A DNA stretch of 64,000 nt from an uncultured Solirubrobacterales bacterium (GCA_963816975.1 CAWFMD010000001.1:223479-287478); one strand, 5' to 3'; numbered from the stretch's first letter, positions 1-64,000 are shown. The notes: a model not told the origin generated them from the sequence alone. Translations and numbers: made by a program.

Positions 1-471
1 ACCGGGGCGGCGTTCGGCGTCGCGAAGCTGATCTTCCAGGACGGCAACCTGCAGGGCCTGCTCGGTTTCGACTCCCAGGGTTTCCTCGATGCGTGGGGCC
101 CCGTGTTCTTCTTCGCGATGATCTTCGCGATCTCGATGGACTACACGGTGTTCCTGTTGAGCTCCGCCAAAGAGCACTGGGATCGCTCGCAAGACCCCAA
201 GCAGGCGATGGTCGAGGGCCTGGCGCACTCGGGGCGCGTGATCTTCGCAGCCGCCGCCGTGATGGTCGCGGTGTTCTTCACGTTCGCGCTGTCCGGGCCG
301 CTGCCACCCAAGGAGATGGGCGTGATCCTCGGCGTCGCCGTGCTGCTCGACGCCGCGCTGGTGAGGCTCGTGCTCGTGCCCGTGGCGCTGCGACTGCTGG
401 GTGCGCGCGCATGGTGGCTGCCTCGGTGGATCGACCGCGTGCTCCCCGACGTGCGCTTCGGCCACGCCTAG
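1..471 (+). CDS. MMPL/RND-superfamily membrane transporter, C-terminal fragment (N-terminus lies upstream of the window)
   Basis: Frame 1 is open from base 1. FFFAMIFAISMDYTVFLLS and the following hydrophobic helices are typical of the last TM bundle of MMPL exporters. Stop at 469-471. Confidence 0.8.
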   Translation, partial: TGAAFGVAKLIFQDGNLQGLLGFDSQGFLDAWGPVFFFAMIFAISMDYTVFLLSSAKEHWDRSQDPKQAMVEGLAHSGRVIFAAAAVMVAVFFTFALSGPLPPKEMGVILGVAVLLDAALVRLVLVPVALRLLGARAWWLPRWIDRVLPDVRFGHA

Positions 472-598
472 CCGCTCAGGTAGTGATCTAGTCGCAGGCG
501 GGCTGGTCGACCGCGCACGGCTGCCTCCGTGGAGACTGCGGATCGAGTGCGGTGGTCAGTACGCATGAGCCGGGCGGACGCCGCGGCTAGCTTCATAA

Positions 599-2032
599 GT
601 GAGCATGCCCGAGCACCTGACTCCCCTCGACGCGACGTTCCTCGAGCTCGAGCAGTCGGACGAATCCGCGCACATGCACATCGGCGGCGCGCTGATCTTC
701 GACCCGCGCCCCGATGGGACGGTCCCGAGCCTCGGCGACGTGTGCCGACACCTGGACTCGCGGCTCTCTCGGCTGCCGCGCTACCGGCGCAAGTTGTCCG
801 AGCCGCGCACAGGTGGCCTGAGGTGGCCGGCGTGGGAGGACGACGAGCGCTTTCATCTTGCGTCTCACGTGCGCCACGCCGCGCTCCCCGCGCCCGGTGG
901 GGAAGCCGAGTTGTGTGAGTGGCTGGGCGATTACTGGTCGCACCGTCTCGACCGCCGGCGGCCGCTGTGGGAGGTCGTGCTGCTGGACGGGCTCGAGGGG
1001 GATCGCTGGGCCCTGGTCACGAAGACGCATCACGCGATGGTGGACGGGGTCGGCTCCGTGGACGCGGGGTACCTGATGCTCGACGACACTCCGGAGCCGC
1101 CCGTCGAGCAAGGCGGCACCTTCGAACCCTGGCCTCCCTCAGCAGGCCCGCAGGCGCGGCGCTCTCGTCGGTCGCAGGTGGTGAGCGCCGTGCGCTGGAT
1201 GCCCGACCATCTGCTGCGAGTCGTGCGCGGCGGCGCGGACATCGCGCTGCATCCGCACAAGGCGATCGAGATGCTCGAGCGCTCGCGGGCGACCGTCGAA
1301 CTGCTCGTGCGCGATGAGGTTGTCAAGGCGCCACGCTCGTCCCTCAATTGCGACATGGGCGCGACGCGGAGCTTCGCGGTCGTGCGCGTGCCCCTGTCCG
1401 AGCTGAAGGCGGTCAAGGCGCGGCACGGGGGCACGGTCAACGACGTCGTGCTGGCCGCCGTCACCGGCGGGCTGCGGCGGCTGCTGACCGCGCGCGGGGA
1501 GCAGCCGCCCGCCCAGGGATTGCGTGCGATGGTTCCGATGAACGTGCGCCAGGCGTCCGAGAAGCTGGCGCTCGGCAACAAGATCTCGTCGCTGTTCGTC
1601 CACCTGCCGGTCGGGGCGGACACCCCGTTCGACCGGTACCGGCACGTGATGCAGGAGGCGGCTGCCATCAAGTCGAGCACCCAGTCGCTCGGCACGTCGA
1701 CGGTGATCTCGCTCGCCGGCCTGGCGCCGCCCGTGATCCACGCGAGCATCGCCCGCAGCCTGTATGCAACGCGCCTGTTCAACGTGACGGTCACCAACGT
1801 GCCCGGGCCCCAGCAGACGCTGTATGCGCTCGGGGCCCGGTTGCGCGAGATCTGGCCGCTGGTGCCGCTCGCCGCCGAGCACGCAGTTGGCGTGGCGATC
1901 TTCTCCTATGACGGAAACGTGGTCTTCGGCATCAATGCCGCCGCGGACGCGGTACCCGACCTGGACGTGCTGCGCGACGGGATCGCGGCCGAGATCGAAG
2001 CGCTGCGCGAGCTGACGGCGCAGCCGGCCTGA
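599..2032 (+). CDS. Wax ester synthase/diacylglycerol acyltransferase (WS/DGAT, Tgs-like)
   Basis: HHAMVDGVG matches the HHxxxDG active site. N-terminal PLDATFLELE is present and the 477 aa length is typical. Start is GTG 599 or ATG 605. Confidence 0.9.
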   Translation: MSMPEHLTPLDATFLELEQSDESAHMHIGGALIFDPRPDGTVPSLGDVCRHLDSRLSRLPRYRRKLSEPRTGGLRWPAWEDDERFHLASHVRHAALPAPGGEAELCEWLGDYWSHRLDRRRPLWEVVLLDGLEGDRWALVTKTHHAMVDGVGSVDAGYLMLDDTPEPPVEQGGTFEPWPPSAGPQARRSRRSQVVSAVRWMPDHLLRVVRGGADIALHPHKAIEMLERSRATVELLVRDEVVKAPRSSLNCDMGATRSFAVVRVPLSELKAVKARHGGTVNDVVLAAVTGGLRRLLTARGEQPPAQGLRAMVPMNVRQASEKLALGNKISSLFVHLPVGADTPFDRYRHVMQEAAAIKSSTQSLGTSTVISLAGLAPPVIHASIARSLYATRLFNVTVTNVPGPQQTLYALGARLREIWPLVPLAAEHAVGVAIFSYDGNVVFGINAAADAVPDLDVLRDGIAAEIEALRELTAQPA

Positions 2033-2033
2033 C

Positions 2034-3410
2034 ATGGGCATCACCGTCATAGAGGGGCGCCGGGACGAGCGCCGCAGGGTGCTGATCGCCGGCGGCGGCA
2101 TCGCCGCCGCCGAGACGTTGCTCGCCCTGCATGCGCTGGCGCCGTCGCGTGTGTCCGTCGAGCTGCTCGCCCCGGACCCCGACTTCACCTACCGTCCGTT
2201 GTCGGTCGGTGAGCCGTTCAAGCGCGCCTCGACCAAGCGCCTGCCGTTGGCCGATGTGGCGGCCGAGCATGGTGCGCGTTACCAACGCGCCGCGCTCGCA
2301 CGGGTGGATTCAGAGGATCGGGTCGTGCAGACCACAGCCGGCGAAGAGCTGGGATACGACTTCCTGGTCCTGGCGATCGGTACCCGGGCAACCGTGGCGC
2401 TGGCGGGGGCGCTGACCTTCCGCGGACCGGCCGACGTCGACGCGTTCGAGGGCCTGCTGGGCGACCTCGAGCGGGGCGCCGTGCGACGGCTTGCTTTCGC
2501 GGTACCGCACGGCGTCGGGTGGCCGCTACCGATCTACGAACTGGCTTTGATGACCGCCGCCCATCTGGCGTCGGCCGGCGTCTCCGGAGTCGACATCGCG
2601 ATCGTCACGCCCGAGCGCGAACCGCTCGGCATCTTCGGCCCGGCCTCGAGCGAGCGCGTCCGCGCACTGGCCGACGGCGCCGGGATCCAGCTGCTCACAT
2701 CGAGTGCGCCGTCCTCGATCGAGCCCGGCCGCCTGATCCTGATGAACGGGGACGTCGTGCCCGCCGATCGCGTGGTGGCGCTGCCGGCACTCGATGTCCC
2801 TCCGATCCCGGGAGTGCCGCAGGGACCGCGCGGCTTCATCCCGACGGACCCGTCGTTCCTGGTGGACGGACTCGAGCGGGTGTACGCGGCGGGCGATGCC
2901 ACCTGGTATCCGATCAAGCAGGGCGGACTCGCGGCCCAGCAGGCCGACGTGGTCGCGACGGCGATCGCCGCCGCGACCGGCGAGCCGGTGCGGCCCACCC
3001 AGTTTCACCCGGTGCTGCGCGGGATCCTGGTCGGCGGTGACAGGCCGCTGCACATGCGGGACGGAGAGGGATCGGATTCGGCCGCCGGCAGCGAGCCGCT
3101 GTGGTGGCCGCCCGGCAAGGTCGCCGGCCTCTACCTGACGCCCTACCTGGCCGAGCGCCGCGGCGACCCTCCGCGTGCACCGCTGGCCGAGATCGAGCGG
3201 CCGCTTCCGGACGAAGAGGGGGTCGATCAGGCGGGTGTGCTGGATCTGACCCTGGCCGCAGCCGATGCGAGCGCACGCTCGGAGGACTTCGAAGGAGCCC
3301 TGCGCTGGCTCGATGCCGCCGAGCAGCTGAACGTCGTCCTGCCGATCGAATACGCGCGCAGGCGCCGCACGTGGAATGTTGCGATGGCGGAGCAACGGCT
3401 GGAGCGCTAG
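2034..3410 (+). CDS. FAD-dependent pyridine nucleotide-disulfide oxidoreductase (SQR/NDH-2-like)
   Basis: Rossmann motif LIAGGGIAAAE at the N-terminus and VYAAGDAT near the C-terminal FAD site. The ATG lies 1 nt after the upstream stop. Confidence 0.8.
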   Translation: MGITVIEGRRDERRRVLIAGGGIAAAETLLALHALAPSRVSVELLAPDPDFTYRPLSVGEPFKRASTKRLPLADVAAEHGARYQRAALARVDSEDRVVQTTAGEELGYDFLVLAIGTRATVALAGALTFRGPADVDAFEGLLGDLERGAVRRLAFAVPHGVGWPLPIYELALMTAAHLASAGVSGVDIAIVTPEREPLGIFGPASSERVRALADGAGIQLLTSSAPSSIEPGRLILMNGDVVPADRVVALPALDVPPIPGVPQGPRGFIPTDPSFLVDGLERVYAAGDATWYPIKQGGLAAQQADVVATAIAAATGEPVRPTQFHPVLRGILVGGDRPLHMRDGEGSDSAAGSEPLWWPPGKVAGLYLTPYLAERRGDPPRAPLAEIERPLPDEEGVDQAGVLDLTLAAADASARSEDFEGALRWLDAAEQLNVVLPIEYARRRRTWNVAMAEQRLER

Positions 3411-3412
3411 CG

Positions 3413-5754
3413 GTGGCGCTGCCGCTCGAGCATTGCGCGGACCTGCCGGCAGCGCGCGTCGGAGGCAAGGCGCAGATGCTCGGCGCCGCGCTGCGCGCGG
3501 GGTTTCCCGTCCCACCGGGGGTGCTGATCGAGCCCGGCGAAGCGGTCGACGCGTCCGCAGTGGTCGCCGCCCTCGGGGCAGGGCCGTTCGCCGTGCGTTC
3601 CTCCTCCCCCCACGAGGACGGCTCCCGTGCCTCTTGGGCGGGGCAGTTCGCGACACATCTGTGGGTCGAGGTGGGTGCGCTGCCGGGGGCAGTCGAGGAC
3701 GTGCGCGCCTCCGGCGCCGGTGCGGCGGCGCGGGCTTATGGCGGCCATTCGAAGGCGATCCCCGCACTCGTACAGCCGATCGTGGCAGCCGATGCAGCCG
3801 GGGTGATGTTCACGATCGATCCGCGCGACGGGCGCGATGACCGCTGCGTGGTCGAAGCCGTGGCGGGGCTCGGCGACCCGCTGGCGGACGGGCGGGCCGA
3901 GCCGGCGCGGTTCCTCGTGGACGCGGGCTCGGAGCGGCTGCTCGAAGCGGAGCACCCCGCGGCGGCCGGCATCGACAGCGAGCGCGTGTGCGAGGTTGTG
4001 GCCCTCGGGCTACGGGTGTCCGAATGGAGGGGTGAGCCGCTCGACATCGAGTGGGCATGGGCGCTCGACCGTCCGTGGCTTCTGCAGGCCCGGCCGATCA
4101 CCGCCGCATCGTGGACGCCCGCCGCCGGGCAGTGGACCGCGGCGAACTTCAAAGAGGTGATGCCGGGCGTGGTGACGCCCCTGACGGCGTCGATGAGCCT
4201 CGAGCACGACTTCCCGCGCGCCACCAGCGACTTCGCCGCGGACCTCGGGTTGATCAAGCGGGGCGCACGCGTTACGGAGGGCCGCTTGTTCTACGGCCAC
4301 GCGTACTGGCGCGTCGACACGGTGAAAGACACGATGCTGCGGCTCCCCGGCTTCCGCGAGCGCGCGTTCGACACGACGATCGGCATCGCGGCCGCATATG
4401 AGGGCGACGGGCGGACGGCGGGGATGACCCCGAGCACGCTGCGGCACGGGCTGCCTGCGCTGCGCGCACTGCGGCGGGCGTACCGTCAGGACGGACCCGC
4501 AGCCGGCCGCTACCGGGATGCCTTTGCCGCCGAGGAGGCGGAGTGGCTCGCGCTCGGCTGGCGCTCGATCTCGGATCAGGAACTGACGGCCCGGGTGCAG
4601 GCCGCGGTTGAACAACACTGGCGCACGAACCGCTGGGCGATGCGGGTCTCCTTTCTCTCCGAGCAGGCGCAGGACGACCTCCGCGGGGCGCTGCGCCGCG
4701 TCCGCGGACTCGACCCGCCGCCCTGCGAGGGCCTGTTGCTGGCCGGGCTCGAGGAGCTCGCGACAGGGCGGCCCGTGCGGGAGCTGGCGCGGCTCGCCGC
4801 GCGCCACCGTGGGCTGCGCGAGGAGGTGCTGGCCGCCGACCGCATGGAGGCCCTGCCCGCGGCGGTGCGGACCGACTTCTCCGTGCTTGTCGCGCGGCAC
4901 GGCCACATGGCCGAGGCCGACGAGGAGCTCTCGCAGCCGCGCTGGGACGAGGACCCGAGCATCCCGCTCGCACTGCTGAAAGCCGCGATCCGCGCCGAAG
5001 ACGCACGCCCCCACACCGACGGCGCACCGCTCATGCCCGACCGTGAAGCTGAGGAGCGCCGAGTACTCGGCGCCGCCGGCCGGCGGCGCCGGTCGCTGCG
5101 CCGCAAGCTCGCGCTGGCACGCAGCTACGCGTGGTGGCGTGAGGAACTGCGGGACGTGCTCACACGCACGAACCGGCTCACCCGCCGCGCGTTCCTGGCG
5201 CTCGGCGAGCGCTGGGTCGAGCGGGGCCTGATCGAAGACCCCGCGGACGTCTTCTGGATGAAGGCCGACGAGGTGACCGCCGTGCTCGGCGGCGAGCTCG
5301 ACCTCCACGACCTGGCCGCTCTGGTACCGGAACGCCGCCGTCACGCGGACCGCTTTCGCCGCTGGCGCCCGCCGGAGACGCTGGGCGCGCCCCCCGCGCG
5401 TTGCCCGCACCTCCCGGCGGCGGCCGCGCGCTCGCCGGAACCGCATGCTCGCCGGGCATCGCCGAGGGACCGGTTTGCGTGCTGCGCTCACTTGACCAGG
5501 CGGCGGCCGTGGCGCCCGGATCGATCTTGGTGCTCGAGTACTCGAATCCCGGCTGGACGCCGGTCTACAACGTTGCAGCCGGGCTCGTCACCGAGGAGGG
5601 AGGGCTGCTCTCGCACGGCTCGATCGTGGCGCGCGAGCGCGGCCTGCCGGCGGTCATCCAGGTACGCGACGCGACACGCTTGCTGCACGACGGGCAGCGC
5701 GTGCGCATCGACGGGGACCGGGGCAGCGTGCTGGTGCTGGACGCAGGCCGATGA
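3413..5754 (+). pseudogene. PEP-utilising enzyme with ATP-grasp PEP/pyruvate-binding domain plus swivel phospho-His domain (PpsA/rifampin-phosphotransferase-like architecture), apparent frameshift
   Basis: From GTG 3413, frame 2 encodes RVGGKAQMLG, FAVRSSSPHEDG and MFTIDP (PPDK_N type). The mobile His domain (SPGIAEGPVCVL...GGLLSHGSIVARERGLPAV) is in frame 1 (5401-5754). The frame switch lies near the C6 run at 5390-5395. One extra C would give a continuous protein of about 780 aa. Confidence 0.7.
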
Positions 5755-5776
5755 AGCGCGACAGAGGAGGTTGACG

Positions 5777-7024
5777 ATGCAGGCGACCACGCAATCGATG
5801 ACGAACGAGGCGGCATTCGAGTTGATCGGGTCCTACCTCTCACCCCACAAGTCCGAGGCATTCAAGGCGCTGGGGTTCGGGGCCGTCCAGGGCCGGCGCG
5901 CGGGCGTGCACATCTGGGACCTCGAGGGCAACTCCTTCATCAACTGCCGCAGCTCGGGCGGCGTTTTCAACTTCGGGCACCACCCGCAATTCGCGGTCGA
6001 CGCGTTGAAGGCCGCACTCGACGAGCACGACATGGGCGACTGGCTGCTCCCTTCGCTGCGCCGGGCGAGGGCAGCGGAGGCGCTGGCCGGGGTACTGCCC
6101 GCGGGGCTGCGCTACACGTTCTTCACCCCGTCGGGGGCGGAGGCGATCGAGGTGGCGTGCAAGCTCGCGCGTGGAGTTACCGGTAGGACCGGAATCGTGT
6201 GCGGCGAGCACGGTTACCACGGACACGTCGGGTTTTCCCTCGCGATGGACGAGCACGAGTATTCACGGTGGTTCAAGCCGCTCGTGCCCGGCATCGCGAA
6301 GGTACCGTTCGGCGACATCGAGGCGATCGACCGCGCCGTGGGACACGACACGGCGGCCGTGTGCCTGGAAACGATCCAAGCGACCGCCGGGGTCGTGATT
6401 CCGCCGGAGGGCTATCTCGAGCACGTACGCGCGCTGTGCGATGAGCGCGGGGCGTTGCTGATCCTGGACGAGGTGCAGGCCGGCCTCGGGCGCACGGGCC
6501 GTGTGTGGTCGTGCGAGCACTGGGGCGTCACGCCCGACCTGCTCGTGTCGGGCAAAGGCCTTGCGGCCGGCCTCTATCCGGTGTCGGCGTGCTCGTTCAC
6601 CGCGCGCGTGGAAGAGTTCTTCGGCGAAGACCCGTTCTTTCACCCGTCGAGTTTCGGCGGATCCGAGCTCGCCGCGGCAATCGTGGAGGAGGTCGCAGCA
6701 CGCGTGGCGGACAAGGGCTTCCTCGCCCACGTCATGCGCATGGGGGAGCGTTTCGGCGCCGGGTTCGAGGATCTTCGGCGGCGCCACCCCGCGCGGCTGG
6801 TCGGCTACCGCGCGAAGGGCCTGATGATGGCGCTCCAGACCCACTCGGATGAGCAGGGCATCGAGCTGGCGCGCCGCTCCATCCAAAACGGGGTTCTCGC
6901 GATCTTCGCAAACAACCGCCGCTCGGCGCTGCTCGTGATGCCGCCGCTCGTGATCTCCGAGGAGGAGGTCGACGAGGTGCTCGACAGGCTCGATGCCGCG
7001 CTGACCGGAATGGTCGGCGGCTGA
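5777..7024 (+). CDS. Class III PLP-dependent aminotransferase
   Basis: LILDEVQAGLGRTGRVW and the SGKGLAAG lysine motif. RBS GAGGAGG lies 6 nt upstream of the ATG. Length is 415 aa. Confidence 0.9.
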   Translation: MQATTQSMTNEAAFELIGSYLSPHKSEAFKALGFGAVQGRRAGVHIWDLEGNSFINCRSSGGVFNFGHHPQFAVDALKAALDEHDMGDWLLPSLRRARAAEALAGVLPAGLRYTFFTPSGAEAIEVACKLARGVTGRTGIVCGEHGYHGHVGFSLAMDEHEYSRWFKPLVPGIAKVPFGDIEAIDRAVGHDTAAVCLETIQATAGVVIPPEGYLEHVRALCDERGALLILDEVQAGLGRTGRVWSCEHWGVTPDLLVSGKGLAAGLYPVSACSFTARVEEFFGEDPFFHPSSFGGSELAAAIVEEVAARVADKGFLAHVMRMGERFGAGFEDLRRRHPARLVGYRAKGLMMALQTHSDEQGIELARRSIQNGVLAIFANNRRSALLVMPPLVISEEEVDEVLDRLDAALTGMVGG

Positions 7025-7057
7025 GGGAGGGAGCCGCTGCGATCGACGCCGGAGTCC

Positions 7058-7303
7058 CTAGGCCGGCGCGCGCTTGCGTGCCTGCCGCTTGTCGGCCGGC
7101 TTCTCCTGCTTCCGCACCGTTGCGTCGGGGCCCGGGAAGAAGATGGACTCGTGCTCGTCGTCCGCCCATCGCACGCGGTAGTGCTCGTTGCCGGTGGTGC
7201 CGAGCACCTCTATGACCAGCGCATGGCGAGGTGGTTGCCCTTGCACGTGACCGTGAACCTCGATCCAGTCTCCGGCGCGGGCGACTTCCTTCTGCGGCGA
7301 CAT
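7058..7303 (-). CDS. DUF1918-like small SH3-fold protein (Rv2302-like)
   Basis: The pattern GDWIEV...ALVIEVLG...YRVRW...HE...FPGPDA matches my memory of the DUF1918 signature. Confidence 0.75.
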   Translation of the reverse strand: MSPQKEVARAGDWIEVHGHVQGQPPRHALVIEVLGTTGNEHYRVRWADDEHESIFFPGPDATVRKQEKPADKRQARKRAPA

Positions 7304-7431
7304 ACTTTTGCTCCTCTCGTTCGGCGCGCAGCCTCAGGCGTGCGACTGGCGGGTCGGGATTCGATGATCGTCCCCGCGGGAGGCCGCCGGTTCATCAGTG
7401 CTGGACGCGGATCGCGCTCCGTCCTTTCTAC

Positions 7432-7932
7432 CTAGAGGCCCCGTGCGCGTCCCATTCCCGAGGGGCGGTGCTCGTCGGCCGGGGGGATCACAAGCACGGG
7501 TCGCCCGCAGTGGTGGGCGACGCCGCTCGACACGCTTCCCAGGAGGAACGAGCCCACCGGCGAGAACTTGCGCGGGCCGAGCACGACCGCCCGTGCGTCC
7601 TGCTCCTCGGCAAGCTGGACGATGTGCGGCCAGATACCGTCGTTGCTCCTGACGCACAGCGCCTCCGCGTCGAAGCCGGCGCTTCGCGCGAGCGCGGCGC
7701 CTTCATCGGCGAGGCGCTGCGCCGCCTCGGCGCCGGCCGAGTCGAGCTCGGCCGCCTGCTCCACGAGCGGGCCGGGCGAGTGGATCAGCGGGTTTCGCAG
7801 CATCAGCGCCGAAACCGGCTCCCAGACATGGACGACGAGCGCCGTCCCCCCACCGAGCAGGCCGGCCGCTTCTGCGATCGCCCGCCGCGCGCCGTCGGAT
7901 CCGTCGAAGCAAAGGAGCACAGGACCTGTCAA
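7432..7932 (-). CDS. Universal stress protein (single USP domain)
   Basis: VLLCFDGSDGARRA...VVLGPRKFSPVGSFLLGSVSSGVAHHCGRPVLVI. The TTG start overlaps the ATPase stop (TTGA). Confidence 0.85.
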   Translation of the reverse strand: MTGPVLLCFDGSDGARRAIAEAAGLLGGGTALVVHVWEPVSALMLRNPLIHSPGPLVEQAAELDSAGAEAAQRLADEGAALARSAGFDAEALCVRSNDGIWPHIVQLAEEQDARAVVLGPRKFSPVGSFLLGSVSSGVAHHCGRPVLVIPPADEHRPSGMGRARGL

Positions 7933-10394
7933 GTCTTCTCCTTCCGGTCGAGATCGTCCGATCCACCGCTCGCGGGCGCCGGCGGAAAGCCGCTCGCCAG
8001 CAGGCCGGCGACGGCGATCGCGCTGCCCAGTATGGCGGTGAGGAGGATCGGCGCGCTCGGAACCGCAAGCTCGAAGAAGGTGCGCGAGGCGGGGAGGGCC
8101 AGCGCGAGGCCGAACAGCATGGCGAGCCCCCCGCACAGCAGGGCGACAGGCGTCCGGCGGCGGCGCGCCGAGCCCTCCAGCGCGAGCACCAGGGACAGGC
8201 CGACCAGCACCAGCGCGGTGGCGGCCACCGTGCGCGACTCGCGCAGCGACAGCTCGAGCGCGTTGAGCGCGAACTGGTAGCTCGCGACGACCGCTACTCC
8301 CGCCCCGACCCCCGCCGGGACCGCGAAGCGCCCCAACTCGCGCAGGAACGCGGTCGGGCGCCATGCGCCGCTGCTGGGGGCGAGGGCAAGGAAGAAGGTC
8401 GGGATGCCGATCGTGAGCGTCGCCGCCAGGCTGAAATGGCGCGGCAGCAGCGGGTAGGCCGTCGCAGTCGTGCCGATCGTGAGGATCAAGAACGCTGCGA
8501 AGACGGACTTGCTCACATACAGCTTTGCGACGCGCTGGAGGTTGCGCAGGATCTGGCGGCCCTCCTTCACCATCGGCGGCACGGCGTCGAAGCCTCCCTG
8601 CACGAGCACGACGTCGGCGACGCTCTTGGCCATCTGCACCCCGCTGCCCTGGGCGATCGCCAGGCGGGCCGCCTTCAATGCGGGCACGTCGTTGACACCG
8701 TCGCCCACCATCACGACGAACCGTCCCGCGTCGCGCAGCGCACGCACGCACGCGCTCTTCTGGCTCGGCGAGAGACGTCCGATCACCGTCGCCTCGACGG
8801 CCATCCTGCGCAGTTGTGGCGAGTCCTCCCCGATGTGGGATGCGTCGACGGGCGGGCCCGTCAGCTTCATGCCGGCATCCTCCGCGATGGCTGCGACCGT
8901 GGCCGGATTGTCACCGGAGAAGACCTTCAGCTGCACCCCCTGGTCGAGGAAGTAGCCGACGGTCTCCCGTGTCTCGGGCCGCAGCGGCTCGGTCAGCACC
9001 GCGACGCCGAGCAGCTCGGTGCGCGGTGGAGCGTCCGAGGTCGGGTCGTGGTTCGGGTCGAGCGCGCCTTGGGCTCTCCCGAATGCGACGACGCGGCGCC
9101 CGGCGCGCTGCTCGGCGGCCACGCGCTCGCCGAGCCCGTCCAGCGCGAACAGCTCGGGCGCGCCGAGCACATATCCGATCGCGCCGAGCTGCATCGCGCT
9201 CCAGCGCCGGCGCGAGGAGAACGGGATCTCCATCACCGGCGCCTCGGGCTCGGCGGGGCGGGCCCGCGCGAGCGCGCGCACGGTCTCGTTGGGTGAGGTG
9301 GTCGAGGCCGCGTAGCGGCCCAGCAACACTCCAACTGTCTGCGGGTCGGCGTGCGCAGCGGGCAGCAGGTCCACCAGGGCCAACCCGCTCTCGGTGAGGG
9401 TCCCGGTCTTGTCGAAGCACACGACGTCTGCGGATGCGATCGACTCGATCGAGTTGAGCCGTTGCACGAGCGCGCCACGGCGCGTCATGCGCAGCGCGCC
9501 GACCGCGAAAGTGAGGCTCATCAGCAGGATCAGCCCTTCGGGAACGAGGCTCACGACAGCGGCAGTCGCGGTGGTGACGGCTTCCTCCGTCGGCGTCTCG
9601 CGCGCCCACAGGGAGTAGCCGAGGATCGCCGCCAGCGGCAGCATCACGGCCACCAGCATCATCAGCAGCCGGTTGAAGGCGCGCTCCAGCGGGGAGCGCA
9701 GGCGCTCGTACACCCGCGCGTCCGCCGCGAGGCGCTCGGCGTAGCTTTCGGGACCGACCGCCTCTACCTCATACAGGCCGGTGCCTTCCACCGCGAAGGA
9801 GCCCGACCGGACGGCCTCACCGTCCGTCCGCGCGACGGCGTGGGACTCGCCCGTGAGGATGGACTCGTCGAGCATCAGTCCCACGTCCTGCACCACATGT
9901 CCGTCCGCGACGACCTGATCGCCGCTTTGGAGCCGTACGAGATCCCCGGCGACCACGCCCGCGATCTCGAGGTCGCGCTCCGTGCCCGCGCGAATCACGC
10001 GGGCCGTGGGCGTCACGAGCGCCGCCAGCCGGTCCAGCGCGCGCTTCGCGCGCGCCTCCTGGGTCACGCCGATGGTGGTGTTGACGACGAGCACGCCGAG
10101 GAAGAGCGCATCGCGCCAGTCGCCGAACGCGAGCGTCAGCGCTCCGAAGACGGCCAGGATCGCGTTGAACACCGTGAAGACGTTGCCCGCCACGATGCTC
10201 GCGTAGGAGCGGCTCGCGCTGGGCGGCTTGAACGGAGCCCGCGCGGCAAGCCGGTGCGCGGCCTCGGCCTCGGAGAGGCCACGCCGCGGCTGGTGATGGG
10301 TTACCGCTTGGCCGAGCTCGACCGGGTCACCTTGGTCGTGTCTGGCGGGCACCGGCTCCACCGCGGCCGGCTCGCGGCGGTGATTGTGGAGCAT
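7929..10394 (-). CDS. P-type cation-transporting ATPase (type II-like, CtpF-like)
   Basis: Motifs TGES, PEGL, CFDKTGTLT and MVGDGVNDVPALK. N-terminal GLSEAEAAHRL. The exact start is uncertain because the ORF overlaps the upstream USP by 68 nt. Confidence 0.9.
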   Translation of the reverse strand: MLHNHRREPAAVEPVPARHDQGDPVELGQAVTHHQPRRGLSEAEAAHRLAARAPFKPPSASRSYASIVAGNVFTVFNAILAVFGALTLAFGDWRDALFLGVLVVNTTIGVTQEARAKRALDRLAALVTPTARVIRAGTERDLEIAGVVAGDLVRLQSGDQVVADGHVVQDVGLMLDESILTGESHAVARTDGEAVRSGSFAVEGTGLYEVEAVGPESYAERLAADARVYERLRSPLERAFNRLLMMLVAVMLPLAAILGYSLWARETPTEEAVTTATAAVVSLVPEGLILLMSLTFAVGALRMTRRGALVQRLNSIESIASADVVCFDKTGTLTESGLALVDLLPAAHADPQTVGVLLGRYAASTTSPNETVRALARARPAEPEAPVMEIPFSSRRRWSAMQLGAIGYVLGAPELFALDGLGERVAAEQRAGRRVVAFGRAQGALDPNHDPTSDAPPRTELLGVAVLTEPLRPETRETVGYFLDQGVQLKVFSGDNPATVAAIAEDAGMKLTGPPVDASHIGEDSPQLRRMAVEATVIGRLSPSQKSACVRALRDAGRFVVMVGDGVNDVPALKAARLAIAQGSGVQMAKSVADVVLVQGGFDAVPPMVKEGRQILRNLQRVAKLYVSKSVFAAFLILTIGTTATAYPLLPRHFSLAATLTIGIPTFFLALAPSSGAWRPTAFLRELGRFAVPAGVGAGVAVVASYQFALNALELSLRESRTVAATALVLVGLSLVLALEGSARRRRTPVALLCGGLAMLFGLALALPASRTFFELAVPSAPILLTAILGSAIAVAGLLASGFPPAPASGGSDDLDRKEKT

Positions 10395-11316
10395 CGGGGG
10401 CGCGCGGGACGACGAGGATGCTCGTGGGACTCGAACGTACGAGCCCCGTGGAGACGCCGCCGAGCAGGACGCGCCCGACCGGGCCGTACTGGCGGGAGCC
10501 GACCACCAGCAGGTCGAGGCCGTTCTCCGCGGCGCTCGTCAGTGCCTCGTGAGCCGAGCCTTCCAGCACGTAGTGCTGCACCTCGACGCCCGGTTCGATC
10601 GATGCCGCGGCCTCCTCGAGCTCGCGCTCCAGCCGCGCGCGCTCGAGCCCGGCGCGCTCGTCGCGGCTCATGTCGACCGGGTCGAAGCCCACGGGGGCCG
10701 GGTCGACACCGAAGATCAGCTCTGCCTCGTGCACCGTCAAGAGGCGCAGGTGAGCTCCCGCACCGCGTGCCAGGAACTCGGCGTGGCGCAGCGCGAGCCA
10801 CGATTCGCGCGAGCCGTCGAAGCCGCACCCGATCACACCCAGCCGGGGATCGGAGCGCTCGCGAAGACCGGCGGGCGCCACGGCCACCGGGCAGGGCGAG
10901 CCGTGCAGGAGGCGCTCCGCGACCGAACCGGCCAGCACGCGGCCGATCGGGCCACGATGGCTGGAACCCACGACCAGCGCTCCGGCCTGCTCCGACTCGG
11001 CCAGCTCGTGCAGGCCCTGTGCGGCCGAGCGCGCGCCCAAGACCTGGGTGCGGACGCCCTCGCTTTGGGGGGCGGCGTCGGCGAGCATCTGCGCCGCCGT
11101 CCGGCTCATCGCCTGCTCGCGGCCGGCGGTCCCCGGTACGTAGGGAAACTCGCGCGGAACCACCGCGGCCACCAGCAGCTCGGCGCCGGTGACACCTGCC
11201 ATCAGCCGGGCGAGCGCGAGCCCGTCGCGAGCGCGGTCGCTGCCGTCGTATCCGGCGACCAACCGAGCGTAACGCAGGGTTGGAGTGTCGCCCGTGGGCG
11301 TCGTAGCCGCGGCCAT
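10327..11316 (-). CDS. Tandem-domain universal stress protein
   Basis: Two USP halves, each ending in a G..G....GSV motif (VVGSSHRGPIGRVLAGSVAERLL and VVGSRQYGPVGRVLLGGVSTGLV). Confidence 0.85.
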   Translation of the reverse strand: MAAATTPTGDTPTLRYARLVAGYDGSDRARDGLALARLMAGVTGAELLVAAVVPREFPYVPGTAGREQAMSRTAAQMLADAAPQSEGVRTQVLGARSAAQGLHELAESEQAGALVVGSSHRGPIGRVLAGSVAERLLHGSPCPVAVAPAGLRERSDPRLGVIGCGFDGSRESWLALRHAEFLARGAGAHLRLLTVHEAELIFGVDPAPVGFDPVDMSRDERAGLERARLERELEEAAASIEPGVEVQHYVLEGSAHEALTSAAENGLDLLVVGSRQYGPVGRVLLGGVSTGLVRSSPTSILVVPRAPDAPQSPPRAGRGGAGARQTRPR

Positions 11317-11405
11317 GAGGCAGACTACGCAGGACCGCTCGGTCCCGATAAGCGGCCTTGTCCGTGGATCTGTTGGGTACTAGTCCGCAACGCGTCCCGC
11401 GATGC

Positions 11406-13046
11406 TCAGCGGTCCAGCGCCGCGCTGACGAACCGGTCGGCGTCGTCGAGGCAGGTCTCCACTGCTCCATCCGTACGCAGGACGTGCAGGTCCGCGCCGG
11501 TCACGTCTTCGAGCGGCTCGCGCGACTCCAGCTGGGCGGCGATCACCGGCCAGGTGGCATCCGAGCCGTGCTCGGCGCCCTGCTCGCGCGCCGCGCCGCG
11601 CCGCGCCAGCACCTCGCGGGGCGCGGTGCACTCGATCCACAGCACCCGTGCCCCCGAGCGCTCCAGCCGCGCGGCCAGTGTCGTCCTGTGGCGGCGCACC
11701 GAGAACGTCGCATCGACGATCGCACCGCCGTGCGAGGCAACGCTTGCGGCGGCACGCTCGGCCAGCTCCCCGTATGTTTGGGCGGTGTGCTCGGCGTCGT
11801 AGACTCCGGGCGGCGCACGTTCCTCGGATCGCACGCCGGCCAGCTCCTTCCGGACGAGGTCGGAGTTCAGGTGCGGCAGGCCGCTGCGGCTCGCGAGAGC
11901 CGCGGCCAGTGTCGACTTGCCCGAGCCACCGACGCCGCACATCACCAGCACCAGCGGCAGCCTCGAGCGCCACGCGAGACGCTGGGCCAGACCGAACAGG
12001 GCTTGCGCGCGGGTCACGAGGTCGGTGCGCCGCGGATCCTCCGCGGCGAGCTGGCGGATTCGCAGCGCGGTCACCTTCGCCCGCACCCAGGCCCGGTAGC
12101 ACGCATAGAACGGCAGCAGCGCGCCCAGGTCCGCGTCGCCCGTCCGCTCGGCATAGGTGCACGCCACGCCCGCTGCCAGCTCGGGCGCGCCGAGCCGCTC
12201 GAGGTCCATGGTCAGGAAAGCGAGATCGGCGAGCACGTCGATTCGCCGCAGCCGATCGTCGAACTCGACGCAGTCCACGACCGTCAGGCCGTCGCGCTCG
12301 ACGAGGATGTGTTCCGCCCGCAGATCGCCGTGGACGTCGCGCACCATGCCGCCGTCCGCCCGCCGCTCGAGCAGGTTGCGGTGCGCGCTGAGGAAGGCGT
12401 CCGAGAACCGCCGCACGGAAGCGTGGGTGAGCCGGTCCAAGAGCACGCCGACCTCGGGCTCGGTAGTCGCGAAGTTCTCGGCGAGCCGCTCGGCGACGTA
12501 TGCGGGCGACCAGTAGCCGGCAGGCGCGCGCGGCGCTGACATGTGCAGGCCTGCCACCAACTCGCCGATCCGGTCGGCCAGCCGCGCGTCTGCTGCGCCC
12601 CGCTCGACGAGGCGCTCGAGCGTCGCGGCCTCGTCGAGCCGGCGCATCACGATCGCGTACTCGAGCGCGGCCGGATCCTCGGCATCCGTCAGCATCAGCT
12701 TGCCGCCGCGGTCTGCGACCCCCCGCACGCCGAGGTAGACGCTGGGCGCAAAGCGCCTGTTGAGCCGCACCTCCTCCTCGCAGAAGCGCCGCCGCAGGGC
12801 GAGTGTCGAGTAGTCGAGGAACGGCATGCGCACCGGCTTCTTGAGCTTGTAGGCGCGATCGCCCGCGAGGAACACGATCGACACGTGGGTCTCGCGCACC
12901 TCGACCCGCCCGGTGTGCGAGAAGAAGGATGGGTCATGCATCGCGGCCACGACGCGCGCGAAAGATCCGTAGATCCCACGGTGGTCGGACCGGCGTCCGC
13001 CCGGATCCTCCGGAGGCGCAGGCGCGCTACGTTCGACGTCGGCCAT
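11406..13046 (-). CDS. Bifunctional kinase-like protein: APH/phosphotransferase-like domain plus P-loop AAA_33 domain (Rv2004c-like)
   Basis: ATG at 13046 (MADVERS). Kinase-like HGDLRAEHILV and D..EFDD region, then P-loop CGVGGSGKSTLA. The upstream in-frame extension to 13256 has junk composition. Confidence 0.8.
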   Translation of the reverse strand: MADVERSAPAPPEDPGGRRSDHRGIYGSFARVVAAMHDPSFFSHTGRVEVRETHVSIVFLAGDRAYKLKKPVRMPFLDYSTLALRRRFCEEEVRLNRRFAPSVYLGVRGVADRGGKLMLTDAEDPAALEYAIVMRRLDEAATLERLVERGAADARLADRIGELVAGLHMSAPRAPAGYWSPAYVAERLAENFATTEPEVGVLLDRLTHASVRRFSDAFLSAHRNLLERRADGGMVRDVHGDLRAEHILVERDGLTVVDCVEFDDRLRRIDVLADLAFLTMDLERLGAPELAAGVACTYAERTGDADLGALLPFYACYRAWVRAKVTALRIRQLAAEDPRRTDLVTRAQALFGLAQRLAWRSRLPLVLVMCGVGGSGKSTLAAALASRSGLPHLNSDLVRKELAGVRSEERAPPGVYDAEHTAQTYGELAERAAASVASHGGAIVDATFSVRRHRTTLAARLERSGARVLWIECTAPREVLARRGAAREQGAEHGSDATWPVIAAQLESREPLEDVTGADLHVLRTDGAVETCLDDADRFVSAALDR

Positions 13047-13170
13047 GTCACCGAAGCAAATCACGCGCCGCAGGCTGCACACCCCGTCGGGGGGTGCTCG
13101 CACGCAGCGCGGCGGCCGCCTCGAGGGCGCGATCGCCGCGGCTGCACGCCGGCGCGTTAGGCTCCGCGGC

Positions 13171-13827
13171 GTGAATGATCGGCCCGCCGAGGAATCAGGC
13201 CCCATCAGGATCGTGATCGCGGACGACCACGCCGTGGTGCGCAGCGGGCTGCGCATGTTGCTCGACTCGGAGGCCGGCTTCGAAGTGGTTGCGGAGGCCG
13301 GCGACGTGGACGCTGCGCGGCGCTACGTCCGTGGTCACCACCCCTCGGTGCTGGTACTCGATCTCAACATGCCGGGCGAATCGAGCCTGGAGGCGATCCC
13401 GGGCCTGCGAGAGGAGTTTCCGGAGACCCAGATCGTGGTGCTCACGATGCAGGACGATCCGGCCTTCGCGCGCGAGGCGATGCGCGCCGGAGCGCTCGGT
13501 TACGTGTTGAAGGAGGCCGCCGATGCCGAGCTCGTCGAGGCCGTGCGCAGCGCGGCCGACGAGCGCACGTACCTGCACCCACCGCTGGGCGCGCGGCTGG
13601 CGGCCGAGCCCGAGCGCAGCGGTCCGCGCAGCGACCTCAGCGACCGCGAGATCGAGGTGCTGCGGTTGATCTCGCTCGGTCACACCAACAGCGAGATCGC
13701 GCAACAGCTCTTTCTGAGCGTGCGGACCGTCGAGTCACACCGCGCGCACATCCAGCAGAAGCTGGGCCTGTCGACCCGCGCCGAGCTGGTGAAGTACGCG
13801 CTCGAGCACAAGCTGCTGGAAGCCTGA
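13171..13827 (+). CDS. NarL/FixJ(LuxR)-family response regulator (DevR/DosR-like)
   Basis: Receiver domain IRIVIADDH...VLVLDLNMPG...VVLTM...GYVLKEA, plus LuxR HTH LSDREIEVLRLISLGHTNSEIAQQLFLSVRTVESHR. GTG 13171 is the preferred start. Confidence 0.9.
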   Translation: MNDRPAEESGPIRIVIADDHAVVRSGLRMLLDSEAGFEVVAEAGDVDAARRYVRGHHPSVLVLDLNMPGESSLEAIPGLREEFPETQIVVLTMQDDPAFAREAMRAGALGYVLKEAADAELVEAVRSAADERTYLHPPLGARLAAEPERSGPRSDLSDREIEVLRLISLGHTNSEIAQQLFLSVRTVESHRAHIQQKLGLSTRAELVKYALEHKLLEA

Positions 13828-13950
13828 GCCTGGGCGTCGCCGGGGTCCGTGACGACTACGGACTCGGCGGGCGGCTATGTGCCGATGCCCGGCGGCCGCG
13901 CAGCTCGTAGCGTCGCTGCACGACTTGCACGAGCATGAGGAGGTACCGAC

Positions 13951-14400
13951 ATGAGCTCGATCGAACGGGTCGAGGGCAGCTACACGACTCCGTCGCTGGA
14001 GCATGCGCTGGTGTCCGATGCGATGCGGTCGGAGGTGCTCACGTGTCCGCCCGACGCATCCCTGCGCACCATCGCCCGCATGATGGTCGTCGAGCACGTT
14101 CACTGCATGGTGGTCTCGGACGACGACGAGCGAGGTGGAGGGACGGCGACCTGGGGCATCGTCACGGACATGGATCTGATGCGGGCCGCGCGGGAGGACA
14201 TCGACGAGCGCACTGCATCGTGGGCCGCCGCCTCGGAGTTCCTGTCCGTCGCCCCGGACGAGCCGCTGATCCGCGCGATGCAGCTGATGCTCGAGCACGA
14301 CGTGACGCATCTCGTTGTCGTGGACCCGGGGGGTGAGAAGGCCGTCGGGGTGCTGTCGACCCTCGACGTCGCCGGCGTCCTGGCCTGGGGCCTTGCCTAA
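13951..14400 (+). CDS. CBS-pair domain protein (Hrp1/Rv2626c-like)
   Basis: Two CBS repeats. RBS GAGGAGG precedes the ATG. The 3' end overlaps the convergent kinase gene by 4 nt. Confidence 0.85.
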   Translation: MSSIERVEGSYTTPSLEHALVSDAMRSEVLTCPPDASLRTIARMMVVEHVHCMVVSDDDERGGGTATWGIVTDMDLMRAAREDIDERTASWAAASEFLSVAPDEPLIRAMQLMLEHDVTHLVVVDPGGEKAVGVLSTLDVAGVLAWGLA

Positions 14401-16154
14401 CCGGCCTCGCTCGCCCGCGGGGTAAGCAGTTGGCGCTGGAGGCCACTGGCCGCGGGGATCCGGGCCCGCACGAGGGTGCCCTGTCCGCTCCCGGACTCGA
14501 TCTCGACCGTGCCGCCCAGCAGCGTGACCCGCTCACGCATGCCGACGAGTCCGAATCCGGCGGCGCGAGCATTCGGGTCGAAGCCGCATCCGTCGTCGTG
14601 GATCGAGACGGTCACATCGCCGTTCCGCTTCAGCAGCTCGATCTCGAGGCGGCCGGCCCGGGCGTGCTTGGTGACGTTCGTCAACGCCTCCTGGACGAGC
14701 CGGTAGATCGTGCTCTCCACCTCCGGCGCAAGGCGTTCGGCCTCCTCCAGCGACAGCGCGATGTTCGTCTCGACGGTGATTCCCTCGATGGTGGCGATGC
14801 GCTGGGCCAGCGTCTCGATCGCCGGGACGAGCCCGATCTCGTCGAGCGCCGGGGGCCGTAGCTCGATGATCAGCGCGCGCAGGTTCGCGATCTCGATCCC
14901 GATCTGCTGGACGGCGTCGCGCACGGCGCCCTCGAGCCGCTCCGGGTCGCTGCCGCGCAGGGCGGAGGAGAGCAGCATCTGCAGGCCGCCCAGGCCCTGC
15001 AGTGTTTCGTCGTGCAGCTCGCGCGCCCACCGGCCGCGCTCCTGCTCGGAGGCCTCGATACTGTGCCGCAGGCGCTCCTCGGCGACGGACGTGGCCGTGT
15101 GCACGCTGACGGCGGCGGTCGCGGCAAACGACTCCAGCAACCGTGCGTCCTCGGCCGTGAACTCGGGTCCGCCGCGCTTGTCGGCGGCGATCAGTATCCC
15201 GACGGCCTGCGACCGGAAGACGAGCGGCACGAGCAAGGCGCTTTGCGCGCGCAGGTCGAGCTCCTGCGGAGAGACCTTCACCCGGCTGGAGAGGTCGGCG
15301 ACGCGTTCCGGGCGCATCGACTTCAGCACCTGGCCTGAGATGGAGCCCTCGATCGGAACGCGCGTGTCGAGCAGCGCCCGCTCCGCGTCCCCGGCGACCT
15401 CGTTGATCACGAGCTGGTCGCCCTCGACCAGCAGCATTGCGGTCCAGCGCGCATCCACCAACGCGCGACCGCGCTTGACGACCAGTTCGAGCACCCGTGC
15501 GATGTCGGTCTCGCCGTCGAGTGTGCGCATGATCTCGGTCGCCGCGCGCAGCCGGCGGACCGCCACCTCCAACTCGGCGCGACGGCCTTGTGCGTCGCGG
15601 AACAGGCGCGCGTTCTCGATCGCGATCGCGGCCCAGTCGGCGAGGATCACGGCGGAGGTCTCGTCCGCCTGGTCGAACTCCGCGCCGCCGTCCTTCTCCG
15701 TGAGGTAGAGATTGCCCCACGCCTCGGCGCGGATCACGATCGGCACTCCGAGGAACGTGCGCATCGGTGGGTGGCCTGGCGGGAAGCCGTAGGACGCAGA
15801 ATGCGCGCCGACGTCACCGATGCGCAGGGGGCGGACGTCCCTGATCAGCTCACCGAGGACGCCGCGGCCGGTGGGCAGGTCGCCGATCCGGGTGCGGGTT
15901 TCCGCGTCGATCCCGACCGTGATGAAACGCTCCAGGGACTTCCGCGGCTCGTCGAGGATCCCCAGGGCCGCGTAGCGGGCGCCGGTCACGTCGCGCGCCG
16001 TGTGCAGGACGCGCTCGAGCAGCGACTCCAGGTCCAGCGTCGAGACCAGCGCGCGGCCTGCGTCGATCAGGCGCTCGAGGCGTTGTGTTGCGAGGTCCTG
16101 TTCGGCTTTCACCTCTGACGCGATGTTCCCGTACCTCCCGCCTCCGGCGTCCAC
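14397..16154 (-). CDS. GAF-GAF-HisKA_3-HATPase sensor histidine kinase (DevS/DosT-like, probable heme sensor)
   Basis: GAF-A carries [23 protein letters not shown]...WGNLYLTEK. The H-box is [10 protein letters not shown], and the C-terminus has an HATPase N/G-box. The start is uncertain by a few codons. Confidence 0.9.
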   Translation of the reverse strand: [585 protein letters not shown]

Positions 16155-16226
16155 GTGTGGCCGGGCTCGAGGCTCGTGGGGATACTACGGTGCCCGGCTG
16201 AGTCGCGTGCGCCTGTTCGCCGACGC

Positions 16227-17642
16227 TCAGGGGACCCGGTGGACCTCGAGCAGGTTCGTGCCGAGCCCCTGTCCGACGAGGCCGGCGGTGATGCCGATCA
16301 GGTCGCCGGACTTGGCCAGGCCGAGGTCGCGCGCGCTGATCGCGCAGCCCTCGAGCAGGTCGTCGAGAGTGCCCTGCTCGTGGTAGTGGGCGGACGTCAC
16401 ACCGAAGAGCAGCTGGAGTCGCCGCACGGTCCCGGGCCGCTCGGACAGGGCCAGCACGGGCACGCGCGGGTGATGAGCGGACACCAGACGGGCGGTGCGC
16501 CCGCTGCGGGTCGGCACCACGAGCGCCGCGAGGTCGAGCTGATAGGCGGCCACCACCGCGCTGTAGGACAGCGTGTCGGCGACGTCGTGCTCGGCATGAC
16601 GGGTCCGTCGTGCCAGCCACTCCTCATAGGGCAGGTCGCGCTCGGTGACCTCCGCGATCCGCGACATCATGCGCACGGCCTCGATCGGGTACTCCCCGAT
16701 CGCGGTCTCCTCCGAGAGCATCAGCGCATCGGTGCCGTCGTAGACGGCGTTGGCGACATCGGTGGCCTCGGCGCGCGTCGGGCGCGTGGAGCGCACCATC
16801 GAAGCGAGCATCTGCGTGGCCGTGATGCATGGCTTCGAGTAGCGGCCGGCCAGTCGCAGCAGGTGCTTCTGGATCTGGGGAATCTCCTCGATCGGGACCT
16901 CGATGCCGAGGTCGCCACGCGCCACCATGATGCCGCCGGTGCAGGCCTGCACGATCTCCTCCGCGTTCTCCGCCGCCTCCCGCTTCTCGATCTTCGCGAT
17001 CACCGGTATGTCGGCGCCGCGCTCGGCGAGTCTCGCGTTGACCGGGTCCAGGTCGCTTGCGTGGCGCACGAACGAGACAGCGAGCAGGTCGATCTCGTGC
17101 TCGATCGCGAAGTCGACCCAGTCGAGGTCGGACTCGCCCACCGCCGATGGCAGGGCCTCGACTCCGGGCAGGTTCATGCCCTGGTGCGACGCCACCGTGC
17201 CGCCCGTCTCGACCTTGGTCAGCACCTGGGAGCCATCCGAATCGCGTACGCGCAACCTGATCGAGCCGTCCGCCAGGTAGATGACGTCGTCGCGCTTCAC
17301 CGCCCTCGGCAGGCCCGACCACCCCACCGGGAGGGTGTCACGCCCGGAGACGTCGGAGTTGATCGTGAGGGTCAGCCCCTGGCCGTTGCGCAGGTGCATC
17401 ACGCCGCCGTCGATCTCGCCCAGCCGCAGCTTCGGGCCGGGAATGTCGCCGAGCAGCCCGACCTCGCGGCCGGCGCGCGCCGCTGCCTTGCGCGCCATCT
17501 CGACGAGCCCCGCATGGTCGTCCTTGGTGCCGTGCGAGAAGTTCAGCCGCAGTACGTCCGCCCCGACCGAGATGAGCCCACTGAGGATCTCGGGGTTGTG
17601 GGTCGCCGGCCCGAGGGTCGCCACGATCTTGGTGCGACGCAT
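16227..17642 (-). CDS. pyk: Pyruvate kinase
   Basis: MRRTKIVATLGPAT...LNFSHG...MVARGDLGIE. Length is 471 aa. Confidence 0.95.
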   Translation of the reverse strand: MRRTKIVATLGPATHNPEILSGLISVGADVLRLNFSHGTKDDHAGLVEMARKAAARAGREVGLLGDIPGPKLRLGEIDGGVMHLRNGQGLTLTINSDVSGRDTLPVGWSGLPRAVKRDDVIYLADGSIRLRVRDSDGSQVLTKVETGGTVASHQGMNLPGVEALPSAVGESDLDWVDFAIEHEIDLLAVSFVRHASDLDPVNARLAERGADIPVIAKIEKREAAENAEEIVQACTGGIMVARGDLGIEVPIEEIPQIQKHLLRLAGRYSKPCITATQMLASMVRSTRPTRAEATDVANAVYDGTDALMLSEETAIGEYPIEAVRMMSRIAEVTERDLPYEEWLARRTRHAEHDVADTLSYSAVVAAYQLDLAALVVPTRSGRTARLVSAHHPRVPVLALSERPGTVRRLQLLFGVTSAHYHEQGTLDDLLEGCAISARDLGLAKSGDLIGITAGLVGQGLGTNLLEVHRVP

Positions 17643-17719
17643 GGACGCATTATGGAGGTCGCCGTGGGCGAACTCTCACGCCTGCCGGTGGGCGAAGCCC
17701 CCGACGTGCGTTACGTGGT

Positions 17720-18004
17720 TCAGTCCAGGTCGAGCCCAGACAGGAATTCCTCCGCCTCGCTCCAGCTTCCGGGCGGCACGCGCAGCGCGATGTCGCCGCG
17801 ACCGAACCGGTCCGGCTGCCAGTCCGCGGTGAGCACCGCCTCCATGCCGGCCTCCGCGAGGTGCTGGCGCCAGGCACGCGCGGTCTCCACGTCGCCGAAG
17901 TCGTGCACGACTTCCCAGTCGTCGAAGCGCGGGTCGCCGATGTGCAGCTCGTGCCGGCCAGGCGCGGCTCGCGTGCCGCGTGCGCGGCGCCGCAGCCAGC
18001 TCAT
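17720..18004 (-). CDS. Small hypothetical protein (94 aa)
   Basis: This is the only part of the 1013-aa antisense ORF with a protein-like sequence and high third-position GC. It occupies an otherwise empty gap. Start is uncertain. Confidence 0.55.
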   Translation of the reverse strand: MSWLRRRARGTRAAPGRHELHIGDPRFDDWEVVHDFGDVETARAWRQHLAEAGMEAVLTADWQPDRFGRGDIALRVPPGSWSEAEEFLSGLDLD

Positions 18005-18070
18005 GGTCTGGGACGAGTCGACATTGCCGGAGCCGTAGTATCCGGCACGGGCAACGATCGGAGGTGCCAG

Positions 18071-19030
18071 GTGAGAGCGTTCGTGACGGGCGGAACCGGT
18101 TTCATCGGGAGCCGCGTGGTACGCCGGCTGCTGGAGCGCGGCGACGAGGTGGTCGCGCTCGTACGCACGCCGCAGGCGGCGAGCGAGCTGGGCTGCGAGC
18201 TGGTCGAGGGCGACCTGTCCTCCGAGCAGGCGATCCGGGACGGGGTACGCGGCTGCGACGCGGTCTTTCACATCGCCGCGGTCTACAAGGTCGGCATTCC
18301 CGCATCCCAGCGGGATGCGATGCGCGATGCCAACGTGGGCGGCACGGAGCGGGTGCTCGATGCCGCGATCGACGCCGCAGTGCGACGGATCGTGTACGTG
18401 TCGACTGTCGGCGTGTTCGGGAACACCCGCGGCGACGTGGTGGACGAGACCTACAGCCACGACGGACACAGCTTCCTCTCCTGCTACGAGGAGACGAAGT
18501 GGCAATCGCACCAAGTGGCGCTCGACCGGATCGCCCGCGGCGCTCCCGTGGTGATCGTGCAGCCCGGCGGGGTCTACGGGCCCGGTGACCACTCCGAGCT
18601 GGGCAACATCATCGACCAGGCCAGCACGGGCAAGCTCCGCATGATGATGTTCCCCGAGACGGGCTTCAATCTCGTGCACGTCGACGATGTCGCGGACGGA
18701 GTCGTGCTCGCGTACGACAGGGGCCTGCCGGGCCAGTCCTACGTGCTCGGCGGCGAGATCGCGAAGATGCGCGACCTCGTGGAGAAGGTCTCGGAGATCT
18801 CGGGCCGCAAGGCACCCAAGCACGAACTTCCGGTCGGAGCGATGAAGCTGCTCACGCCGGTCGGACCGCTGGTCGGGAAGGCGATGGGCTTCCCACCGAA
18901 CCTGCGGGAGCTGATCGCCACCTCTGATGGCGTGACCTACTGGGCGACGGATGACAAGGCGCGCCGTGATCTCGGTTACGCGCCGCGCGACATGGACACG
19001 GGCCTGCGCCAGACGCTTGCTCAGAGCTAG
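18071..19030 (+). CDS. NAD-dependent epimerase/dehydratase family protein
   Basis: GTG 18071 is preceded by GGAGG. Motifs VTGGTGFIGSRVV and YEETK (YxxxK). Confidence 0.85.
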   Translation: MRAFVTGGTGFIGSRVVRRLLERGDEVVALVRTPQAASELGCELVEGDLSSEQAIRDGVRGCDAVFHIAAVYKVGIPASQRDAMRDANVGGTERVLDAAIDAAVRRIVYVSTVGVFGNTRGDVVDETYSHDGHSFLSCYEETKWQSHQVALDRIARGAPVVIVQPGGVYGPGDHSELGNIIDQASTGKLRMMMFPETGFNLVHVDDVADGVVLAYDRGLPGQSYVLGGEIAKMRDLVEKVSEISGRKAPKHELPVGAMKLLTPVGPLVGKAMGFPPNLRELIATSDGVTYWATDDKARRDLGYAPRDMDTGLRQTLAQS

Positions 19031-19039
19031 GAGGAACGA

Positions 19040-19795
19040 ATGCACCAACCAGATCTCTCGGGCCGGGTGGCGGCGATCACCGGCGCCTCGTCCGGAATCG
19101 GTGAGGCCACGGCGGTGACGCTCGCGCGGGCCGGGGCCGCGGTCTCGCTCGCGGCGCGCCGCAGCGATCGGATCGACGAGCTCGCCAAGCGCATCGAGGC
19201 AGACGGGGGCCGCGCGCTCGCGATCGAGACGGATGTCAGCGACGAGGCCCAGGCGAACACTTTCATCACACGCACCAACGCGGAGCTGGGGCGCGTCGAC
19301 ATCCTCGTGAACAACGCGGGGGTGATGTTGCTCGGGCCCGTGATCGGCTCCGACACGAGCGAGTGGCGCCAGATGATCGAGGTGAATCTGCTCGGCCTTC
19401 TGTACTGCACGCACGCCGCGCTCCCGGTGATGGGCGGACAGGGCAGCGGCCACATCGTCAATGTGTCGTCCGTCGCCGGCCGCTTCGCGACCCTCGGCGC
19501 GGGGGTCTACAACCTCACCAAGTTCGGCGTGAACGCGTTCTCGGAGGCCCTGCGACAGGAGGTCGCCGCCGCGAACGTGAAGGTGACGGTGATCGAGCCG
19601 GGGTTCGTCGCCACGGAGCTCCAGGGACACAACACCCACCCGATGGTGGTCGAAGCGATCGCGAAGATGCGCGAGGAGATCGGCGAACCGCTCGAGCCAG
19701 GGGACATCGCCGAGGCGATCCTGTACGCCGTCGGCGGCCCCGAGCGGGTGGCCGTCAACGAGGTGCTCGTGCGCCCTGCCGGGCAGCGGCGCTAG
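19040..19795 (+). CDS. Short-chain dehydrogenase/reductase (SDR)
   Basis: Motifs TGASSGIG, NNAG and YNLTK. Confidence 0.9.
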   Translation: MHQPDLSGRVAAITGASSGIGEATAVTLARAGAAVSLAARRSDRIDELAKRIEADGGRALAIETDVSDEAQANTFITRTNAELGRVDILVNNAGVMLLGPVIGSDTSEWRQMIEVNLLGLLYCTHAALPVMGGQGSGHIVNVSSVAGRFATLGAGVYNLTKFGVNAFSEALRQEVAAANVKVTVIEPGFVATELQGHNTHPMVVEAIAKMREEIGEPLEPGDIAEAILYAVGGPERVAVNEVLVRPAGQRR

Positions 19796-19804
19796 CGGGG
19801 GCCG

Positions 19805-20839
19805 ATGCAGGCCGTCACGTTCCAGGCGCCCGGCGAGGTCCGGGTCGAGGACTGTCCCGAGCCCGACCTGCTCGCACCCGATGACGCAATCGTGCAGGTC
19901 GAGGCCACCGGCGTGTGCGGGTCGGATCTGCACATCTACCACGGGCGAGTGAAGATCGAGCCGGGCTTCATCATCGGCCACGAGTACGTCGGCGAGGTGA
20001 TCGCCGCGGGCGACGCCGTGACCAAGGTGGACGTGGGCGATCGTGTGCTCGGCTGCTTCCACACGGCGTGTGGCTCGTGCTTCTTCTGCATGCGCGGCGC
20101 GTACCACAAGTGCGACGAGGCGCGGGTGTTCGGTCACGGCGCGACGCTCGGCTCGCTCCAGGGAGCGCAGGCGGAGCAGGTGCTCGTCCCGCGCGCGAAC
20201 CTGACGCTGCGGCGCGTGCCCGACGGCATGTCGGACGACGCGGCGCTGTTCGCCGGCGACGTGATGGGCACCGGCTATCACTCGGTCGTCGCCGCGGGCC
20301 TGAAGCCGGGGGACACCGTGGTTGTGCTCGGGCTCGGGCCCGTCGGTCTGTGTGCCGTGCAGGCTGCTCGCGCATGCGGAGCCGCGCGTGTGATCGGCGT
20401 CGACACCGTTGCCGATCGGCTTGCCGTCGCGCGCTCGTTCGGCGCTGAGGCTGTGCATCTGAGCGAGCAGGATCCCCGCGCCGCCGTCAAGTCCGCCACC
20501 GGCGGTCGCGGCGCCGACGTGGTCGTCGATGCGGTTGGCCATCCGGACGCGCTCGACATGGCGTGCCGCATGGCCCGCAAGGCCGGAACCGTGTCGGTGG
20601 TCGGGGTGTACGCCGAGCGCTGTGAGCTGCACATGGGCGTGGTGTGGATCAAGGCGCTCCGGATGGTCACCGGGCACGCGAATGTGATCGCGCACGTCGA
20701 CTCGGTGCTGGCGATGATGGCCGCCGGGCTGCTCGACCCGACGCCGCTCGTCAGCCGCCACATGAAGCTCGAGGACGCACCCGCCGCGTACGAGGCCTAC
20801 GCCAACCGGGAGGCCCTCAAGATAGTGATGTCACCCTGA
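19805..20839 (+). CDS. Zinc-dependent alcohol dehydrogenase family protein
   Basis: Motifs GVCGSDLH, GHEYVGEV, structural-zinc cysteines CGSCFFC...C, and GLGPVGL. Confidence 0.9.
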   Translation: MQAVTFQAPGEVRVEDCPEPDLLAPDDAIVQVEATGVCGSDLHIYHGRVKIEPGFIIGHEYVGEVIAAGDAVTKVDVGDRVLGCFHTACGSCFFCMRGAYHKCDEARVFGHGATLGSLQGAQAEQVLVPRANLTLRRVPDGMSDDAALFAGDVMGTGYHSVVAAGLKPGDTVVVLGLGPVGLCAVQAARACGAARVIGVDTVADRLAVARSFGAEAVHLSEQDPRAAVKSATGGRGADVVVDAVGHPDALDMACRMARKAGTVSVVGVYAERCELHMGVVWIKALRMVTGHANVIAHVDSVLAMMAAGLLDPTPLVSRHMKLEDAPAAYEAYANREALKIVMSP

Positions 20840-20860
20840 CACTCCGATGAAGGGACTTCG

Positions 20861-22354
20861 ATGACCGTCACCGCCCCGCCCGACTCGCTCTCCGACGCGG
20901 CTCGTCGCTTCCTCGAGGGCCCGAAGCAGCTGCTGATCGGTGGCGCGTGGACCGCGGCCGCGGACGGCCGCACCTTCGAGTCGATCGACCCCGCGACCGG
21001 CGAGGCGATCGCCGAGGTCGCGCAGGGGGGCGCCGCGGACGTCGACGCCGCGGTGCAGGCCGCGCGCGCCGCCTACGAGGACGGGAGCCCGTGGCGCACA
21101 CTGAACGCGGGCGCGCGCGGGCAGCTGCTGAACGTCCTCGCCGACCTGGTGGACGAGCACGCGCAGGAGCTCGCCGAGCTCGAGTCGCTCGACAACGGCA
21201 AGCCGGTCACCTATGCGCGCACGATCGACGTCGGGCTCACCTCCTCCCACTTCCGCTACTTCGCCGGTTGGCCGACCAAGATCGAGGGCGAGGTGATCCC
21301 GGTCACCGGAGGTGACGGGATGCTCGTCTATACGCGCAGGGAGCCGGTCGGCGTCGCGGGCCAGATCATTCCCTGGAACTTCCCGCTGATGATGGCCGCG
21401 TGGAAGCTGGCGCCGGCGCTCGCGGCCGGCTGCACGGCGGTGCTGAAGCCCGCGGAGCAGACGCCGCTGACGGCGCTGCGGCTCGGCGAGCTGGCGCTCG
21501 AGGCGGGAATCCCGGCGGGCGTGGTGAACGTCGTGACGGGCGACGGGGAGACCGGCGCGGCACTCGTCGACCACCCGGGCGTGGACAAGCTCTCGTTCAC
21601 CGGCTCGACCGCTGTCGGGCGCGAGATCGGCGAGCGGGCGGGCCGCGCACTGAAGCGCGTGACGCTGGAGCTGGGCGGCAAGTCGCCCAACATCATCCTG
21701 CCGGATGCCAACCTGAAGGCCGCGATCGGCGGCTCGTTCCAGGGGATCTACTTCAACACGGGCCAGGCGTGCAACGCGGGCTCGCGGCTGTTCGTGCACA
21801 AGGACCAGTTCGACGATGTCGTGTCCGCCCTCGCGGAGCGCGCCCCGAAGATGAAGATGGGCCCGGGGCTCGCGCCGGACACGCAGCTCGGTCCGGTCGT
21901 GTCCGCCGAGCAGCTCGAACGCGTGACGGGATACATCGAGCGGGGCAAGGCAGAAGGCGCGGAGCTGGTCACAGGTGGCGGCGGGCGCAGCCCCGGCTAC
22001 TTCGTCGAGCCCACGCTGTTCACCACAACCTCCGACGACATCGCGATCACGCGCGAGGAGATCTTCGGCCCGGTGCTCGTCGCACAGCCCTACGACTCGA
22101 TCGAGGAGGTCGCGCATCGCGCGAACGACACCGAGTACGGGCTCGCGGCAGGGGTGTGGACGCGCGACATCGGGAGCGCGCACCGCCTCGCCGGGCTGCT
22201 GCGCGCCGGCACCGTGTACGTGAACGTGTGGGGCCTGACGGACCCCGCGGCGCCGTTTGGGGGGTTCAAGGCTTCGGGGATCGGCCGGGAGCACGGCCGC
22301 GCGGGACTCGAGGAGTACCTCGAGACGAAGACCGTCTGGACCAGCCTCAGTTGA
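20861..22354 (+). CDS. NAD(P)-dependent aldehyde dehydrogenase
   Basis: ELGGKSP, the catalytic Cys in GQACNAGSR, and EEIFGPV. Confidence 0.95.
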   Translation: MTVTAPPDSLSDAARRFLEGPKQLLIGGAWTAAADGRTFESIDPATGEAIAEVAQGGAADVDAAVQAARAAYEDGSPWRTLNAGARGQLLNVLADLVDEHAQELAELESLDNGKPVTYARTIDVGLTSSHFRYFAGWPTKIEGEVIPVTGGDGMLVYTRREPVGVAGQIIPWNFPLMMAAWKLAPALAAGCTAVLKPAEQTPLTALRLGELALEAGIPAGVVNVVTGDGETGAALVDHPGVDKLSFTGSTAVGREIGERAGRALKRVTLELGGKSPNIILPDANLKAAIGGSFQGIYFNTGQACNAGSRLFVHKDQFDDVVSALAERAPKMKMGPGLAPDTQLGPVVSAEQLERVTGYIERGKAEGAELVTGGGGRSPGYFVEPTLFTTTSDDIAITREEIFGPVLVAQPYDSIEEVAHRANDTEYGLAAGVWTRDIGSAHRLAGLLRAGTVYVNVWGLTDPAAPFGGFKASGIGREHGRAGLEEYLETKTVWTSLS

Positions 22355-22506
22355 AGCGCGGCATCGTCGCGGAGCAACCGGTGTGCGCGGGCTGCGAGGC
22401 GCCCGGGCAGCGTCTCGGGAAGAAGTGCCCGCGGTGCGGTCGCCGCTACTGGGGGGGCGGACTGTGGCGGCTGCTGTTCGGCGGCGGGCCGCGCGTCAAG
22501 CACTGA
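22351..22506 (+). CDS. Candidate small zinc-ribbon protein (51 aa)
   Basis: TTG overlaps the ALDH stop (TTGA). CAGC-x10-CPRC motif. Third-position GC is very high in an otherwise intergenic gap. The 3' end overlaps arsC by 11 nt. Confidence 0.4.
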   Translation: MKRGIVAEQPVCAGCEAPGQRLGKKCPRCGRRYWGGGLWRLLFGGGPRVKH

Positions 22507-22888
22507 GCTCGCCCAGGAGCTCCTCTACCCGCACGGAGATGTCGTCGCGGATGCGGCGCACCTCCTCCAGCGGCCGCCCCTTTGGATCGGGCAGGTCCCA
22601 GTCGATGTAGCGCCTGCCCGGGATGTAGGGGCATTCGTCGCCGCAGCCCATCGTGACCACGACGTCAGCCCATTGCGCGAGCTCGTCGGTCAGCCCCTGC
22701 GGCACCCGCCCGGACACGTCAAGGTCGAGCTCGCGCAGCACCTCGACGACCTCGGGGTGCACGCGCTCACCGGGGGTCGTCCCGGCCGAGCGCGCCTCGT
22801 GCACCCCGCCGGCCACGCGCTCGAACAGCGCCTCGCTGATCTGGGAGCGGCCCGCGTTGTGCAGGCAGACGAACAGCACGCGCGCCAT
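22496..22888 (-). CDS. arsC: Arsenate reductase, LMW-PTP type
   Basis: The CLHNAGRS P-loop (CX5R-S) sits near the N-terminus and DECPYIP follows. The ATG overlaps the upstream stop by 1 nt. Confidence 0.9.
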   Translation of the reverse strand: MARVLFVCLHNAGRSQISEALFERVAGGVHEARSAGTTPGERVHPEVVEVLRELDLDVSGRVPQGLTDELAQWADVVVTMGCGDECPYIPGRRYIDWDLPDPKGRPLEEVRRIRDDISVRVEELLGELSA

Positions 22889-23568
22889 CAGGAGCTGGTC
22901 TCGGCGCGCACGAGCTGATACGCAAGCGCGCCGATGGCCGCCCCCGCAACCGGTCCCACCACGTACAGCCAGAAGTCGCTCCACTCGCCGGCGGCGAGGG
23001 CCGGGCCGAGCGAGCGGGCCGGGTTCATGGAAGCGCCGGTCACCGGGCCGCCGAACAGGGCGTCCAATCCCACGGTTCCCCCGATCGCGATCGCCGCGCC
23101 GGCGCCGACCGCGCGCGTGTCGGTCGCCACCGCGACGATCACGAACATCAGGAACGCGGTCAGGACCCCCTCGTACACGAGCGCGGTTCCCGATCCGACG
23201 GTGGGCACGGTCGCGCCGAGGCGCGCGGGCTCATCCGTCCACAGGACCGCCAGCAGCAGGGCCGCGACCACCGCACCGGCGCATTGCGCGGCCACGTATC
23301 CGATGGCCTCGCGGGCCGGGAAGTGTCGCGTCAGCGTGAATGCGATGGTGACCGCCGGATTGATGTGCGCGCCCGAGAGGTGCCCTGTCGCGTACACCAT
23401 CGCCATGATCACGAGCCCGAACACCAGCGCGATCCCGACGGAGCCGAGGCTCTCGTCGTAGCGCGCATTCGCAACGATCGCGCCGCATCCGGCGAACACG
23501 AGCGCAAACGCCGCCAGGCCCTCCGCGAGGGCCCGCCGCGGCAGCCCCGGGCGCGCCGCAGTGCTCAC
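22888..23568 (-). CDS. MIP-family channel (aquaglyceroporin, AqpS-like arsenite channel candidate)
   Basis: Two NPA boxes (HINPAVT, MNPARS) and six hydrophobic helices. The GTG start overlaps the upstream stop (GTGA). Confidence 0.9.
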   Translation of the reverse strand: MSTAARPGLPRRALAEGLAAFALVFAGCGAIVANARYDESLGSVGIALVFGLVIMAMVYATGHLSGAHINPAVTIAFTLTRHFPAREAIGYVAAQCAGAVVAALLLAVLWTDEPARLGATVPTVGSGTALVYEGVLTAFLMFVIVAVATDTRAVGAGAAIAIGGTVGLDALFGGPVTGASMNPARSLGPALAAGEWSDFWLYVVGPVAGAAIGALAYQLVRAETSS

Positions 23569-24407
23569 GCCGCCGGGTCGAGGGAAACCCCGATGATCTT
23601 CAGCCGGCGGGTGAGCGCGTTCAGCCCGTACGCGCCGAGCGCGCCGTCCGCGACTCCGAGCACGTCCCATGCGCCCTCGCTCGGGGGCGACACGGACTCC
23701 GCCACGGCGGGGAGCAGGTCGATCAGGCGCCGCCGCACCACCTCTGCCATCGCCGGGTCCGCCTGCACGGCGTTGCGCAGGAAGTATGTGCCCCACGCGA
23801 TGTGCCGCTGCTCGTCGGCGGCAATCTTCCCGTAGCCGTCGACGAAACCGGGCAGCACGCCGCGCGCTGCGAGGAAGTCGAGCAGGAAGTGGGATGCCGT
23901 GATCCCCAGCGTGCCCTCGATCACCATGTGGTAGACCGTCACGAAGTCGACCTTTGCCTCCCGGTTGCGGGGGTCGCCGCGCAGCCGGTCGTGGGCGTCC
24001 ACCAGCGCCTCGTCGAACACCTTCCTGAAGGGGGCGCCGAGCACCTCGCGGGCGCGCGCGACGTGCGCCCCGATCGCCGCGGGGTCCGCGATCACTTCGT
24101 TCTGGAAGCGCGCGTAGAACTGCATGTGGCGCACCTCGTCGACCAGTTGGGTGGACAGGTAGCTGCCCTCCTCCTCGTCGTCCTGTGCGAGCACCAGGCC
24201 GCAGAACTGCGTCGAGATGCGCTCCTCGGCGACCATCAGCGAGCTCAGGACCCAATAGAGGAGGTCGCGCTCGCCTGCCGCGAGCGCCACCCAGTCGGCG
24301 GGGTCGCGGCGCAGGTCGACGTCCTGCGCCGCCCAGTGCGCGCGTTCCCAGTCCTCGTACAGCTGCTGCGGGGTGCGCAGCCCCGGCTGCGCGACCTCCA
24401 CGCTCAT
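23565..24407 (-). CDS. Ribonucleotide-reductase-R2-like / ferritin-like di-metal carboxylate protein
   Basis: Ligand pattern E (MVAEERI), ExxH (VDEVRH), E (MVIEGTL), ExxH (ADEQRH). A Tyr lies 4 residues after the first His (HMQFY). ATGA overlap with the upstream VOC gene. Confidence 0.85.
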   Translation of the reverse strand: MSVEVAQPGLRTPQQLYEDWERAHWAAQDVDLRRDPADWVALAAGERDLLYWVLSSLMVAEERISTQFCGLVLAQDDEEEGSYLSTQLVDEVRHMQFYARFQNEVIADPAAIGAHVARAREVLGAPFRKVFDEALVDAHDRLRGDPRNREAKVDFVTVYHMVIEGTLGITASHFLLDFLAARGVLPGFVDGYGKIAADEQRHIAWGTYFLRNAVQADPAMAEVVRRRLIDLLPAVAESVSPPSEGAWDVLGVADGALGAYGLNALTRRLKIIGVSLDPAA

Positions 24408-24832
24408 GATGCGCAGCAGGCGGGTGCGGCCTCGGCATCCGCCTGCGCGTCGTGTTCGACGTCCTCCAGCACCGTGAACACCTCCCACGGCGTGCCGTCG
24501 GGGTCCGTCACCCAGATCTTGTCCTGTCGCGCGTAGCAGCACGTCGTGTCCATCTCGTCGAAGGTCGCGAGTCCCGCCCGCTTCAGCCGCAGGCGGGTGG
24601 CGAGTACCTCGTCGGTCGACGAGACCTTGATGCCGCCGTGGTTGAAGGCGCCGAGGCCTGTGCCGCGCTCGCCCTCGATCAGCGCGAGCACGATGCCCGG
24701 GTCGTCGGGCTCGAACTTCACGTAGCCAGGGCGCTGCTTTGCCGGCTCGACGTCGAGCAACGCGCGGTAGAAGGGAGTGGCGCGGTCCACGTCGGTGACG
24801 GTGATCGCGAGGTGCGGCTTCATCTCAGCCAT
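24404..24832 (-). CDS. ArsI/CadI-family VOC (glyoxalase-fold) protein
   Basis: DTTCCYARQDKIWVTDPDGTPWEVF contains the vicinal Cys pair, and NHGG is upstream. This matches my memory of ArsI C-As lyase and CadI. Confidence 0.85.
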   Translation of the reverse strand: MAEMKPHLAITVTDVDRATPFYRALLDVEPAKQRPGYVKFEPDDPGIVLALIEGERGTGLGAFNHGGIKVSSTDEVLATRLRLKRAGLATFDEMDTTCCYARQDKIWVTDPDGTPWEVFTVLEDVEHDAQADAEAAPACCAS

Positions 24833-25173
24833 GTCGAAAGCTCCTTGGTCGCTTCGGGGATCACGTAGTAGTAGGCCCACAGCCCGCTCCGCTCGACGTC
24901 CACGAGCCCAGCCTCGCGCAGCACCTTGAGGTGATGGGAGACCGTCGGCTGTGACACGTCGAACAGCGGCGTCAGCTCGCATACACACACCTTTCCGGCG
25001 TGCTTGCCCAGGACGTCCACGAGCTGGACCCGGATCGGATCGGACAGCGCGCGGGCCACGAGCGCGATCCGCTCGGCCTGGTCCGGCGTGACCGCGGGGT
25101 GCACGAGCGGCTCGCAGCACGGCTGCCCCGCCGGGCGCTTCACCTTCGGCTCTGTCCTGAGTCCGGTTGCCAT
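24820..25173 (-). CDS. arsR: ArsR/SmtB-family metalloregulator
   Basis: CVCEL metal site and the wHTH QPTVSHHLKVLREAGLV. Confidence 0.9.
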   Translation of the reverse strand: MATGLRTEPKVKRPAGQPCCEPLVHPAVTPDQAERIALVARALSDPIRVQLVDVLGKHAGKVCVCELTPLFDVSQPTVSHHLKVLREAGLVDVERSGLWAYYYVIPEATKELSTWLR

Positions 25174-25227
25174 ATCTGTAGTGATAGCAGATTACATAGA
25201 CAAACGTCAATGCAATTGAGGTGCTTC
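25174..25227 (-). promoter_or_regulatory. Candidate ars promoter/operator region (AT-rich, divergent with the M20 gene)
   Basis: The minus-sense strand reads TTGACG-18 nt-TATCAC-7 nt-ATG of arsR, suggesting a possible leaderless transcript. A short inverted repeat ATCTG-N9-CAGAT (25174-25192) overlaps the -10. Confidence 0.3.
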
Positions 25228-26547
25228 ATGATCAGCCCGATGGCGCTCGCACAGGAGGCAACGGAGCTGCTCCAGCGGCTGATCCGGTTCAACACGGTCA
25301 ATCCCCCGGGCAACGAGCGGCCCGCTCAGGAGATGCTGCGGAAGGCGCTCGAGGCCGCCGGGTTCGAGTGCGAGCTGGTGGGCGCCACACACGACCGGCC
25401 CAACCTGATCGCGCGGCTGCCCGGGAGCGCCCGCGGAAAGCGGCTTTGCTACCTGAGTCACGTCGACACCGTCCTCGCCGATGCGTCCGAGTGGAGCGTC
25501 GACCCATGGTCGGGGGAGATCAAGGACGGGTACGTCTGGGGCAGGGGGGCGCTCGACATGAAGGGCCAGGTCGCGTGCGAAGTTGCCGCCGCCTGCAGCC
25601 TCGGCAGCTCTGGCTGGCGGCCCGAACGTGGTGAGCTGCTGGTGATCGTGACCTGCGACGAGGAGGCGGGCGCCACCTTCGGGGCGCAGTGGCTGTGCGA
25701 GCACGTGCCCGAAAAGGTGCGCTGCGACATGGTCGTGAACGAGGGAGCGGGTGAGGTGCTCGACTTCCGGGGCCGGCGCATGTACACGCTCTGCGTCGGC
25801 GAGAAGGGCGTGTTCCGGTTCAAGCTGACCACCCACGGGCGGGCCGGGCACGCCTCGATGCCGGGGATCGGCGACAACGCGCTGCTGCGCATGGTCGATG
25901 TGCTGGGCCGGCTCGACGGCCGCCAGCCTCCGTTCGATGCGTACCCCGCCGGGATCGCGTGCCTCGAGGCGCTGACGGGCGCCCCGGTCGATGACGTGGC
26001 GGCGGCGCTTGCCCAGGTGCGCGCCGCCGAGCCCCGGCTGGCGGACCAGTTCGAGTCGATGATGCGCGTGACGCTGGCCCCCACGATGATCCGCGCCTCG
26101 GAGAAGGAGAACGTGATCCCGTCGCGCTGCACGGTCCGCGTCGACTGCCGTGTCCCTCCGGGCAGCGGCGAGGAGCACGTGCGCCGCCGTGTCACGGAGC
26201 TGCTCGGCTCCGAGCGGGAGGGCGGCTACGCGCTCGAGTTCAGCGAGCAGGTCGTCGGCAACAGCTCAGCGCCAGACACCGAGCTGACGGGGTTCCTGCG
26301 CGAGTATGTCGGTCGCGCCGATCCCGGAGCCCGGCTTTTGCCGCTGGTATTGACGGGTTTTACGGACAGCCATTGGTTTCGGAAGGCGTTTCCTGGGTGC
26401 GTCGCCTATGGCTTCTTTCCCCAGCGCGCCATGTCGCGTTGGGACACGACACCACTGATACACGCACCGGACGAACGCGTCGCAATCGCCGATATCGAGT
26501 TCGCCGCGCGGTTCTTCAGCGAGCTTGCCCCCGCCGTTTTGCGCTAA
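25228..26547 (+). CDS. M20-family metallopeptidase (dipeptidase/deacylase)
   Basis: LIRFNTVNPPGNE, SHVDTV, GRGALDMKG, CDEE. Paralog of 37827-39164. Confidence 0.9.
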   Translation: MISPMALAQEATELLQRLIRFNTVNPPGNERPAQEMLRKALEAAGFECELVGATHDRPNLIARLPGSARGKRLCYLSHVDTVLADASEWSVDPWSGEIKDGYVWGRGALDMKGQVACEVAAACSLGSSGWRPERGELLVIVTCDEEAGATFGAQWLCEHVPEKVRCDMVVNEGAGEVLDFRGRRMYTLCVGEKGVFRFKLTTHGRAGHASMPGIGDNALLRMVDVLGRLDGRQPPFDAYPAGIACLEALTGAPVDDVAAALAQVRAAEPRLADQFESMMRVTLAPTMIRASEKENVIPSRCTVRVDCRVPPGSGEEHVRRRVTELLGSEREGGYALEFSEQVVGNSSAPDTELTGFLREYVGRADPGARLLPLVLTGFTDSHWFRKAFPGCVAYGFFPQRAMSRWDTTPLIHAPDERVAIADIEFAARFFSELAPAVLR

Positions 26548-26646
26548 CAGGTAACGGCTTCGCGCGCAAGGTGCTCGAAATTGCGGCTTGCGTTGGCATC
26601 CGGCGTATGAAATAAACATCGCTCGTCCCCTAGCGAGAGGAGTGAG

Positions 26647-27195
26647 ATGTCTCCAGCGGCTCGCAGATCTTCCACGCGCAAGAAAGCGGGCGGTGCCCGC
26701 AAGAAGACCGCACGTAAAAGCACCGCGCGGAAGAGTACGGCGCGGAAGTCGACCGCACGGAAGACCACCGCACGGAAGAAGACGGCTCGTCGCCCGGCGC
26801 GTAAGACGGCAGCCCGCAAGAAGACAGCGGCACGCAAGACCACCGCACGGAAGAAGACGGCTCGTCGCCCGGCGCGCAAGAAGACAGCGGCACGCAAGAC
26901 CACCGCACGGAAGAAGACGGCACGCAAGACGACCGCACGGAAGAAGACCGCGCGCAAGCCGGCACGCAAGACGACCGCACGGAAGAAGACCGCGCGCAAG
27001 CCGGCGCGTAAGAAGACGGCGGCCCGCAAGACCACGGCCCGCAAGAAGACCGCAAGGAAGCCGGCCCGGAAGACCACGGCCCGCAAGAAGACCGCACGGA
27101 AGAAGGCCGCTCGCCGTCCGGCCCGCAAGACCACGGCCCGTCGCAAGACGACGGCCCGTAAGCCGGCCCGTCGCAAGACGGCCCGGCGGCGCTAG
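26647..27195 (+). CDS. Histone-H1-like, Lys/Arg/Ala/Thr tandem-repeat basic protein (candidate nucleoid-associated protein)
   Basis: 182 aa made almost entirely of (K/R)(K)T(A)ARK and PARK units. RBS GAGAGGAG precedes the ATG, and a strong hairpin follows the stop. Confidence 0.8.
   Translation: MSPAARRSSTRKKAGGARKKTARKSTARKSTARKSTARKTTARKKTARRPARKTAARKKTAARKTTARKKTARRPARKKTAARKTTARKKTARKTTARKKTARKPARKTTARKKTARKPARKKTAARKTTARKKTARKPARKTTARKKTARKKAARRPARKTTARRKTTARKPARRKTARRR
26680..27192. repeat. In-frame tandem DNA repeats (12-15 nt base period, with nested units of roughly 45 and 75 nt)
   Basis: Near-identical blocks recur, such as aagaccaccgcacggaagaagacggctcgtcgcccggcgcg (twice) and caagacgaccgcacggaagaagaccgcgcgcaagccgg (twice). 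All periods are multiples of 3. Confidence 0.8.
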
Positions 27196-27217
27196 CGCAG
27201 GCGATCGGGACCTGTTG

Positions 27218-27244
27218 AAAGGGGCGGCCGGCGGCCGCCCCTTT
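27218..27244 (+). terminator. Intrinsic terminator candidate
   Basis: aaaggggcggcc-ggc-ggccgccccttt forms a perfect 12-bp stem 23 nt after the stop. Confidence 0.6.
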
Positions 27245-27265
27245 GCGTTCCGGACCGGCAGTCGC

Positions 27266-27302
27266 TTGACCGGGCCGGCCCCTTATACCTAGAATCTAGG
27301 TA
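27266..27302 (+). promoter_or_regulatory. Candidate padR promoter with overlapping operator palindrome
   Basis: TTGACC (27266-27271), 18 nt, then TAGAAT (27290-27295). A perfect 8-1-8 palindrome TACCTAGAaTCTAGGTA (27286-27302) ends 3 nt before the ATG. Confidence 0.5.
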
Positions 27303-27305
27303 CAG

Positions 27306-27863
27306 ATGAAGTACTCGGTGCTCGGGTTCCTGATCGACCAGCCGATGCACGGCTACGCGTTGAAGCGCGTCCTGTCACCGGCCCTGCCGCGCGGGCAGCA
27401 CGTGAACGACGGGATCCTGTATCCCCTGTTGAAACGATTGGAGACGGACGGGCTCGTGCGCAAGCGCGTCGAGCGTGGTCGCGGCGGCCGCGATCGAAAC
27501 GTGTTCCACGCGACCGCAAAGGGGCGGCGCGAGTTCGAGGGGTGGCTCGCGGGCCCGGACGACGAACGCGATCAGGTCGCCTACGACTTCCTGCTCGGTC
27601 ATCCGTTCCTGATCAAGTGCCTGTTCTTCGCCAACCTCACCCCTGCGCAGGTGCGCGCGAAGCTCGGTGCGCAGCTGGCCGATTGCTCCGAGAAGCTCGA
27701 GACGTTCGAGCGCATTCGCGCGCGCATGATCGAGCGCGAGGTGGACACGCATCGCATCGCGGTGCTCGACCTTGGAATCGCACAACAGAAGGAGAAGGAA
27801 CGATGGCTGAAGCGAATGATCCGGCAAACGCGGGGGCGCGGGGCCTCACGGAGCGCGGCGTGA
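27306..27863 (+). CDS. PadR-family transcriptional regulator
   Basis: GYALKRVL...GILYPLLKRLETDGLV plus a C-terminal helical domain. Confidence 0.9.
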   Translation: MKYSVLGFLIDQPMHGYALKRVLSPALPRGQHVNDGILYPLLKRLETDGLVRKRVERGRGGRDRNVFHATAKGRREFEGWLAGPDDERDQVAYDFLLGHPFLIKCLFFANLTPAQVRAKLGAQLADCSEKLETFERIRARMIEREVDTHRIAVLDLGIAQQKEKERWLKRMIRQTRGRGASRSAA

Positions 27864-28792
27864 GCGGGGGTCGCGAGATCGAGCGGCGGGCCATCGACAT
27901 GTGGGCGCCGATCGTCCCCGTTCCGGAAGTGATCAGCCACGTCGCTCGTCACTTCCCGAAGGAGATGGCCGGGTACCTCCGCGTTTTCTACAAGCGCGAG
28001 CCCGCCAAGGAGGAGTTCTCGAACGCGGCCGCTCGCATGCAGATGAGCGAGGACGACCTGATCGCTGCGCTCGATGCCGCCGGCATCGAGCGCACGCTGA
28101 TCACCGGCTTCGACGAGTACTCCAGTGTGCACGAGACGTTCATTCCGAACGACATCGTGGCGGCGCTCGCCGAGCGGCACCCGCACCGGTTCATCCCGTT
28201 CGCGGGCGCCGATGTCCTGCGGGGGATGGAAGCGGTGCGTGAATTCGAGGAGCTGGTGCGCGACCGTGGCTTTCGCGGCCTGAGCGTGCGACCGTTCATG
28301 ATCGGGCTCCCCGCGGACGACCGCCGTTACTACCCGCTGTACGCGAAGTGCGTGGAGCTGGACGTGCCGGTCAGCATTCACAGCTCCGCGAACTGGACGA
28401 CGGTGGCCGTCAGCGACCTGGGCCACCCGCGCCACATCGACGTGGTCGCCGCCGACTTCCCCGAGCTGACGCTGGTCATGAGCCACGCCGGGTATCCCTG
28501 GGTGCTCGAAGCTTGCCTGCTGGCGTGGAAGTACCCCAACGTGTACCTCGAGCTGGCTGCCCACCGTCCGCGCTACCTGGCTGCGCCCGGCACCGGCTGG
28601 GAGCCACTGCTGCGGTTCGGCACCACCACGATCAAGCAGAAGGTGCTGTTCGGGACTGGATGGTTCCTGCTGGGCAGGCCGCCTGGGCAGGTCGTCGACG
28701 AGTTCCTGCAGCTGCCCGTCCCCGACGACGTGATGGAGATGTGGCTGTGGCGCAACGCGGACGCGCTGCTCGGCGCAGCGGTCCCGGCTTGA
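27860..28792 (+). CDS. Amidohydrolase_2-type TIM-barrel hydrolase family protein
   Basis: AIDMWAP first strand, HSSANW, MSHAGYPW, LFGTGW. GTG 27860 overlaps the padR stop (GTGA) with GGAG upstream. ATG 27803 is an alternative start. Confidence 0.75.
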   Translation: MSGGREIERRAIDMWAPIVPVPEVISHVARHFPKEMAGYLRVFYKREPAKEEFSNAAARMQMSEDDLIAALDAAGIERTLITGFDEYSSVHETFIPNDIVAALAERHPHRFIPFAGADVLRGMEAVREFEELVRDRGFRGLSVRPFMIGLPADDRRYYPLYAKCVELDVPVSIHSSANWTTVAVSDLGHPRHIDVVAADFPELTLVMSHAGYPWVLEACLLAWKYPNVYLELAAHRPRYLAAPGTGWEPLLRFGTTTIKQKVLFGTGWFLLGRPPGQVVDEFLQLPVPDDVMEMWLWRNADALLGAAVPA

Positions 28793-28793
28793 G

Positions 28794-29819
28794 CTAGAAG
28801 AGGGTCGCCTGGCGCTGAGGCGGCTCTGACGTGGGTGCGCCGTGCTCGCGAGCGCGGCCGCGTGCGATGCTCGGACGCGCCCGAGCTTGGCGCGGGCGCG
28901 CCCGGTCCGCGACCCGCTGGAGACGCTCGCGCTCGTCGCGGGGAACGTAGGCGCGACGCTCGTACAGCGCCTCGTACCGGGGAACGAGATCCGGCCGGTA
29001 CGCACGCAGCCACTCGAACCAGATGCCGCGCACCTCGCCACGCAGGTGCAGTGGCGCCGTGGCCATGCTGATCGCCCCGTTCTCGCTCGCGATCCGCATG
29101 ATCTCGCCGACCTGCTCGGGGGAGTCGTTCACGCCCGGAATCAGCGGGGCGATCAGGACTCCGGACGGCACGCCGGCCTCGTTCATCCTGCGGACCGCGG
29201 CGAGGCGCGCGCGCGGGGAGGGGGTGTGGGGCTCCGTCTCACGCCACGTCCGCTCGTCCAGCGTGGGCACGGAGAAGTAGACGGACACCCCCGGGCCGGC
29301 AGCCAGCTCGCGGAGCACGTCGATGTCGCGCAGCGCGAGCGGTGACTTCGTGACGAGCGAGCAAGGCGTGTCCGAGTCGAGCAGCGCCGCCCAGATGCCC
29401 GGCATCAGCTTGTAGCGGCTCTCGACCCACTGATATGGGTCGGTGTTGGTGCCAAGCGCAACGTGCTCGTGCCGCCACGACGGGCGTGACAGCTCGGCCC
29501 GCGCGACCTCGGGCAAGTTGACCTTCACGACGATCTCGCGCTCGAAGTCGCGCCCCGCGTTCAGGTCGAGGTAGGTGTGGGTGGGGCGAGCGAAGCAGTA
29601 AGCGCAGGCGTGACTGCATCCCCGGTAAGGATTGATGGTCCACCGGAACGGCATCCGGGAGCTCTTGGGAACGCGGTTCAGCGCGGATTTCGCGCGTACC
29701 TCGTGAAAGCGGACGTCCAGCGCCTCGGGGGCGTCGAAGGTGCGGACAACGGCGTCCGCTCCCAATCGCGGGAGCGAACGCGCGCTCTCCTTGCCGACTT
29801 CCAGGTGCTGCCACCGCAC
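28794..29819 (-). CDS. Radical SAM protein (Rv2578c-like)
   Basis: CSHACAYC matches CxxxCxxC. GTG 29819 gives the N-terminus VRWQHLEV. The longer upstream ORF has junk composition. Confidence 0.85.
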   Translation of the reverse strand: MRWQHLEVGKESARSLPRLGADAVVRTFDAPEALDVRFHEVRAKSALNRVPKSSRMPFRWTINPYRGCSHACAYCFARPTHTYLDLNAGRDFEREIVVKVNLPEVARAELSRPSWRHEHVALGTNTDPYQWVESRYKLMPGIWAALLDSDTPCSLVTKSPLALRDIDVLRELAAGPGVSVYFSVPTLDERTWRETEPHTPSPRARLAAVRRMNEAGVPSGVLIAPLIPGVNDSPEQVGEIMRIASENGAISMATAPLHLRGEVRGIWFEWLRAYRPDLVPRYEALYERRAYVPRDERERLQRVADRARPRQARARPSIARGRAREHGAPTSEPPQRQATLF

Positions 29820-29887
29820 GAACACATGTTCGCATATCCGGCGGATGCCCGCCGCGCACCCTGGCGCGTGGGCGCGCCCAGGGCCGG

Positions 29888-30475
29888 CTACGACCGTGCG
29901 GCGTCGGGTGTGAGGCCCAGCTCGCCGGCGCGCTCGGCGAGCGCGTCGATCACGAACTGGACGTGCTCGTCGAAGCTCATGCCCGACTCGGGCTCGAGCT
30001 CCGCGGCGCCCTCGTACACGTCCTCGCGGTGGACCCCGGCGGCAAAGCTCGGCTGCTTCAGCTTCTTCTTGACCGACTTGGTCTTCAGGCCGTGGATCCC
30101 CTCCGGGCGCACGTACGCGCACGCGGCGATGAAGCCCGACAGCTCGTCGCACGCGAACAGCGTCTTGTCGAGCAGGCTCACGCGGGGCACCCCCAGCCGC
30201 TCGGCGTGGGCCTGGACCGCGTGCACGACCTCTTCTGGGTAATCGCGGCGCCGCAACTCCTCGATCGCCATGCGCGGGTGCCCGGTCTCGAGGTCGGGAT
30301 AGCGCTCGTAGTCCATGTCGTGCACGAGGCCCGCGATCCCCCAGCTCTCCTCGTCTGCGCCGAACCTCCGGGCGTACGCGCGCACCGCGCTCTCGACCGC
30401 GAGCATGTGCTTGCGCAGCGAGTCGGACTCCGTCCATTCGCAGACGAGCTGCCAGGCCTCTGCGCGAGTGGGCAC
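29888..30475 (-). CDS. HD-domain phosphohydrolase
   Basis: H...HD (GLVHDMDY) and downstream His residues. GTG start. Confidence 0.85.
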   Translation of the reverse strand: MPTRAEAWQLVCEWTESDSLRKHMLAVESAVRAYARRFGADEESWGIAGLVHDMDYERYPDLETGHPRMAIEELRRRDYPEEVVHAVQAHAERLGVPRVSLLDKTLFACDELSGFIAACAYVRPEGIHGLKTKSVKKKLKQPSFAAGVHREDVYEGAAELEPESGMSFDEHVQFVIDALAERAGELGLTPDAARS

Positions 30476-30606
30476 GGCCGCAGTGTATGGCGTGGGCGAA
30501 GCCCGGGGTTACATCGGCGGATTGGGGCTCCTTGCAGGGGGGTAAGGGAGCAGGGCACCCACTCTCGGGTGCTCAACCACGAAGACGAAGCAAGGAGGGA
30601 TCGGCC

Positions 30607-30759
30607 TTGATCGGCGTAATCATTGCGGTGTTGTTCGCCGCCCTTGTCTACGCGCTGTGCCTCGCGCTCGGCCTCCCCGCGATCGTCGGCCTGATCGCCG
30701 CGATCCTGGTGTTGCTGGCCGGCATCCCCACGGGCGGGTACGGAATCGGCAGACGATGA
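30607..30759 (+). CDS. Small two-helix membrane protein (50 aa)
   Basis: A strong RBS AAGGAGGGA lies 6 nt upstream of the TTG. The sequence is hydrophobic and a perfect hairpin follows. Confidence 0.55.
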   Translation: MIGVIIAVLFAALVYALCLALGLPAIVGLIAAILVLLAGIPTGGYGIGRR

Positions 30760-30774
30760 CGAGCTGAGCGACGT

Positions 30775-30800
30775 GTCCGGTCGCCGCGCGGCGACCGGAC
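30775..30800 (+). terminator. Hairpin terminator candidate
   Basis: gtccggtcgcc-gcgc-ggcgaccggac forms a perfect 11-bp stem. There is no U-tract. Confidence 0.45.
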
Positions 30801-30859
30801 CTCGCTCGCTCCGTGACCTCTCGCTCTAGAATCCGCGCGGCGCTCAGGCGCCCGCACAG

Positions 30860-31831
30860 ATGTCAGGCGAGACCTCAGATGAGCTGCTCCAGCGGGTCCG
30901 CGGCGGGGAGCTGGACGCCCGCCGCATCCTGCTGACCCCCGACATCGCACCCGGCGCAGCCGGCCTGCCGCTCGCGGCGCTGCTCGCGGCCGCGCCGTCG
31001 GTCGGCGAGCTGGGGGAGGGGGCCTGGGCCCGCCTCGAGTCCGATCCGGGTGCGCGAATCGGCGATCTCGACCCTGACCGCCGGGCCTGGATCGCCGATC
31101 TGCTCGACTTCTGGCGGACCGCTCCGCGCGACGTCTCCCGGGTCACCGCTCCGCAGGACGGCATGTACGCGAAGACGCCGGACCGGTACTTTCCGACGGG
31201 CGCGCTGGCGCTGCGCCAGGTGCGCCTCGCGATGCTCCAGGCCCGCAAGCCGACCTGCGAGAGCATCCTCGACTTCGCCTGTGGCTACGGGCGCGCGATG
31301 CGGTTCTTCCGCGCTGCCTTTCCCGACGCAAAGCTGACCGCCTGCGACATCACGCCCGACGCGGTCGACTTCTGCGCGCAGGAGTTCGACGCGACCCCCG
31401 TCTACTCGCAGGAGGACCCGGCCGCCATCGACCTGCCCGGCCCGTTCGACGTGATCTGGGTCGGCTCCCTGTTCACGCACGTGCCGCAGGACCGCTGGAT
31501 CGGGTTCCTCGACCTGCTCGAGTCGGTGCTCGCGGAGCAGGGGCTGCTGGTGTTCACCGTGCAGGGCCGCCACGTCCGGCAGCAGCTCTTGTCGGGCGAG
31601 CTCGCGTGGGACCTCGGCGACGCGGAGGTCGAACAGATCGTGCGCGGCTTCGACGAGACCGGTTACGGCTACGCCGACTGGTCGGGCGCCAGTGGCTACG
31701 GCACGTCGCTGAACCGGCCGTCATGGGTGTGCGCACAGGTCGAGGATCGGCCCGGGCTGCGCCTGGTCGGCTATCGCGAGACCGGATGGGGACGCCAGGA
31801 CGTGGTCACCTGCGAGGGGACACGGGGGTGA
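30860..31831 (+). CDS. Class I SAM-dependent methyltransferase
   Basis: Motif I ILDFACGYG, then DVIWVGSLFTH. Confidence 0.8.
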   Translation: MSGETSDELLQRVRGGELDARRILLTPDIAPGAAGLPLAALLAAAPSVGELGEGAWARLESDPGARIGDLDPDRRAWIADLLDFWRTAPRDVSRVTAPQDGMYAKTPDRYFPTGALALRQVRLAMLQARKPTCESILDFACGYGRAMRFFRAAFPDAKLTACDITPDAVDFCAQEFDATPVYSQEDPAAIDLPGPFDVIWVGSLFTHVPQDRWIGFLDLLESVLAEQGLLVFTVQGRHVRQQLLSGELAWDLGDAEVEQIVRGFDETGYGYADWSGASGYGTSLNRPSWVCAQVEDRPGLRLVGYRETGWGRQDVVTCEGTRG

Positions 31832-32265
31832 GCCAGGGCACCCCGCCCGTGGCGGGAGTGTCCGAGCTCGTGCTCGAGGTATCGGACCTCGCGCGCGCGG
31901 AGACCTTCTACACCCGCGACCTCGGCCTGCCGGTGGTCGAGCGCTGGCCCCACCGCGACGCGGTCTGGGTGCGCGCCGGCATGACGCGGATCGGCCTCTG
32001 GCGGCCGCAGGTGGGGCTCGAAGGAAGCCGGGGCGGGACCCATGTGCACTTCGCGATGCAGATTCGCGACGTCGACTTCGACGCCAAGGTCGCGGCGCTG
32101 CGGGCAAACGGGCACGAGGTTCCGGTGCACGAGTTCGGCCCGCTCGGGAACGGCGCGGCCAACAGCCGTTCGGCATACGTCCACGACCCGGACGGCCATC
32201 TGGTGGAGTTCTGGACCGCCGCGATGGACGACTACGGCGAGGCCACCGCGCCGGCCCCCGCCTGA
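31828..32265 (+). CDS. VOC/glyoxalase-family protein
   Basis: GTG overlaps the upstream stop (GTGA). Motifs VSELVLEVSDL...FY, HVHFA and DPDGHLVEF. Confidence 0.8.
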   Translation: MSQGTPPVAGVSELVLEVSDLARAETFYTRDLGLPVVERWPHRDAVWVRAGMTRIGLWRPQVGLEGSRGGTHVHFAMQIRDVDFDAKVAALRANGHEVPVHEFGPLGNGAANSRSAYVHDPDGHLVEFWTAAMDDYGEATAPAPA

Positions 32266-32329
32266 GTGCGCGGATCGCTGCATCTTCCGGTCAGCTGCGC
32301 GGTGACCCGCGTTCGCCCCTACGCTGGAG

Positions 32330-32929
32330 GTGGTGGATTACGAGATCTTCGAGGCGATCAACGGGCTCGCCGCCCGCAATGACGTCTTCGAGGATTGGCT
32401 CCGGTTCTTCTCGATCCATGCGGAGCTGATCTTCGGCGTCTTCTTGGCCGCCGCATTCCTGGCGCGCGGGCGCTGGCGCTCCGTCAATGCCAGGCACGGT
32501 GTCGTGGCGGCCGCGCTCGCCAGCATCGTCGCGCTGGAGATCGCGCAGCTGATCTCCGGCTTTTGGGACCGGCCCCGGCCCTATGAGGCTCACCTGGAGG
32601 CACACCTCTTCGTCGCGGCGTCTCCGGACCCGTCGTTTCCGAGCGACCACGCCACCGTGGCGTTCGCGATCGCGATCTCGATCCTGCTCCGGAGCAGGCG
32701 GCTTGGCCTCGTCACCCTCGCGATGGCGATCGTGGTCGGGCTTTCTCGCGTGGTCGTCGGCACGCACTACCCCAGCGATGTCGCGGCCGGCGCGGTGCTC
32801 GGAACGTCTGCCGCGCTGCTGATGTGGTGGCCGCCGATCCGGGGCCGGCTGCGGTGGCTCTCGCTGCGGCTCTCGGCGCTCTACGACGGCGTCGCCCAGT
32901 GGCTCTCCGGGCGCTTCGTCCAGACGTAG
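32330..32929 (+). CDS. PAP2-family phosphatase (membrane)
   Basis: RPRP, PSDH and SRVVVGTHYPSDV motifs. GGAGG precedes the GTG. Confidence 0.85.
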   Translation: MVDYEIFEAINGLAARNDVFEDWLRFFSIHAELIFGVFLAAAFLARGRWRSVNARHGVVAAALASIVALEIAQLISGFWDRPRPYEAHLEAHLFVAASPDPSFPSDHATVAFAIAISILLRSRRLGLVTLAMAIVVGLSRVVVGTHYPSDVAAGAVLGTSAALLMWWPPIRGRLRWLSLRLSALYDGVAQWLSGRFVQT

Positions 32930-32935
32930 CCGGCT

Positions 32936-33442
32936 TCAGGCCGACCCAGCCTCGCCGGGAAGCTCCGACAAGAGGTCGAGCAGGTCGAGCGGCAGCGTCG
33001 CCATCTCCACCTGGCCGTTGGCGTGCGGCCACACCGCGGGGTCCCGGTCCCAATAGATCTCGATGCCGTTGCCATCCGGGTCATGGAGGTACAGCGCCTC
33101 GCTGACGAGATGGTCTGAGGCGCCCGACAGCGGCCAGCCCACCTCGCGCAGCCGCAACAGCGCCTCGGCCAGGTGGCGGCGCGTGGGCACGCGGATCGCG
33201 AAGTGGAACAGCCCGGTGGTGCCCGGCGGGGGAGGGGAGCCGCCCTCGCTTTGCCATGTGTTCAGCCCCAGGTGATGGTGGTAGTCACCCGCCGCGAGGA
33301 ACACCGCTTCCGTGCCGTAGCGTGCCCGCACGCGGAAGCCGATCACGTCGACGTAGAAGCGCTCGGCCCGCTCGAGGTTCGACACCTTCAGGTGAACGTG
33401 TCCGATGTCCGTGCGTGGATCGAGGGGGGATGCGGGGCTCAT
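32936..33442 (-). CDS. VOC-family protein (extradiol dioxygenase/glyoxalase fold)
   Basis: IGHVHLKVSNLERAERFY, HHHLGLN and YLHDPDGNGIEIY. The ATG overlaps the AKR stop (ATGA). Confidence 0.85.
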   Translation of the reverse strand: MSPASPLDPRTDIGHVHLKVSNLERAERFYVDVIGFRVRARYGTEAVFLAAGDYHHHLGLNTWQSEGGSPPPPGTTGLFHFAIRVPTRRHLAEALLRLREVGWPLSGASDHLVSEALYLHDPDGNGIEIYWDRDPAVWPHANGQVEMATLPLDLLDLLSELPGEAGSA

Positions 33443-34302
33443 GCAGCTTCCTCGAGCGTTGCCAGGTCGTCCGCGTCGAGTCGCAACGCAGCCGCCGCGA
33501 CGTTCTCGTCGAGATGCGCGATCGAGGAGGTTCCCGGGATCGGCAGCGCGGCTGGAGAATGCGCGAGCAGCCACGCCAGCGCGACCTGCATCGGGGTCGC
33601 GCTGTGCCGTCCGGCCACGTCTGCGATCGCGTCGCGGGCGACGCTGCCCGCGTCGAGCGGGAACCAGGGGATGAAGGCGAGGCCCTCCTGCTCGCACTGC
33701 TTCAGGACCCCCTCCGAGTCGCGAGCCGTGATGCTGTAGCGGTTCTGGATCGACACGATCGGGACGATCTCGCGCGCGGTGTCGAGGTGGCTGCGCCCGA
33801 CATTGGACAGGCCGACGTGCCGGATCTTGCCCTCGTCGCGCAGCTCGGAGAGCGCGCCCACGGACTCCTCGAACGGCACCTTCGGGTCCGGGGTGTGCAG
33901 CTGGTAGAGGTCGATCGTGTCGCGCCGCAGGCGCCGCAGGCTCTGCTCGCAGCATTTCTTGAGGCGCTCGGGGCGGCAATCGGGCTGCCAGTTGCCGGGC
34001 CCGGGACGGGTCAGCCCGCCCTTGGTCGCGACCACGAGGTCCGCGGGGTAGGGGTGCAGCGCCTCCGCGATCAGCTGCTCGCTCACGTCGGGGCCGTAGG
34101 AGTCGGCGGTGTCGATGAAGTTGATGCCGAGCTCGACGACGCGCCGCAGCACGGCGATCGCGCCGTCGCGGTCGTCGGGCTCTCCCCAGATGCCGTCGCC
34201 GGTGATGCGCATCGCGCCGTAGCCCATGCGCCACACCGGCATGTCGCCGCCGAGCGTCAGCTGACCCGCTGCGCTGGCGGTCGATCCGTTGGACGAGGCC
34301 AC
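33439..34302 (-). CDS. Aldo/keto reductase
   Basis: GINFIDTADSYG, LYQLH and IRHVGLSN. Confidence 0.9.
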   Translation of the reverse strand: MASSNGSTASAAGQLTLGGDMPVWRMGYGAMRITGDGIWGEPDDRDGAIAVLRRVVELGINFIDTADSYGPDVSEQLIAEALHPYPADLVVATKGGLTRPGPGNWQPDCRPERLKKCCEQSLRRLRRDTIDLYQLHTPDPKVPFEESVGALSELRDEGKIRHVGLSNVGRSHLDTAREIVPIVSIQNRYSITARDSEGVLKQCEQEGLAFIPWFPLDAGSVARDAIADVAGRHSATPMQVALAWLLAHSPAALPIPGTSSIAHLDENVAAAALRLDADDLATLEEAA

Positions 34303-34305
34303 GGC

Positions 34306-34944
34306 CTAGCCGCCCCGCTTCATCGGCACCGTGTTCCCCTCGGGAGGAATCGGGTTCTCCTTCAGGATGCGGGCCATGTGCACGACGTTGTGGGCCATCC
34401 ATCCGGCCGTCTTCTGCGTGTACGGATGGTCCTTGCCGCCGGCCTCGATGAACGACGGCCCGGGGCCCGCGTCACCGACCCAGTAGGTGTCCGCGTTCGG
34501 CGGGATCGTGAAGCCCAGGTGGGAGAGGTTGAAGAGCGTCGTCTCGGCGGCCGGGTGGGCGCCGTCCTCGTTGCCGGTCACGACCACGCCGGCGACCTTG
34601 TTGTACATCGGGTACTGCCCGACGTCGTTGGTCGACTCGTAGGTGCCGTCGAGCCGCTCGATCACCATCTGGCAGACGCTGTTGCGCACGCCGAACCAGA
34701 TCGAAGTGCCGATGATCAGGATGTCGGCCTGCTCGATCCGCTCCAGGATCCCCGGCCATTCGTCGCCGTCGCCCATGTCCGAGACGACGCCGAACGGCAC
34801 GTTGTAGTCGACGGGCCTGATCACGTCGCACTCCACGTCGAGGTCCTCCAGGTGCCCGATCACGATGTCCATCAGCGCCTGGGTGTTGGACACCGCGGGC
34901 GACTTCTTCAGCGTGCAGTTCAGCAGCACGGCCTTCAGCTTCAT
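34306..34944 (-). CDS. Flavodoxin-like NAD(P)H-dependent FMN reductase family protein
   Basis: MKLKAVLLNCTLKKSP...ADILIIGTSIWFG shows the flavodoxin-fold pattern. Confidence 0.8.
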   Translation of the reverse strand: MKLKAVLLNCTLKKSPAVSNTQALMDIVIGHLEDLDVECDVIRPVDYNVPFGVVSDMGDGDEWPGILERIEQADILIIGTSIWFGVRNSVCQMVIERLDGTYESTNDVGQYPMYNKVAGVVVTGNEDGAHPAAETTLFNLSHLGFTIPPNADTYWVGDAGPGPSFIEAGGKDHPYTQKTAGWMAHNVVHMARILKENPIPPEGNTVPMKRGG

Positions 34945-34954
34945 GCTTCTCCTC

Positions 34955-35653
34955 TCAAGAGATGACGGCGGCCTGCTCGATCCGCCGCACCAAGGTCTCG
35001 ACTGTGTCGCCGAGCGTTACGGTCATGCGCTCGCGCACCTGCAGAGCGTAGGCGTCGGCGTCGTAGCCCACCCGGCGCAGCTCGAACTCCCGGCCGCCGT
35101 GCCACAGTGCGTAGGCGGCGCGGCGATCGCCGTCGAAGGGCAGCCCCACGCTGCCGGGGTTGACGAGCAGCCGTCCGCCCTCGGCCGCGCGCGAGAACTG
35201 GACGTGACTGTGGCCGAAGATCACGACCTCCGCGTCGGTATGGGCGAGTAGCTCGTGGTCGCCGCCGGTCGGCTCGGGCATGAAGGTCAGCACGTCGCTG
35301 TGCGGCGATGCGTGGCACACGCAGGCACCGTCGATCTCGACCTGCTCGGGGAGCCTGAACAGCTTTTCCGTGTCCTTCCCGCCGAGCGCGTCGCGGCAGT
35401 ACTCGATCGCGCGCAGCATCAGCTCGTCGTCCGGCGCGTCCGAGGGTTCCTCGAGCCAGCGCTCCGTGTTCCCCCTGATCCAATCCGCCTCGAGCTTGCC
35501 CAGCGCCTTGACGGTCTCATGGGGAAACGCGCCCGCAAGCGCGTAGTCGCCGCCCAGCACGAACTGCTCGGCGCCGGCCGCGCGCGCGTCTGCGACGACC
35601 GCCTCGAGCGCCGGGAGATTGCCGTGGATGTCGTAGAGCAGTGCGCGCATCAC
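34955..35653 (-). CDS. Metallophosphoesterase (YfcE/MJ0936-like)
   Basis: DIHGN, GGD, GNTE and GHSH motifs. Confidence 0.85.
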   Translation of the reverse strand: MMRALLYDIHGNLPALEAVVADARAAGAEQFVLGGDYALAGAFPHETVKALGKLEADWIRGNTERWLEEPSDAPDDELMLRAIEYCRDALGGKDTEKLFRLPEQVEIDGACVCHASPHSDVLTFMPEPTGGDHELLAHTDAEVVIFGHSHVQFSRAAEGGRLLVNPGSVGLPFDGDRRAAYALWHGGREFELRRVGYDADAYALQVRERMTVTLGDTVETLVRRIEQAAVIS

Positions 35654-35693
35654 AGAGACCCGTTCGCGGGCTCGCCCGCCAACGGCCTGTGCA

Positions 35694-36020
35694 CTAGTTC
35701 CGTTGCGAAGGATGCCCTTCGCCGGGCCAGGGGGCCAGCACCAGCACGAGGCGCGCGTCGGACGTCGCGCGCACCTCGTGGCGCTCGTTGGGCTCGGTGA
35801 GGGCGAGGAATCCGGGCCCGCCCGCGACCGGTGCGCCGCCCGCCTCGATCTCGACTTCGCCCTCGGTCACGAGGATCCAGGCCCGTTCGTGCACCTGGTG
35901 ATCCTGCAGCTCCTCGCCCGCGGGGAGGTTGATCACGATCGTCCTGCCCTCGTCGCCGGAGTGCAGCACCTGTGGTTGGTGCGGCTCCACGTCGATCGAG
36001 CGAGTGTCCCAAGCTTGCAC
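35694..36020 (-). CDS. Cupin-domain protein
   Basis: GTG 36020 follows RBS GAGGAGG. The beta-rich HQVHERAWILVTEGEVEI...HEV pattern is cupin-like. Confidence 0.7.
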   Translation of the reverse strand: MQAWDTRSIDVEPHQPQVLHSGDEGRTIVINLPAGEELQDHQVHERAWILVTEGEVEIEAGGAPVAGGPGFLALTEPNERHEVRATSDARLVLVLAPWPGEGHPSQRN

Positions 36021-36073
36021 GTGCTGCCTCCTCGCGTTCGCGGTCTGGTGGGGCGGTATGTAAGCATCACGGC

Positions 36074-36724
36074 ATGGCCGAGGCGATTTCCGCACCGGCC
36101 GGGCACGGTGGCGCAGACCCGGCATCGGATCTAGAGATCCGCGGACCACAGCTTTTGCTGCGCTATGCGCGGACCGCAGACGCCGGCGCGCTGTACCGGC
36201 TCGCGTCCGATCGGGAGGTCACGCAGTTCTTCTCATGGGGGCCGTACACCGACGAGAGCGAGGCCGCGACCTATGTGCGGAGCCTCGGGCGCAAGCGGGC
36301 CGAGGGTGAGCGGCTGGAGTTCGTGGTCGTCCATCCCGAGGACGGCGTGATCGGCGTCACGGGCCTGTCCGAGTTCTCGCTGCGCGACCGGCGCGCGGTG
36401 GTTGGCACGTGGCACGGTCGCGAGTGGTGGGGAACGGGCGCCAACCGCGCATCGAAGGCGCTCGTGCTGGCGCTCGCGTTCGCGGGGCTCGGGCTGGAGC
36501 GGGTGACGGCCTGGTGCGGCGACGACAACGGCCGCTCGCGGACGGCCCTCGAGCGCCTCGGCTTCGTGCACGAGGGCGTGCTGCGGCGCTGGCACGTCCA
36601 TCAGGGACATCCGAAGGACGTGATCAGCTACTCGATGCTGCGCTCGGAGTGGGAGGCGGGAGACCTCGCCCGCGAGCCGTTCGAGATCACCGGGGACATC
36701 CCGGTGCAGTTCCTGCCGCTGTAG
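36074..36724 (+). CDS. GNAT-family N-acetyltransferase
   Basis: Fold signature WWGTGANRASKALVLALAF...LERVTAWC...N..S...LERLGFVHEG. Confidence 0.85.
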   Translation: MAEAISAPAGHGGADPASDLEIRGPQLLLRYARTADAGALYRLASDREVTQFFSWGPYTDESEAATYVRSLGRKRAEGERLEFVVVHPEDGVIGVTGLSEFSLRDRRAVVGTWHGREWWGTGANRASKALVLALAFAGLGLERVTAWCGDDNGRSRTALERLGFVHEGVLRRWHVHQGHPKDVISYSMLRSEWEAGDLAREPFEITGDIPVQFLPL

Positions 36725-36730
36725 AACGGA

Positions 36731-37483
36731 TCAGACGCCGCTGCCGTGGCGGCCTTCGCCGGCAGCGAAGCGGGACGCGCCGCGGGCTGCGACCTCCATC
36801 ACGGCGCGGCCCTGCCGGTACTCGAACTCGAGCGCCTCGCGCCACGGCAGGCGGGAGCCCTCGAGCATCGCGCGGCGGTCGGCGAGCATCGTCTCCTGCG
36901 GGAACGCGGCGAGCCGCTCGGCCAGCGCGAGCGCGCGCTCGACGTGCTTGCCCGGCTGCACGATCTCGTTCACGAGGCCGATTTGCAACGCTTCTTGCAC
37001 GCCCACCGCGCGACCCGTGAGCGTCAGCTCGAGCGCGCGGCCCAGCCCTACGATCAGCGGCAGGCGCTGCGTGCCCCCGTCGATCAGAGGGACTCCCCAG
37101 CGCCGCTCGAACAGGCCGAAGGTGGAGTCCTCGGTGGCGATGCGCAGGTCGCACCACAGCGCGATCTCCATGCCGCCCGCCAGACACCACCCGCCGATCG
37201 CGGCGATCGTCGGCTTCGACGGTGTCACGCGCGTGAAGCCCATCGGCCCGTCGGGGTGGTCGATGTCGAGGTCCATCGCCTTCAGGTCCGCCCCCGCGCA
37301 GAACGCCTCGCCCGCTCCGGTCAGCACCAGCACGCGCGCGGCGTCGTCGCGCTCGAAGCGCGCCAGGCAGTCGCGCAGCAGCGCGGCCGTCTCGGCGTCG
37401 ACGGCGTTGCGGCGCGCCGGGCGGTCGATCGTGACCAGGGCGGCCGCGCCGGTGCGCGCGTAGTTGACTGGCGAGTCGGCCAT
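36731..37483 (-). CDS. Enoyl-CoA hydratase/isomerase (crotonase) family protein
   Basis: GAGEAFCAGADL and GGMEIALWCDLR. Confidence 0.9.
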   Translation of the reverse strand: MADSPVNYARTGAAALVTIDRPARRNAVDAETAALLRDCLARFERDDAARVLVLTGAGEAFCAGADLKAMDLDIDHPDGPMGFTRVTPSKPTIAAIGGWCLAGGMEIALWCDLRIATEDSTFGLFERRWGVPLIDGGTQRLPLIVGLGRALELTLTGRAVGVQEALQIGLVNEIVQPGKHVERALALAERLAAFPQETMLADRRAMLEGSRLPWREALEFEYRQGRAVMEVAARGASRFAAGEGRHGSGV

Positions 37484-37495
37484 CGGTCTCGGGAA

Positions 37496-37517
37496 CTTAA
37501 CGCAGACTTCACACAAC
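37496..37517 (+). promoter_or_regulatory. PHO-box-like direct repeats (2 units, 11-nt phase)
   Basis: CTTAACgcaga and CTTCACacaac lie 64-85 nt upstream of the 37581 ORF. Confidence 0.3.
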
Positions 37518-37580
37518 TCTTCCGGGTTTTCGTCGTTGCGTGTCTAACTTGTATGTGGAACTGCGATCAGAGGAGAAGCC

Positions 37581-37778
37581 ATGAGTCCCCAGCCCGACTG
37601 GACGCTGCCCAACCCGGACGCGGTGCTGGACGCCGGTGAGCCGCCGCTGCCCGACGACGAGTCACTGCTCTCCGAGCTGGGCGCCTCCTACCCGGTGGTG
37701 GCCTACCCCGGCCAGCAAAGCGAAGCCGGCGAAGCGGAGATCGAGGAGACGATCTACGCCGGCCTGGTCTTTCCCTAG
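37581..37778 (+). CDS. Small acidic hypothetical protein (65 aa)
   Basis: RBS AGAGGAGAA precedes the ATG. Third-position GC is high. No recognisable domain. Confidence 0.5.
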   Translation: MSPQPDWTLPNPDAVLDAGEPPLPDDESLLSELGASYPVVAYPGQQSEAGEAEIEETIYAGLVFP

Positions 37779-37826
37779 GCCTTCGTCAGCCGCGAGGTCG
37801 GCGCGCTCACCGTAAGAGCGCGTCGA

Positions 37827-39164
37827 TCACGCGTCCGTCCCGAAGCGGCGCAGCGCTTCGCCGATCGCGTGCGTGCCGAACTCCACGGCGTCCGCCGGGA
37901 TCCGCTCGTCGGCGCCGTGCACGCCGGCCCAGAAGTTGAAGTCCGGCGGCAGCTTCATCGGCGTGAACCCGTAGGTCTGGATGCCGAGGCGCGCGAAGAA
38001 GCGCGCGTCGGAGACGCCGGGCATCAGCAGCGGGATCGCCGTGCTGCCGGGATCCGCCTGCTCGAGGATGGAGCCGAGCGTTCCGAACAGCCCGAGATCC
38101 GCCTGCGGCGGGCCGGGATCGTGCTTGACCACCTCGAGCCCGGCGTCGATGCCGATCAGCGCCCGCAACTCGTCGAGCAGGTGGTGCGGCTCGAACCCGG
38201 GCAGCAGCCGCCCGTCCAGCATCAGCTCCACCTCGCCGGGGATCACGTTGAACTTGTCCGAGCCGCGCAGGCCGGTGGCGCTGATCGTGTTGTGCAGGAT
38301 CGGGTCGAGCAGGCGGGTGCGCTCACCCATGCGGTCGAGCAGCCGGTCGGTGGCCCGCGGGTTCAGCACCAGCCTCAGCAGCGCCCCCTGTACGCCGCCC
38401 AGACCACTTGCCATGGCTTCGACCATCTGGCGCGTGACGGGCGTGACGTGCACCGGCAGCCTGTGGCGGTCGAGCGCTCGCAGCACGTGTGCGAGCTTGC
38501 CCATCGCTCCGCCGCGGACCGGCATCGAACCGTGTCCCGGCGCCCCGCCAAGGGTCATGCGCACCGTGCACACCTGCTTCTCCGCGACCTGGATCGGATA
38601 GAAGCGCTGTCCGCCCAGGTGCATCGTGAACCCGCCGAACTCGCCGATCGCGTGGCGCACGCCGTCGAACAGCTCGGGATGCTCGCGCACGAGCCACTCC
38701 GCGCCGTAGGGGCTCATGTTCTCCTCGTCGGCGAGGGCGCAGAAGATCACGTCACCGGCGGGCTCGAGCCCCGCGGCGCGGGCGCGCAGCAGCGCCGCCA
38801 GCATCATCGTGACGCCGCCCTTCATGTCGATCGTGCCGCGGCCCCAGACGAAGCCGTCCTGCAGGTCGGCCGCGAACGGCGGGTGGCTCCAGTCCTGGTT
38901 CGCCGTGGTGACCACGTCGACGTGGCCCTGGAGCAGCAGCGGCGGCGCCGCGCCGCGGCCCGGCAGCCGCGCGACGAGGTTCGGGCGATCCGGTTCCCGG
39001 GCCCGGATCGTGCTGTCGATGCCCGCTTCCGTGAGCAGCCCCTCGATGTATGCGATGCAGGCCCGCTCGTTGCCGGGCGGATTGGTCGTGTCGAAGCGGA
39101 TCAGGTTGCGGAGCAGCTCCGCGGGTCGGGCCCAGATCGCGGCGTCCGCGGCGGCGGTGCTCAT
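37827..39164 (-). CDS. M20-family metallopeptidase (paralog of 25228-26547)
   Basis: LIRFDTTNPPGNE, QGHVDVV, GRGTIDMKG and ADEE. ATG 39164 overlaps the upstream stop (ATGA). Confidence 0.9.
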   Translation of the reverse strand: MSTAAADAAIWARPAELLRNLIRFDTTNPPGNERACIAYIEGLLTEAGIDSTIRAREPDRPNLVARLPGRGAAPPLLLQGHVDVVTTANQDWSHPPFAADLQDGFVWGRGTIDMKGGVTMMLAALLRARAAGLEPAGDVIFCALADEENMSPYGAEWLVREHPELFDGVRHAIGEFGGFTMHLGGQRFYPIQVAEKQVCTVRMTLGGAPGHGSMPVRGGAMGKLAHVLRALDRHRLPVHVTPVTRQMVEAMASGLGGVQGALLRLVLNPRATDRLLDRMGERTRLLDPILHNTISATGLRGSDKFNVIPGEVELMLDGRLLPGFEPHHLLDELRALIGIDAGLEVVKHDPGPPQADLGLFGTLGSILEQADPGSTAIPLLMPGVSDARFFARLGIQTYGFTPMKLPPDFNFWAGVHGADERIPADAVEFGTHAIGEALRRFGTDA

Positions 39165-40120
39165 ACAGGAGTGCGGTCCGCCGCCGTCTGCGTCAGGTAC
39201 TCGCTGATCCCGGTCGCGCGATGTCCTTCCCACTCGTACTCCGTGAGCCCTTCGTGCACGTGCGTGAGACGGCCGTCCCTGCGCTGTCGCAGCGGCGCCA
39301 CCTCGATCGCGCGGCCGCGCAGCGTGGTCGTGCGGCCACGGCTGTCGGACGCCTGCGCCACGAAGGAGCGCTGACACCCGAGCTCGGGGTCGAGCCCCGA
39401 AGTCGTCTCGCAGGTCACGATCGGGGAGATCTCGCCGTCGCGCATCAGGAAGCCGCCGGCCGTCTCCGTTCCATCGGCCTGGCCGAGGTTGTTGACCATC
39501 ACGAAATTGTCTGGGTCCACCACCACGCCGAACCACCGCCACCACGGCACGCGCTGCCAGTCCCGGACTCCCCAGGAGTGATCCCGCAGGCCGCTGCCGG
39601 CCAGCGGATGGCGCCGCCCGTCGACTTCGATCACCCCGGCGAGCGACCCGGGCTGCTCGTAGTGGTCGCTCGCGACCGCGTCGGTGAGCCCGGACGCGAA
39701 CGACAGCGGCGCGCCCCAGGCAGTGAAGCGCAGTGTGCCCGCGACCTCGACCGTGCGGTACGCGTCGCGATCGGTGGCGATGTGCTCCGCGCGGGCGTAC
39801 AGGCGCGCGGGCCCCGTGAACCGCAGCTCCCACAGCGTGAGCGGGAGGGCGCACTCGAAGGTGACCGGGCCGGCGGCCACCGGATCGCCGCACCGCGTGC
39901 GCGCGAAGCTCAGCAGGAACCCTTGTCCGGGGAGCCAGATGCCGAGCGCGCCCTCCGTGAGGCCCTCGTTGGGGCGGCGCCCGACGCGTGAGTAGAACGC
40001 CAGGCCGCGGCCGTCGCCGCCGCCGAAGTAGAAGGAGTCGGACCACTGCTCCTGCGGGCCCGCCGGCTGCCAGGCGTCGTGCGCGGCCGTGATCGCGGCC
40101 GTGGTTGGGGAGTCTGTCAC
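39161..40120 (-). CDS. Conserved hypothetical protein (possibly CrtC/AttH-like beta-sandwich superfamily)
   Basis: 319 aa with protein-like composition. The RDHSWGVRDW motif is present. The family assignment comes from memory only. Confidence 0.7.
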   Translation of the reverse strand: MTDSPTTAAITAAHDAWQPAGPQEQWSDSFYFGGGDGRGLAFYSRVGRRPNEGLTEGALGIWLPGQGFLLSFARTRCGDPVAAGPVTFECALPLTLWELRFTGPARLYARAEHIATDRDAYRTVEVAGTLRFTAWGAPLSFASGLTDAVASDHYEQPGSLAGVIEVDGRRHPLAGSGLRDHSWGVRDWQRVPWWRWFGVVVDPDNFVMVNNLGQADGTETAGGFLMRDGEISPIVTCETTSGLDPELGCQRSFVAQASDSRGRTTTLRGRAIEVAPLRQRRDGRLTHVHEGLTEYEWEGHRATGISEYLTQTAADRTPV

Positions 40121-40150
40121 CGGGCGCAGCCTAACCGCCGCGCCTGGGCG

Positions 40151-40372
40151 CTACTTGCGGGTCTTGCGCTTCTCGAGCAGGCTCTGCGCGACGCTCAGGC
40201 CGATCACGAGCAGCGTGAACCCGATGATCAACCCGAACCCGAAGTTGGTGACGACCTTGTCGTCGGTCTTGCCGTAGAGGCCCTCGCCGCCCTTGGCCGC
40301 GATCGCGGGTGTCGCGAGGGACAGGGTCAAGAGCAGGGCCGAGATCGACACCAGGAAGGCTCTCACGCGCAT
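40151..40372 (-). CDS. Small secreted/membrane-anchored protein (73 aa)
   Basis: Signal peptide MRVRAFLVSISALLLTLSLATPAIAA, a C-terminal TM helix and a KRKTRK tail. Confidence 0.55.
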   Translation of the reverse strand: MRVRAFLVSISALLLTLSLATPAIAAKGGEGLYGKTDDKVVTNFGFGLIIGFTLLVIGLSVAQSLLEKRKTRK

Positions 40373-40430
40373 CCGGCCAGACTCTATCGCAGGCGTCCGG
40401 ATGCGCGGCGCCGTTGGGCGCGGCCCGGCG

Positions 40431-40491
40431 ACCGTTGTTAACAACGGTTCACAAGGTGGTCACGGGAATTCAACTTTGCGCAATTTGCGCA
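40431..40491. promoter_or_regulatory. Cluster of operator-like elements in a divergent intergenic region
   Basis: A perfect 18-bp palindrome ACCGTTGTTAACAACGGT (40431-40448). Phased repeats GTTCAC/GGTCAC (40447 and 40458). A perfect 7-1-7 palindrome TGCGCAAtTTGCGCA (40477-40491). Confidence 0.5.
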
Positions 40492-40508
40492 CGGCGATAC
40501 TCCCCACG

Positions 40509-41486
40509 ATGCCGAATCTGCAGAACACGGGCCCCGGGATTGACGCCATCCGTACCCGGGGCTCGGTTGCTGCTCTGGCGGCGCGCCTCGGCCTCAACCT
40601 TCCGTACGAGTGGTGGCCGGCCGCCGCCACCTTGAAGGGGCTCGAAGCCGCCGGATTCAGCTGGGTCCAGGTCGCCGCACCGCCCGTCGAGATGCTCGCG
40701 GACCCACGCCACGCCGTGCGCCACGCAGCAGCGCTGCGCCAGGCGCTCGAGGTGACGTCGCTGAACGCGGTCCTGCACGGGCCGACGAACCTCCAGGTCG
40801 GCAGCGCGTTGCATGACCGGGCGTTCGAGAGCCTGCTCGAGTACGCGCATCACATCGGCGCGACGCACGTCGTCTACCACGCCCTGGACTTCACACGGCG
40901 GGGCGCGGAGTCGGACGCGGAGGAGCGTGCCCTGCGCCGGCTGGCCGGCACGGCCGAGGCCCTGCGCCTGACCGTCTGCCTGGAGAACCTGTGCCCGGTC
41001 TACCCCGGGCGCTCGAGCGTCTGCCACGACCCGCTGTCGGTGCGCGATCTCGTGCGACGGCTCGACACGCCGGCGTACGGGATGCTGCTGGACGTGGGTC
41101 ACGCGAACGTCGTGGCCGGCTACATGGGCGTCGAGCCGGCGGCGCTGATCGAGCCGGTGCTCGAATGTGTGCGCCTCTTTCACGTCCACGACAACCTCGG
41201 CGCCCGGCTGCGCGGCGAGGGCGGGCCGATGCTCGACCCCCTGCAACTCGACCTGCACCTTCCCCCGGGCGGCGGCAGCGTCCCGTGGGACCAGATCCGC
41301 GTGGCGCTGATCGGCCACGACGCACCGCTCATGATGGAGATCCACCCCGCTCACCGCTCGGCCCCCAGCGGGCTGTGGGAGGCCGCGATGTCCGTCATCT
41401 GCGGAATCGCAACCCAGGCCGTCCGGTCACGGACGGTCGCAGCGGCTCCCCTGATCGGAGCCGAATCAGCTTCGCGCAGCGTCTGA
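40509..41486 (+). CDS. Sugar phosphate isomerase/epimerase (xylose-isomerase-like TIM barrel)
   Basis: The HVVYH, CLEN, DVGHA and HVHDN pattern is typical of the AP_endonuc_2 fold. Confidence 0.8.
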   Translation: MPNLQNTGPGIDAIRTRGSVAALAARLGLNLPYEWWPAAATLKGLEAAGFSWVQVAAPPVEMLADPRHAVRHAAALRQALEVTSLNAVLHGPTNLQVGSALHDRAFESLLEYAHHIGATHVVYHALDFTRRGAESDAEERALRRLAGTAEALRLTVCLENLCPVYPGRSSVCHDPLSVRDLVRRLDTPAYGMLLDVGHANVVAGYMGVEPAALIEPVLECVRLFHVHDNLGARLRGEGGPMLDPLQLDLHLPPGGGSVPWDQIRVALIGHDAPLMMEIHPAHRSAPSGLWEAAMSVICGIATQAVRSRTVAAAPLIGAESASRSV

Positions 41487-41515
41487 TCTGCCCGCCTTTA
41501 TAGGCTGGGCCGCTC

Positions 41516-42361
41516 ATGAATGAGCTTCAGGCGCTCCTGCTGGGTGTCGTGCAGGGGCTCACCGAGTTCCTGCCGATCTCTTCGTCGGGGCACCTGATCC
41601 TCGTGCCCTGGGTCCTCGACTTCAATTACCTGGAGCAGCACCCGGAGTTCAACAAGTCCTTCGACGTCTCGCTGCACAGCGGGACGCTGCTGGCGGTGCT
41701 GACCTACTTCCGCGCCGACCTCGTGCGTTACGCACGGGGGGTGCTGCACAGCCTTCGCACGCGCCGCGTCGAGGGGCAGGACGAGCGGCTCGGGTGGCTG
41801 ATCGTGATCGCGACGGTCCCGGCGGCGGCGGTCGGCGCGATCGCCGAGCAGCCGATCACCGACAAGCTCGGCGAGCCCTGGCAGATCGCGATCCTGCTGG
41901 CCGTGTTCGCGATCCTTTTGTACCTGGCCGATCGCCTGCCCCAGCAGCGGGAGGTCGAAGGACTGGGCGTGCGCGACGCGGTGCTCGTGGGCCTGGCGCA
42001 GGCCGTGGCGCTCGCCCCCGGCACATCGCGCTCCGGCGTCACGATCACCGCCGGGCGCGCGCTGGGGCTGACGCGGGCAGCGGCCGCGCGCTTCTCCTTC
42101 CTGCTGCTGGCGCCGATCACGCTGGGCGCCGTGCTGTACGAAAGCGTCGACCTGTTGCTGACCGGGGTGCCGCCCGACAGCGCAGGTCCGTTCGTGGTGG
42201 GGATCGTCGCGGCCGCCGCGTCCGGGTTCGCGGCGATCTGGGGCATGCTGCGCTATCTGCAGACCCGCAGCTACGACATCTTCGTCTGGTACCGGCTGGC
42301 CGCGGCCGCCGTGATCCTGCTGCTGATCGCGACCGGGGTCGAGCCCGCCACGTTCAGCTGA
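41516..42361 (+). CDS. uppP: Undecaprenyl-diphosphate phosphatase
   Basis: GLTEFLPISSSGHL and PGTSRSG motifs. Polytopic, 281 aa. Confidence 0.95.
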   Translation: MNELQALLLGVVQGLTEFLPISSSGHLILVPWVLDFNYLEQHPEFNKSFDVSLHSGTLLAVLTYFRADLVRYARGVLHSLRTRRVEGQDERLGWLIVIATVPAAAVGAIAEQPITDKLGEPWQIAILLAVFAILLYLADRLPQQREVEGLGVRDAVLVGLAQAVALAPGTSRSGVTITAGRALGLTRAAAARFSFLLLAPITLGAVLYESVDLLLTGVPPDSAGPFVVGIVAAAASGFAAIWGMLRYLQTRSYDIFVWYRLAAAAVILLLIATGVEPATFS

Positions 42362-42364
42362 TCG

Positions 42365-42404
42365 GTAACGGAGGACGCCCGGCGGGGCCCGTTAACCAAA
42401 TTTT
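42365..42404 (+). terminator. Terminator candidate after uppP
   Basis: An imperfect composite hairpin (taacgg...gccc-ggcg-gggc...ccgtta) is followed by a TTTT run. Confidence 0.35.
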
Positions 42405-42435
42405 CCCAACCTCATCACCAGAGGTTCACCGAGCG
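42403..42435 (+). promoter_or_regulatory. PHO-box-like direct repeats (3 units, exact 11-nt phase)
   Basis: TTCCCAacctc, ATCACCagagg and TTCACCgagcg lie 30-62 nt upstream of the ATG at 42465. Confidence 0.4.
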
Positions 42436-42464
42436 CGCCCGGCCCCCCTTTAGTTTGGCTGCAA

Positions 42465-42854
42465 ATGAGCGCTTCGAGCCGCACGAGCCCCGCTCCCGAC
42501 AAGGCGGCCCGATCCCGCGCCGACCCGCCCAGCCACCCGCCCCTGCGGATCGCGAACCTGGAGATCCGGCCCGGCGAGTACCAGCTGCTGGCCGACGGTA
42601 AGCGGGTCGGCCTCACCGTGCGCGAGTTCCAGACGTTCCTCGTGCTGGCCGAGCGCCCGGACAGGGTCGTCACCCGGCCGGAGATCTACGCGCTCGTGTG
42701 GGGCGGGCAGATGGCCTATCGCGATCGCTCCGTCGACGTCTTCGTGCGCAAGGTGCGGCGCAAGCTCGCGACCTGCGCGCCGACGTGGATCTACATCCAC
42801 ACGCACTTCGGCGTGGGCTATCGGTTCTCTGGGGAGCGCGTGACGAGCCGGTAA
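42465..42854 (+). CDS. Stand-alone OmpR/PhoB-type winged-helix DNA-binding protein (no receiver domain)
   Basis: LTVREFQTFLVLAERPDRVVTRPEIYALVWG...DRSVDVFVRKVRRKL...IHTHFGVGYRF. It is closely similar to the C-terminus of the 54431-55240 regulator. Confidence 0.8.
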   Translation: MSASSRTSPAPDKAARSRADPPSHPPLRIANLEIRPGEYQLLADGKRVGLTVREFQTFLVLAERPDRVVTRPEIYALVWGGQMAYRDRSVDVFVRKVRRKLATCAPTWIYIHTHFGVGYRFSGERVTSR

Positions 42855-43843
42855 CGCAGCAACGTGGTGACGCGCTCCGGCGTGTGCACGACCTGCCGCC
42901 AGGAAAGGCGTACCACGTGCCACCCGGCGAGCCCCAGTTGCAGATCGCGTGAGCGATCGCGCTCGAACGCGTGGGGCGCACCGTGCGTCGCACGACCATC
43001 CGTCTCGACGACGACACGCTGATCCGGCCAGTGGAAGTCGACCTCGAGGCCTGCGACGCGGGCATTCACGACCGGCGTCGGCAGCCTGGCCGCGCGGATG
43101 AGGTGGAGGAAGCGTCGCTCCAGCTCGCTGCGGACGGGTGGCGGCTCGTCGGGAAGCCGGCTGAGTAGGCGGCGCAGTTTCACGACACCGCGCCGTCCCC
43201 GCGACCGACCGAGGGTCGCGTCGAGCGCGGTGCGATCGAACAGGTTCAGCTCGAGCGATCGCTCCAGCGCGCGCCGCAGCTCACGGGGCCCGGCGACCGC
43301 GGCGAGGTCGACCAGTGTGCGCGCGGGCGTCGTGCAGGGAACGCGCTCCGCCTCGGTGATCTCGCTGCCCGGCAGGCAGCGGGTGCGATGCACCGCGATG
43401 CCGCTGCGCTGCTGTCCGCCTCGACGCGGGACCGTCACGTCGATCGGCCCCGACGGCGGTCCCCCGAGACCCAGCAACGCCGCGCCCGCACGGTGACTGA
43501 GGACCGCACCCTCGCCGCAGGCCAGCACGGCTGCGAGGTAGGCGCCGAAACGGGGGAGGAGCAGATGCCCGACCGCGTACACGCCGGCGTGGAGGCGGTG
43601 CAGCCGTCCCACGTTCGTGCGGTGCCAGATCTCATCGCTGCTGAGTCCGGCGGTGAGGAGCTGGGTGCGGGAGACGATGCCGTGCTGTCGCTGCGCAAGT
43701 TCCGCGATCGCGACATCCGGATGCTCCCGCCCTCCCGCAGGTGAGTCGAATTTCTCGGCCTCAGGCCGAACGATCCGGGCCACCTCGGGAGGGTGGCGCG
43801 GATCGGGCAACGCATGGGCGCGCGGATGCAGCGAGTGCGTCAC
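42818..43843 (-). CDS. DUF559 (Vsr-like endonuclease fold) domain protein with AbiEi-like N-terminal region
   Basis: IAELAQRQHGIVSRTQLL at the N-terminus and VDFHWPDQRVVVETDG...RD..L...GW.V.R at the C-terminus. Start is uncertain. Confidence 0.75.
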   Translation of the reverse strand: MTHSLHPRAHALPDPRHPPEVARIVRPEAEKFDSPAGGREHPDVAIAELAQRQHGIVSRTQLLTAGLSSDEIWHRTNVGRLHRLHAGVYAVGHLLLPRFGAYLAAVLACGEGAVLSHRAGAALLGLGGPPSGPIDVTVPRRGGQQRSGIAVHRTRCLPGSEITEAERVPCTTPARTLVDLAAVAGPRELRRALERSLELNLFDRTALDATLGRSRGRRGVVKLRRLLSRLPDEPPPVRSELERRFLHLIRAARLPTPVVNARVAGLEVDFHWPDQRVVVETDGRATHGAPHAFERDRSRDLQLGLAGWHVVRLSWRQVVHTPERVTTLLRYRLVTRSPENR

Positions 43844-43963
43844 GAAACGCGAACGAATCCGGGCCGCTCATCTCATGCCGGTCCTGCAACTGCGGCGCGG
43901 GTCTAAGCGCGGCCCGGCGGCCATCCAGCCTGCCAGGCCGCTGATACGCTAGCGACGGGTTGT

Positions 43964-46123
43964 GTGCGGGCCATCTGCCCGCGGGAGGGCACTTTTCCCA
44001 CCGACATCGGCGACCCCGGAGGCGCGCTTGCTGTGAATGCTGTGAGGAACGTCGACGCCCCCGGCGCCGGCACTCGCAAGCCCGCGGTGCGAGACAGATA
44101 CCTCAACCGCGAGCTGTCGACGATCGACTTCAACGCGCGCGTGCTCTCGCTGGCGGACGATGCTGCCACCCCGCTGCTGGAGCGGGCGAAGTTCCTCGCG
44201 ATCTTCGCGACGAACATGGACGAGTTCTTCCAGGTGCGCGTGGCGGGGCTCAAGCAACAGGCTGCGGCCGGGATCCGCACCCGGTCCTCGGACGGCCTCA
44301 CCCCGCGCGAGCAGCTCTCTGCGATCTCGGCAAAGGTGGTCCCGCTGGCGGAGCGGCACGCGCGCTTGTTCGCCGAGGACGTGCTGCCGGCGCTCAGCGA
44401 GGCGGGCGTCCAGGTGCTGCGCTGGTCGCAGCTCGAGGATGCCCAGCGGGAGGAGCTGAACCAGCTCTTCCGGGACAAGATCTTCCAGGTCCTCACGCCG
44501 CTCGCCGTGGACTCCGGCCGGCCCTTCCCGTACATCTCGAACCTCTCCCTCAACCTCGCTGTGCTGGTCCGTGACTCCGCCGCGGGACGCATGCATTTCG
44601 CCCGCATCAAGGTGCCGCCGATCCTGCCGCGGTTCGTCTCCTTCGCCGAGGATCGTTACTTCACCCCGCTCGAGGAGGTGATCGCGGCCAACCTCGACCA
44701 GTTGTTCCCGGGCATGGAGATCGTCGAGCACCACACGTTCCGCGTGACGCGAAACGCCGATCTCGAGATCGACGACGGCGCCGACGATCTGCTCGAGGCG
44801 CTCGAGGAGCAGCTCGCGCAGCGGCGCGCCCGCCCAGCCGTGCGGCTCGAGGTCGAGCAGACGATCCCGCAGCACGTGCTCGAGCTGTTGATGAGCGAGC
44901 TGGAGGTCGGCGACGAGGACATCTACATGCTCCCGGCGCCGCTGGACCTGTCGGGCCTGTGGGGCCTGCATGCGATCGATCGGCCCGAGCTGAAGGACGA
45001 GCCGTACTTCCCCGTCACGCACCCGGACCTCTCGCTGGCCGAGGAAGACATCTCGCTGTTCGAGGTGCTGGGCGACCGTGACGTGCTCGTCCATCACCCG
45101 TACGAGTCCTTCACCACCAGCGTGCAGCGGTTCATCGAGGAGGCGGCTGCGGACCCGGATGTGCTGGCGATCAAGCAGACGCTCTATCGCACGGCCGGCA
45201 GTCCGATCGTGAACGCGCTGATCGAGGCCGCCGAGCGCGGGAAGCAGGTGGTCGTGCTGATCGAGATCAAGGCCCGCTTCGACGAGAGCGCGAACATCGC
45301 CTGGGCCCGCACGCTGGAGAAGGCGGGCTGCCACGTGGTGTACGGGCTGGCCGGCCTGAAGACCCATTGCAAGCTCTGCCTGGTGGTGCGCGATGAGGGC
45401 GGCCACCTGAAGCAGTACGTGCACGTCGGAACCGGCAACTACAACCCGATCACGGCTCGCATCTACGAGGACGTGGGACTGTTCACCGCCGATCCCGAGC
45501 TGGCCGCCGAGGTGGGCCACCTGTTCAACTACATCACCGGGTTCTCCCGGGACAAGAAGTACAAGCGCATGATCGTGGCGCCGCACGGCATGCGTGACCG
45601 CATGCTGGGCATGATCGAGCGCGAGGCGGCCCTTTCGACGCCGGACCGACCGGGGCGGATCATCATGAAGATGAACAACCTGTCCGATGATGGAATGGTG
45701 AACGCGCTCTACGACGCGTCCGAGCAAGGCGTCAACGTCGATCTCATCGTCCGCAACATCTGCACCCTGCGGCCGGGGGTGAAGTCCCTCAGCAGGAACA
45801 TCTCGGTGCGGTCCATCCTGGGGCGATTCCTCGAGCACTCGCGGGTCTTCTATTTCCAGAACGGCGGCGAAGAGCAGATCTACATCGGCAGCGCCGACAT
45901 GATGCCGCGCAACCTGGACTGGCGAGTCGAGGCACTGGCGGCCGTCCAGGCGCCCGAGCTGCGCGAGCAGCTGAAGCTGGTGCTCGACCTTGCGCTGTCC
46001 GACAACTCCTCCTCCTGGACACTCGATCGTGCCGGCAAGTGGCACAAGGTGAAGCCGAAGGAAGGAGAGGTCCGCCTCGACTTCCAGGACCAGTTGATGA
46101 GGCATCCCACCGCAGATGCTTGA
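43964..46123 (+). CDS. ppk1: Polyphosphate kinase 1
   Basis: RYLNRELSTIDFNARVL, FLAIFATNMDEFF and two PLD-like HxK regions. The start may be GTG 44033 instead of 43964. Confidence 0.95.
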   Translation: MRAICPREGTFPTDIGDPGGALAVNAVRNVDAPGAGTRKPAVRDRYLNRELSTIDFNARVLSLADDAATPLLERAKFLAIFATNMDEFFQVRVAGLKQQAAAGIRTRSSDGLTPREQLSAISAKVVPLAERHARLFAEDVLPALSEAGVQVLRWSQLEDAQREELNQLFRDKIFQVLTPLAVDSGRPFPYISNLSLNLAVLVRDSAAGRMHFARIKVPPILPRFVSFAEDRYFTPLEEVIAANLDQLFPGMEIVEHHTFRVTRNADLEIDDGADDLLEALEEQLAQRRARPAVRLEVEQTIPQHVLELLMSELEVGDEDIYMLPAPLDLSGLWGLHAIDRPELKDEPYFPVTHPDLSLAEEDISLFEVLGDRDVLVHHPYESFTTSVQRFIEEAAADPDVLAIKQTLYRTAGSPIVNALIEAAERGKQVVVLIEIKARFDESANIAWARTLEKAGCHVVYGLAGLKTHCKLCLVVRDEGGHLKQYVHVGTGNYNPITARIYEDVGLFTADPELAAEVGHLFNYITGFSRDKKYKRMIVAPHGMRDRMLGMIEREAALSTPDRPGRIIMKMNNLSDDGMVNALYDASEQGVNVDLIVRNICTLRPGVKSLSRNISVRSILGRFLEHSRVFYFQNGGEEQIYIGSADMMPRNLDWRVEALAAVQAPELREQLKLVLDLALSDNSSSWTLDRAGKWHKVKPKEGEVRLDFQDQLMRHPTADA

Positions 46124-46131
46124 TCTTCCAG

Positions 46132-47628
46132 ATGCTTGAGCAGGAGCTGAAGCTGTCGGTCGAGGGCGCGTTCGCCCCGGCGGTGCCCGCCGGCCACGAC
46201 GACATCTCGCGCATCGAGGAGCTGCCCACCCTCGATCTGCGTGCGACCTACTACGACACGCCGGACCTGCGGCTGGCCCGGAACGGGGTCACCCTGCGCA
46301 ATCGCACGGGGGAAGGGCCGGACGACGGATGGTGCGTGAAGCTGCCGGTCGGTGACGGGATCGCCGCCGGCCGCGACGAGGTGACGTTCGGCGGCGGTGC
46401 GCGCGCCGTACCGCCGGCAGCGGCGGATCTCGTGAAGGCCTTCGTCCGCTCCGCCGGCCTCACGCCGGTGGCTCGCCTGCGCACGCGCCGGCGGCGCTGG
46501 CGCCTGCACGGACCCCACGGCGTGGAACTGGCCGAGCTCGTCGACGACCGGGTGTCGGTGCTCCATCGCGGCCGCGTGGCGGAGCGGTTCCGCGAGATCG
46601 AGATCGAAGGACGCGGCATCGACCGCGCTGCGCTCGAGCGGATCGCGGCCATCGTCGCGCACGACGGCGTGACGCCCGCGGAACAGGTCCCGAAGCTGGT
46701 GAGGGCGCTCGGCGCCCGCGCGGCGGCCCCGCCCGACGTCGTGGTCCCGCAGCAGATCCGCCCCCGCGGCCCGGCGGCGGTCGCCGTGCGCGCCGCGATC
46801 GCCCGGGGGGTGCGGCGGGTCATCCTGAACGACGCGCGCACCCGCTTGGGCGAGGCCGAGCCGCTGCATCAGATGCGGGTCGGGACGCGTAGGTTGCGCA
46901 GCGACCTGCGCACGTTTCGCGAGCTCCTCGACGCCGATTGGGCACAGGCAGTGCGAGATGAGCTGCAGTGGCTCGGAACCGCGCTCGGGGAGGTGCGGGA
47001 CCTCGACGTGCTGCTGGAGCGGCTGCGCAGCGAGGGAGCGGACCTCGCACCGCACGTCGACGGGCTCTTGGAGCAGCTCGAGGCGCGCCGCGAAGTCGCG
47101 CGGGAGCGCCTCCTGGGCGTGCTGCGCTCGCCGCGCTACGTGCGCCTGCTCGACAGGCTGGTGGAGGGGGCATCCGCGCCGCCCCTGACTGCGACAGCCG
47201 ACCGGCCCGCCCGCGACGTGCTCCCAAAGCTCGCGCGCAGATCCTGGAGGAAGCTCGCACGCCGGGGCCGCGCGCTCCGTGACACGAGCCCGGACGAGCA
47301 CTTCCACGAGGTGCGCAAGCGCGCAAAGCAGGCGCGTTATGCAGCCGAGGCGATTGCTCCGGCCCTGGGCCGCAGGCGCGGCGGGGACGCCGCGCGTTTC
47401 GCGCGCCACGCCGCGGACGTCCAGGATGTGCTGGGCACATTGCAGGATGCGGTGCTCGCGCAGGAGACGATCGAGCGATTCGCGCAGGACGACTCCCTTC
47501 CCGGCGACGTCCACGTGGGCGCGGGCCGGCTGCTCGAGCGCCAGCACACCGCGCGGATCGGGGCGCGTGCGGACTTCCCCGGCAAATGGCGCAGGCTGGA
47601 CCGCCCCAGCCGGCGCCGCTGGATGTAG
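46132..47628 (+). CDS. CYTH (triphosphate tunnel metalloenzyme) plus CHAD domain protein
   Basis: N-terminal ExExK (EQELKL), then REIEIE. The CHAD region shows HQMRVGTRRLRSDLRTF and HEVRKRAKQARYAAE. Confidence 0.9.
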   Translation: MLEQELKLSVEGAFAPAVPAGHDDISRIEELPTLDLRATYYDTPDLRLARNGVTLRNRTGEGPDDGWCVKLPVGDGIAAGRDEVTFGGGARAVPPAAADLVKAFVRSAGLTPVARLRTRRRRWRLHGPHGVELAELVDDRVSVLHRGRVAERFREIEIEGRGIDRAALERIAAIVAHDGVTPAEQVPKLVRALGARAAAPPDVVVPQQIRPRGPAAVAVRAAIARGVRRVILNDARTRLGEAEPLHQMRVGTRRLRSDLRTFRELLDADWAQAVRDELQWLGTALGEVRDLDVLLERLRSEGADLAPHVDGLLEQLEARREVARERLLGVLRSPRYVRLLDRLVEGASAPPLTATADRPARDVLPKLARRSWRKLARRGRALRDTSPDEHFHEVRKRAKQARYAAEAIAPALGRRRGGDAARFARHAADVQDVLGTLQDAVLAQETIERFAQDDSLPGDVHVGAGRLLERQHTARIGARADFPGKWRRLDRPSRRRWM

Positions 47629-47656
47629 TGCAACCGGCGCGCGCGGACACGAGCTC

Positions 47657-48586
47657 ATGAGCAGGCCCCCGATCCAGGCGGCGGGCGGGATTGTGTGGCG
47701 TGTCGGGGACGGCGCGAACCCGGGGAAGGTCGAGGTGGCGATCATCCACCGGCCGCGTTACGACGACTGGAGCATCCCGAAGGGCAAGCTCGCGCCGGGA
47801 GAATCTCACCTCGAAGGGGCGATCCGGGAAGTCCACGAGGAGACCGGCTACCGCGTCCAGCCGGGCCGGTCGCTGGGCGAGGTCCGCTATCTGAAGGAAT
47901 CGGCCGGCGCGGCGCGGGAGAAGGTCGTCCACTACTGGGCGATGCGGGCGATCGGGGGTGCGTTCAGCCCCAACCGCGAGGTCGACGAGATGCGCTGGCT
48001 CACGATCGACGATGCCCGCACCATTGTCACGCGTGGAAGTGACCGCGACGTGCTGGAGCGCTTCGCGCAGCGGCCCCCGTTGACGGGCTCGGTACTGCTC
48101 GTGCGCCACGCCAGCGCCGGCAGCCGCTCGAAGTGGGACGGCGACGATCGGCTGCGCCCGCTCGACGAATGCGGTGAAGAGCAGGCCGAGGAGCTGGTGC
48201 GCCTGCTCTCGCGATTCGAGGTGGACGAGATCCGGTCCGCCGACTATGTGCGCTGCGCCGATACCGTCAGGCCGCTGAGCGAGTCGCTCGGCGTCCGTGC
48301 GACCGAGGATCCGCTGCTCGGCGAGCGGGGCTTCCCCGGGCACGAGCACGAGGCCGTGAACCTGATCCGCAAGCTCGGCAGGCCGGGGCGTGCAGCGGTG
48401 GCGTGCAGCCAGGGCGGTGTGATCGACGAGCTGGTCGAGCGCCTGGCGGACGCAGACGAGATCGAGGTGGGCGCGCCGTTCAACCTGAAGAAGGGCGGGG
48501 TCTGGGCGCTGAGCTTCGACGACCACCGGCTGGTGGGCGCCGAGCGCCTTCCGCCACCCGCGGTGAGCGCCCCCGCAGCCGATTGA
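47657..48586 (+). CDS. NUDIX hydrolase fused to a histidine-phosphatase (SixA-like) domain (MutT1-like)
   Basis: Nudix box GKLAPGESHLEGAIREVHEETGY, then LLVRHASAG (RHG-type phosphatase motif). Confidence 0.9.
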   Translation: MSRPPIQAAGGIVWRVGDGANPGKVEVAIIHRPRYDDWSIPKGKLAPGESHLEGAIREVHEETGYRVQPGRSLGEVRYLKESAGAAREKVVHYWAMRAIGGAFSPNREVDEMRWLTIDDARTIVTRGSDRDVLERFAQRPPLTGSVLLVRHASAGSRSKWDGDDRLRPLDECGEEQAEELVRLLSRFEVDEIRSADYVRCADTVRPLSESLGVRATEDPLLGERGFPGHEHEAVNLIRKLGRPGRAAVACSQGGVIDELVERLADADEIEVGAPFNLKKGGVWALSFDDHRLVGAERLPPPAVSAPAAD

Positions 48587-48640
48587 CCAAGCGCGCGGCG
48601 GCGCCTCAAGTCCACGTGCCCAGCAGTCGATGGGCTCCAC

Positions 48641-49858
48641 ATGGGAAGCGCCCCAGCCGGGCGGTCTCCGCTCGAGACGACTCGCACCCCGCCCGCGGAT
48701 GGGGCGGGCTTCGCGCTGCGCGGCCTGCTGCCGTTCCTGTTTGCGCTGGCCGCTCCCGTTTGCGCGGGGCTGTGGGCGGGTGCGCCCGCGGTCTTCACGG
48801 TCGCAACCGGGGTCGCCGTGATCGTGTGCTGGCGGCTGCACGCAAACGTGCGCCGGGCCGCGGCCGCGACCGAGCTGGCGCTGCGCGCGAGTCAGCACCG
48901 CCTGCTCGAGGAGCAGTCCACGCTGCGCCTCGTGGCGGCCGTCACCCGTGACATCGCCACCAAACCGGACGCGCGATCGAGCATCTGCGCGGCGACCGTG
49001 CAGGTCGTCGGATGCAGCTTCGCGGGCCTCTGGGAGCGCAGCGGAGACGACCGGCTGGTGCTGACCGCGTGCGACGGCGCCGACCTGAACGTGGGCGAGA
49101 TCATCCACCTCGGAAAGGAGCAGTCCGGCGCCGCGATCACGTTCCTCTCGGGCAGCCGCTTCTTCGTCCCGGACACACGCGGCCATCCAGCGGTGTCGCA
49201 GCGCATGGTCGAGCTCACGGGAGCGCACTCGGTCCTGTTCGAGCCGGTCCGCCGGGGCGATCAGGTCGTGGCAGTGCTCGCGCTCTGCTGGACGCGCGCG
49301 GTGGCAGCGCTGTCCGCGCGTGAGCAGTCGGCAGTCGCGCTGCTGGCCGCCGAGACGTCGGTCGCGGTGGAACGCAGCGACATGGTGGCCCAGCTCGCGG
49401 CGCTTGCGCGCACCGACCCCCTCACCGGCCTGGCGAACCGGCGCGTCTGGGAGGAGCGCCTACCGCTCGAGATCGCGCGCGCGCGACGCAGCGGCGAGTC
49501 GCTCTCGCTGCTGGTCATCGACCTCGACGGCTTCAAGGAGATCAACGATCGCGGCGGTCATCAGTCCGGAGACCGGGTGCTGAAGGAGGTTGCCGCTTCC
49601 TGGCGCGGTGTGGTCCGTTCCTCGGACCATCTGGCGCGGATCGGCGGCGACGAGTTCGTCGTGCTGCTGCCGGCATGTCGCGCCGCCGCCGCGGCCGGGC
49701 TCGCGGATCGCCTGCGCGACGTGATGCCGGACGATCTGACGTGCTCCGTCGGAGCGGTGGAATGGGCGGGCGACGACGCCGAGGAGTTTCTGGCCCGCGG
49801 AGACGCCGCGCTTTACGCCGCGAAGGCGGAGGGGCGCGACCGCACCACGGTGCGGTAG
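48641..49858 (+). CDS. Membrane-anchored GAF-GGDEF diguanylate cyclase
   Basis: Two N-terminal TM helices and a GAF-like middle region. GGDEF is intact, and an RSSD I-site lies 5 residues upstream. Confidence 0.9.
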   Translation: MGSAPAGRSPLETTRTPPADGAGFALRGLLPFLFALAAPVCAGLWAGAPAVFTVATGVAVIVCWRLHANVRRAAAATELALRASQHRLLEEQSTLRLVAAVTRDIATKPDARSSICAATVQVVGCSFAGLWERSGDDRLVLTACDGADLNVGEIIHLGKEQSGAAITFLSGSRFFVPDTRGHPAVSQRMVELTGAHSVLFEPVRRGDQVVAVLALCWTRAVAALSAREQSAVALLAAETSVAVERSDMVAQLAALARTDPLTGLANRRVWEERLPLEIARARRSGESLSLLVIDLDGFKEINDRGGHQSGDRVLKEVAASWRGVVRSSDHLARIGGDEFVVLLPACRAAAAAGLADRLRDVMPDDLTCSVGAVEWAGDDAEEFLARGDAALYAAKAEGRDRTTVR

Positions 49859-49861
49859 CGG

Positions 49862-50557
49862 CTACGCAGCTACTCCGCCGGGCCGCGAGGCATCGGTGAA
49901 CTCGCGGAACTCACCCGAGATCACGAAGGCGATCTGCTCGCCGATGTCGACGGTGTGATCGCCGATGCGCTCGATGTAGCGGGCGATCAGCATCACGTGC
50001 GCGGCCCACTCACGGGAATGTGGATCGCTGCCCCCGGCCTCGACCGCCTCCTGGAAGATCTGGCGGTTGAGCGAGTCGATCACGTCGTCCTGGCTGACGA
50101 GATTCTCGGCCAGGTTCACGTTGCGCTGCTCGAACGCGATCTGGGCCTGCTTGAGCTGGTCGCGGGCCTGGTTGCCCGCTGCCTCGAGCTTCGGCATGAT
50201 CTCGCCGATCTCGCTTGGCGCCTCGCCCATCAGCGGCACGAGCTTTGCGATGTTGACGGCCAGGTCACCGACGCGCTCGATGTGCATGATCGTGTGCAGC
50301 AGCGCCGCCACGAGCCGCAGGTCACTGGCCACCGGGCTCTGCCGTGCGAGCAGGCTGAGGATGCCCTGGTGCACGTCGAGGTAGCGGCCGTCGATGCGGT
50401 CGTCGCCCTCGATCACCATCACGGCCAGCTCGGTGTCGCGGTTGATGACCGCCTCGATGGCCTGGTCGAGCGCCGCGCCCGCGAGGTCGATGGTGGACAG
50501 CGCCTCCTCTTCCAGCTCGCGCAGCTGCTCGTGGAACTCGATCCGGACCTCGGCCAC
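49862..50557 (-). CDS. phoU: Phosphate signalling complex protein PhoU
   Basis: Two PhoU repeats with the E(R)(V/I)GD motifs MHIERVGDLAVNIAK and ARYIERIGDHTVDIGE. GTG overlaps the pstB stop. Confidence 0.95.
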   Translation of the reverse strand: MAEVRIEFHEQLRELEEEALSTIDLAGAALDQAIEAVINRDTELAVMVIEGDDRIDGRYLDVHQGILSLLARQSPVASDLRLVAALLHTIMHIERVGDLAVNIAKLVPLMGEAPSEIGEIMPKLEAAGNQARDQLKQAQIAFEQRNVNLAENLVSQDDVIDSLNRQIFQEAVEAGGSDPHSREWAAHVMLIARYIERIGDHTVDIGEQIAFVISGEFREFTDASRPGGVAA

Positions 50558-51456
50558 TAACCCACTCTCCCCGTCACGTACTCCTCCGTGCGCTTGTTGT
50601 CGGGGTTCGTGAAGATCTTGTCGGTCTCGGCGTACTCGACGATGTGGCCGATCGTCACATCTCCGTCACGCACCTCGGGCATCAACACGGCGGTCATGTC
50701 CGAGACGCGCGCCGCCTGCTGCATGTTGTGCGTGACGATCACGATCGAGTACCGGTCCTTCAGCTCCAGCATCAGGTCCTCGATCTTGGCGGTGGCGATC
50801 GGGTCGAGCGCCGAGCACGGCTCGTCCATCAGGATCACATCGGGCTCCACCGCGAGGCAGCGCGCGATGCACAGGCGCTGCTGCTGTCCGCCGGACAGCT
50901 GGTACGCGTTCTCCTTGAGACGGTCCTTGACCTCGTCCCACAAGGCGGCGCGGGTCAGCGCGCGCTCCACGATCGCGTCCATGTCGCCTGGCATGCCGAT
51001 CACCCTGGGACCGAAGGCGATGTTGTCGTAGATCGACTTCGGGAACGGGTTGGGCTTTTGGAAGACCATGCCGATCAGCTTGCGCACCTCGACGGGATCG
51101 ACGCCGGTGCCGTACAGGTCCTGTCCGTGGTACAGGATCGACCCGTCCACGGTGGCGCCGGTGATCAGGTCGTTCATGCGGTTGAAGCAGCGGATCAGGG
51201 TGCTCTTGCCACAGCCGGACGGTCCGATCAGCGCGGTGATCCGGTTGCGCCCGATGTCGAGGGTGATGTTGCGCACGGCCGGCGTGCCGTTGTACGCGAC
51301 CCCGACCTCGCGGACCTCGAAGATCGGCTCGGCGCGGCCCAGCGGCTGGTCCCCGCGCCTGCGGGTCTCGATGTGGGTGGTCGGATGGTCCTCGCGCTTG
51401 GACACCTGGTGTGCGGTCTGCTCCTGGGGTGGTTCGGTCATCTGTTCAGTCGGCAT
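50557..51456 (-). CDS. pstB: Phosphate ABC transporter ATP-binding protein
   Basis: Walker [10 protein letters not shown], signature LSGGQQQR and Walker B ILMDEP. An N-terminal extension of about 45 aa is present. Confidence 0.95.
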
Positions 51457-51458
51457 CT

Positions 51459-52382
51459 TTACCACCTGCGTTGATACTTGTTCCTCAGCCATATGGCAAA
51501 GGCGTTCATTGTCAGCAGCAGAGCCAGCAGCACCAGGATCGCCGCGGCGGCCAGGAGCTTGAAGTCCGTTTGCGGCCGGGTCGTCCAGTTGAAGATCTGG
51601 ATGGGCAGCGCCGTGAACTGGTCGGTCAACCCCGAGGGGTTGAACGGGACGAACACGATCGCGCCGATCAGGATCAGCGGCGCCGTCTCGCCGATTGCGC
51701 GGGACAGCGCGAGGATCGAGCCCGTCGCGATCCCGGGGATCGCGGAAGGCAGCACCTGCCGCCAGATCGTCTGCCAGCGCGTCGCGCCGAGCGCGAGCGC
51801 GCCCTCGCGGATCGAGGGCGGCACCGCGCGGATGGCCTCGCGCGAGGCGATGATCACGATCGGCAGCACGAGCAGCGCCAGGGTGAGCGCGCCGGCCAGC
51901 AGCGCGCGGCCCAGCCCGATCGGCCCTCGCACCAGGAACGCCAGCCCCAGGATCCCGTACACGATCGAGGGCACGGCAGCGAGGTTCTGGATGTTGAGCT
52001 CGATCGCGCGGTTCCACCAGCGCTGGCGATCGGCGTACTCCTCCAGGTAGAGGGCGGCGCCCACCCCGATCGGGACGGTGATCAGCGCCACCAGGACCAT
52101 CAGGTAGATGGTGCCCACCAGCGGCGACTGGATCCCGGCCCGGCTCGGCAGCGAGGACGGGAACGATGTCACGAAGTCCCAGCTGAGCTTCCCGAGGCCG
52201 TCCGAGGCCACCGTGATCAGGAGGATGATCAGGGTCGCGAAACCGATCAGCAAGCTGAAGATCAGCACGCCCTTGAACATGGCCCCCGTCACACGGTCGC
52301 GCTGGGAGGCGGCGCCCACGAACCGCGCGCCGCCGTCCCCGGGAGCCGGGGCCGGCTGATACCGGAATCCGCCGAAGGTCAC
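51459..52382 (-). CDS. pstA: Phosphate ABC transporter permease PstA
   Basis: Polytopic, with the EAA-type loop [17 protein letters not shown] overlap with pstC. Confidence 0.95.
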
Positions 52383-53326
52383 TCGTACACCTCGCGGTAC
52401 TTGCGCACCAGCCGGATGCTGACCACGTTCATGAGCAGCGTCGCGACGAACAGCGTGGCGCCGACGGCAAAGATCGTCTTGTACTCGACGCTGCCGGTCG
52501 GTACGTCACCGATGCCGACCTGCGCGATGTATGCGGTCATCGTCTGGATCGACTCCAGCGGATTGAACGTCAGCTTCGCCTGCTGACCGGCCGCGATCGC
52601 GACGATCATGGTCTCCCCGACGGCGCGCGAGACTCCCAGCACGAACGAGGCCACGATTCCCGACAAGGCGGCGGGCACCACGACGCGGGTGGAGACCTGC
52701 AGCTTCGAGGCGCCCAGCCCGTACGCCCCTTCACGCAGCGACATGGGCACGGCCGCCATCGCGTCGTCGGACAGTGACGCGACCGTGGGCAGGATCATCA
52801 CGCCCATCACGAGACCGGCGGCCAGGGCGTTGAACACCGTCACGTCGATGCCGATGTCCTGCAGGAACGGCGTGACCGCGGTCAGCGCGAAGTACCCATA
52901 GACCACGGTGGGAATGCCGGCGAGCACCTCGAGCGCGGGCTTCAGCCAGCGCCGGGCGGCCGGGCTGGCGTACTCCGACATGTAGATGGCGGCGCCCAAC
53001 CCGAACGGGATTGCGACCAGGCAGGCCCACAGCGTCGTGCTCAGCGTCCCGGCGACCAGCGGCAGGACGCCGAAGCTGGAGGGCGTGAACAGCGGGGACC
53101 ACTCCGTGCCGGTGAAGAACTCCCCGAGGCTCACTTGCTGGAAGAACTCGATCGCCGGTTGTGCCAGCGCGATCACGATGCCGATCGTGGTGAGGACCGA
53201 TACGGCGGCGCACGCCAGCAGCACGTACTTGATCGCGCGCTCGCCGTAGCGGGACCGCGAAACCGTCAGCCGGCGCGCAGGTGGCGCGCCGGCTGACGGT
53301 GCCTGGGCTGTGGTCGCAGCCTCCAA
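52379..53326 (-). CDS. pstC: Phosphate ABC transporter permease PstC
   Basis: Polytopic, with [17 protein letters not shown] start 8 nt after the pstS stop. Confidence 0.95.
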
Positions 53327-53334
53327 CTGTGGTC

Positions 53335-54273
<939 letters not shown>

Positions 54274-54336
54274 GCGCGCCCTCCTTTTGTCGTTTGACTC
54301 GTACACGCCATGCCAGGGTGGCGGGACGTCGAGAGA

Positions 54337-54380
54337 GGCTGGTTAAGACCGCGTGTCCGGCATGTGAAAATCCTGTGAAA
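54337..54380 (-). promoter_or_regulatory. PHO-box-like array (4 units, 11-nt phase) upstream of pstS
   Basis: The pstS-sense strand reads TTTCACAggat, TTTCACAtgcc, GGACACgcggt and CTTAACcagcc, 64-107 nt upstream of the GTG start. Confidence 0.5.
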
Positions 54381-54430
54381 CGACAATCCGCAGCAGGTTT
54401 GCCGGCAGATCCGCCTCTAGACTGGCCCCA

Positions 54431-55240
54431 GTGGAACCGCTCGAAAGCGTTCCGATGGGTAACTCCGACGCGGCGCCGCCCAGCGCGGCTCCCGCGGCTG
54501 TCCGGCTCGCGATCATCGACTCGGACAGCGGGTTCGTGCGCGTCCTGGCCAAGCGGATCGGCGCCGTCGGCTGGCGGGCGCAGGTGCTCGGCAGCGCACC
54601 GCCGATCGAAGAGGTGCAGGCGATGCGCCAGCACGCAATCGTGATCGACACCGCGATGCTGGGCTCGGAGGCGTGGACGTACCTCGGGCGCCTGTGCGCA
54701 TCCTCCGCCAGCCAGGCGATCGTGGTCTGTACGGGCCCCACCTCCGTCGCCCAGCGAGTGCGCGGGCTGCGACTGGGCGCGGACGACTGGGTGACCAAGC
54801 CGTGTCACCCCGAGGAGGTGCTGGCGCGGGTCGAGGGCGCGCTGCGCGCGCGCCAGGCCGGCGCCACGACGGCCGAGTCCACGGCCCCGGTGGTGGCGGG
54901 CGAGCTGGAGATCCGGCCCGACATGTTCGAGGCCTTCGTGGGCGGGCGGTCCCTTGGCCTGACCCGCAGGGAGTTCGAGCTGCTTGTGCTGCTGGCGGGC
55001 TCGCAGGGTCGCGTGATCCCGCGCGAGCGGATCTATGAGCGGGTGTGGGGCTACCAGATGGCTCACGGCGACCGCTCCGTCGACGTGTTCGTGCGCAAGC
55101 TGCGGCGCAAGCTCGAGGCTGCGTCGCCCGGCTGGCGGTACGTGCACACGCATTTCGGGGTCGGGTACCGGTTCGACGCGCACGAGGCCGACGCCGAGCC
55201 GGAGCCGCCCGCGCCCTCTGCTAGCTTGCCACCGGCCTGA
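54431..55240 (+). CDS. OmpR/PhoB-family response regulator, orphan (no cognate kinase nearby)
   Basis: The receiver retains Asp (VIDTAM), Thr (VVCTG) and Lys (DDWVTKP). The C-terminal wHTH reads LTRREFELLVLLA...DRSVDVFVRKLRRKL...HTHFGVGYRF. Start is GTG 54431 or ATG 54455. Confidence 0.85.
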   Translation: MEPLESVPMGNSDAAPPSAAPAAVRLAIIDSDSGFVRVLAKRIGAVGWRAQVLGSAPPIEEVQAMRQHAIVIDTAMLGSEAWTYLGRLCASSASQAIVVCTGPTSVAQRVRGLRLGADDWVTKPCHPEEVLARVEGALRARQAGATTAESTAPVVAGELEIRPDMFEAFVGGRSLGLTRREFELLVLLAGSQGRVIPRERIYERVWGYQMAHGDRSVDVFVRKLRRKLEAASPGWRYVHTHFGVGYRFDAHEADAEPEPPAPSASLPPA

Positions 55241-55265
55241 GGGTTACCCCCCGCGGCTGCCGCCG

Positions 55266-55886
55266 ATGGCCCGACTCAGCCTCGTTCCAAAAGACCGCGA
55301 ATTCTTCCGCCTGTTCGACGAGGCGGGAGCCAACATCCTGCGCGCCGCGCAGCTGCTGGACCAGCTGATGAAGTCGTGGCCCGAGGCCGGCGGGCTGGGC
55401 CGGGACATCCTGATCTGCGAGCAGGAAGGCGACCGGATCACCCACGACATCATCCACCGTCTGAACAGCACGTCGGTGACACCCATCGACCGCGAGGACA
55501 TCTTCTCGCTCGCGTCCGCGCTGGACGACGTGGTCGACTTCACGGAGGAGGCCGCCGACTTCATGGGCCTCTACAACATCGAGGCCCCGATGGAGCAGGC
55601 GCAGCTGCTCACCCGCATCCTCGAGGAAGCTTGCCGCAACATTGCGCAGGCCCTCACCCGGTTGCGTGGGTTCCAGGACATCAACCACTATCTGGTCGAA
55701 GTCAACAGGCTCGAGAACGAGGGCGACCGGATCACGCGCGAGGCGCTGGCCTCGCTGTTCAAGGGCGGCATCGATCCGATGGTCGTGATTCGCTGGAAGG
55801 ACATCTTCGACCGCCTCGAAGATGCGATCGACTCCTGTGAGAAGGTCGCCAACATTCTCGAGGGCATCGTCGTGAAGCACACCTGA
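55266..55886 (+). CDS. DUF47/PhoU-like phosphate transport regulator (Pit accessory, YkaA-like)
   Basis: FFRLFDEAGANI...CEQEGDRITHDI...LENEGDRITREAL...WKDIFDRLEDAIDSCEKVAN. Confidence 0.9.
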   Translation: MARLSLVPKDREFFRLFDEAGANILRAAQLLDQLMKSWPEAGGLGRDILICEQEGDRITHDIIHRLNSTSVTPIDREDIFSLASALDDVVDFTEEAADFMGLYNIEAPMEQAQLLTRILEEACRNIAQALTRLRGFQDINHYLVEVNRLENEGDRITREALASLFKGGIDPMVVIRWKDIFDRLEDAIDSCEKVANILEGIVVKHT

Positions 55887-55947
55887 GCGCCGCGTCCCGG
55901 GTCACCGGGAGCGCGATCGGGCATAACACACATTCGAAGAGAGGGCA

Positions 55948-57081
55948 ATGGACAGCGACCTTGTGCTTGTCATCGTCGTCGTGACCGCGCTCGCGTTCGA
56001 CTTCACGAACGGGTTCCACGACACCGCGAACGTGGTCGCGACAGGGATCTCCACTCGCGCCGTTCCGCCCCGCGTGGCGGTCGCGGGTGCCGCCGTGCTC
56101 AACTTCGTGGGGGCGTTCATCTCGCTGGAGGTGGCCGCCACGGTCGCGAAGGGAATCGTGGACGCCGATCTGATCACGCCCACGATCGTGTTCGCCGGCC
56201 TGATCGGAGCGATCGCGTGGAACCTGATCACCTGGTGGTACGGGCTGCCCTCCAGCTCCTCGCACGCCCTGATCGGCGGCGTGGTCGGCGCCGCGCTGGT
56301 CGCCGGAGGCACGGGGGCGGTGATCGGTGACGGGCTGGTCGGGAAGGTGATGATCCCGGCTCTGATCGCGCCGACCCTGGCGTTCGTGGCCGCGGGGCTC
56401 GCGATCCTCTGCGCGTACTCGATCATCGGCCGGTTGCGCCCCGCGGCGGTGAACCGCGGGTTCCGGTCAGGGCAGATCATCTCGGGCGGTCTGCTGGCCC
56501 TCTCGCACGGCACCAACGACGCGCAGAAGACGATGGGGATCATCACGCTGGCGCTGATCGCGAACGGGAACATCGCCGCGGACGACTTCCACGTCCCGAC
56601 CTGGGTCGTGATCGCATCGGCGACCGCGATTGCGCTCGGCACTTACGCCGGCGGCTGGCGCATCATCCGCACGCTCGGCACCCGCATCATCAAGATGGAT
56701 CCTGCCCAAGGATTCGCCGCGCAGAGTGCGGGCGCAACAGTGATCCTCGCCTCGTCGCACTTCGGCTACCCGCTCTCCACGACGCACACCATCTCGGGCG
56801 CAGTGATGGGTGCGGGTGCCGCGAAGCGGCTTTCGGCAGTGCGCTGGGGCGTGGCCGGCAACATCGTGATGGCCTGGCTGCTCACGGTCCCGGCCGCAGG
56901 GGCGATCGGTGGCCTGGCCTACGGGGTCACGCGGATATTCGGCACCGGTGCGCTCGGGCCGGTCGTCGTGTCGGTGCTCGCGATCGGCCTGATCGCAGCG
57001 ATCTTCGGCCACCGCGCCCAGACGGTGATGGAGGCTGCCGCGCCGGCGCCGCGGGCCGACCTCAGTGAGTCCCCGTCGTGA
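55948..57081 (+). CDS. pit: Inorganic phosphate transporter (PiT/PHO4 family)
   Basis: GFHDTAN and GTNDAQK signature pair. Polytopic. Confidence 0.95.
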   Translation: MDSDLVLVIVVVTALAFDFTNGFHDTANVVATGISTRAVPPRVAVAGAAVLNFVGAFISLEVAATVAKGIVDADLITPTIVFAGLIGAIAWNLITWWYGLPSSSSHALIGGVVGAALVAGGTGAVIGDGLVGKVMIPALIAPTLAFVAAGLAILCAYSIIGRLRPAAVNRGFRSGQIISGGLLALSHGTNDAQKTMGIITLALIANGNIAADDFHVPTWVVIASATAIALGTYAGGWRIIRTLGTRIIKMDPAQGFAAQSAGATVILASSHFGYPLSTTHTISGAVMGAGAAKRLSAVRWGVAGNIVMAWLLTVPAAGAIGGLAYGVTRIFGTGALGPVVVSVLAIGLIAAIFGHRAQTVMEAAAPAPRADLSESPS

Positions 57082-57320
57082 TCCTCGCCACCGTGGTCGA
57101 CTGGGAGGCTCTGCTCGACGTCGTCCTGGCATCGCTGGTCGCGGTGATCGGGGTGACGATCATGTTCTCGCTCGCGATCTACGGAGCGACTCGCTTCGCG
57201 GAGGTGCGGCGCGAGTATCACGGCGCCGGGGCGGTCGGCTATGCGGCGCTGACGGCCGTCGGCCTCGCCGTCACGGCGGCCGCCGTGGCCTTTGGGCTCT
57301 TCGAGATGCTCTCGAAGTAG
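57078..57320 (+). CDS. Small membrane protein (80 aa)
   Basis: GTGA overlap with the pit stop. Two hydrophobic helices. Confidence 0.55.
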   Translation: MILATVVDWEALLDVVLASLVAVIGVTIMFSLAIYGATRFAEVRREYHGAGAVGYAALTAVGLAVTAAAVAFGLFEMLSK

Positions 57321-57347
57321 GCGGCGGCGCGGCCTACAATCCCCGTA

Positions 57348-57710
57348 GTGGAAGCCAAGACGCTCCGCAACATCGGGATCATCGCCGTGGTGGCGCTCGC
57401 GATCGCGTTCGTCCCCGGCGGGAACGACACCGCCGTGCTGGCGCTCGCGATCCTTTCGCTGGCCTTCATCGCGGCGATCGGGTTCCTCGGGTATCGCCTG
57501 TACATGGAGAACAAGTTCACGCTCTGGAGCATGAGCGAGCGCCACCGCGCACAGCTTTACGCGGGGATCGCGGTCGCGTTCATGACCCTCACCGCCACCG
57601 ATCGACTGCTCGACAGCGGGATCGGGCTGGTGCTCTGGGTGGCGCTGCTCGCCGGTTCGGTGCTCGCGGTCTACAACGCCTGGGTCGAGTCGCGCCGCTA
57701 CAGCATCTAG
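57348..57710 (+). CDS. Membrane protein (120 aa, 4 predicted helices)
   Basis: Hydrophobic segments with protein-like composition. GTG start. Confidence 0.6.
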   Translation: MEAKTLRNIGIIAVVALAIAFVPGGNDTAVLALAILSLAFIAAIGFLGYRLYMENKFTLWSMSERHRAQLYAGIAVAFMTLTATDRLLDSGIGLVLWVALLAGSVLAVYNAWVESRRYSI

Positions 57711-57786
57711 GCAAACCGGACCGAATCTCTTGACTCCGCGGTGGTGAGGCTGCACGCCGCCGCATCTAGCCTGCTGTGCCGAAAGG

Positions 57787-58140
57787 ATGCGCACACCGGG
57801 AGCACAAGAGAGGGAACCTGAGCGCGGGCAGGCGTCGGTCGAGCTGCTCGGCGCGCTGCCCGCGGTGCTCCTGGTGGCGCTCGCCGCGTGGCAGCTGGTG
57901 CTCGCCGGCCAGGCCGCCTGGCTGGCCGGAAATGCGGCCCGGGTTGGCGCGCGCGCCGAGGCCGTCGGGGCCGATGGCCACGCAGCGGCGCGCGGGGCAC
58001 TGCCCGTTCACCTGCGGCGGGGGCTGCAGGTGACCGGTCGCGACGGCGTGGTGAGCGTGCGCGTGCGACTGCCGATCGTGATGCGCGAATGGGGCTCGCC
58101 GATCCGGATCAGCGGCAGCGCGGGACTCCCGGGCCGGTGA
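57787..58140 (+). CDS. TadE-like pseudopilin
   Basis: The N-terminal ERGQASVELLGALPAVLLVAL shows the G-xxxx-E prepilin-type motif followed by a hydrophobic helix. Confidence 0.65.
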   Translation: MRTPGAQEREPERGQASVELLGALPAVLLVALAAWQLVLAGQAAWLAGNAARVGARAEAVGADGHAAARGALPVHLRRGLQVTGRDGVVSVRVRLPIVMREWGSPIRISGSAGLPGR

Positions 58141-58472
58141 GCGGCGCGCACGGCCAGGCGAGCGTCGAGATGGTCGGCGCCGTGGTGGCCCTGGCGGTGG
58201 GTGCGCTAGCCCTGTTCCAGGTACTTGCCGCGGGGCGGACCGCGGTGGTGGCGGACGGCGCGGCCCAGGCCGCCGCGATGGCGCTCGTCAACGGCCGCGA
58301 TCCCGCGGAGGCGGCGCGTGCCGCCACGCCCGGATGGCCGGGCCGGCGTGTGCACGTGCGCGAGCACGCCGGGCGCGTGCGCGTCACGCTCGACAGCCCG
58401 GCGGCGCTGCGCAGTCTGCGTGCGCCGCTGCGGGTGAGCGCCGAGGCTGTCGTGCGCCGCCCGCGCGAATGA
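58137..58472 (+). CDS. TadE-like pseudopilin (second copy)
   Basis: GTGA overlap with the upstream gene. N-terminal HGQASVEMVGAVVALAVGALALF. Confidence 0.6.
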   Translation: MSGAHGQASVEMVGAVVALAVGALALFQVLAAGRTAVVADGAAQAAAMALVNGRDPAEAARAATPGWPGRRVHVREHAGRVRVTLDSPAALRSLRAPLRVSAEAVVRRPRE

Positions 58473-58918
58473 GCGCGCCATTCCGCCGGGCGCTGGCGCT
58501 GCTGATCGAACCGGCGCAGTCCGGATCGCGGTCCGCGATCTCGCTCGAGGTGGGCGTCACCGGCCTCAGCGGCGACTGCGGCGCATCGACCGTGGCGCGC
58601 GGGCTGGCGCTCGAGCTTCCGGAAGCCGATCTCACGGACGGCGTCGCGCCCGGGCCGCATGGCGTGCTGGTGGCAGTGGCGGATCGGACCGCCGTTCCGG
58701 TGCTCGCCGGGCTCGTCACCGAGCGCCTCGCGCAGCGCCACGCCGGGGTGGTGCTGGTCGCCAACCGGCCGGACGATCCCCGCGAGTGGGAGCAGGCCGG
58801 CGCGCTGTGCCTGCCACAGTCGCGGCTCGGCGTGCTGCTGCTCTCGCGCGGACACCGCGCGCGGGGTCCGTTCGGCGCCGCCATCCGCAAGCTGGCTGAC
58901 GTAGTGCGATCCGTCTGA
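58469..58918 (+). CDS. Hypothetical protein, possibly a degenerate ParA/CpaE-like fold
   Basis: ATGA overlap with the upstream gene. VGVTGLSGDCGASTVARGLAL resembles a decayed deviant Walker A. The assignment is weak. Confidence 0.5.
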   Translation: MSAPFRRALALLIEPAQSGSRSAISLEVGVTGLSGDCGASTVARGLALELPEADLTDGVAPGPHGVLVAVADRTAVPVLAGLVTERLAQRHAGVVLVANRPDDPREWEQAGALCLPQSRLGVLLLSRGHRARGPFGAAIRKLADVVRSV

Positions 58919-58945
58919 GCTGACGGAGCAGGAAGTGGGGCTCGT

Positions 58946-60106
58946 TCAGCCCGCCGGCTCGGCGAGCAGTGTGATCGCGGCCATCACGAGGGCCAGCATC
59001 CCGTAGCCGAGCTTGCGCAGAAAGCCCTCGCTGGTGCGCAGCGCGATCGTCGCCTGGATCGCGTAGTAGGCGGCGAAGGCGCGGGACGCGATCACGATGA
59101 TCGTGAACGTCTGGACTGTCGCGGCCAGCGCGATCGCGGCGGCGCCGCTGATCAGGTACGACCGCGAGCGGCCCATCCAGGAGCTCAGCCCGCGCAGGTT
59201 GCCGTCCGCGGCCTCCGTGTCGGCGATCGCGGCGCTGAACTGGCTCAGCACCGCGCAGACCACCAGCGGCAGCGCCAGCACCGGGGCCACGCGGTCGGTC
59301 ACGTCCAGCAGGGTGCCGTCGGCCCCCGCGCTGGTGCCCAGCCCCATCACCGGCGTGGCGACCGCCACCAGGCCGAGGTAGATCGCCGTCGCGACCAGCT
59401 GCGCGACGCGCGACGCCCATACGCGGGTCTCGGCGTCGTACTCGTCACCGAGGTAGCGCACCGTCTCGAAGCCCTGCACGGTGATCACGATTCCGCCGAG
59501 CACGAGCAGGGTCGTGCCGAGGCCGACGTCCGGGATCGGCGGCAGCTCCAATCCCGGCCCGGCCAGTGTGCGTGCGTCGTGGCCGAGCAGCACCGCGCCC
59601 AGCACGACGGTGATGCTCAGCACCGCGAGCAGCGAGATCCGGTCGAGCTGGTCGAGCCCGTGGAAGCCGCGCGCGACGCCGACGGCGACGATCAGCGCCA
59701 CCGCCGCGCAGGCGACGATCCGCTCGGCCTGGGGCGAACCTCCCTGAACCGCGAAGCCGATGATGTACTGGGCCATGATGCGCAGGTACAGCGCAACCGA
59801 GATCACGTAGGCGACCACGATCACGGCATCGGCTGCCCGGTCCAGCCGGGCGGTGGTCGCGTCGAGCATGTCGGTGTCGGCCAGCGGCTCGACGACTCGC
59901 ACGCAGTGGCGGATCGCGGTTCCCACGACCCACGCGAGCGCGCAGACGCCCGCCGCCCCCAGCACCGATAACGCCCCGAGCGTGCTTTCGAGCACGGGGA
60001 CGATGATCAGGAAGCCCGAGCCGAAGATCGACGCGAGCGGCGTCACGCTTGCCAGCATGACCCGGCCGGCGGTGAGCGGCTCTGCGGTCGCGCGCCTGTC
60101 AGCCAT
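58946..60106 (-). CDS. Polytopic membrane permease (APC-superfamily-like)
   Basis: ATG 60106 (MADRRATAE). About 11 hydrophobic helices. No specific family motif recognised. Confidence 0.75.
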   Translation of the reverse strand: MADRRATAEPLTAGRVMLASVTPLASIFGSGFLIIVPVLESTLGALSVLGAAGVCALAWVVGTAIRHCVRVVEPLADTDMLDATTARLDRAADAVIVVAYVISVALYLRIMAQYIIGFAVQGGSPQAERIVACAAVALIVAVGVARGFHGLDQLDRISLLAVLSITVVLGAVLLGHDARTLAGPGLELPPIPDVGLGTTLLVLGGIVITVQGFETVRYLGDEYDAETRVWASRVAQLVATAIYLGLVAVATPVMGLGTSAGADGTLLDVTDRVAPVLALPLVVCAVLSQFSAAIADTEAADGNLRGLSSWMGRSRSYLISGAAAIALAATVQTFTIIVIASRAFAAYYAIQATIALRTSEGFLRKLGYGMLALVMAAITLLAEPAG

Positions 60107-60225
60107 GCGATCAGTGGATCGCAGGCGGCGGACGCGGCCGGTGCGAGCGCGATCAGCGGGTAGCGATGATCCGCGCGGCGCCGCGTCTCGGACAACTTCC
60201 ACAGACCAACTAACGGGAGGTACTC

Positions 60226-60984
60226 GTGACTCACAAAATCACATTCCCGCGGGCCCTGTGGGCTCTGCCGGTGGCGCTTGGACTGCTGATGCTGGCGCTG
60301 GTCGCCAGTCCCGCCGCGCAAGCGCACGGCAAGTCGGGAAAGCACGGTGAGCGGGGCAAGTCGGCTCACTCGCACAAGCGGCACCAGCACAAGCCCGCCG
60401 CAGACGGCCGGACCGTGTCAGTGGCCGGCGGCAAGACCAAGCTCTCCGTGGACGCGGGCACCGGCGCAGCGCTCGGATCGCTGGGTATCGCCGTAGAGCC
60501 GGTCAAGCCGGCCCGGGTCTCGCGTCGCGGCGCATTCCGCTTCCCGATCACGGGCGGTGAGGTGAACGCGATGACGCTCGTCGGCCAGATCCGGCACAGC
60601 GGAGGGCTTGCGTTCGTGAAGGGCGCCACCCGTGTCGAGCTGACGAACTTCCACATCAACATCGACGCGCAGCCCGACCTCACGGCGATGGTGGGCGGCG
60701 CGCGCGTCTCGATCCTGTCACTCGACGTATCCGGCCTCGAGCGCAAGGACCGGCGCAACACAATCCGGTTGAGCGGCATCAAGGCGAGCCTCACCGCCGA
60801 TGCGGCCGGCGCACTCAACGCTGCGTTCTCGACCAGCGCGTTCACCGCAGGCCTGCCGATCGGCACGGCGCGCGTGAAGGCGTACGTCAAGCACGACCGC
60901 GCACGGCACGACGACCGCCACGGCGGCCGTCACGGAAAGGACGATGACGACGACGACCGCCGCGGCGGTCGCGACGACGACTAG
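60226..60984 (+). CDS. Secreted hypothetical protein with His/Lys-rich N-terminal and Asp/His/Arg-rich C-terminal tails
   Basis: GGGAGG RBS with a GTG start. Signal peptide ...LVASPAAQA, then HGKSGKHGERGKSAHSHKRHQHK. The C-terminus is KHDRARHDDRHGGRHGKDDDDDDRRGGRDDD. Confidence 0.75.
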   Translation: MTHKITFPRALWALPVALGLLMLALVASPAAQAHGKSGKHGERGKSAHSHKRHQHKPAADGRTVSVAGGKTKLSVDAGTGAALGSLGIAVEPVKPARVSRRGAFRFPITGGEVNAMTLVGQIRHSGGLAFVKGATRVELTNFHINIDAQPDLTAMVGGARVSILSLDVSGLERKDRRNTIRLSGIKASLTADAAGALNAAFSTSAFTAGLPIGTARVKAYVKHDRARHDDRHGGRHGKDDDDDDRRGGRDDD

Positions 60985-61007
60985 GCAGGCAGCAAGGGAG
61001 GTCTTGG

Positions 61008-61034
61008 AGGGCCGGTCGCCCGGCGGCCGGCCCT
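61008..61034 (+). terminator. Hairpin terminator candidate
   Basis: agggccgg-N11-ccggccct forms an 8-bp stem 24 nt after the stop. Confidence 0.4.
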
Positions 61035-61124
61035 TCAGCGGAACGTAGTCACTCCCGCGCGTCTTTCGTGACAGCAGCGCGCTGACGCTTCGCACTCCTC
61101 CGCGTAGCGTCCGGTGGGGCGAGG

Positions 61125-62435
61125 ATGAGCGCGGCGAGAGCGAAAGGAACGGAGTCGGAACGCGGCCAGGCGCTGATCGTCGCGCTGGGGGCGCTGTTCG
61201 CGCTGATGGTGGGTGCCGCGGTGCTGTTCTCGTTCGGCAGCGCGCTGGCCGGAAAGGGCCGCGTCCAGCGCGCCGCTGACCTCGCCGCGTTGTCGGCCGT
61301 GCGCTCGATGAAGGACGATCTCGATCGGCTGTTCGAGCCGGCGACGATCGACGGCCGGCCGAATCCGCACCACCTGAGCGAAGCGCAGTATCTCGAGCGA
61401 GCGCGCAGCGTCGCGCTCACGATCGGCCGGGCGAACGGGGCACGCCTTCGGTCCGCAGACGTAACGTTTCCGGGCAAAGGCGACTTTGCTGCGTCGCGCG
61501 TCAAGGTAACGGTGCGCCGCGAGGTGCCCGTACGGCGCGACTCGGTCCCGGTCGCAGCGGTGGCCGTCGCCGAGATCGTCGCGCCGCTCGGCGCAGGTGC
61601 GCCGCTGGAGGCGGCGGGCGGAGGGTACAGCGGTCCGCTCGCGTACAGGCAGGGCAAGCCGATGAGGCCCGATGTCGCGCGTGCCTTCGACCGGATGGCG
61701 GCGGCGGCGCGCAGGGATGGCGTCGACCTGATCGTGACGTCCGGCTATCGCTCCGACGCCGAGCAGGCCGAGCTGTACGCGCGCCATCCCGACCCGAAGT
61801 GGGTTGCCCCGCCCGGCAAGTCGCTGCACCGGTTCGGCACGGAACTGGACCTCGGGCCGCCCGCAGCGTACGGCTGGCTCGCCCGCAACGCGCGCCGCTT
61901 CCACTTCATCCAGAGGTATTCCTGGGAACCGTGGCACTACGGCTACGGTCTGAACCCGCGCTCGGCCCCGCCCCGCGCAGACGGCCGCAGCGCCGTGCCG
62001 TCGTTCGTGCCCGCCGCCTACCGCGACACGATCGCGCGCGCGGCCAGCCGCTGGAACGTCTCCGCCACGCTGCTCGCGGCGCAGCTCTACGTGGAGAGCG
62101 GCTTCAACCCCTTCGCCGTCTCACCCGCCGGCGCGCGCGGAATCGCGCAGTTCATGCCGGGCACCGCGCGCACCTACGGCCTGCACGATCCGTTCGACCC
62201 ACATCGCGCGATCGCGGCGCAGGCGCAGCTGATGCGCGACCTGCTGCGTGAGTTCGCCTCCGTCCCGCTGGCGCTTGCCGCCTACAACGCGGGCCCGGGA
62301 GCCGTCGTGCGCTGCGGCTGCGTGCCGCCCTTCCCGGAGACGCGTGGGTACGTGGTGCGGGTGCTGGCGCTGATGGGCGCGGGCGGGGAGCTGCTGGCCG
62401 GCGATTCGTCGATGGACGTGCGACTCGTGAGCTGA
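61125..62435 (+). CDS. Three-part fusion: TadG/TadE-like N-terminal anchor, VanY/M15 D,D-carboxypeptidase and SLT lytic transglycosylase
   Basis: N-terminus ERGQALIVALGALFALMVGAAVL. VanY motifs SGYRS..EQ, SLHRFGTELD and EPWH. SLT motifs YVESGFNP, GIAQFMPGTA and AYNAGPGAV. Confidence 0.85.
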   Translation: MSAARAKGTESERGQALIVALGALFALMVGAAVLFSFGSALAGKGRVQRAADLAALSAVRSMKDDLDRLFEPATIDGRPNPHHLSEAQYLERARSVALTIGRANGARLRSADVTFPGKGDFAASRVKVTVRREVPVRRDSVPVAAVAVAEIVAPLGAGAPLEAAGGGYSGPLAYRQGKPMRPDVARAFDRMAAAARRDGVDLIVTSGYRSDAEQAELYARHPDPKWVAPPGKSLHRFGTELDLGPPAAYGWLARNARRFHFIQRYSWEPWHYGYGLNPRSAPPRADGRSAVPSFVPAAYRDTIARAASRWNVSATLLAAQLYVESGFNPFAVSPAGARGIAQFMPGTARTYGLHDPFDPHRAIAAQAQLMRDLLREFASVPLALAAYNAGPGAVVRCGCVPPFPETRGYVVRVLALMGAGGELLAGDSSMDVRLVS

Positions 62436-62497
62436 GCCAGAGTGCGCTCGGCGGATCGCGGATCGAACCTGTACGCTTGTCCGGGCCTGAAACGATC

Positions 62498-62851
62498 CTA
62501 TCCCGTCAAGCGCGGGGAAGCGGGTCTCCGGCGGCCGCGGGAACGCCGACCACACGAAGTCGACCTCGTCCCAGTCGCCGAAGTCGCTCTCGCGCGCGGG
62601 ATCAGGCATCGCTCGACCCAGAAGACCTGGCCGAGGTGCGAGTCGAGCTCGATACCGCTTGTCCGGGCCCGCAGCCGGATCTTGCAGAGGGAGGCGAGCA
62701 TGGCGCCGGCATCTCCCAGCTCGAGCGGTTTGTGGTCGACGAATTCCCAGGCCTCGTGAAGGTCGGCCGCCCATTGGCGAAGAGCGGCGTGAAGCGCGCT
62801 GAGAATAGGCGTGAGGCATTCCTGCGATGGGCCAGGCGCGGGGAGGGTCAT
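62498..62851 (-). pseudogene. Possible decayed or frameshifted ORF of unknown function
   Basis: From ATG 62851 there is a protein-like helical sequence (MTLPAPGPSQECLTPILSALHAALRQWAADLHEAWEFV...). The high third-position GC signal moves to another frame near 62610 (MPDPARESDFGDWDEVDFVW...). No RBS is visible. Confidence 0.25.
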
Positions 62852-63273
62852 GGTGGTGGTCGGGCGCGAGGCGCACGCTGCACAGCTCGTGATCTCCACG
62901 CACCCACGCACCCCAGCCGGAGAGTGCACTGCGGCGCAACGCCGCACGTCGCAGGCGCGATCGTGGCGGCGGCGGTTGACTGCCCGTGACAGCGCCGCCG
63001 GGACGGACGCGGCCGGCGGAGGCCATGAGCCGTTCATCGAGAGTACCTGCCGCGTTGGCAGACGTGCGTCGGGCCCAATCGCGGTTCGCACGACTCGGCC
63101 ATCGGCGCCAGTATCACCGAGAGCACGGCCCGGCCCGCGCGGGCTGACCGCGCAGTCGGCACGGGGTGACACGGAAGACAGACCGAGGTGCGATCGGAGC
63201 GGGGTGCCGAACTCCGGTATGGTCGGGCGACGTCACGGCGTCAGGTTGCTACCGGCCGGAACAGGAGGCATCC

Positions 63274-63693
63274 ATGCCTGCCAAGGGCATTCACCACGTC
63301 GATCTTGCGGTCGCTGAGCTAGAGCGTTCGCTGGCGTTCTATCTCATGGTCCTGGAGCCGCTGGGCTGGCGCGAGGAGGTCCGCTACCCCACCTATCGCG
63401 GCACGGAAGAGGTCGTCTACCTGAAGGACCCGAGCACCGGGTCGATGCTCGGACTACGCGCCGCCGACGGCGGTGAGCACCGGTACTACGGCGTCGGGAT
63501 CGAGCACCTCGCCTTCGAGGTGGAGAGCCGGGCCGAGGTCGAGGCCGCCCACGAGCGCTGCATCGGGGCCGGGGCGGCGATCCATTTCCCGCCCGAAGAG
63601 GACCGTGACGTGGCGGACTACTACGCGCTGTTCGTCTTCGACCCGGACGGGATGCGGATCGAGGTCTTCAGCTGGCAGCGTGACGAGCTCTGA
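63274..63693 (+). CDS. VOC/glyoxalase-family protein
   Basis: AGGAGG RBS. Motifs GIHHVDLAVAELERSLAFY, IEHLAFEV and FDPDGMRIEVF. Confidence 0.85.
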   Translation: MPAKGIHHVDLAVAELERSLAFYLMVLEPLGWREEVRYPTYRGTEEVVYLKDPSTGSMLGLRAADGGEHRYYGVGIEHLAFEVESRAEVEAAHERCIGAGAAIHFPPEEDRDVADYYALFVFDPDGMRIEVFSWQRDEL

Positions 63694-63738
63694 TCGACGG
63701 CCTCCGCGGGACGGCCGGTCGGTCCGGACCGTGCGCGA

Positions 63739-64000
63739 CTAGCGAGTGCGGCGGCGGCGCACCAGCGTGCCGGCGGCGAGCAGGAAGGCGGCCAAGCCGA
63801 GCAGCCCGGGGATCAGGATCGCCTTCGCGGGCTCGTCGCTGCCGCGACTGGCAACCGTGTTGGCGAACACCGGCACCGGTGGCGCCTTCTTCTTCGGCGC
63901 GGATGTCTTGTCGTCGGGGGCCGAGTAGCGCTCCGACCCGCGCTCCGGCACGCCGTCGAAGAGGGGCGCGGTGCGGGCGGGTGCACGGCGCGGATGCCGC
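63739..64000 (-). CDS. C-terminal fragment of a membrane-anchored protein (the gene continues beyond the window)
   Basis: The frame stays open to base 64000 with high third-position GC. It ends in the TM helix ILIPGLLGLAAFLLAAGTLV followed by RRRRTR. Confidence 0.5.
   Translation of the reverse strand, partial: RHPRRAPARTAPLFDGVPERGSERYSAPDDKTSAPKKKAPPVPVFANTVASRGSDEPAKAILIPGLLGLAAFLLAAGTLVRRRRTR

Follow-up and report, generated by a model that had tools for sequence, protein, structure and literature searches.

What is a protein resembling the R2 subunit of ribonucleotide reductase (RNR) doing in the middle of an arsenic-resistance (ars) operon? The question is raised by a 64,000-nucleotide stretch of DNA from an uncultured Solirubrobacterales bacterium (hereafter the window, meaning the whole stretch analysed), in which the initial annotation had described an ars operon of five genes chained by overlaps, one of them R2-like. 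With all coordinates re-checked on the minus strand, this chain at 22496–25173 was borne out, its junctions overlapping by 13, 4, 4 and 1 nt in the order arsR, ArsI/CadI-type VOC, R2-like, MIP channel and LMW-PTP arsC:

24820..25173, minus strand: arsR, encoding an ArsR/SmtB metalloregulator of 117 aa
24404..24832, minus strand: ArsI/CadI-type VOC metalloenzyme (142 aa), probably a C–As lyase
23565..24407, minus strand: R2lox-derived dimetal-carboxylate protein of 280 aa (R2-like)
22888..23568, minus strand: channel of the MIP family (226 aa), starting at GTG and containing two NPA motifs
22496..22888, minus strand: arsC, encoding an LMW-PTP-type arsenate reductase of 130 aa with a CLHNAGRS motif
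25174..25215, minus strand: putative AT-rich promoter/operator upstream of arsR, from a reading of the sequence

Read from the ATG at 24832, the VOC gene shares its first 13 nt with the end of arsR, a geometry found again in the related loci L001, L083 and L084 and in one JGI contig; were the gene to start at a second possible ATG, at 24823, the overlap with arsR would be ATGA. The VOC/R2-like junction is an ATGA overlap and the R2-like/MIP junction a GTGA overlap, the channel gene starting with GTG, and the MIP and arsC genes share one nucleotide within TGATG. Syntenic MAG loci are 80–87% identical to the version in the window.

Profile searches placed the partner genes in their families. The arsR product matches Pfam HTH_5 (9.4e-16) and NCBIfam NF033788 (86.8 bits, cutoff 55), and carries an N-terminal Cys19-Cys20 (PCCEP) as well as Cys63-Val-Cys65 (CVCEL) in helix 3. 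The VOC protein matches the ArsI/CadI equivalog NF041414 (147 bits, cutoff 116) and T. curvata ArsI (5c4p; phmmer 1.4e-28, residues aligned), with His7, His65 and Glu117, a vicinal Cys pair in TTCCY and a C-terminal CC. The MIP protein (Pfam MIP 1.2e-59, 202 bits; TIGR00861 178 bits, cutoff 171) is closer to the AqpZ type (NF003838, 150 bits) and is presumed to be an As(OH)3 channel. For the arsC product (Pfam LMWPc 5.4e-22, 79 bits), the top NCBIfam matches are arsenate reductase models, every one of them under cutoff. The order R2-like–MIP–arsC also occurs in L010, L021 and L083. An FMN_red protein encoded at 34306–34944 was considered as a possible ArsH and rejected, having no NCBIfam match.

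Upstream of arsR, a −35-like hexamer, TTGACG, lies at 25210–25205 and an inverted repeat, ATCTG-N9-CAGAT, at 25192–25174. As the repeat abuts the arsR ATG, the transcript is probably leaderless. Related loci have a conserved CATTGACA...TTCAATCGATATA...ATG element at the matching place, and we infer that the element upstream of arsR acts as an operator. A consensus scan of 22000–25600 called neither a sigma-70 promoter nor a terminator, the consensus being ill-suited to an actinobacterium of 70% GC.

The R2-like protein has, as initially claimed, all six carboxylate and histidine metal ligands (E61, E91-x-x-H94, E164 and E199-x-x-H202), each of them invariant in our alignments. It also has the expected Tyr: in E. 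coli R2 the radical residue Y122 follows H118 by four positions, and Tyr98 stands at His94+4, the radical position of class Ia/Ib R2. This Tyr, together with a PF00268 match above cutoff (54 versus 33.6 bits) and the name 'ribonucleoside-diphosphate reductase beta chain' given to homologs in public (JGI) annotation, could suggest a genuine RNR beta subunit that merely lies beside ars genes. The remaining evidence runs against that identity. NCBIfam RNR beta models score 18.4 bits (NF007184, cutoff 310) and 17.3 bits (NF007186, cutoff 237), versus up to 117.3 bits for R2lox models (best NF006200, itself below its cutoff of 194). The top PDB sequence matches are the R2lox entries 7qbp (E 3e-23) and 3ee4, and the AF2 model (pLDDT 86) returned R2lox structures as all of its 34 best Foldseek matches, with a TM score of 0.83 to 7qbp. 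In that model the last helix spans residues 256–272 and the chain ends at 280, so that 8 residues extend beyond the helix and there is no R1-binding tail; in addition, Gly stands where every R2 group has a conserved Phe (PMC6399176). Neither the large ORFs in the 64 kb of the window nor the Pfam-annotated flanks of L001, a syntenic locus, include an R1-type large subunit, in agreement with the initial remark that no R1 gene is nearby. Taken with the linkage to ars genes described below (23 of 26 loci), these results effectively refute the RNR beta reading. The original label 'RNR-R2-like' is too generic, the protein being a derived R2lox by profiles, PDB matches and Foldseek alike.

Searches of Pfam and NCBIfam gave only ferritin-like/R2 matches. 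In Pfam the protein weakly resembles Phenol_Hydrox and AurF, and it has no flavin or nucleotide motif. Trivalent arsenic is bound by Cys pairs in ArsI, ArsM and ArsR; the alignment of the R2-like protein contains no conserved Cys pair, Cys69 being limited to one subclade.

Neighbour-joining analysis placed the protein in a monophyletic Solirubrobacterales clade (bootstrap 100/100). Relatives of the family number more than 3,600 at 90% clustering in a protein search, the best matches listed being mostly JGI or ENA metagenome records. Solirubrobacterales also carry a canonical R2lox paralog, which sits in a conserved housekeeping neighbourhood. The R2-like clade is marked by 20 specific substitutions, 11 of them no more than 8 residues away from a metal ligand. 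Directly before the first ligand, the position of Gk Gly68, a residue that is conserved in R2lox and tunes Mn/Fe selection (PMC7239806), is Ala60 in the clade and Gly in 56/56 paralogs. Val72 of GkR2lox, 'completely conserved' in R2lox and the partner of Tyr162 in the ether cross-link (PMC6060897), is Ile64 in every clade member, and the cross-link Tyr159 (Gk Tyr162) is invariant; because a GkR2lox V72I mutant is still able to cross-link (PMC6060897), the Tyr–Val cross-link chemistry may survive in the clade. Ala171 lines the ligand tunnel and is conserved in R2lox, the equivalent Phe of all R2 groups blocking ligand access (PMC6399176). Its counterpart is Ala in 56/56 paralogs and Gly168 in all 23 clade members analysed, and with a residue that is still small the tunnel to the metals would stay open. 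Finally, the R2 radical position is Phe in 56/56 paralogs, and in SeR2lox and MtR2lox, and Tyr98 in the clade. The radical-position Tyr reported initially is thus present, but as a clade-specific gain from Phe that accompanies the Gly→Ala, Val→Ile and Ala→Gly changes.

The adjacency of the R2-like gene to ars genes is not unique to this genome. We surveyed 83 loci, 26 of the R2-like clade and 57 of the canonical paralog, and counted ars genes within 6 kb. Such genes were present at 23/26 clade loci versus 0/57 paralog loci (Fisher p = 1.4e-17, a value that overstates independence because the loci are phylogenetically related), and the linkage persists although the genes are arranged in no fewer than seven different orders. 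Of six independent metagenome contigs that we examined, each has the arrangement arsR-(arsM|arsI|none)-R2like, and one of the six has the full five-gene cassette within different flanks. Chance or genome-specific adjacency was rejected on the strength of this survey and these contigs. In 20/26 clade loci the R2-like gene has an ArsR homolog (66–85% identity) next to it; ArsJ with GAPDH, ArsA/ArsD and MIP genes are also found nearby. The R2-like start overlaps the stop of the upstream gene (ATGA, GTGA or TAATG) in 15/16 loci, whichever gene that is, so the earlier description of a real, translationally coupled member of the ars operon stands. We conclude that ArsR-controlled ars operons in soil Solirubrobacterales (Thermoleophilia) have recruited an R2lox offshoot as one of their fixed parts. 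In the openly accessible literature we found nothing linking R2lox, ferritin-like, ribonucleotide reductase or diiron proteins to ars, consistent with the initial remark that an ars-associated ferritin-like or R2-like protein was not known.

Apparent natural fusions of ArsM with R2-like and of R2-like with ArsC (P0140, P0151 and P0245) were set aside. They join fragmentary methyltransferase or LMWPc segments to R2-like segments, and because they are fragmentary and several MAG loci (L009, L026 and L043) contain frameshifts, we take them to be assembly or gene-calling artefacts that confirm only adjacency.

The loci that depart from the common pattern bear on whether the protein acts on arsenic at all. 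In L003, L012 and L015 no ars gene lies within 6 kb, and a CDF metal exporter accompanies the R2-like gene in three loci. Both observations would suit an arsenic-tolerant stand-in for the housekeeping R2lox paralog, whose role would be related to lipids or fatty acids, or a ferritin-like protection against arsenic-induced oxidative or metal stress under ArsR, as would the canonical paralog in its housekeeping neighbourhood and the C16/C18 hydroxy fatty acids that known R2lox proteins bind (PMC9314684). A mere backup copy would not, however, be expected to have its second sphere remodelled at positions of ligand access and metal reactivity, and the conserved translational coupling behind ArsM or ArsI points to shared chemistry; even in L003, with no ars gene in that range, the R2-like gene still follows a remnant arsR promoter. 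A role apart from arsenic is for these reasons unlikely.

The nature of the partners bears on which arsenical might be the substrate. ArsC homologs occur in 18/26 clade loci, with arsC downstream in a co-transcribed arrangement in the window and in L004, L010, L018, L021 and L083. In L008 and L016 an ArsJ (567 bits, cutoff 400) and GAPDH unit flanks the R2-like gene, and in L002, L005, L007, L019 and L023 arsR and the R2-like gene are paired without a nearby arsM or arsI. ArsJ and GAPDH export an arsenate-derived metabolite. An oxidase of inorganic arsenite, handing arsenate on to GAPDH/ArsJ or merely lowering cytosolic As(III), would fit the flanking ArsJ and GAPDH genes and the pairs that have no organoarsenical gene. 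It fits poorly with ArsC, which runs the reverse reaction and is among the commonest partners, since As(III) oxidation and As(V) reduction encoded in one operon would make a futile cycle, and we regard arsenite oxidation as improbable.

The gene immediately upstream points instead to methylated arsenicals. It encodes ArsM in 14/26 loci (NF008823 283–320 bits, cutoff 263, in the six scanned from R2-like contexts) and an ArsI/CadI VOC protein in that same slot in 3, with ArsR directly upstream in some of the others. An oxidase of trivalent (organo)arsenicals, one of the functions first suggested for the protein, fits this shared position behind ArsM or ArsI. The other early suggestion, that the protein supplies oxidant to the ArsI-like dioxygenase, is not supported, for ArsI is found in 3/26 loci only and the R2-like gene is equally tightly coupled to ArsM, ArsR, a CDF transporter or no ars enzyme.

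Ferritin-like dimetal enzymes commonly hydroxylate C–H bonds, which raises the possibility of an oxygenase that breaks or functionalises C–As bonds, either as an oxidative demethylase or as a degrader of aromatic or larger natural organoarsenicals. The pairing with ArsI, a C–As lyase, in at least three loci and the weak similarity to Phenol_Hydrox and AurF would agree with this, as would the ability of R2lox to oxidise a tertiary C–H of Val or Ile (PMC6060897). The position directly after ArsM argues the other way, as a demethylase and a methylase on one mRNA would form a futile cycle, and loci that already encode ArsI would have little need of another demethylase; we consider such an activity unlikely too. 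Less likely still, though in keeping with the Tyr regained at the radical position and the changed residues that tune the Mn/Fe centre, would be a radical-bearing or otherwise re-tuned R2lox that performs new carbon–arsenic or lipid–arsenic chemistry on ArsM products, for example building or remodelling arsenolipids, in place of simple As(III) oxidation.

We therefore return to oxidation of trivalent arsenicals. Because the gene is built into ars operons, usually after a methylase or demethylase gene, the clade member is probably an unrecognised arsenic-detoxifying oxidase. More specifically, and with somewhat less than even confidence, we propose that it is expressed under ArsR control as an O2-activating dimetal enzyme that oxidises trivalent arsenicals, probably methylated ones, and that it is a functional analogue of ArsH. 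The enzyme would be co-translated with whichever ars gene precedes it and would use E61, E91/H94, E164 and E199/H202 to build a carboxylate-bridged Mn/Fe or Fe/Fe centre, the one step for which ligand conservation gives direct sequence support. The reduced centre would then activate O2 to a high-valent intermediate, as in R2lox. In R2lox a fatty-acid carboxylate occupies a position at the metals; here a trivalent arsenical sitting at the metals or close to them could undergo a two-electron oxidation, of the kind that R2lox carries out after O2 activation (PMC9314684, PMC6060897). To judge from the gene neighbours, the likeliest substrate would be methylarsenite or dimethylarsenite, toxic compounds made by ArsM and the ArsI substrate, and the products would be far less toxic pentavalent forms. 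Two-electron oxidation of methylated trivalent arsenicals would amount to the work of ArsH, an MAs(III) oxidase, on an unrelated scaffold.

Such a role would have precedent in ArsH and ArsI, the known O2-dependent enzymes of MAs(III) detoxification in ars operons, and the products of ArsM are more toxic than arsenite (PMC7229686). Air alone, however, oxidises these products without any enzyme (PMC7229686), and it is not obvious that a cell would need an oxidase for them. The arsR–R2like loci that have neither arsM nor arsI, the three loci that have no ars gene within 6 kb and the missing conserved Cys pair also count against the oxidase reading, and no reductase partner is encoded alongside the R2-like gene, which would be a gap if the enzyme were a monooxygenase.

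Among relatives of R2lox, these proteins are the first whose functional context is both conserved and unambiguous, and a short list of candidate substrates follows from it. If the proposed oxidation is correct, a dimetal-carboxylate enzyme would form a third, unrelated class of O2-dependent methylarsenite defence beside ArsH and ArsI (PMC7229686); were the arsenolipid or new organoarsenical reading true, it would uncover a new pathway of organoarsenicals and, for the first time, a reaction that an R2lox carries out physiologically. The analysis also corrects a systematic misannotation as 'ribonucleoside-diphosphate reductase beta chain', and gene-based estimates of arsenic cycling that ignore the R2-like family may be biased.

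Comparison with characterized systems sets out what is shared and what is new. In Sinorhizobium meliloti aqpS, a MIP channel is paired with arsC, and arsenate is reduced and leaves through the channel as As(OH)3. The present operon likewise has a MIP channel followed by arsC in its downstream half, but the channel resembles AqpZ and not GlpF, arsC belongs to the LMW-PTP type, and ArsI-like and R2lox-derived genes are added. With the class I RNR R2 proteins (NrdB/NrdF and R2c) the R2-like protein shares the ferritin-like R2 fold, PF00268, the ligand spacing and a Tyr at His+4, and it differs in having no tunnel Phe, no R1-binding tail and no R1 partner in the window. It resembles R2lox, whose physiological function is unknown (PMC9314684), in fold, in a four-Glu/two-His ligand set with Glu first, in the cross-link Tyr and in a small tunnel-gate residue; it departs from R2lox in sequence (approximately 24–28% identity, below every NCBIfam R2lox cutoff), in a shorter N terminus and in having Ala60, Ile64, Gly168 and Tyr98 at four hallmark positions. 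The genomic context of the R2-like clade is ars operons, whereas the canonical R2lox paralog of these bacteria keeps to its housekeeping neighbourhood. In its proposed role alone it would parallel ArsH, an NADPH-FMN methylarsenite oxidase, and ArsV, a flavin monooxygenase, which convert toxic trivalent methylarsenicals to pentavalent forms in an O2-dependent manner (PMC7229686), and like them it would be under ArsR control and accessory to ArsM, ArsI and ArsC. Both ArsH and ArsV are NAD(P)H-dependent flavoproteins without homology to the R2-like protein, a ferritin-like dimetal-carboxylate protein of putative oxidase activity.

Reading gene boundaries directly from the sequence and assigning families with Pfam and NCBIfam models, we resolved an operon of five genes, all on the minus strand, spanning window positions 22496–25173:

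24820–25173, minus strand: arsR
24404–24832, minus strand: ArsI/CadI-type VOC gene
23565–24407, minus strand: R2-like gene
22888–23568, minus strand: MIP channel gene with a GTG start
22496–22888, minus strand: LMW-PTP arsC

The five-gene chain of overlaps described in the initial annotation was confirmed junction by junction. The genes for ArsR and the VOC protein overlap by 13 nt, a geometry found again in four further loci (an alternative VOC ATG at 24823 would instead give an ATGA overlap), followed by ATGA (VOC/R2-like), GTGA (R2-like/MIP) and TGATG (MIP/arsC). The VOC protein scores above the NCBIfam ArsI/CadI equivalog cutoff (147 bits versus 116) and aligns with Thermomonospora curvata ArsI (5c4p, 1.4e-28), keeping both the metal triad and the vicinal Cys pair. 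The 280-aa R2-like protein carries the six ligands with which it had been credited, as E61, E91xxH94, E164 and E199xxH202, as well as a Tyr at the radical position, Tyr98 (His+4). The window has a GC content of ~70% and is syntenic with L001, L003 and L004, R2-like loci from metagenome-assembled genomes (MAGs).

Just 5′ of arsR lies a conserved AT-rich element consisting of TTGACA, then TTCAATCGATATA, then the ATG, which is also given as a conserved putative arsR operator element, TTGACA...ATCGATAT. Its position by the arsR start codon suggests a leaderless, ArsR-autoregulated transcript. At 5880–6000 of L003, the arsR promoter and first arsR codons (ATGGCTGTCGAT) abut the R2-like gene, and arsR, arsI, the MIP gene and arsC are missing from this otherwise syntenic locus; L003 appears to be a deletion derivative, in which expression of the R2-like gene may proceed with the repressor gone.

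Public annotation lists homologs of the R2-like protein as RNR beta chains, and the initial label was likewise RNR-R2-like. The relationship to R2 held, but a generic R2 did not, as the nearest sequences and structures are those of R2lox. NCBIfam RNR beta models give the protein about 18 bits, compared with up to 117 bits for R2lox models, which is under the cutoffs of the latter. R2lox of S. erythraea (7qbp, 3e-23) and M. tuberculosis (3ee4) took the top ranks in a phmmer search against the PDB, and 34 R2lox chains outranked the first RNR R2 among structure matches to an AlphaFold2 model (pLDDT 86, pTM 0.85), with a TM of 0.83 to 7qbp. Only eight residues follow the last helix, so the protein lacks an R1-binding tail; consistent with the earlier remark that no R1 gene is nearby, none was found among the window's large ORFs, nor does the annotation flanking the syntenic L001 include one. 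Moreover, the residue at the position of Ala171 in GkR2lox (Gk numbering), a gate for ligand access to the metals, is Phe in all R2 groups and Ala in R2lox (PMC6399176) and is Gly here. On these grounds a true RNR subunit, as the public labels would have it, is extremely improbable.

Scanning GTDB with a single genome per species yielded 80 loci; every one is from Thermoleophilia, and most belong to Solirubrobacterales. Given its GC content and its synteny with L001, L003 and L004, the window very probably stems from the latter order. When all R2-like genes were aligned, the query and 25 further loci had Ile64 and Tyr98 (the clade), whereas the remaining 57 had Val and Phe, as in canonical R2lox (the canonical paralog). 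Specificity analysis identified 20 positions fixed differently between the two groups, 11 of them within 8 residues of a metal ligand. Clade residues and their canonical counterparts are Ala60 versus Gly (Gk Gly68), Ile64 versus Val (Gk Val72), Gly168 versus Ala (Gk Ala171), Tyr98 versus Phe, Leu57 and Met58 versus Phe-Phe, Gln102 versus Tyr, and Tyr192 versus Phe. Gly68 and Ala171 are described as residues conserved in R2lox, where they tune the selection of Mn/Fe and the access of fatty acids (PMC7239806, PMC6399176). In GkR2lox, a V72I substitution does not abolish the ether cross-link (PMC6060897), which suggests by analogy that a Tyr159–Ile64 cross-link may persist in clade proteins. The four-residue signature was coupled in 135 of the protein matches examined. 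Neighbour-joining trees recovered the clade as monophyletic, with bootstrap values of 100/100 both for the clade as a whole and for the two subclades within it; a member of subclade 2 shares 54% identity with the query. In a library clustered at 50% identity, the clade is reduced to essentially one or two clusters; a 90% library contains more than 3,600 relatives, and among the best 120 of these identity to the query does not drop below 80%.

Neighbours were surveyed by tblastn with the window's proteins and further neighbours found in the loci, giving the following counts.

Neighbours of the R2-like gene among the 26 clade loci (tblastn)
ArsR: 20/26
ArsC: 18/26
ArsM: 14/26
MIP channel: 11/26
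Metallophosphoesterase: 8/26
ArsI/CadI VOC: 3/26
CDF transporter: 3/26
GAPDH: 3/26
ArsJ: 2/26
ArsA: 1/26 (L011, with ArsD alongside)

Only L003, L012 and L015 had none of the surveyed neighbours. By contrast, surveyed ars neighbours were absent from all 57 canonical-paralog loci, which have a conserved housekeeping neighbourhood (Fisher p = 1.4e-17, inflated by relatedness among loci). The ArsM and ArsJ labels are secure, given methyltransferase scores of 283–320 bits versus 263 for the arsenite methyltransferase model NF008823 and an ArsJ score of 567 bits versus a cutoff of 400. At least seven gene orders occur: arsR-arsI-R2like(-MIP-arsC); arsR-arsM-R2like(-MIP-arsC, -CDF, -MFS); arsC<>arsR-R2like; arsM-arsR<>R2like-MIP-arsC; R2like-arsC; variants with arsJ-GAPDH; and R2like alone. 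The same linkage logic was repeated in all six contigs found through exact look-up of proteins; one of them, L083, carries the identical five-gene cassette within unrelated flanks. Both the ars adjacency and the translational coupling first proposed from the window recur in most clade loci inspected: the R2-like start overlaps the upstream stop (ATGA, GTGA or TAATG) in 15 of 16 inspected loci, irrespective of which gene precedes it (arsI, arsM, arsR or a CDF gene). Such coupling to ars genes and the remodelled active site both speak against an arsenic-independent backup or protective paralog, which we consider unlikely; the R2-like protein very probably serves the arsenic response as a dedicated component.

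Several loci showed further features. The arsM and arsI genes share one slot, with a 13-nt overlap to arsR and a 4-nt overlap to the R2-like gene (arsM at L084 3288–4004, arsI at window 24404–24832), and it looks as if methylase and demethylase are exchanged as cassettes between fixed flanking genes. At 3560–3700 of L018, the R2like-arsC pair lies directly 3′ of a tRNA gene, a possible sign of insertion at a tRNA locus. A short CDF (Cation_efflux) gene directly adjoins the R2-like gene in three loci (L008 5264–5980, L014 6882–7580 and L010 2962–3540) and could reflect Mn/Fe/Cd handling tied to the dimetal enzyme or Cd/Zn cross-regulation by ArsR. In L085, the final base of the R2-like gene is also the first of a gene for a 372-aa MFS transporter (4822–5940), which matched none of the curated ArsJ or ArsK models and may export the product of the R2-like enzyme. 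Apparent frameshifts occur within conserved genes of several MAG loci, mainly MFD assemblies, with R2-like, ArsR or ArsC matches split over two or three frames in L009, L026, L043, L007 and L011; these are probably assembly errors and would explain the chimeric 'fusion' proteins P0140, P0151 and P0245 in protein databases.

A calcineurin-like metallophosphoesterase (Metallophos_2) gene lies in the divergent MIP-arsC arm of eight ars loci (L009, L011, L013, L014, L017, L019, L043, for example at 3971–4693, and L049). The window has just a distant homolog (34955–35653, 33% identity), adjoining an FMN_red gene (34306–34944) that NCBIfam models do not identify as ArsH. Phosphate genes cluster at window 43964–57081, comprising polyphosphate kinase (43964–46123), CYTH-CHAD (46039–47628), PhoU-like (49862–50557), pstSCA-like (51459–54306) and Pit-like transporter (55948–57081) genes; Pst, Ppx/GppA-like and CHAD-like genes also occur a few kb from the ars/R2-like unit in L002, L007, L008, L009, L020, L043 and L049. 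This ars–Pho neighbourhood is recurrent, and it is plausible because arsenate mimics phosphate. A 182-aa ORF (26647–27195, plus strand), flanked by the M20 peptidase and PadR genes, is made up almost wholly of Lys/Arg/Ala/Thr repeats (KKTARK/TTARKK) and is similar to the histone-like basic repeat proteins of actinobacteria; repeat ORFs of equal length occupy the opposite strand.

The R2-like protein combines an R2lox scaffold and a complete dimetal-carboxylate site with an altered second coordination sphere, is co-translated with ars genes as judged from the overlapping start and stop codons, and is preferentially encoded behind ArsM, which makes methylarsenite, or ArsI, which destroys it. We tentatively propose an O2-activating dimetal oxidase of trivalent, probably methylated, arsenicals. 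Like that of R2lox, an enzyme that carries out two-electron oxidations (PMC9314684, PMC6060897), the dimetal centre would activate O2, and it would oxidize a trivalent arsenical bound at the position of the R2lox carboxylate, where methylarsonous or methylarsonic acid is predicted to bridge the pair of metals. The likely substrates would be methylarsenite, MAs(III), and dimethylarsenite, DMAs(III), as the species that ArsM and ArsI have in common; both are more toxic than arsenite (PMC7229686). No reductase gene lies alongside the R2-like gene, which, speculatively, fits an oxidase drawing electrons from the arsenical itself. A C–As oxygenase or demethylase would be futile with ArsM encoded on the same mRNA, making this activity improbable, and oxidation of inorganic As(III), which the ArsJ and GAPDH neighbours fit, would be futile with co-transcribed ArsC and seems quite improbable. 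The initial suggestion that the protein supplies oxidizing equivalents to ArsI found no support, because ArsI accompanies so few clade members.

A full-text search, covering few subscription-journal articles, found no report of R2lox, ferritin-like, diiron or RNR-like proteins tied to ars operons, in line with the initial statement that no such ars-associated protein was known, and we rate the operon as harbouring a previously unrecognised enzyme class. The proposed oxidase would add a third O2-dependent defence against organoarsenicals in soil Solirubrobacterales, and the ars-linked clade opens the long-standing question of what R2lox does to direct testing. Although built on the same scaffold as R2lox, the R2-like protein fails five testable sequence-level R2lox hallmarks and is filed as a new R2lox-derived subfamily rather than an R2lox orthologue. 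ArsH, with which it has no homology, is the nearest functional analogue of the proposed role, oxidation through ArsH being an established detoxification route for methylated trivalent arsenicals (PMC7229686).
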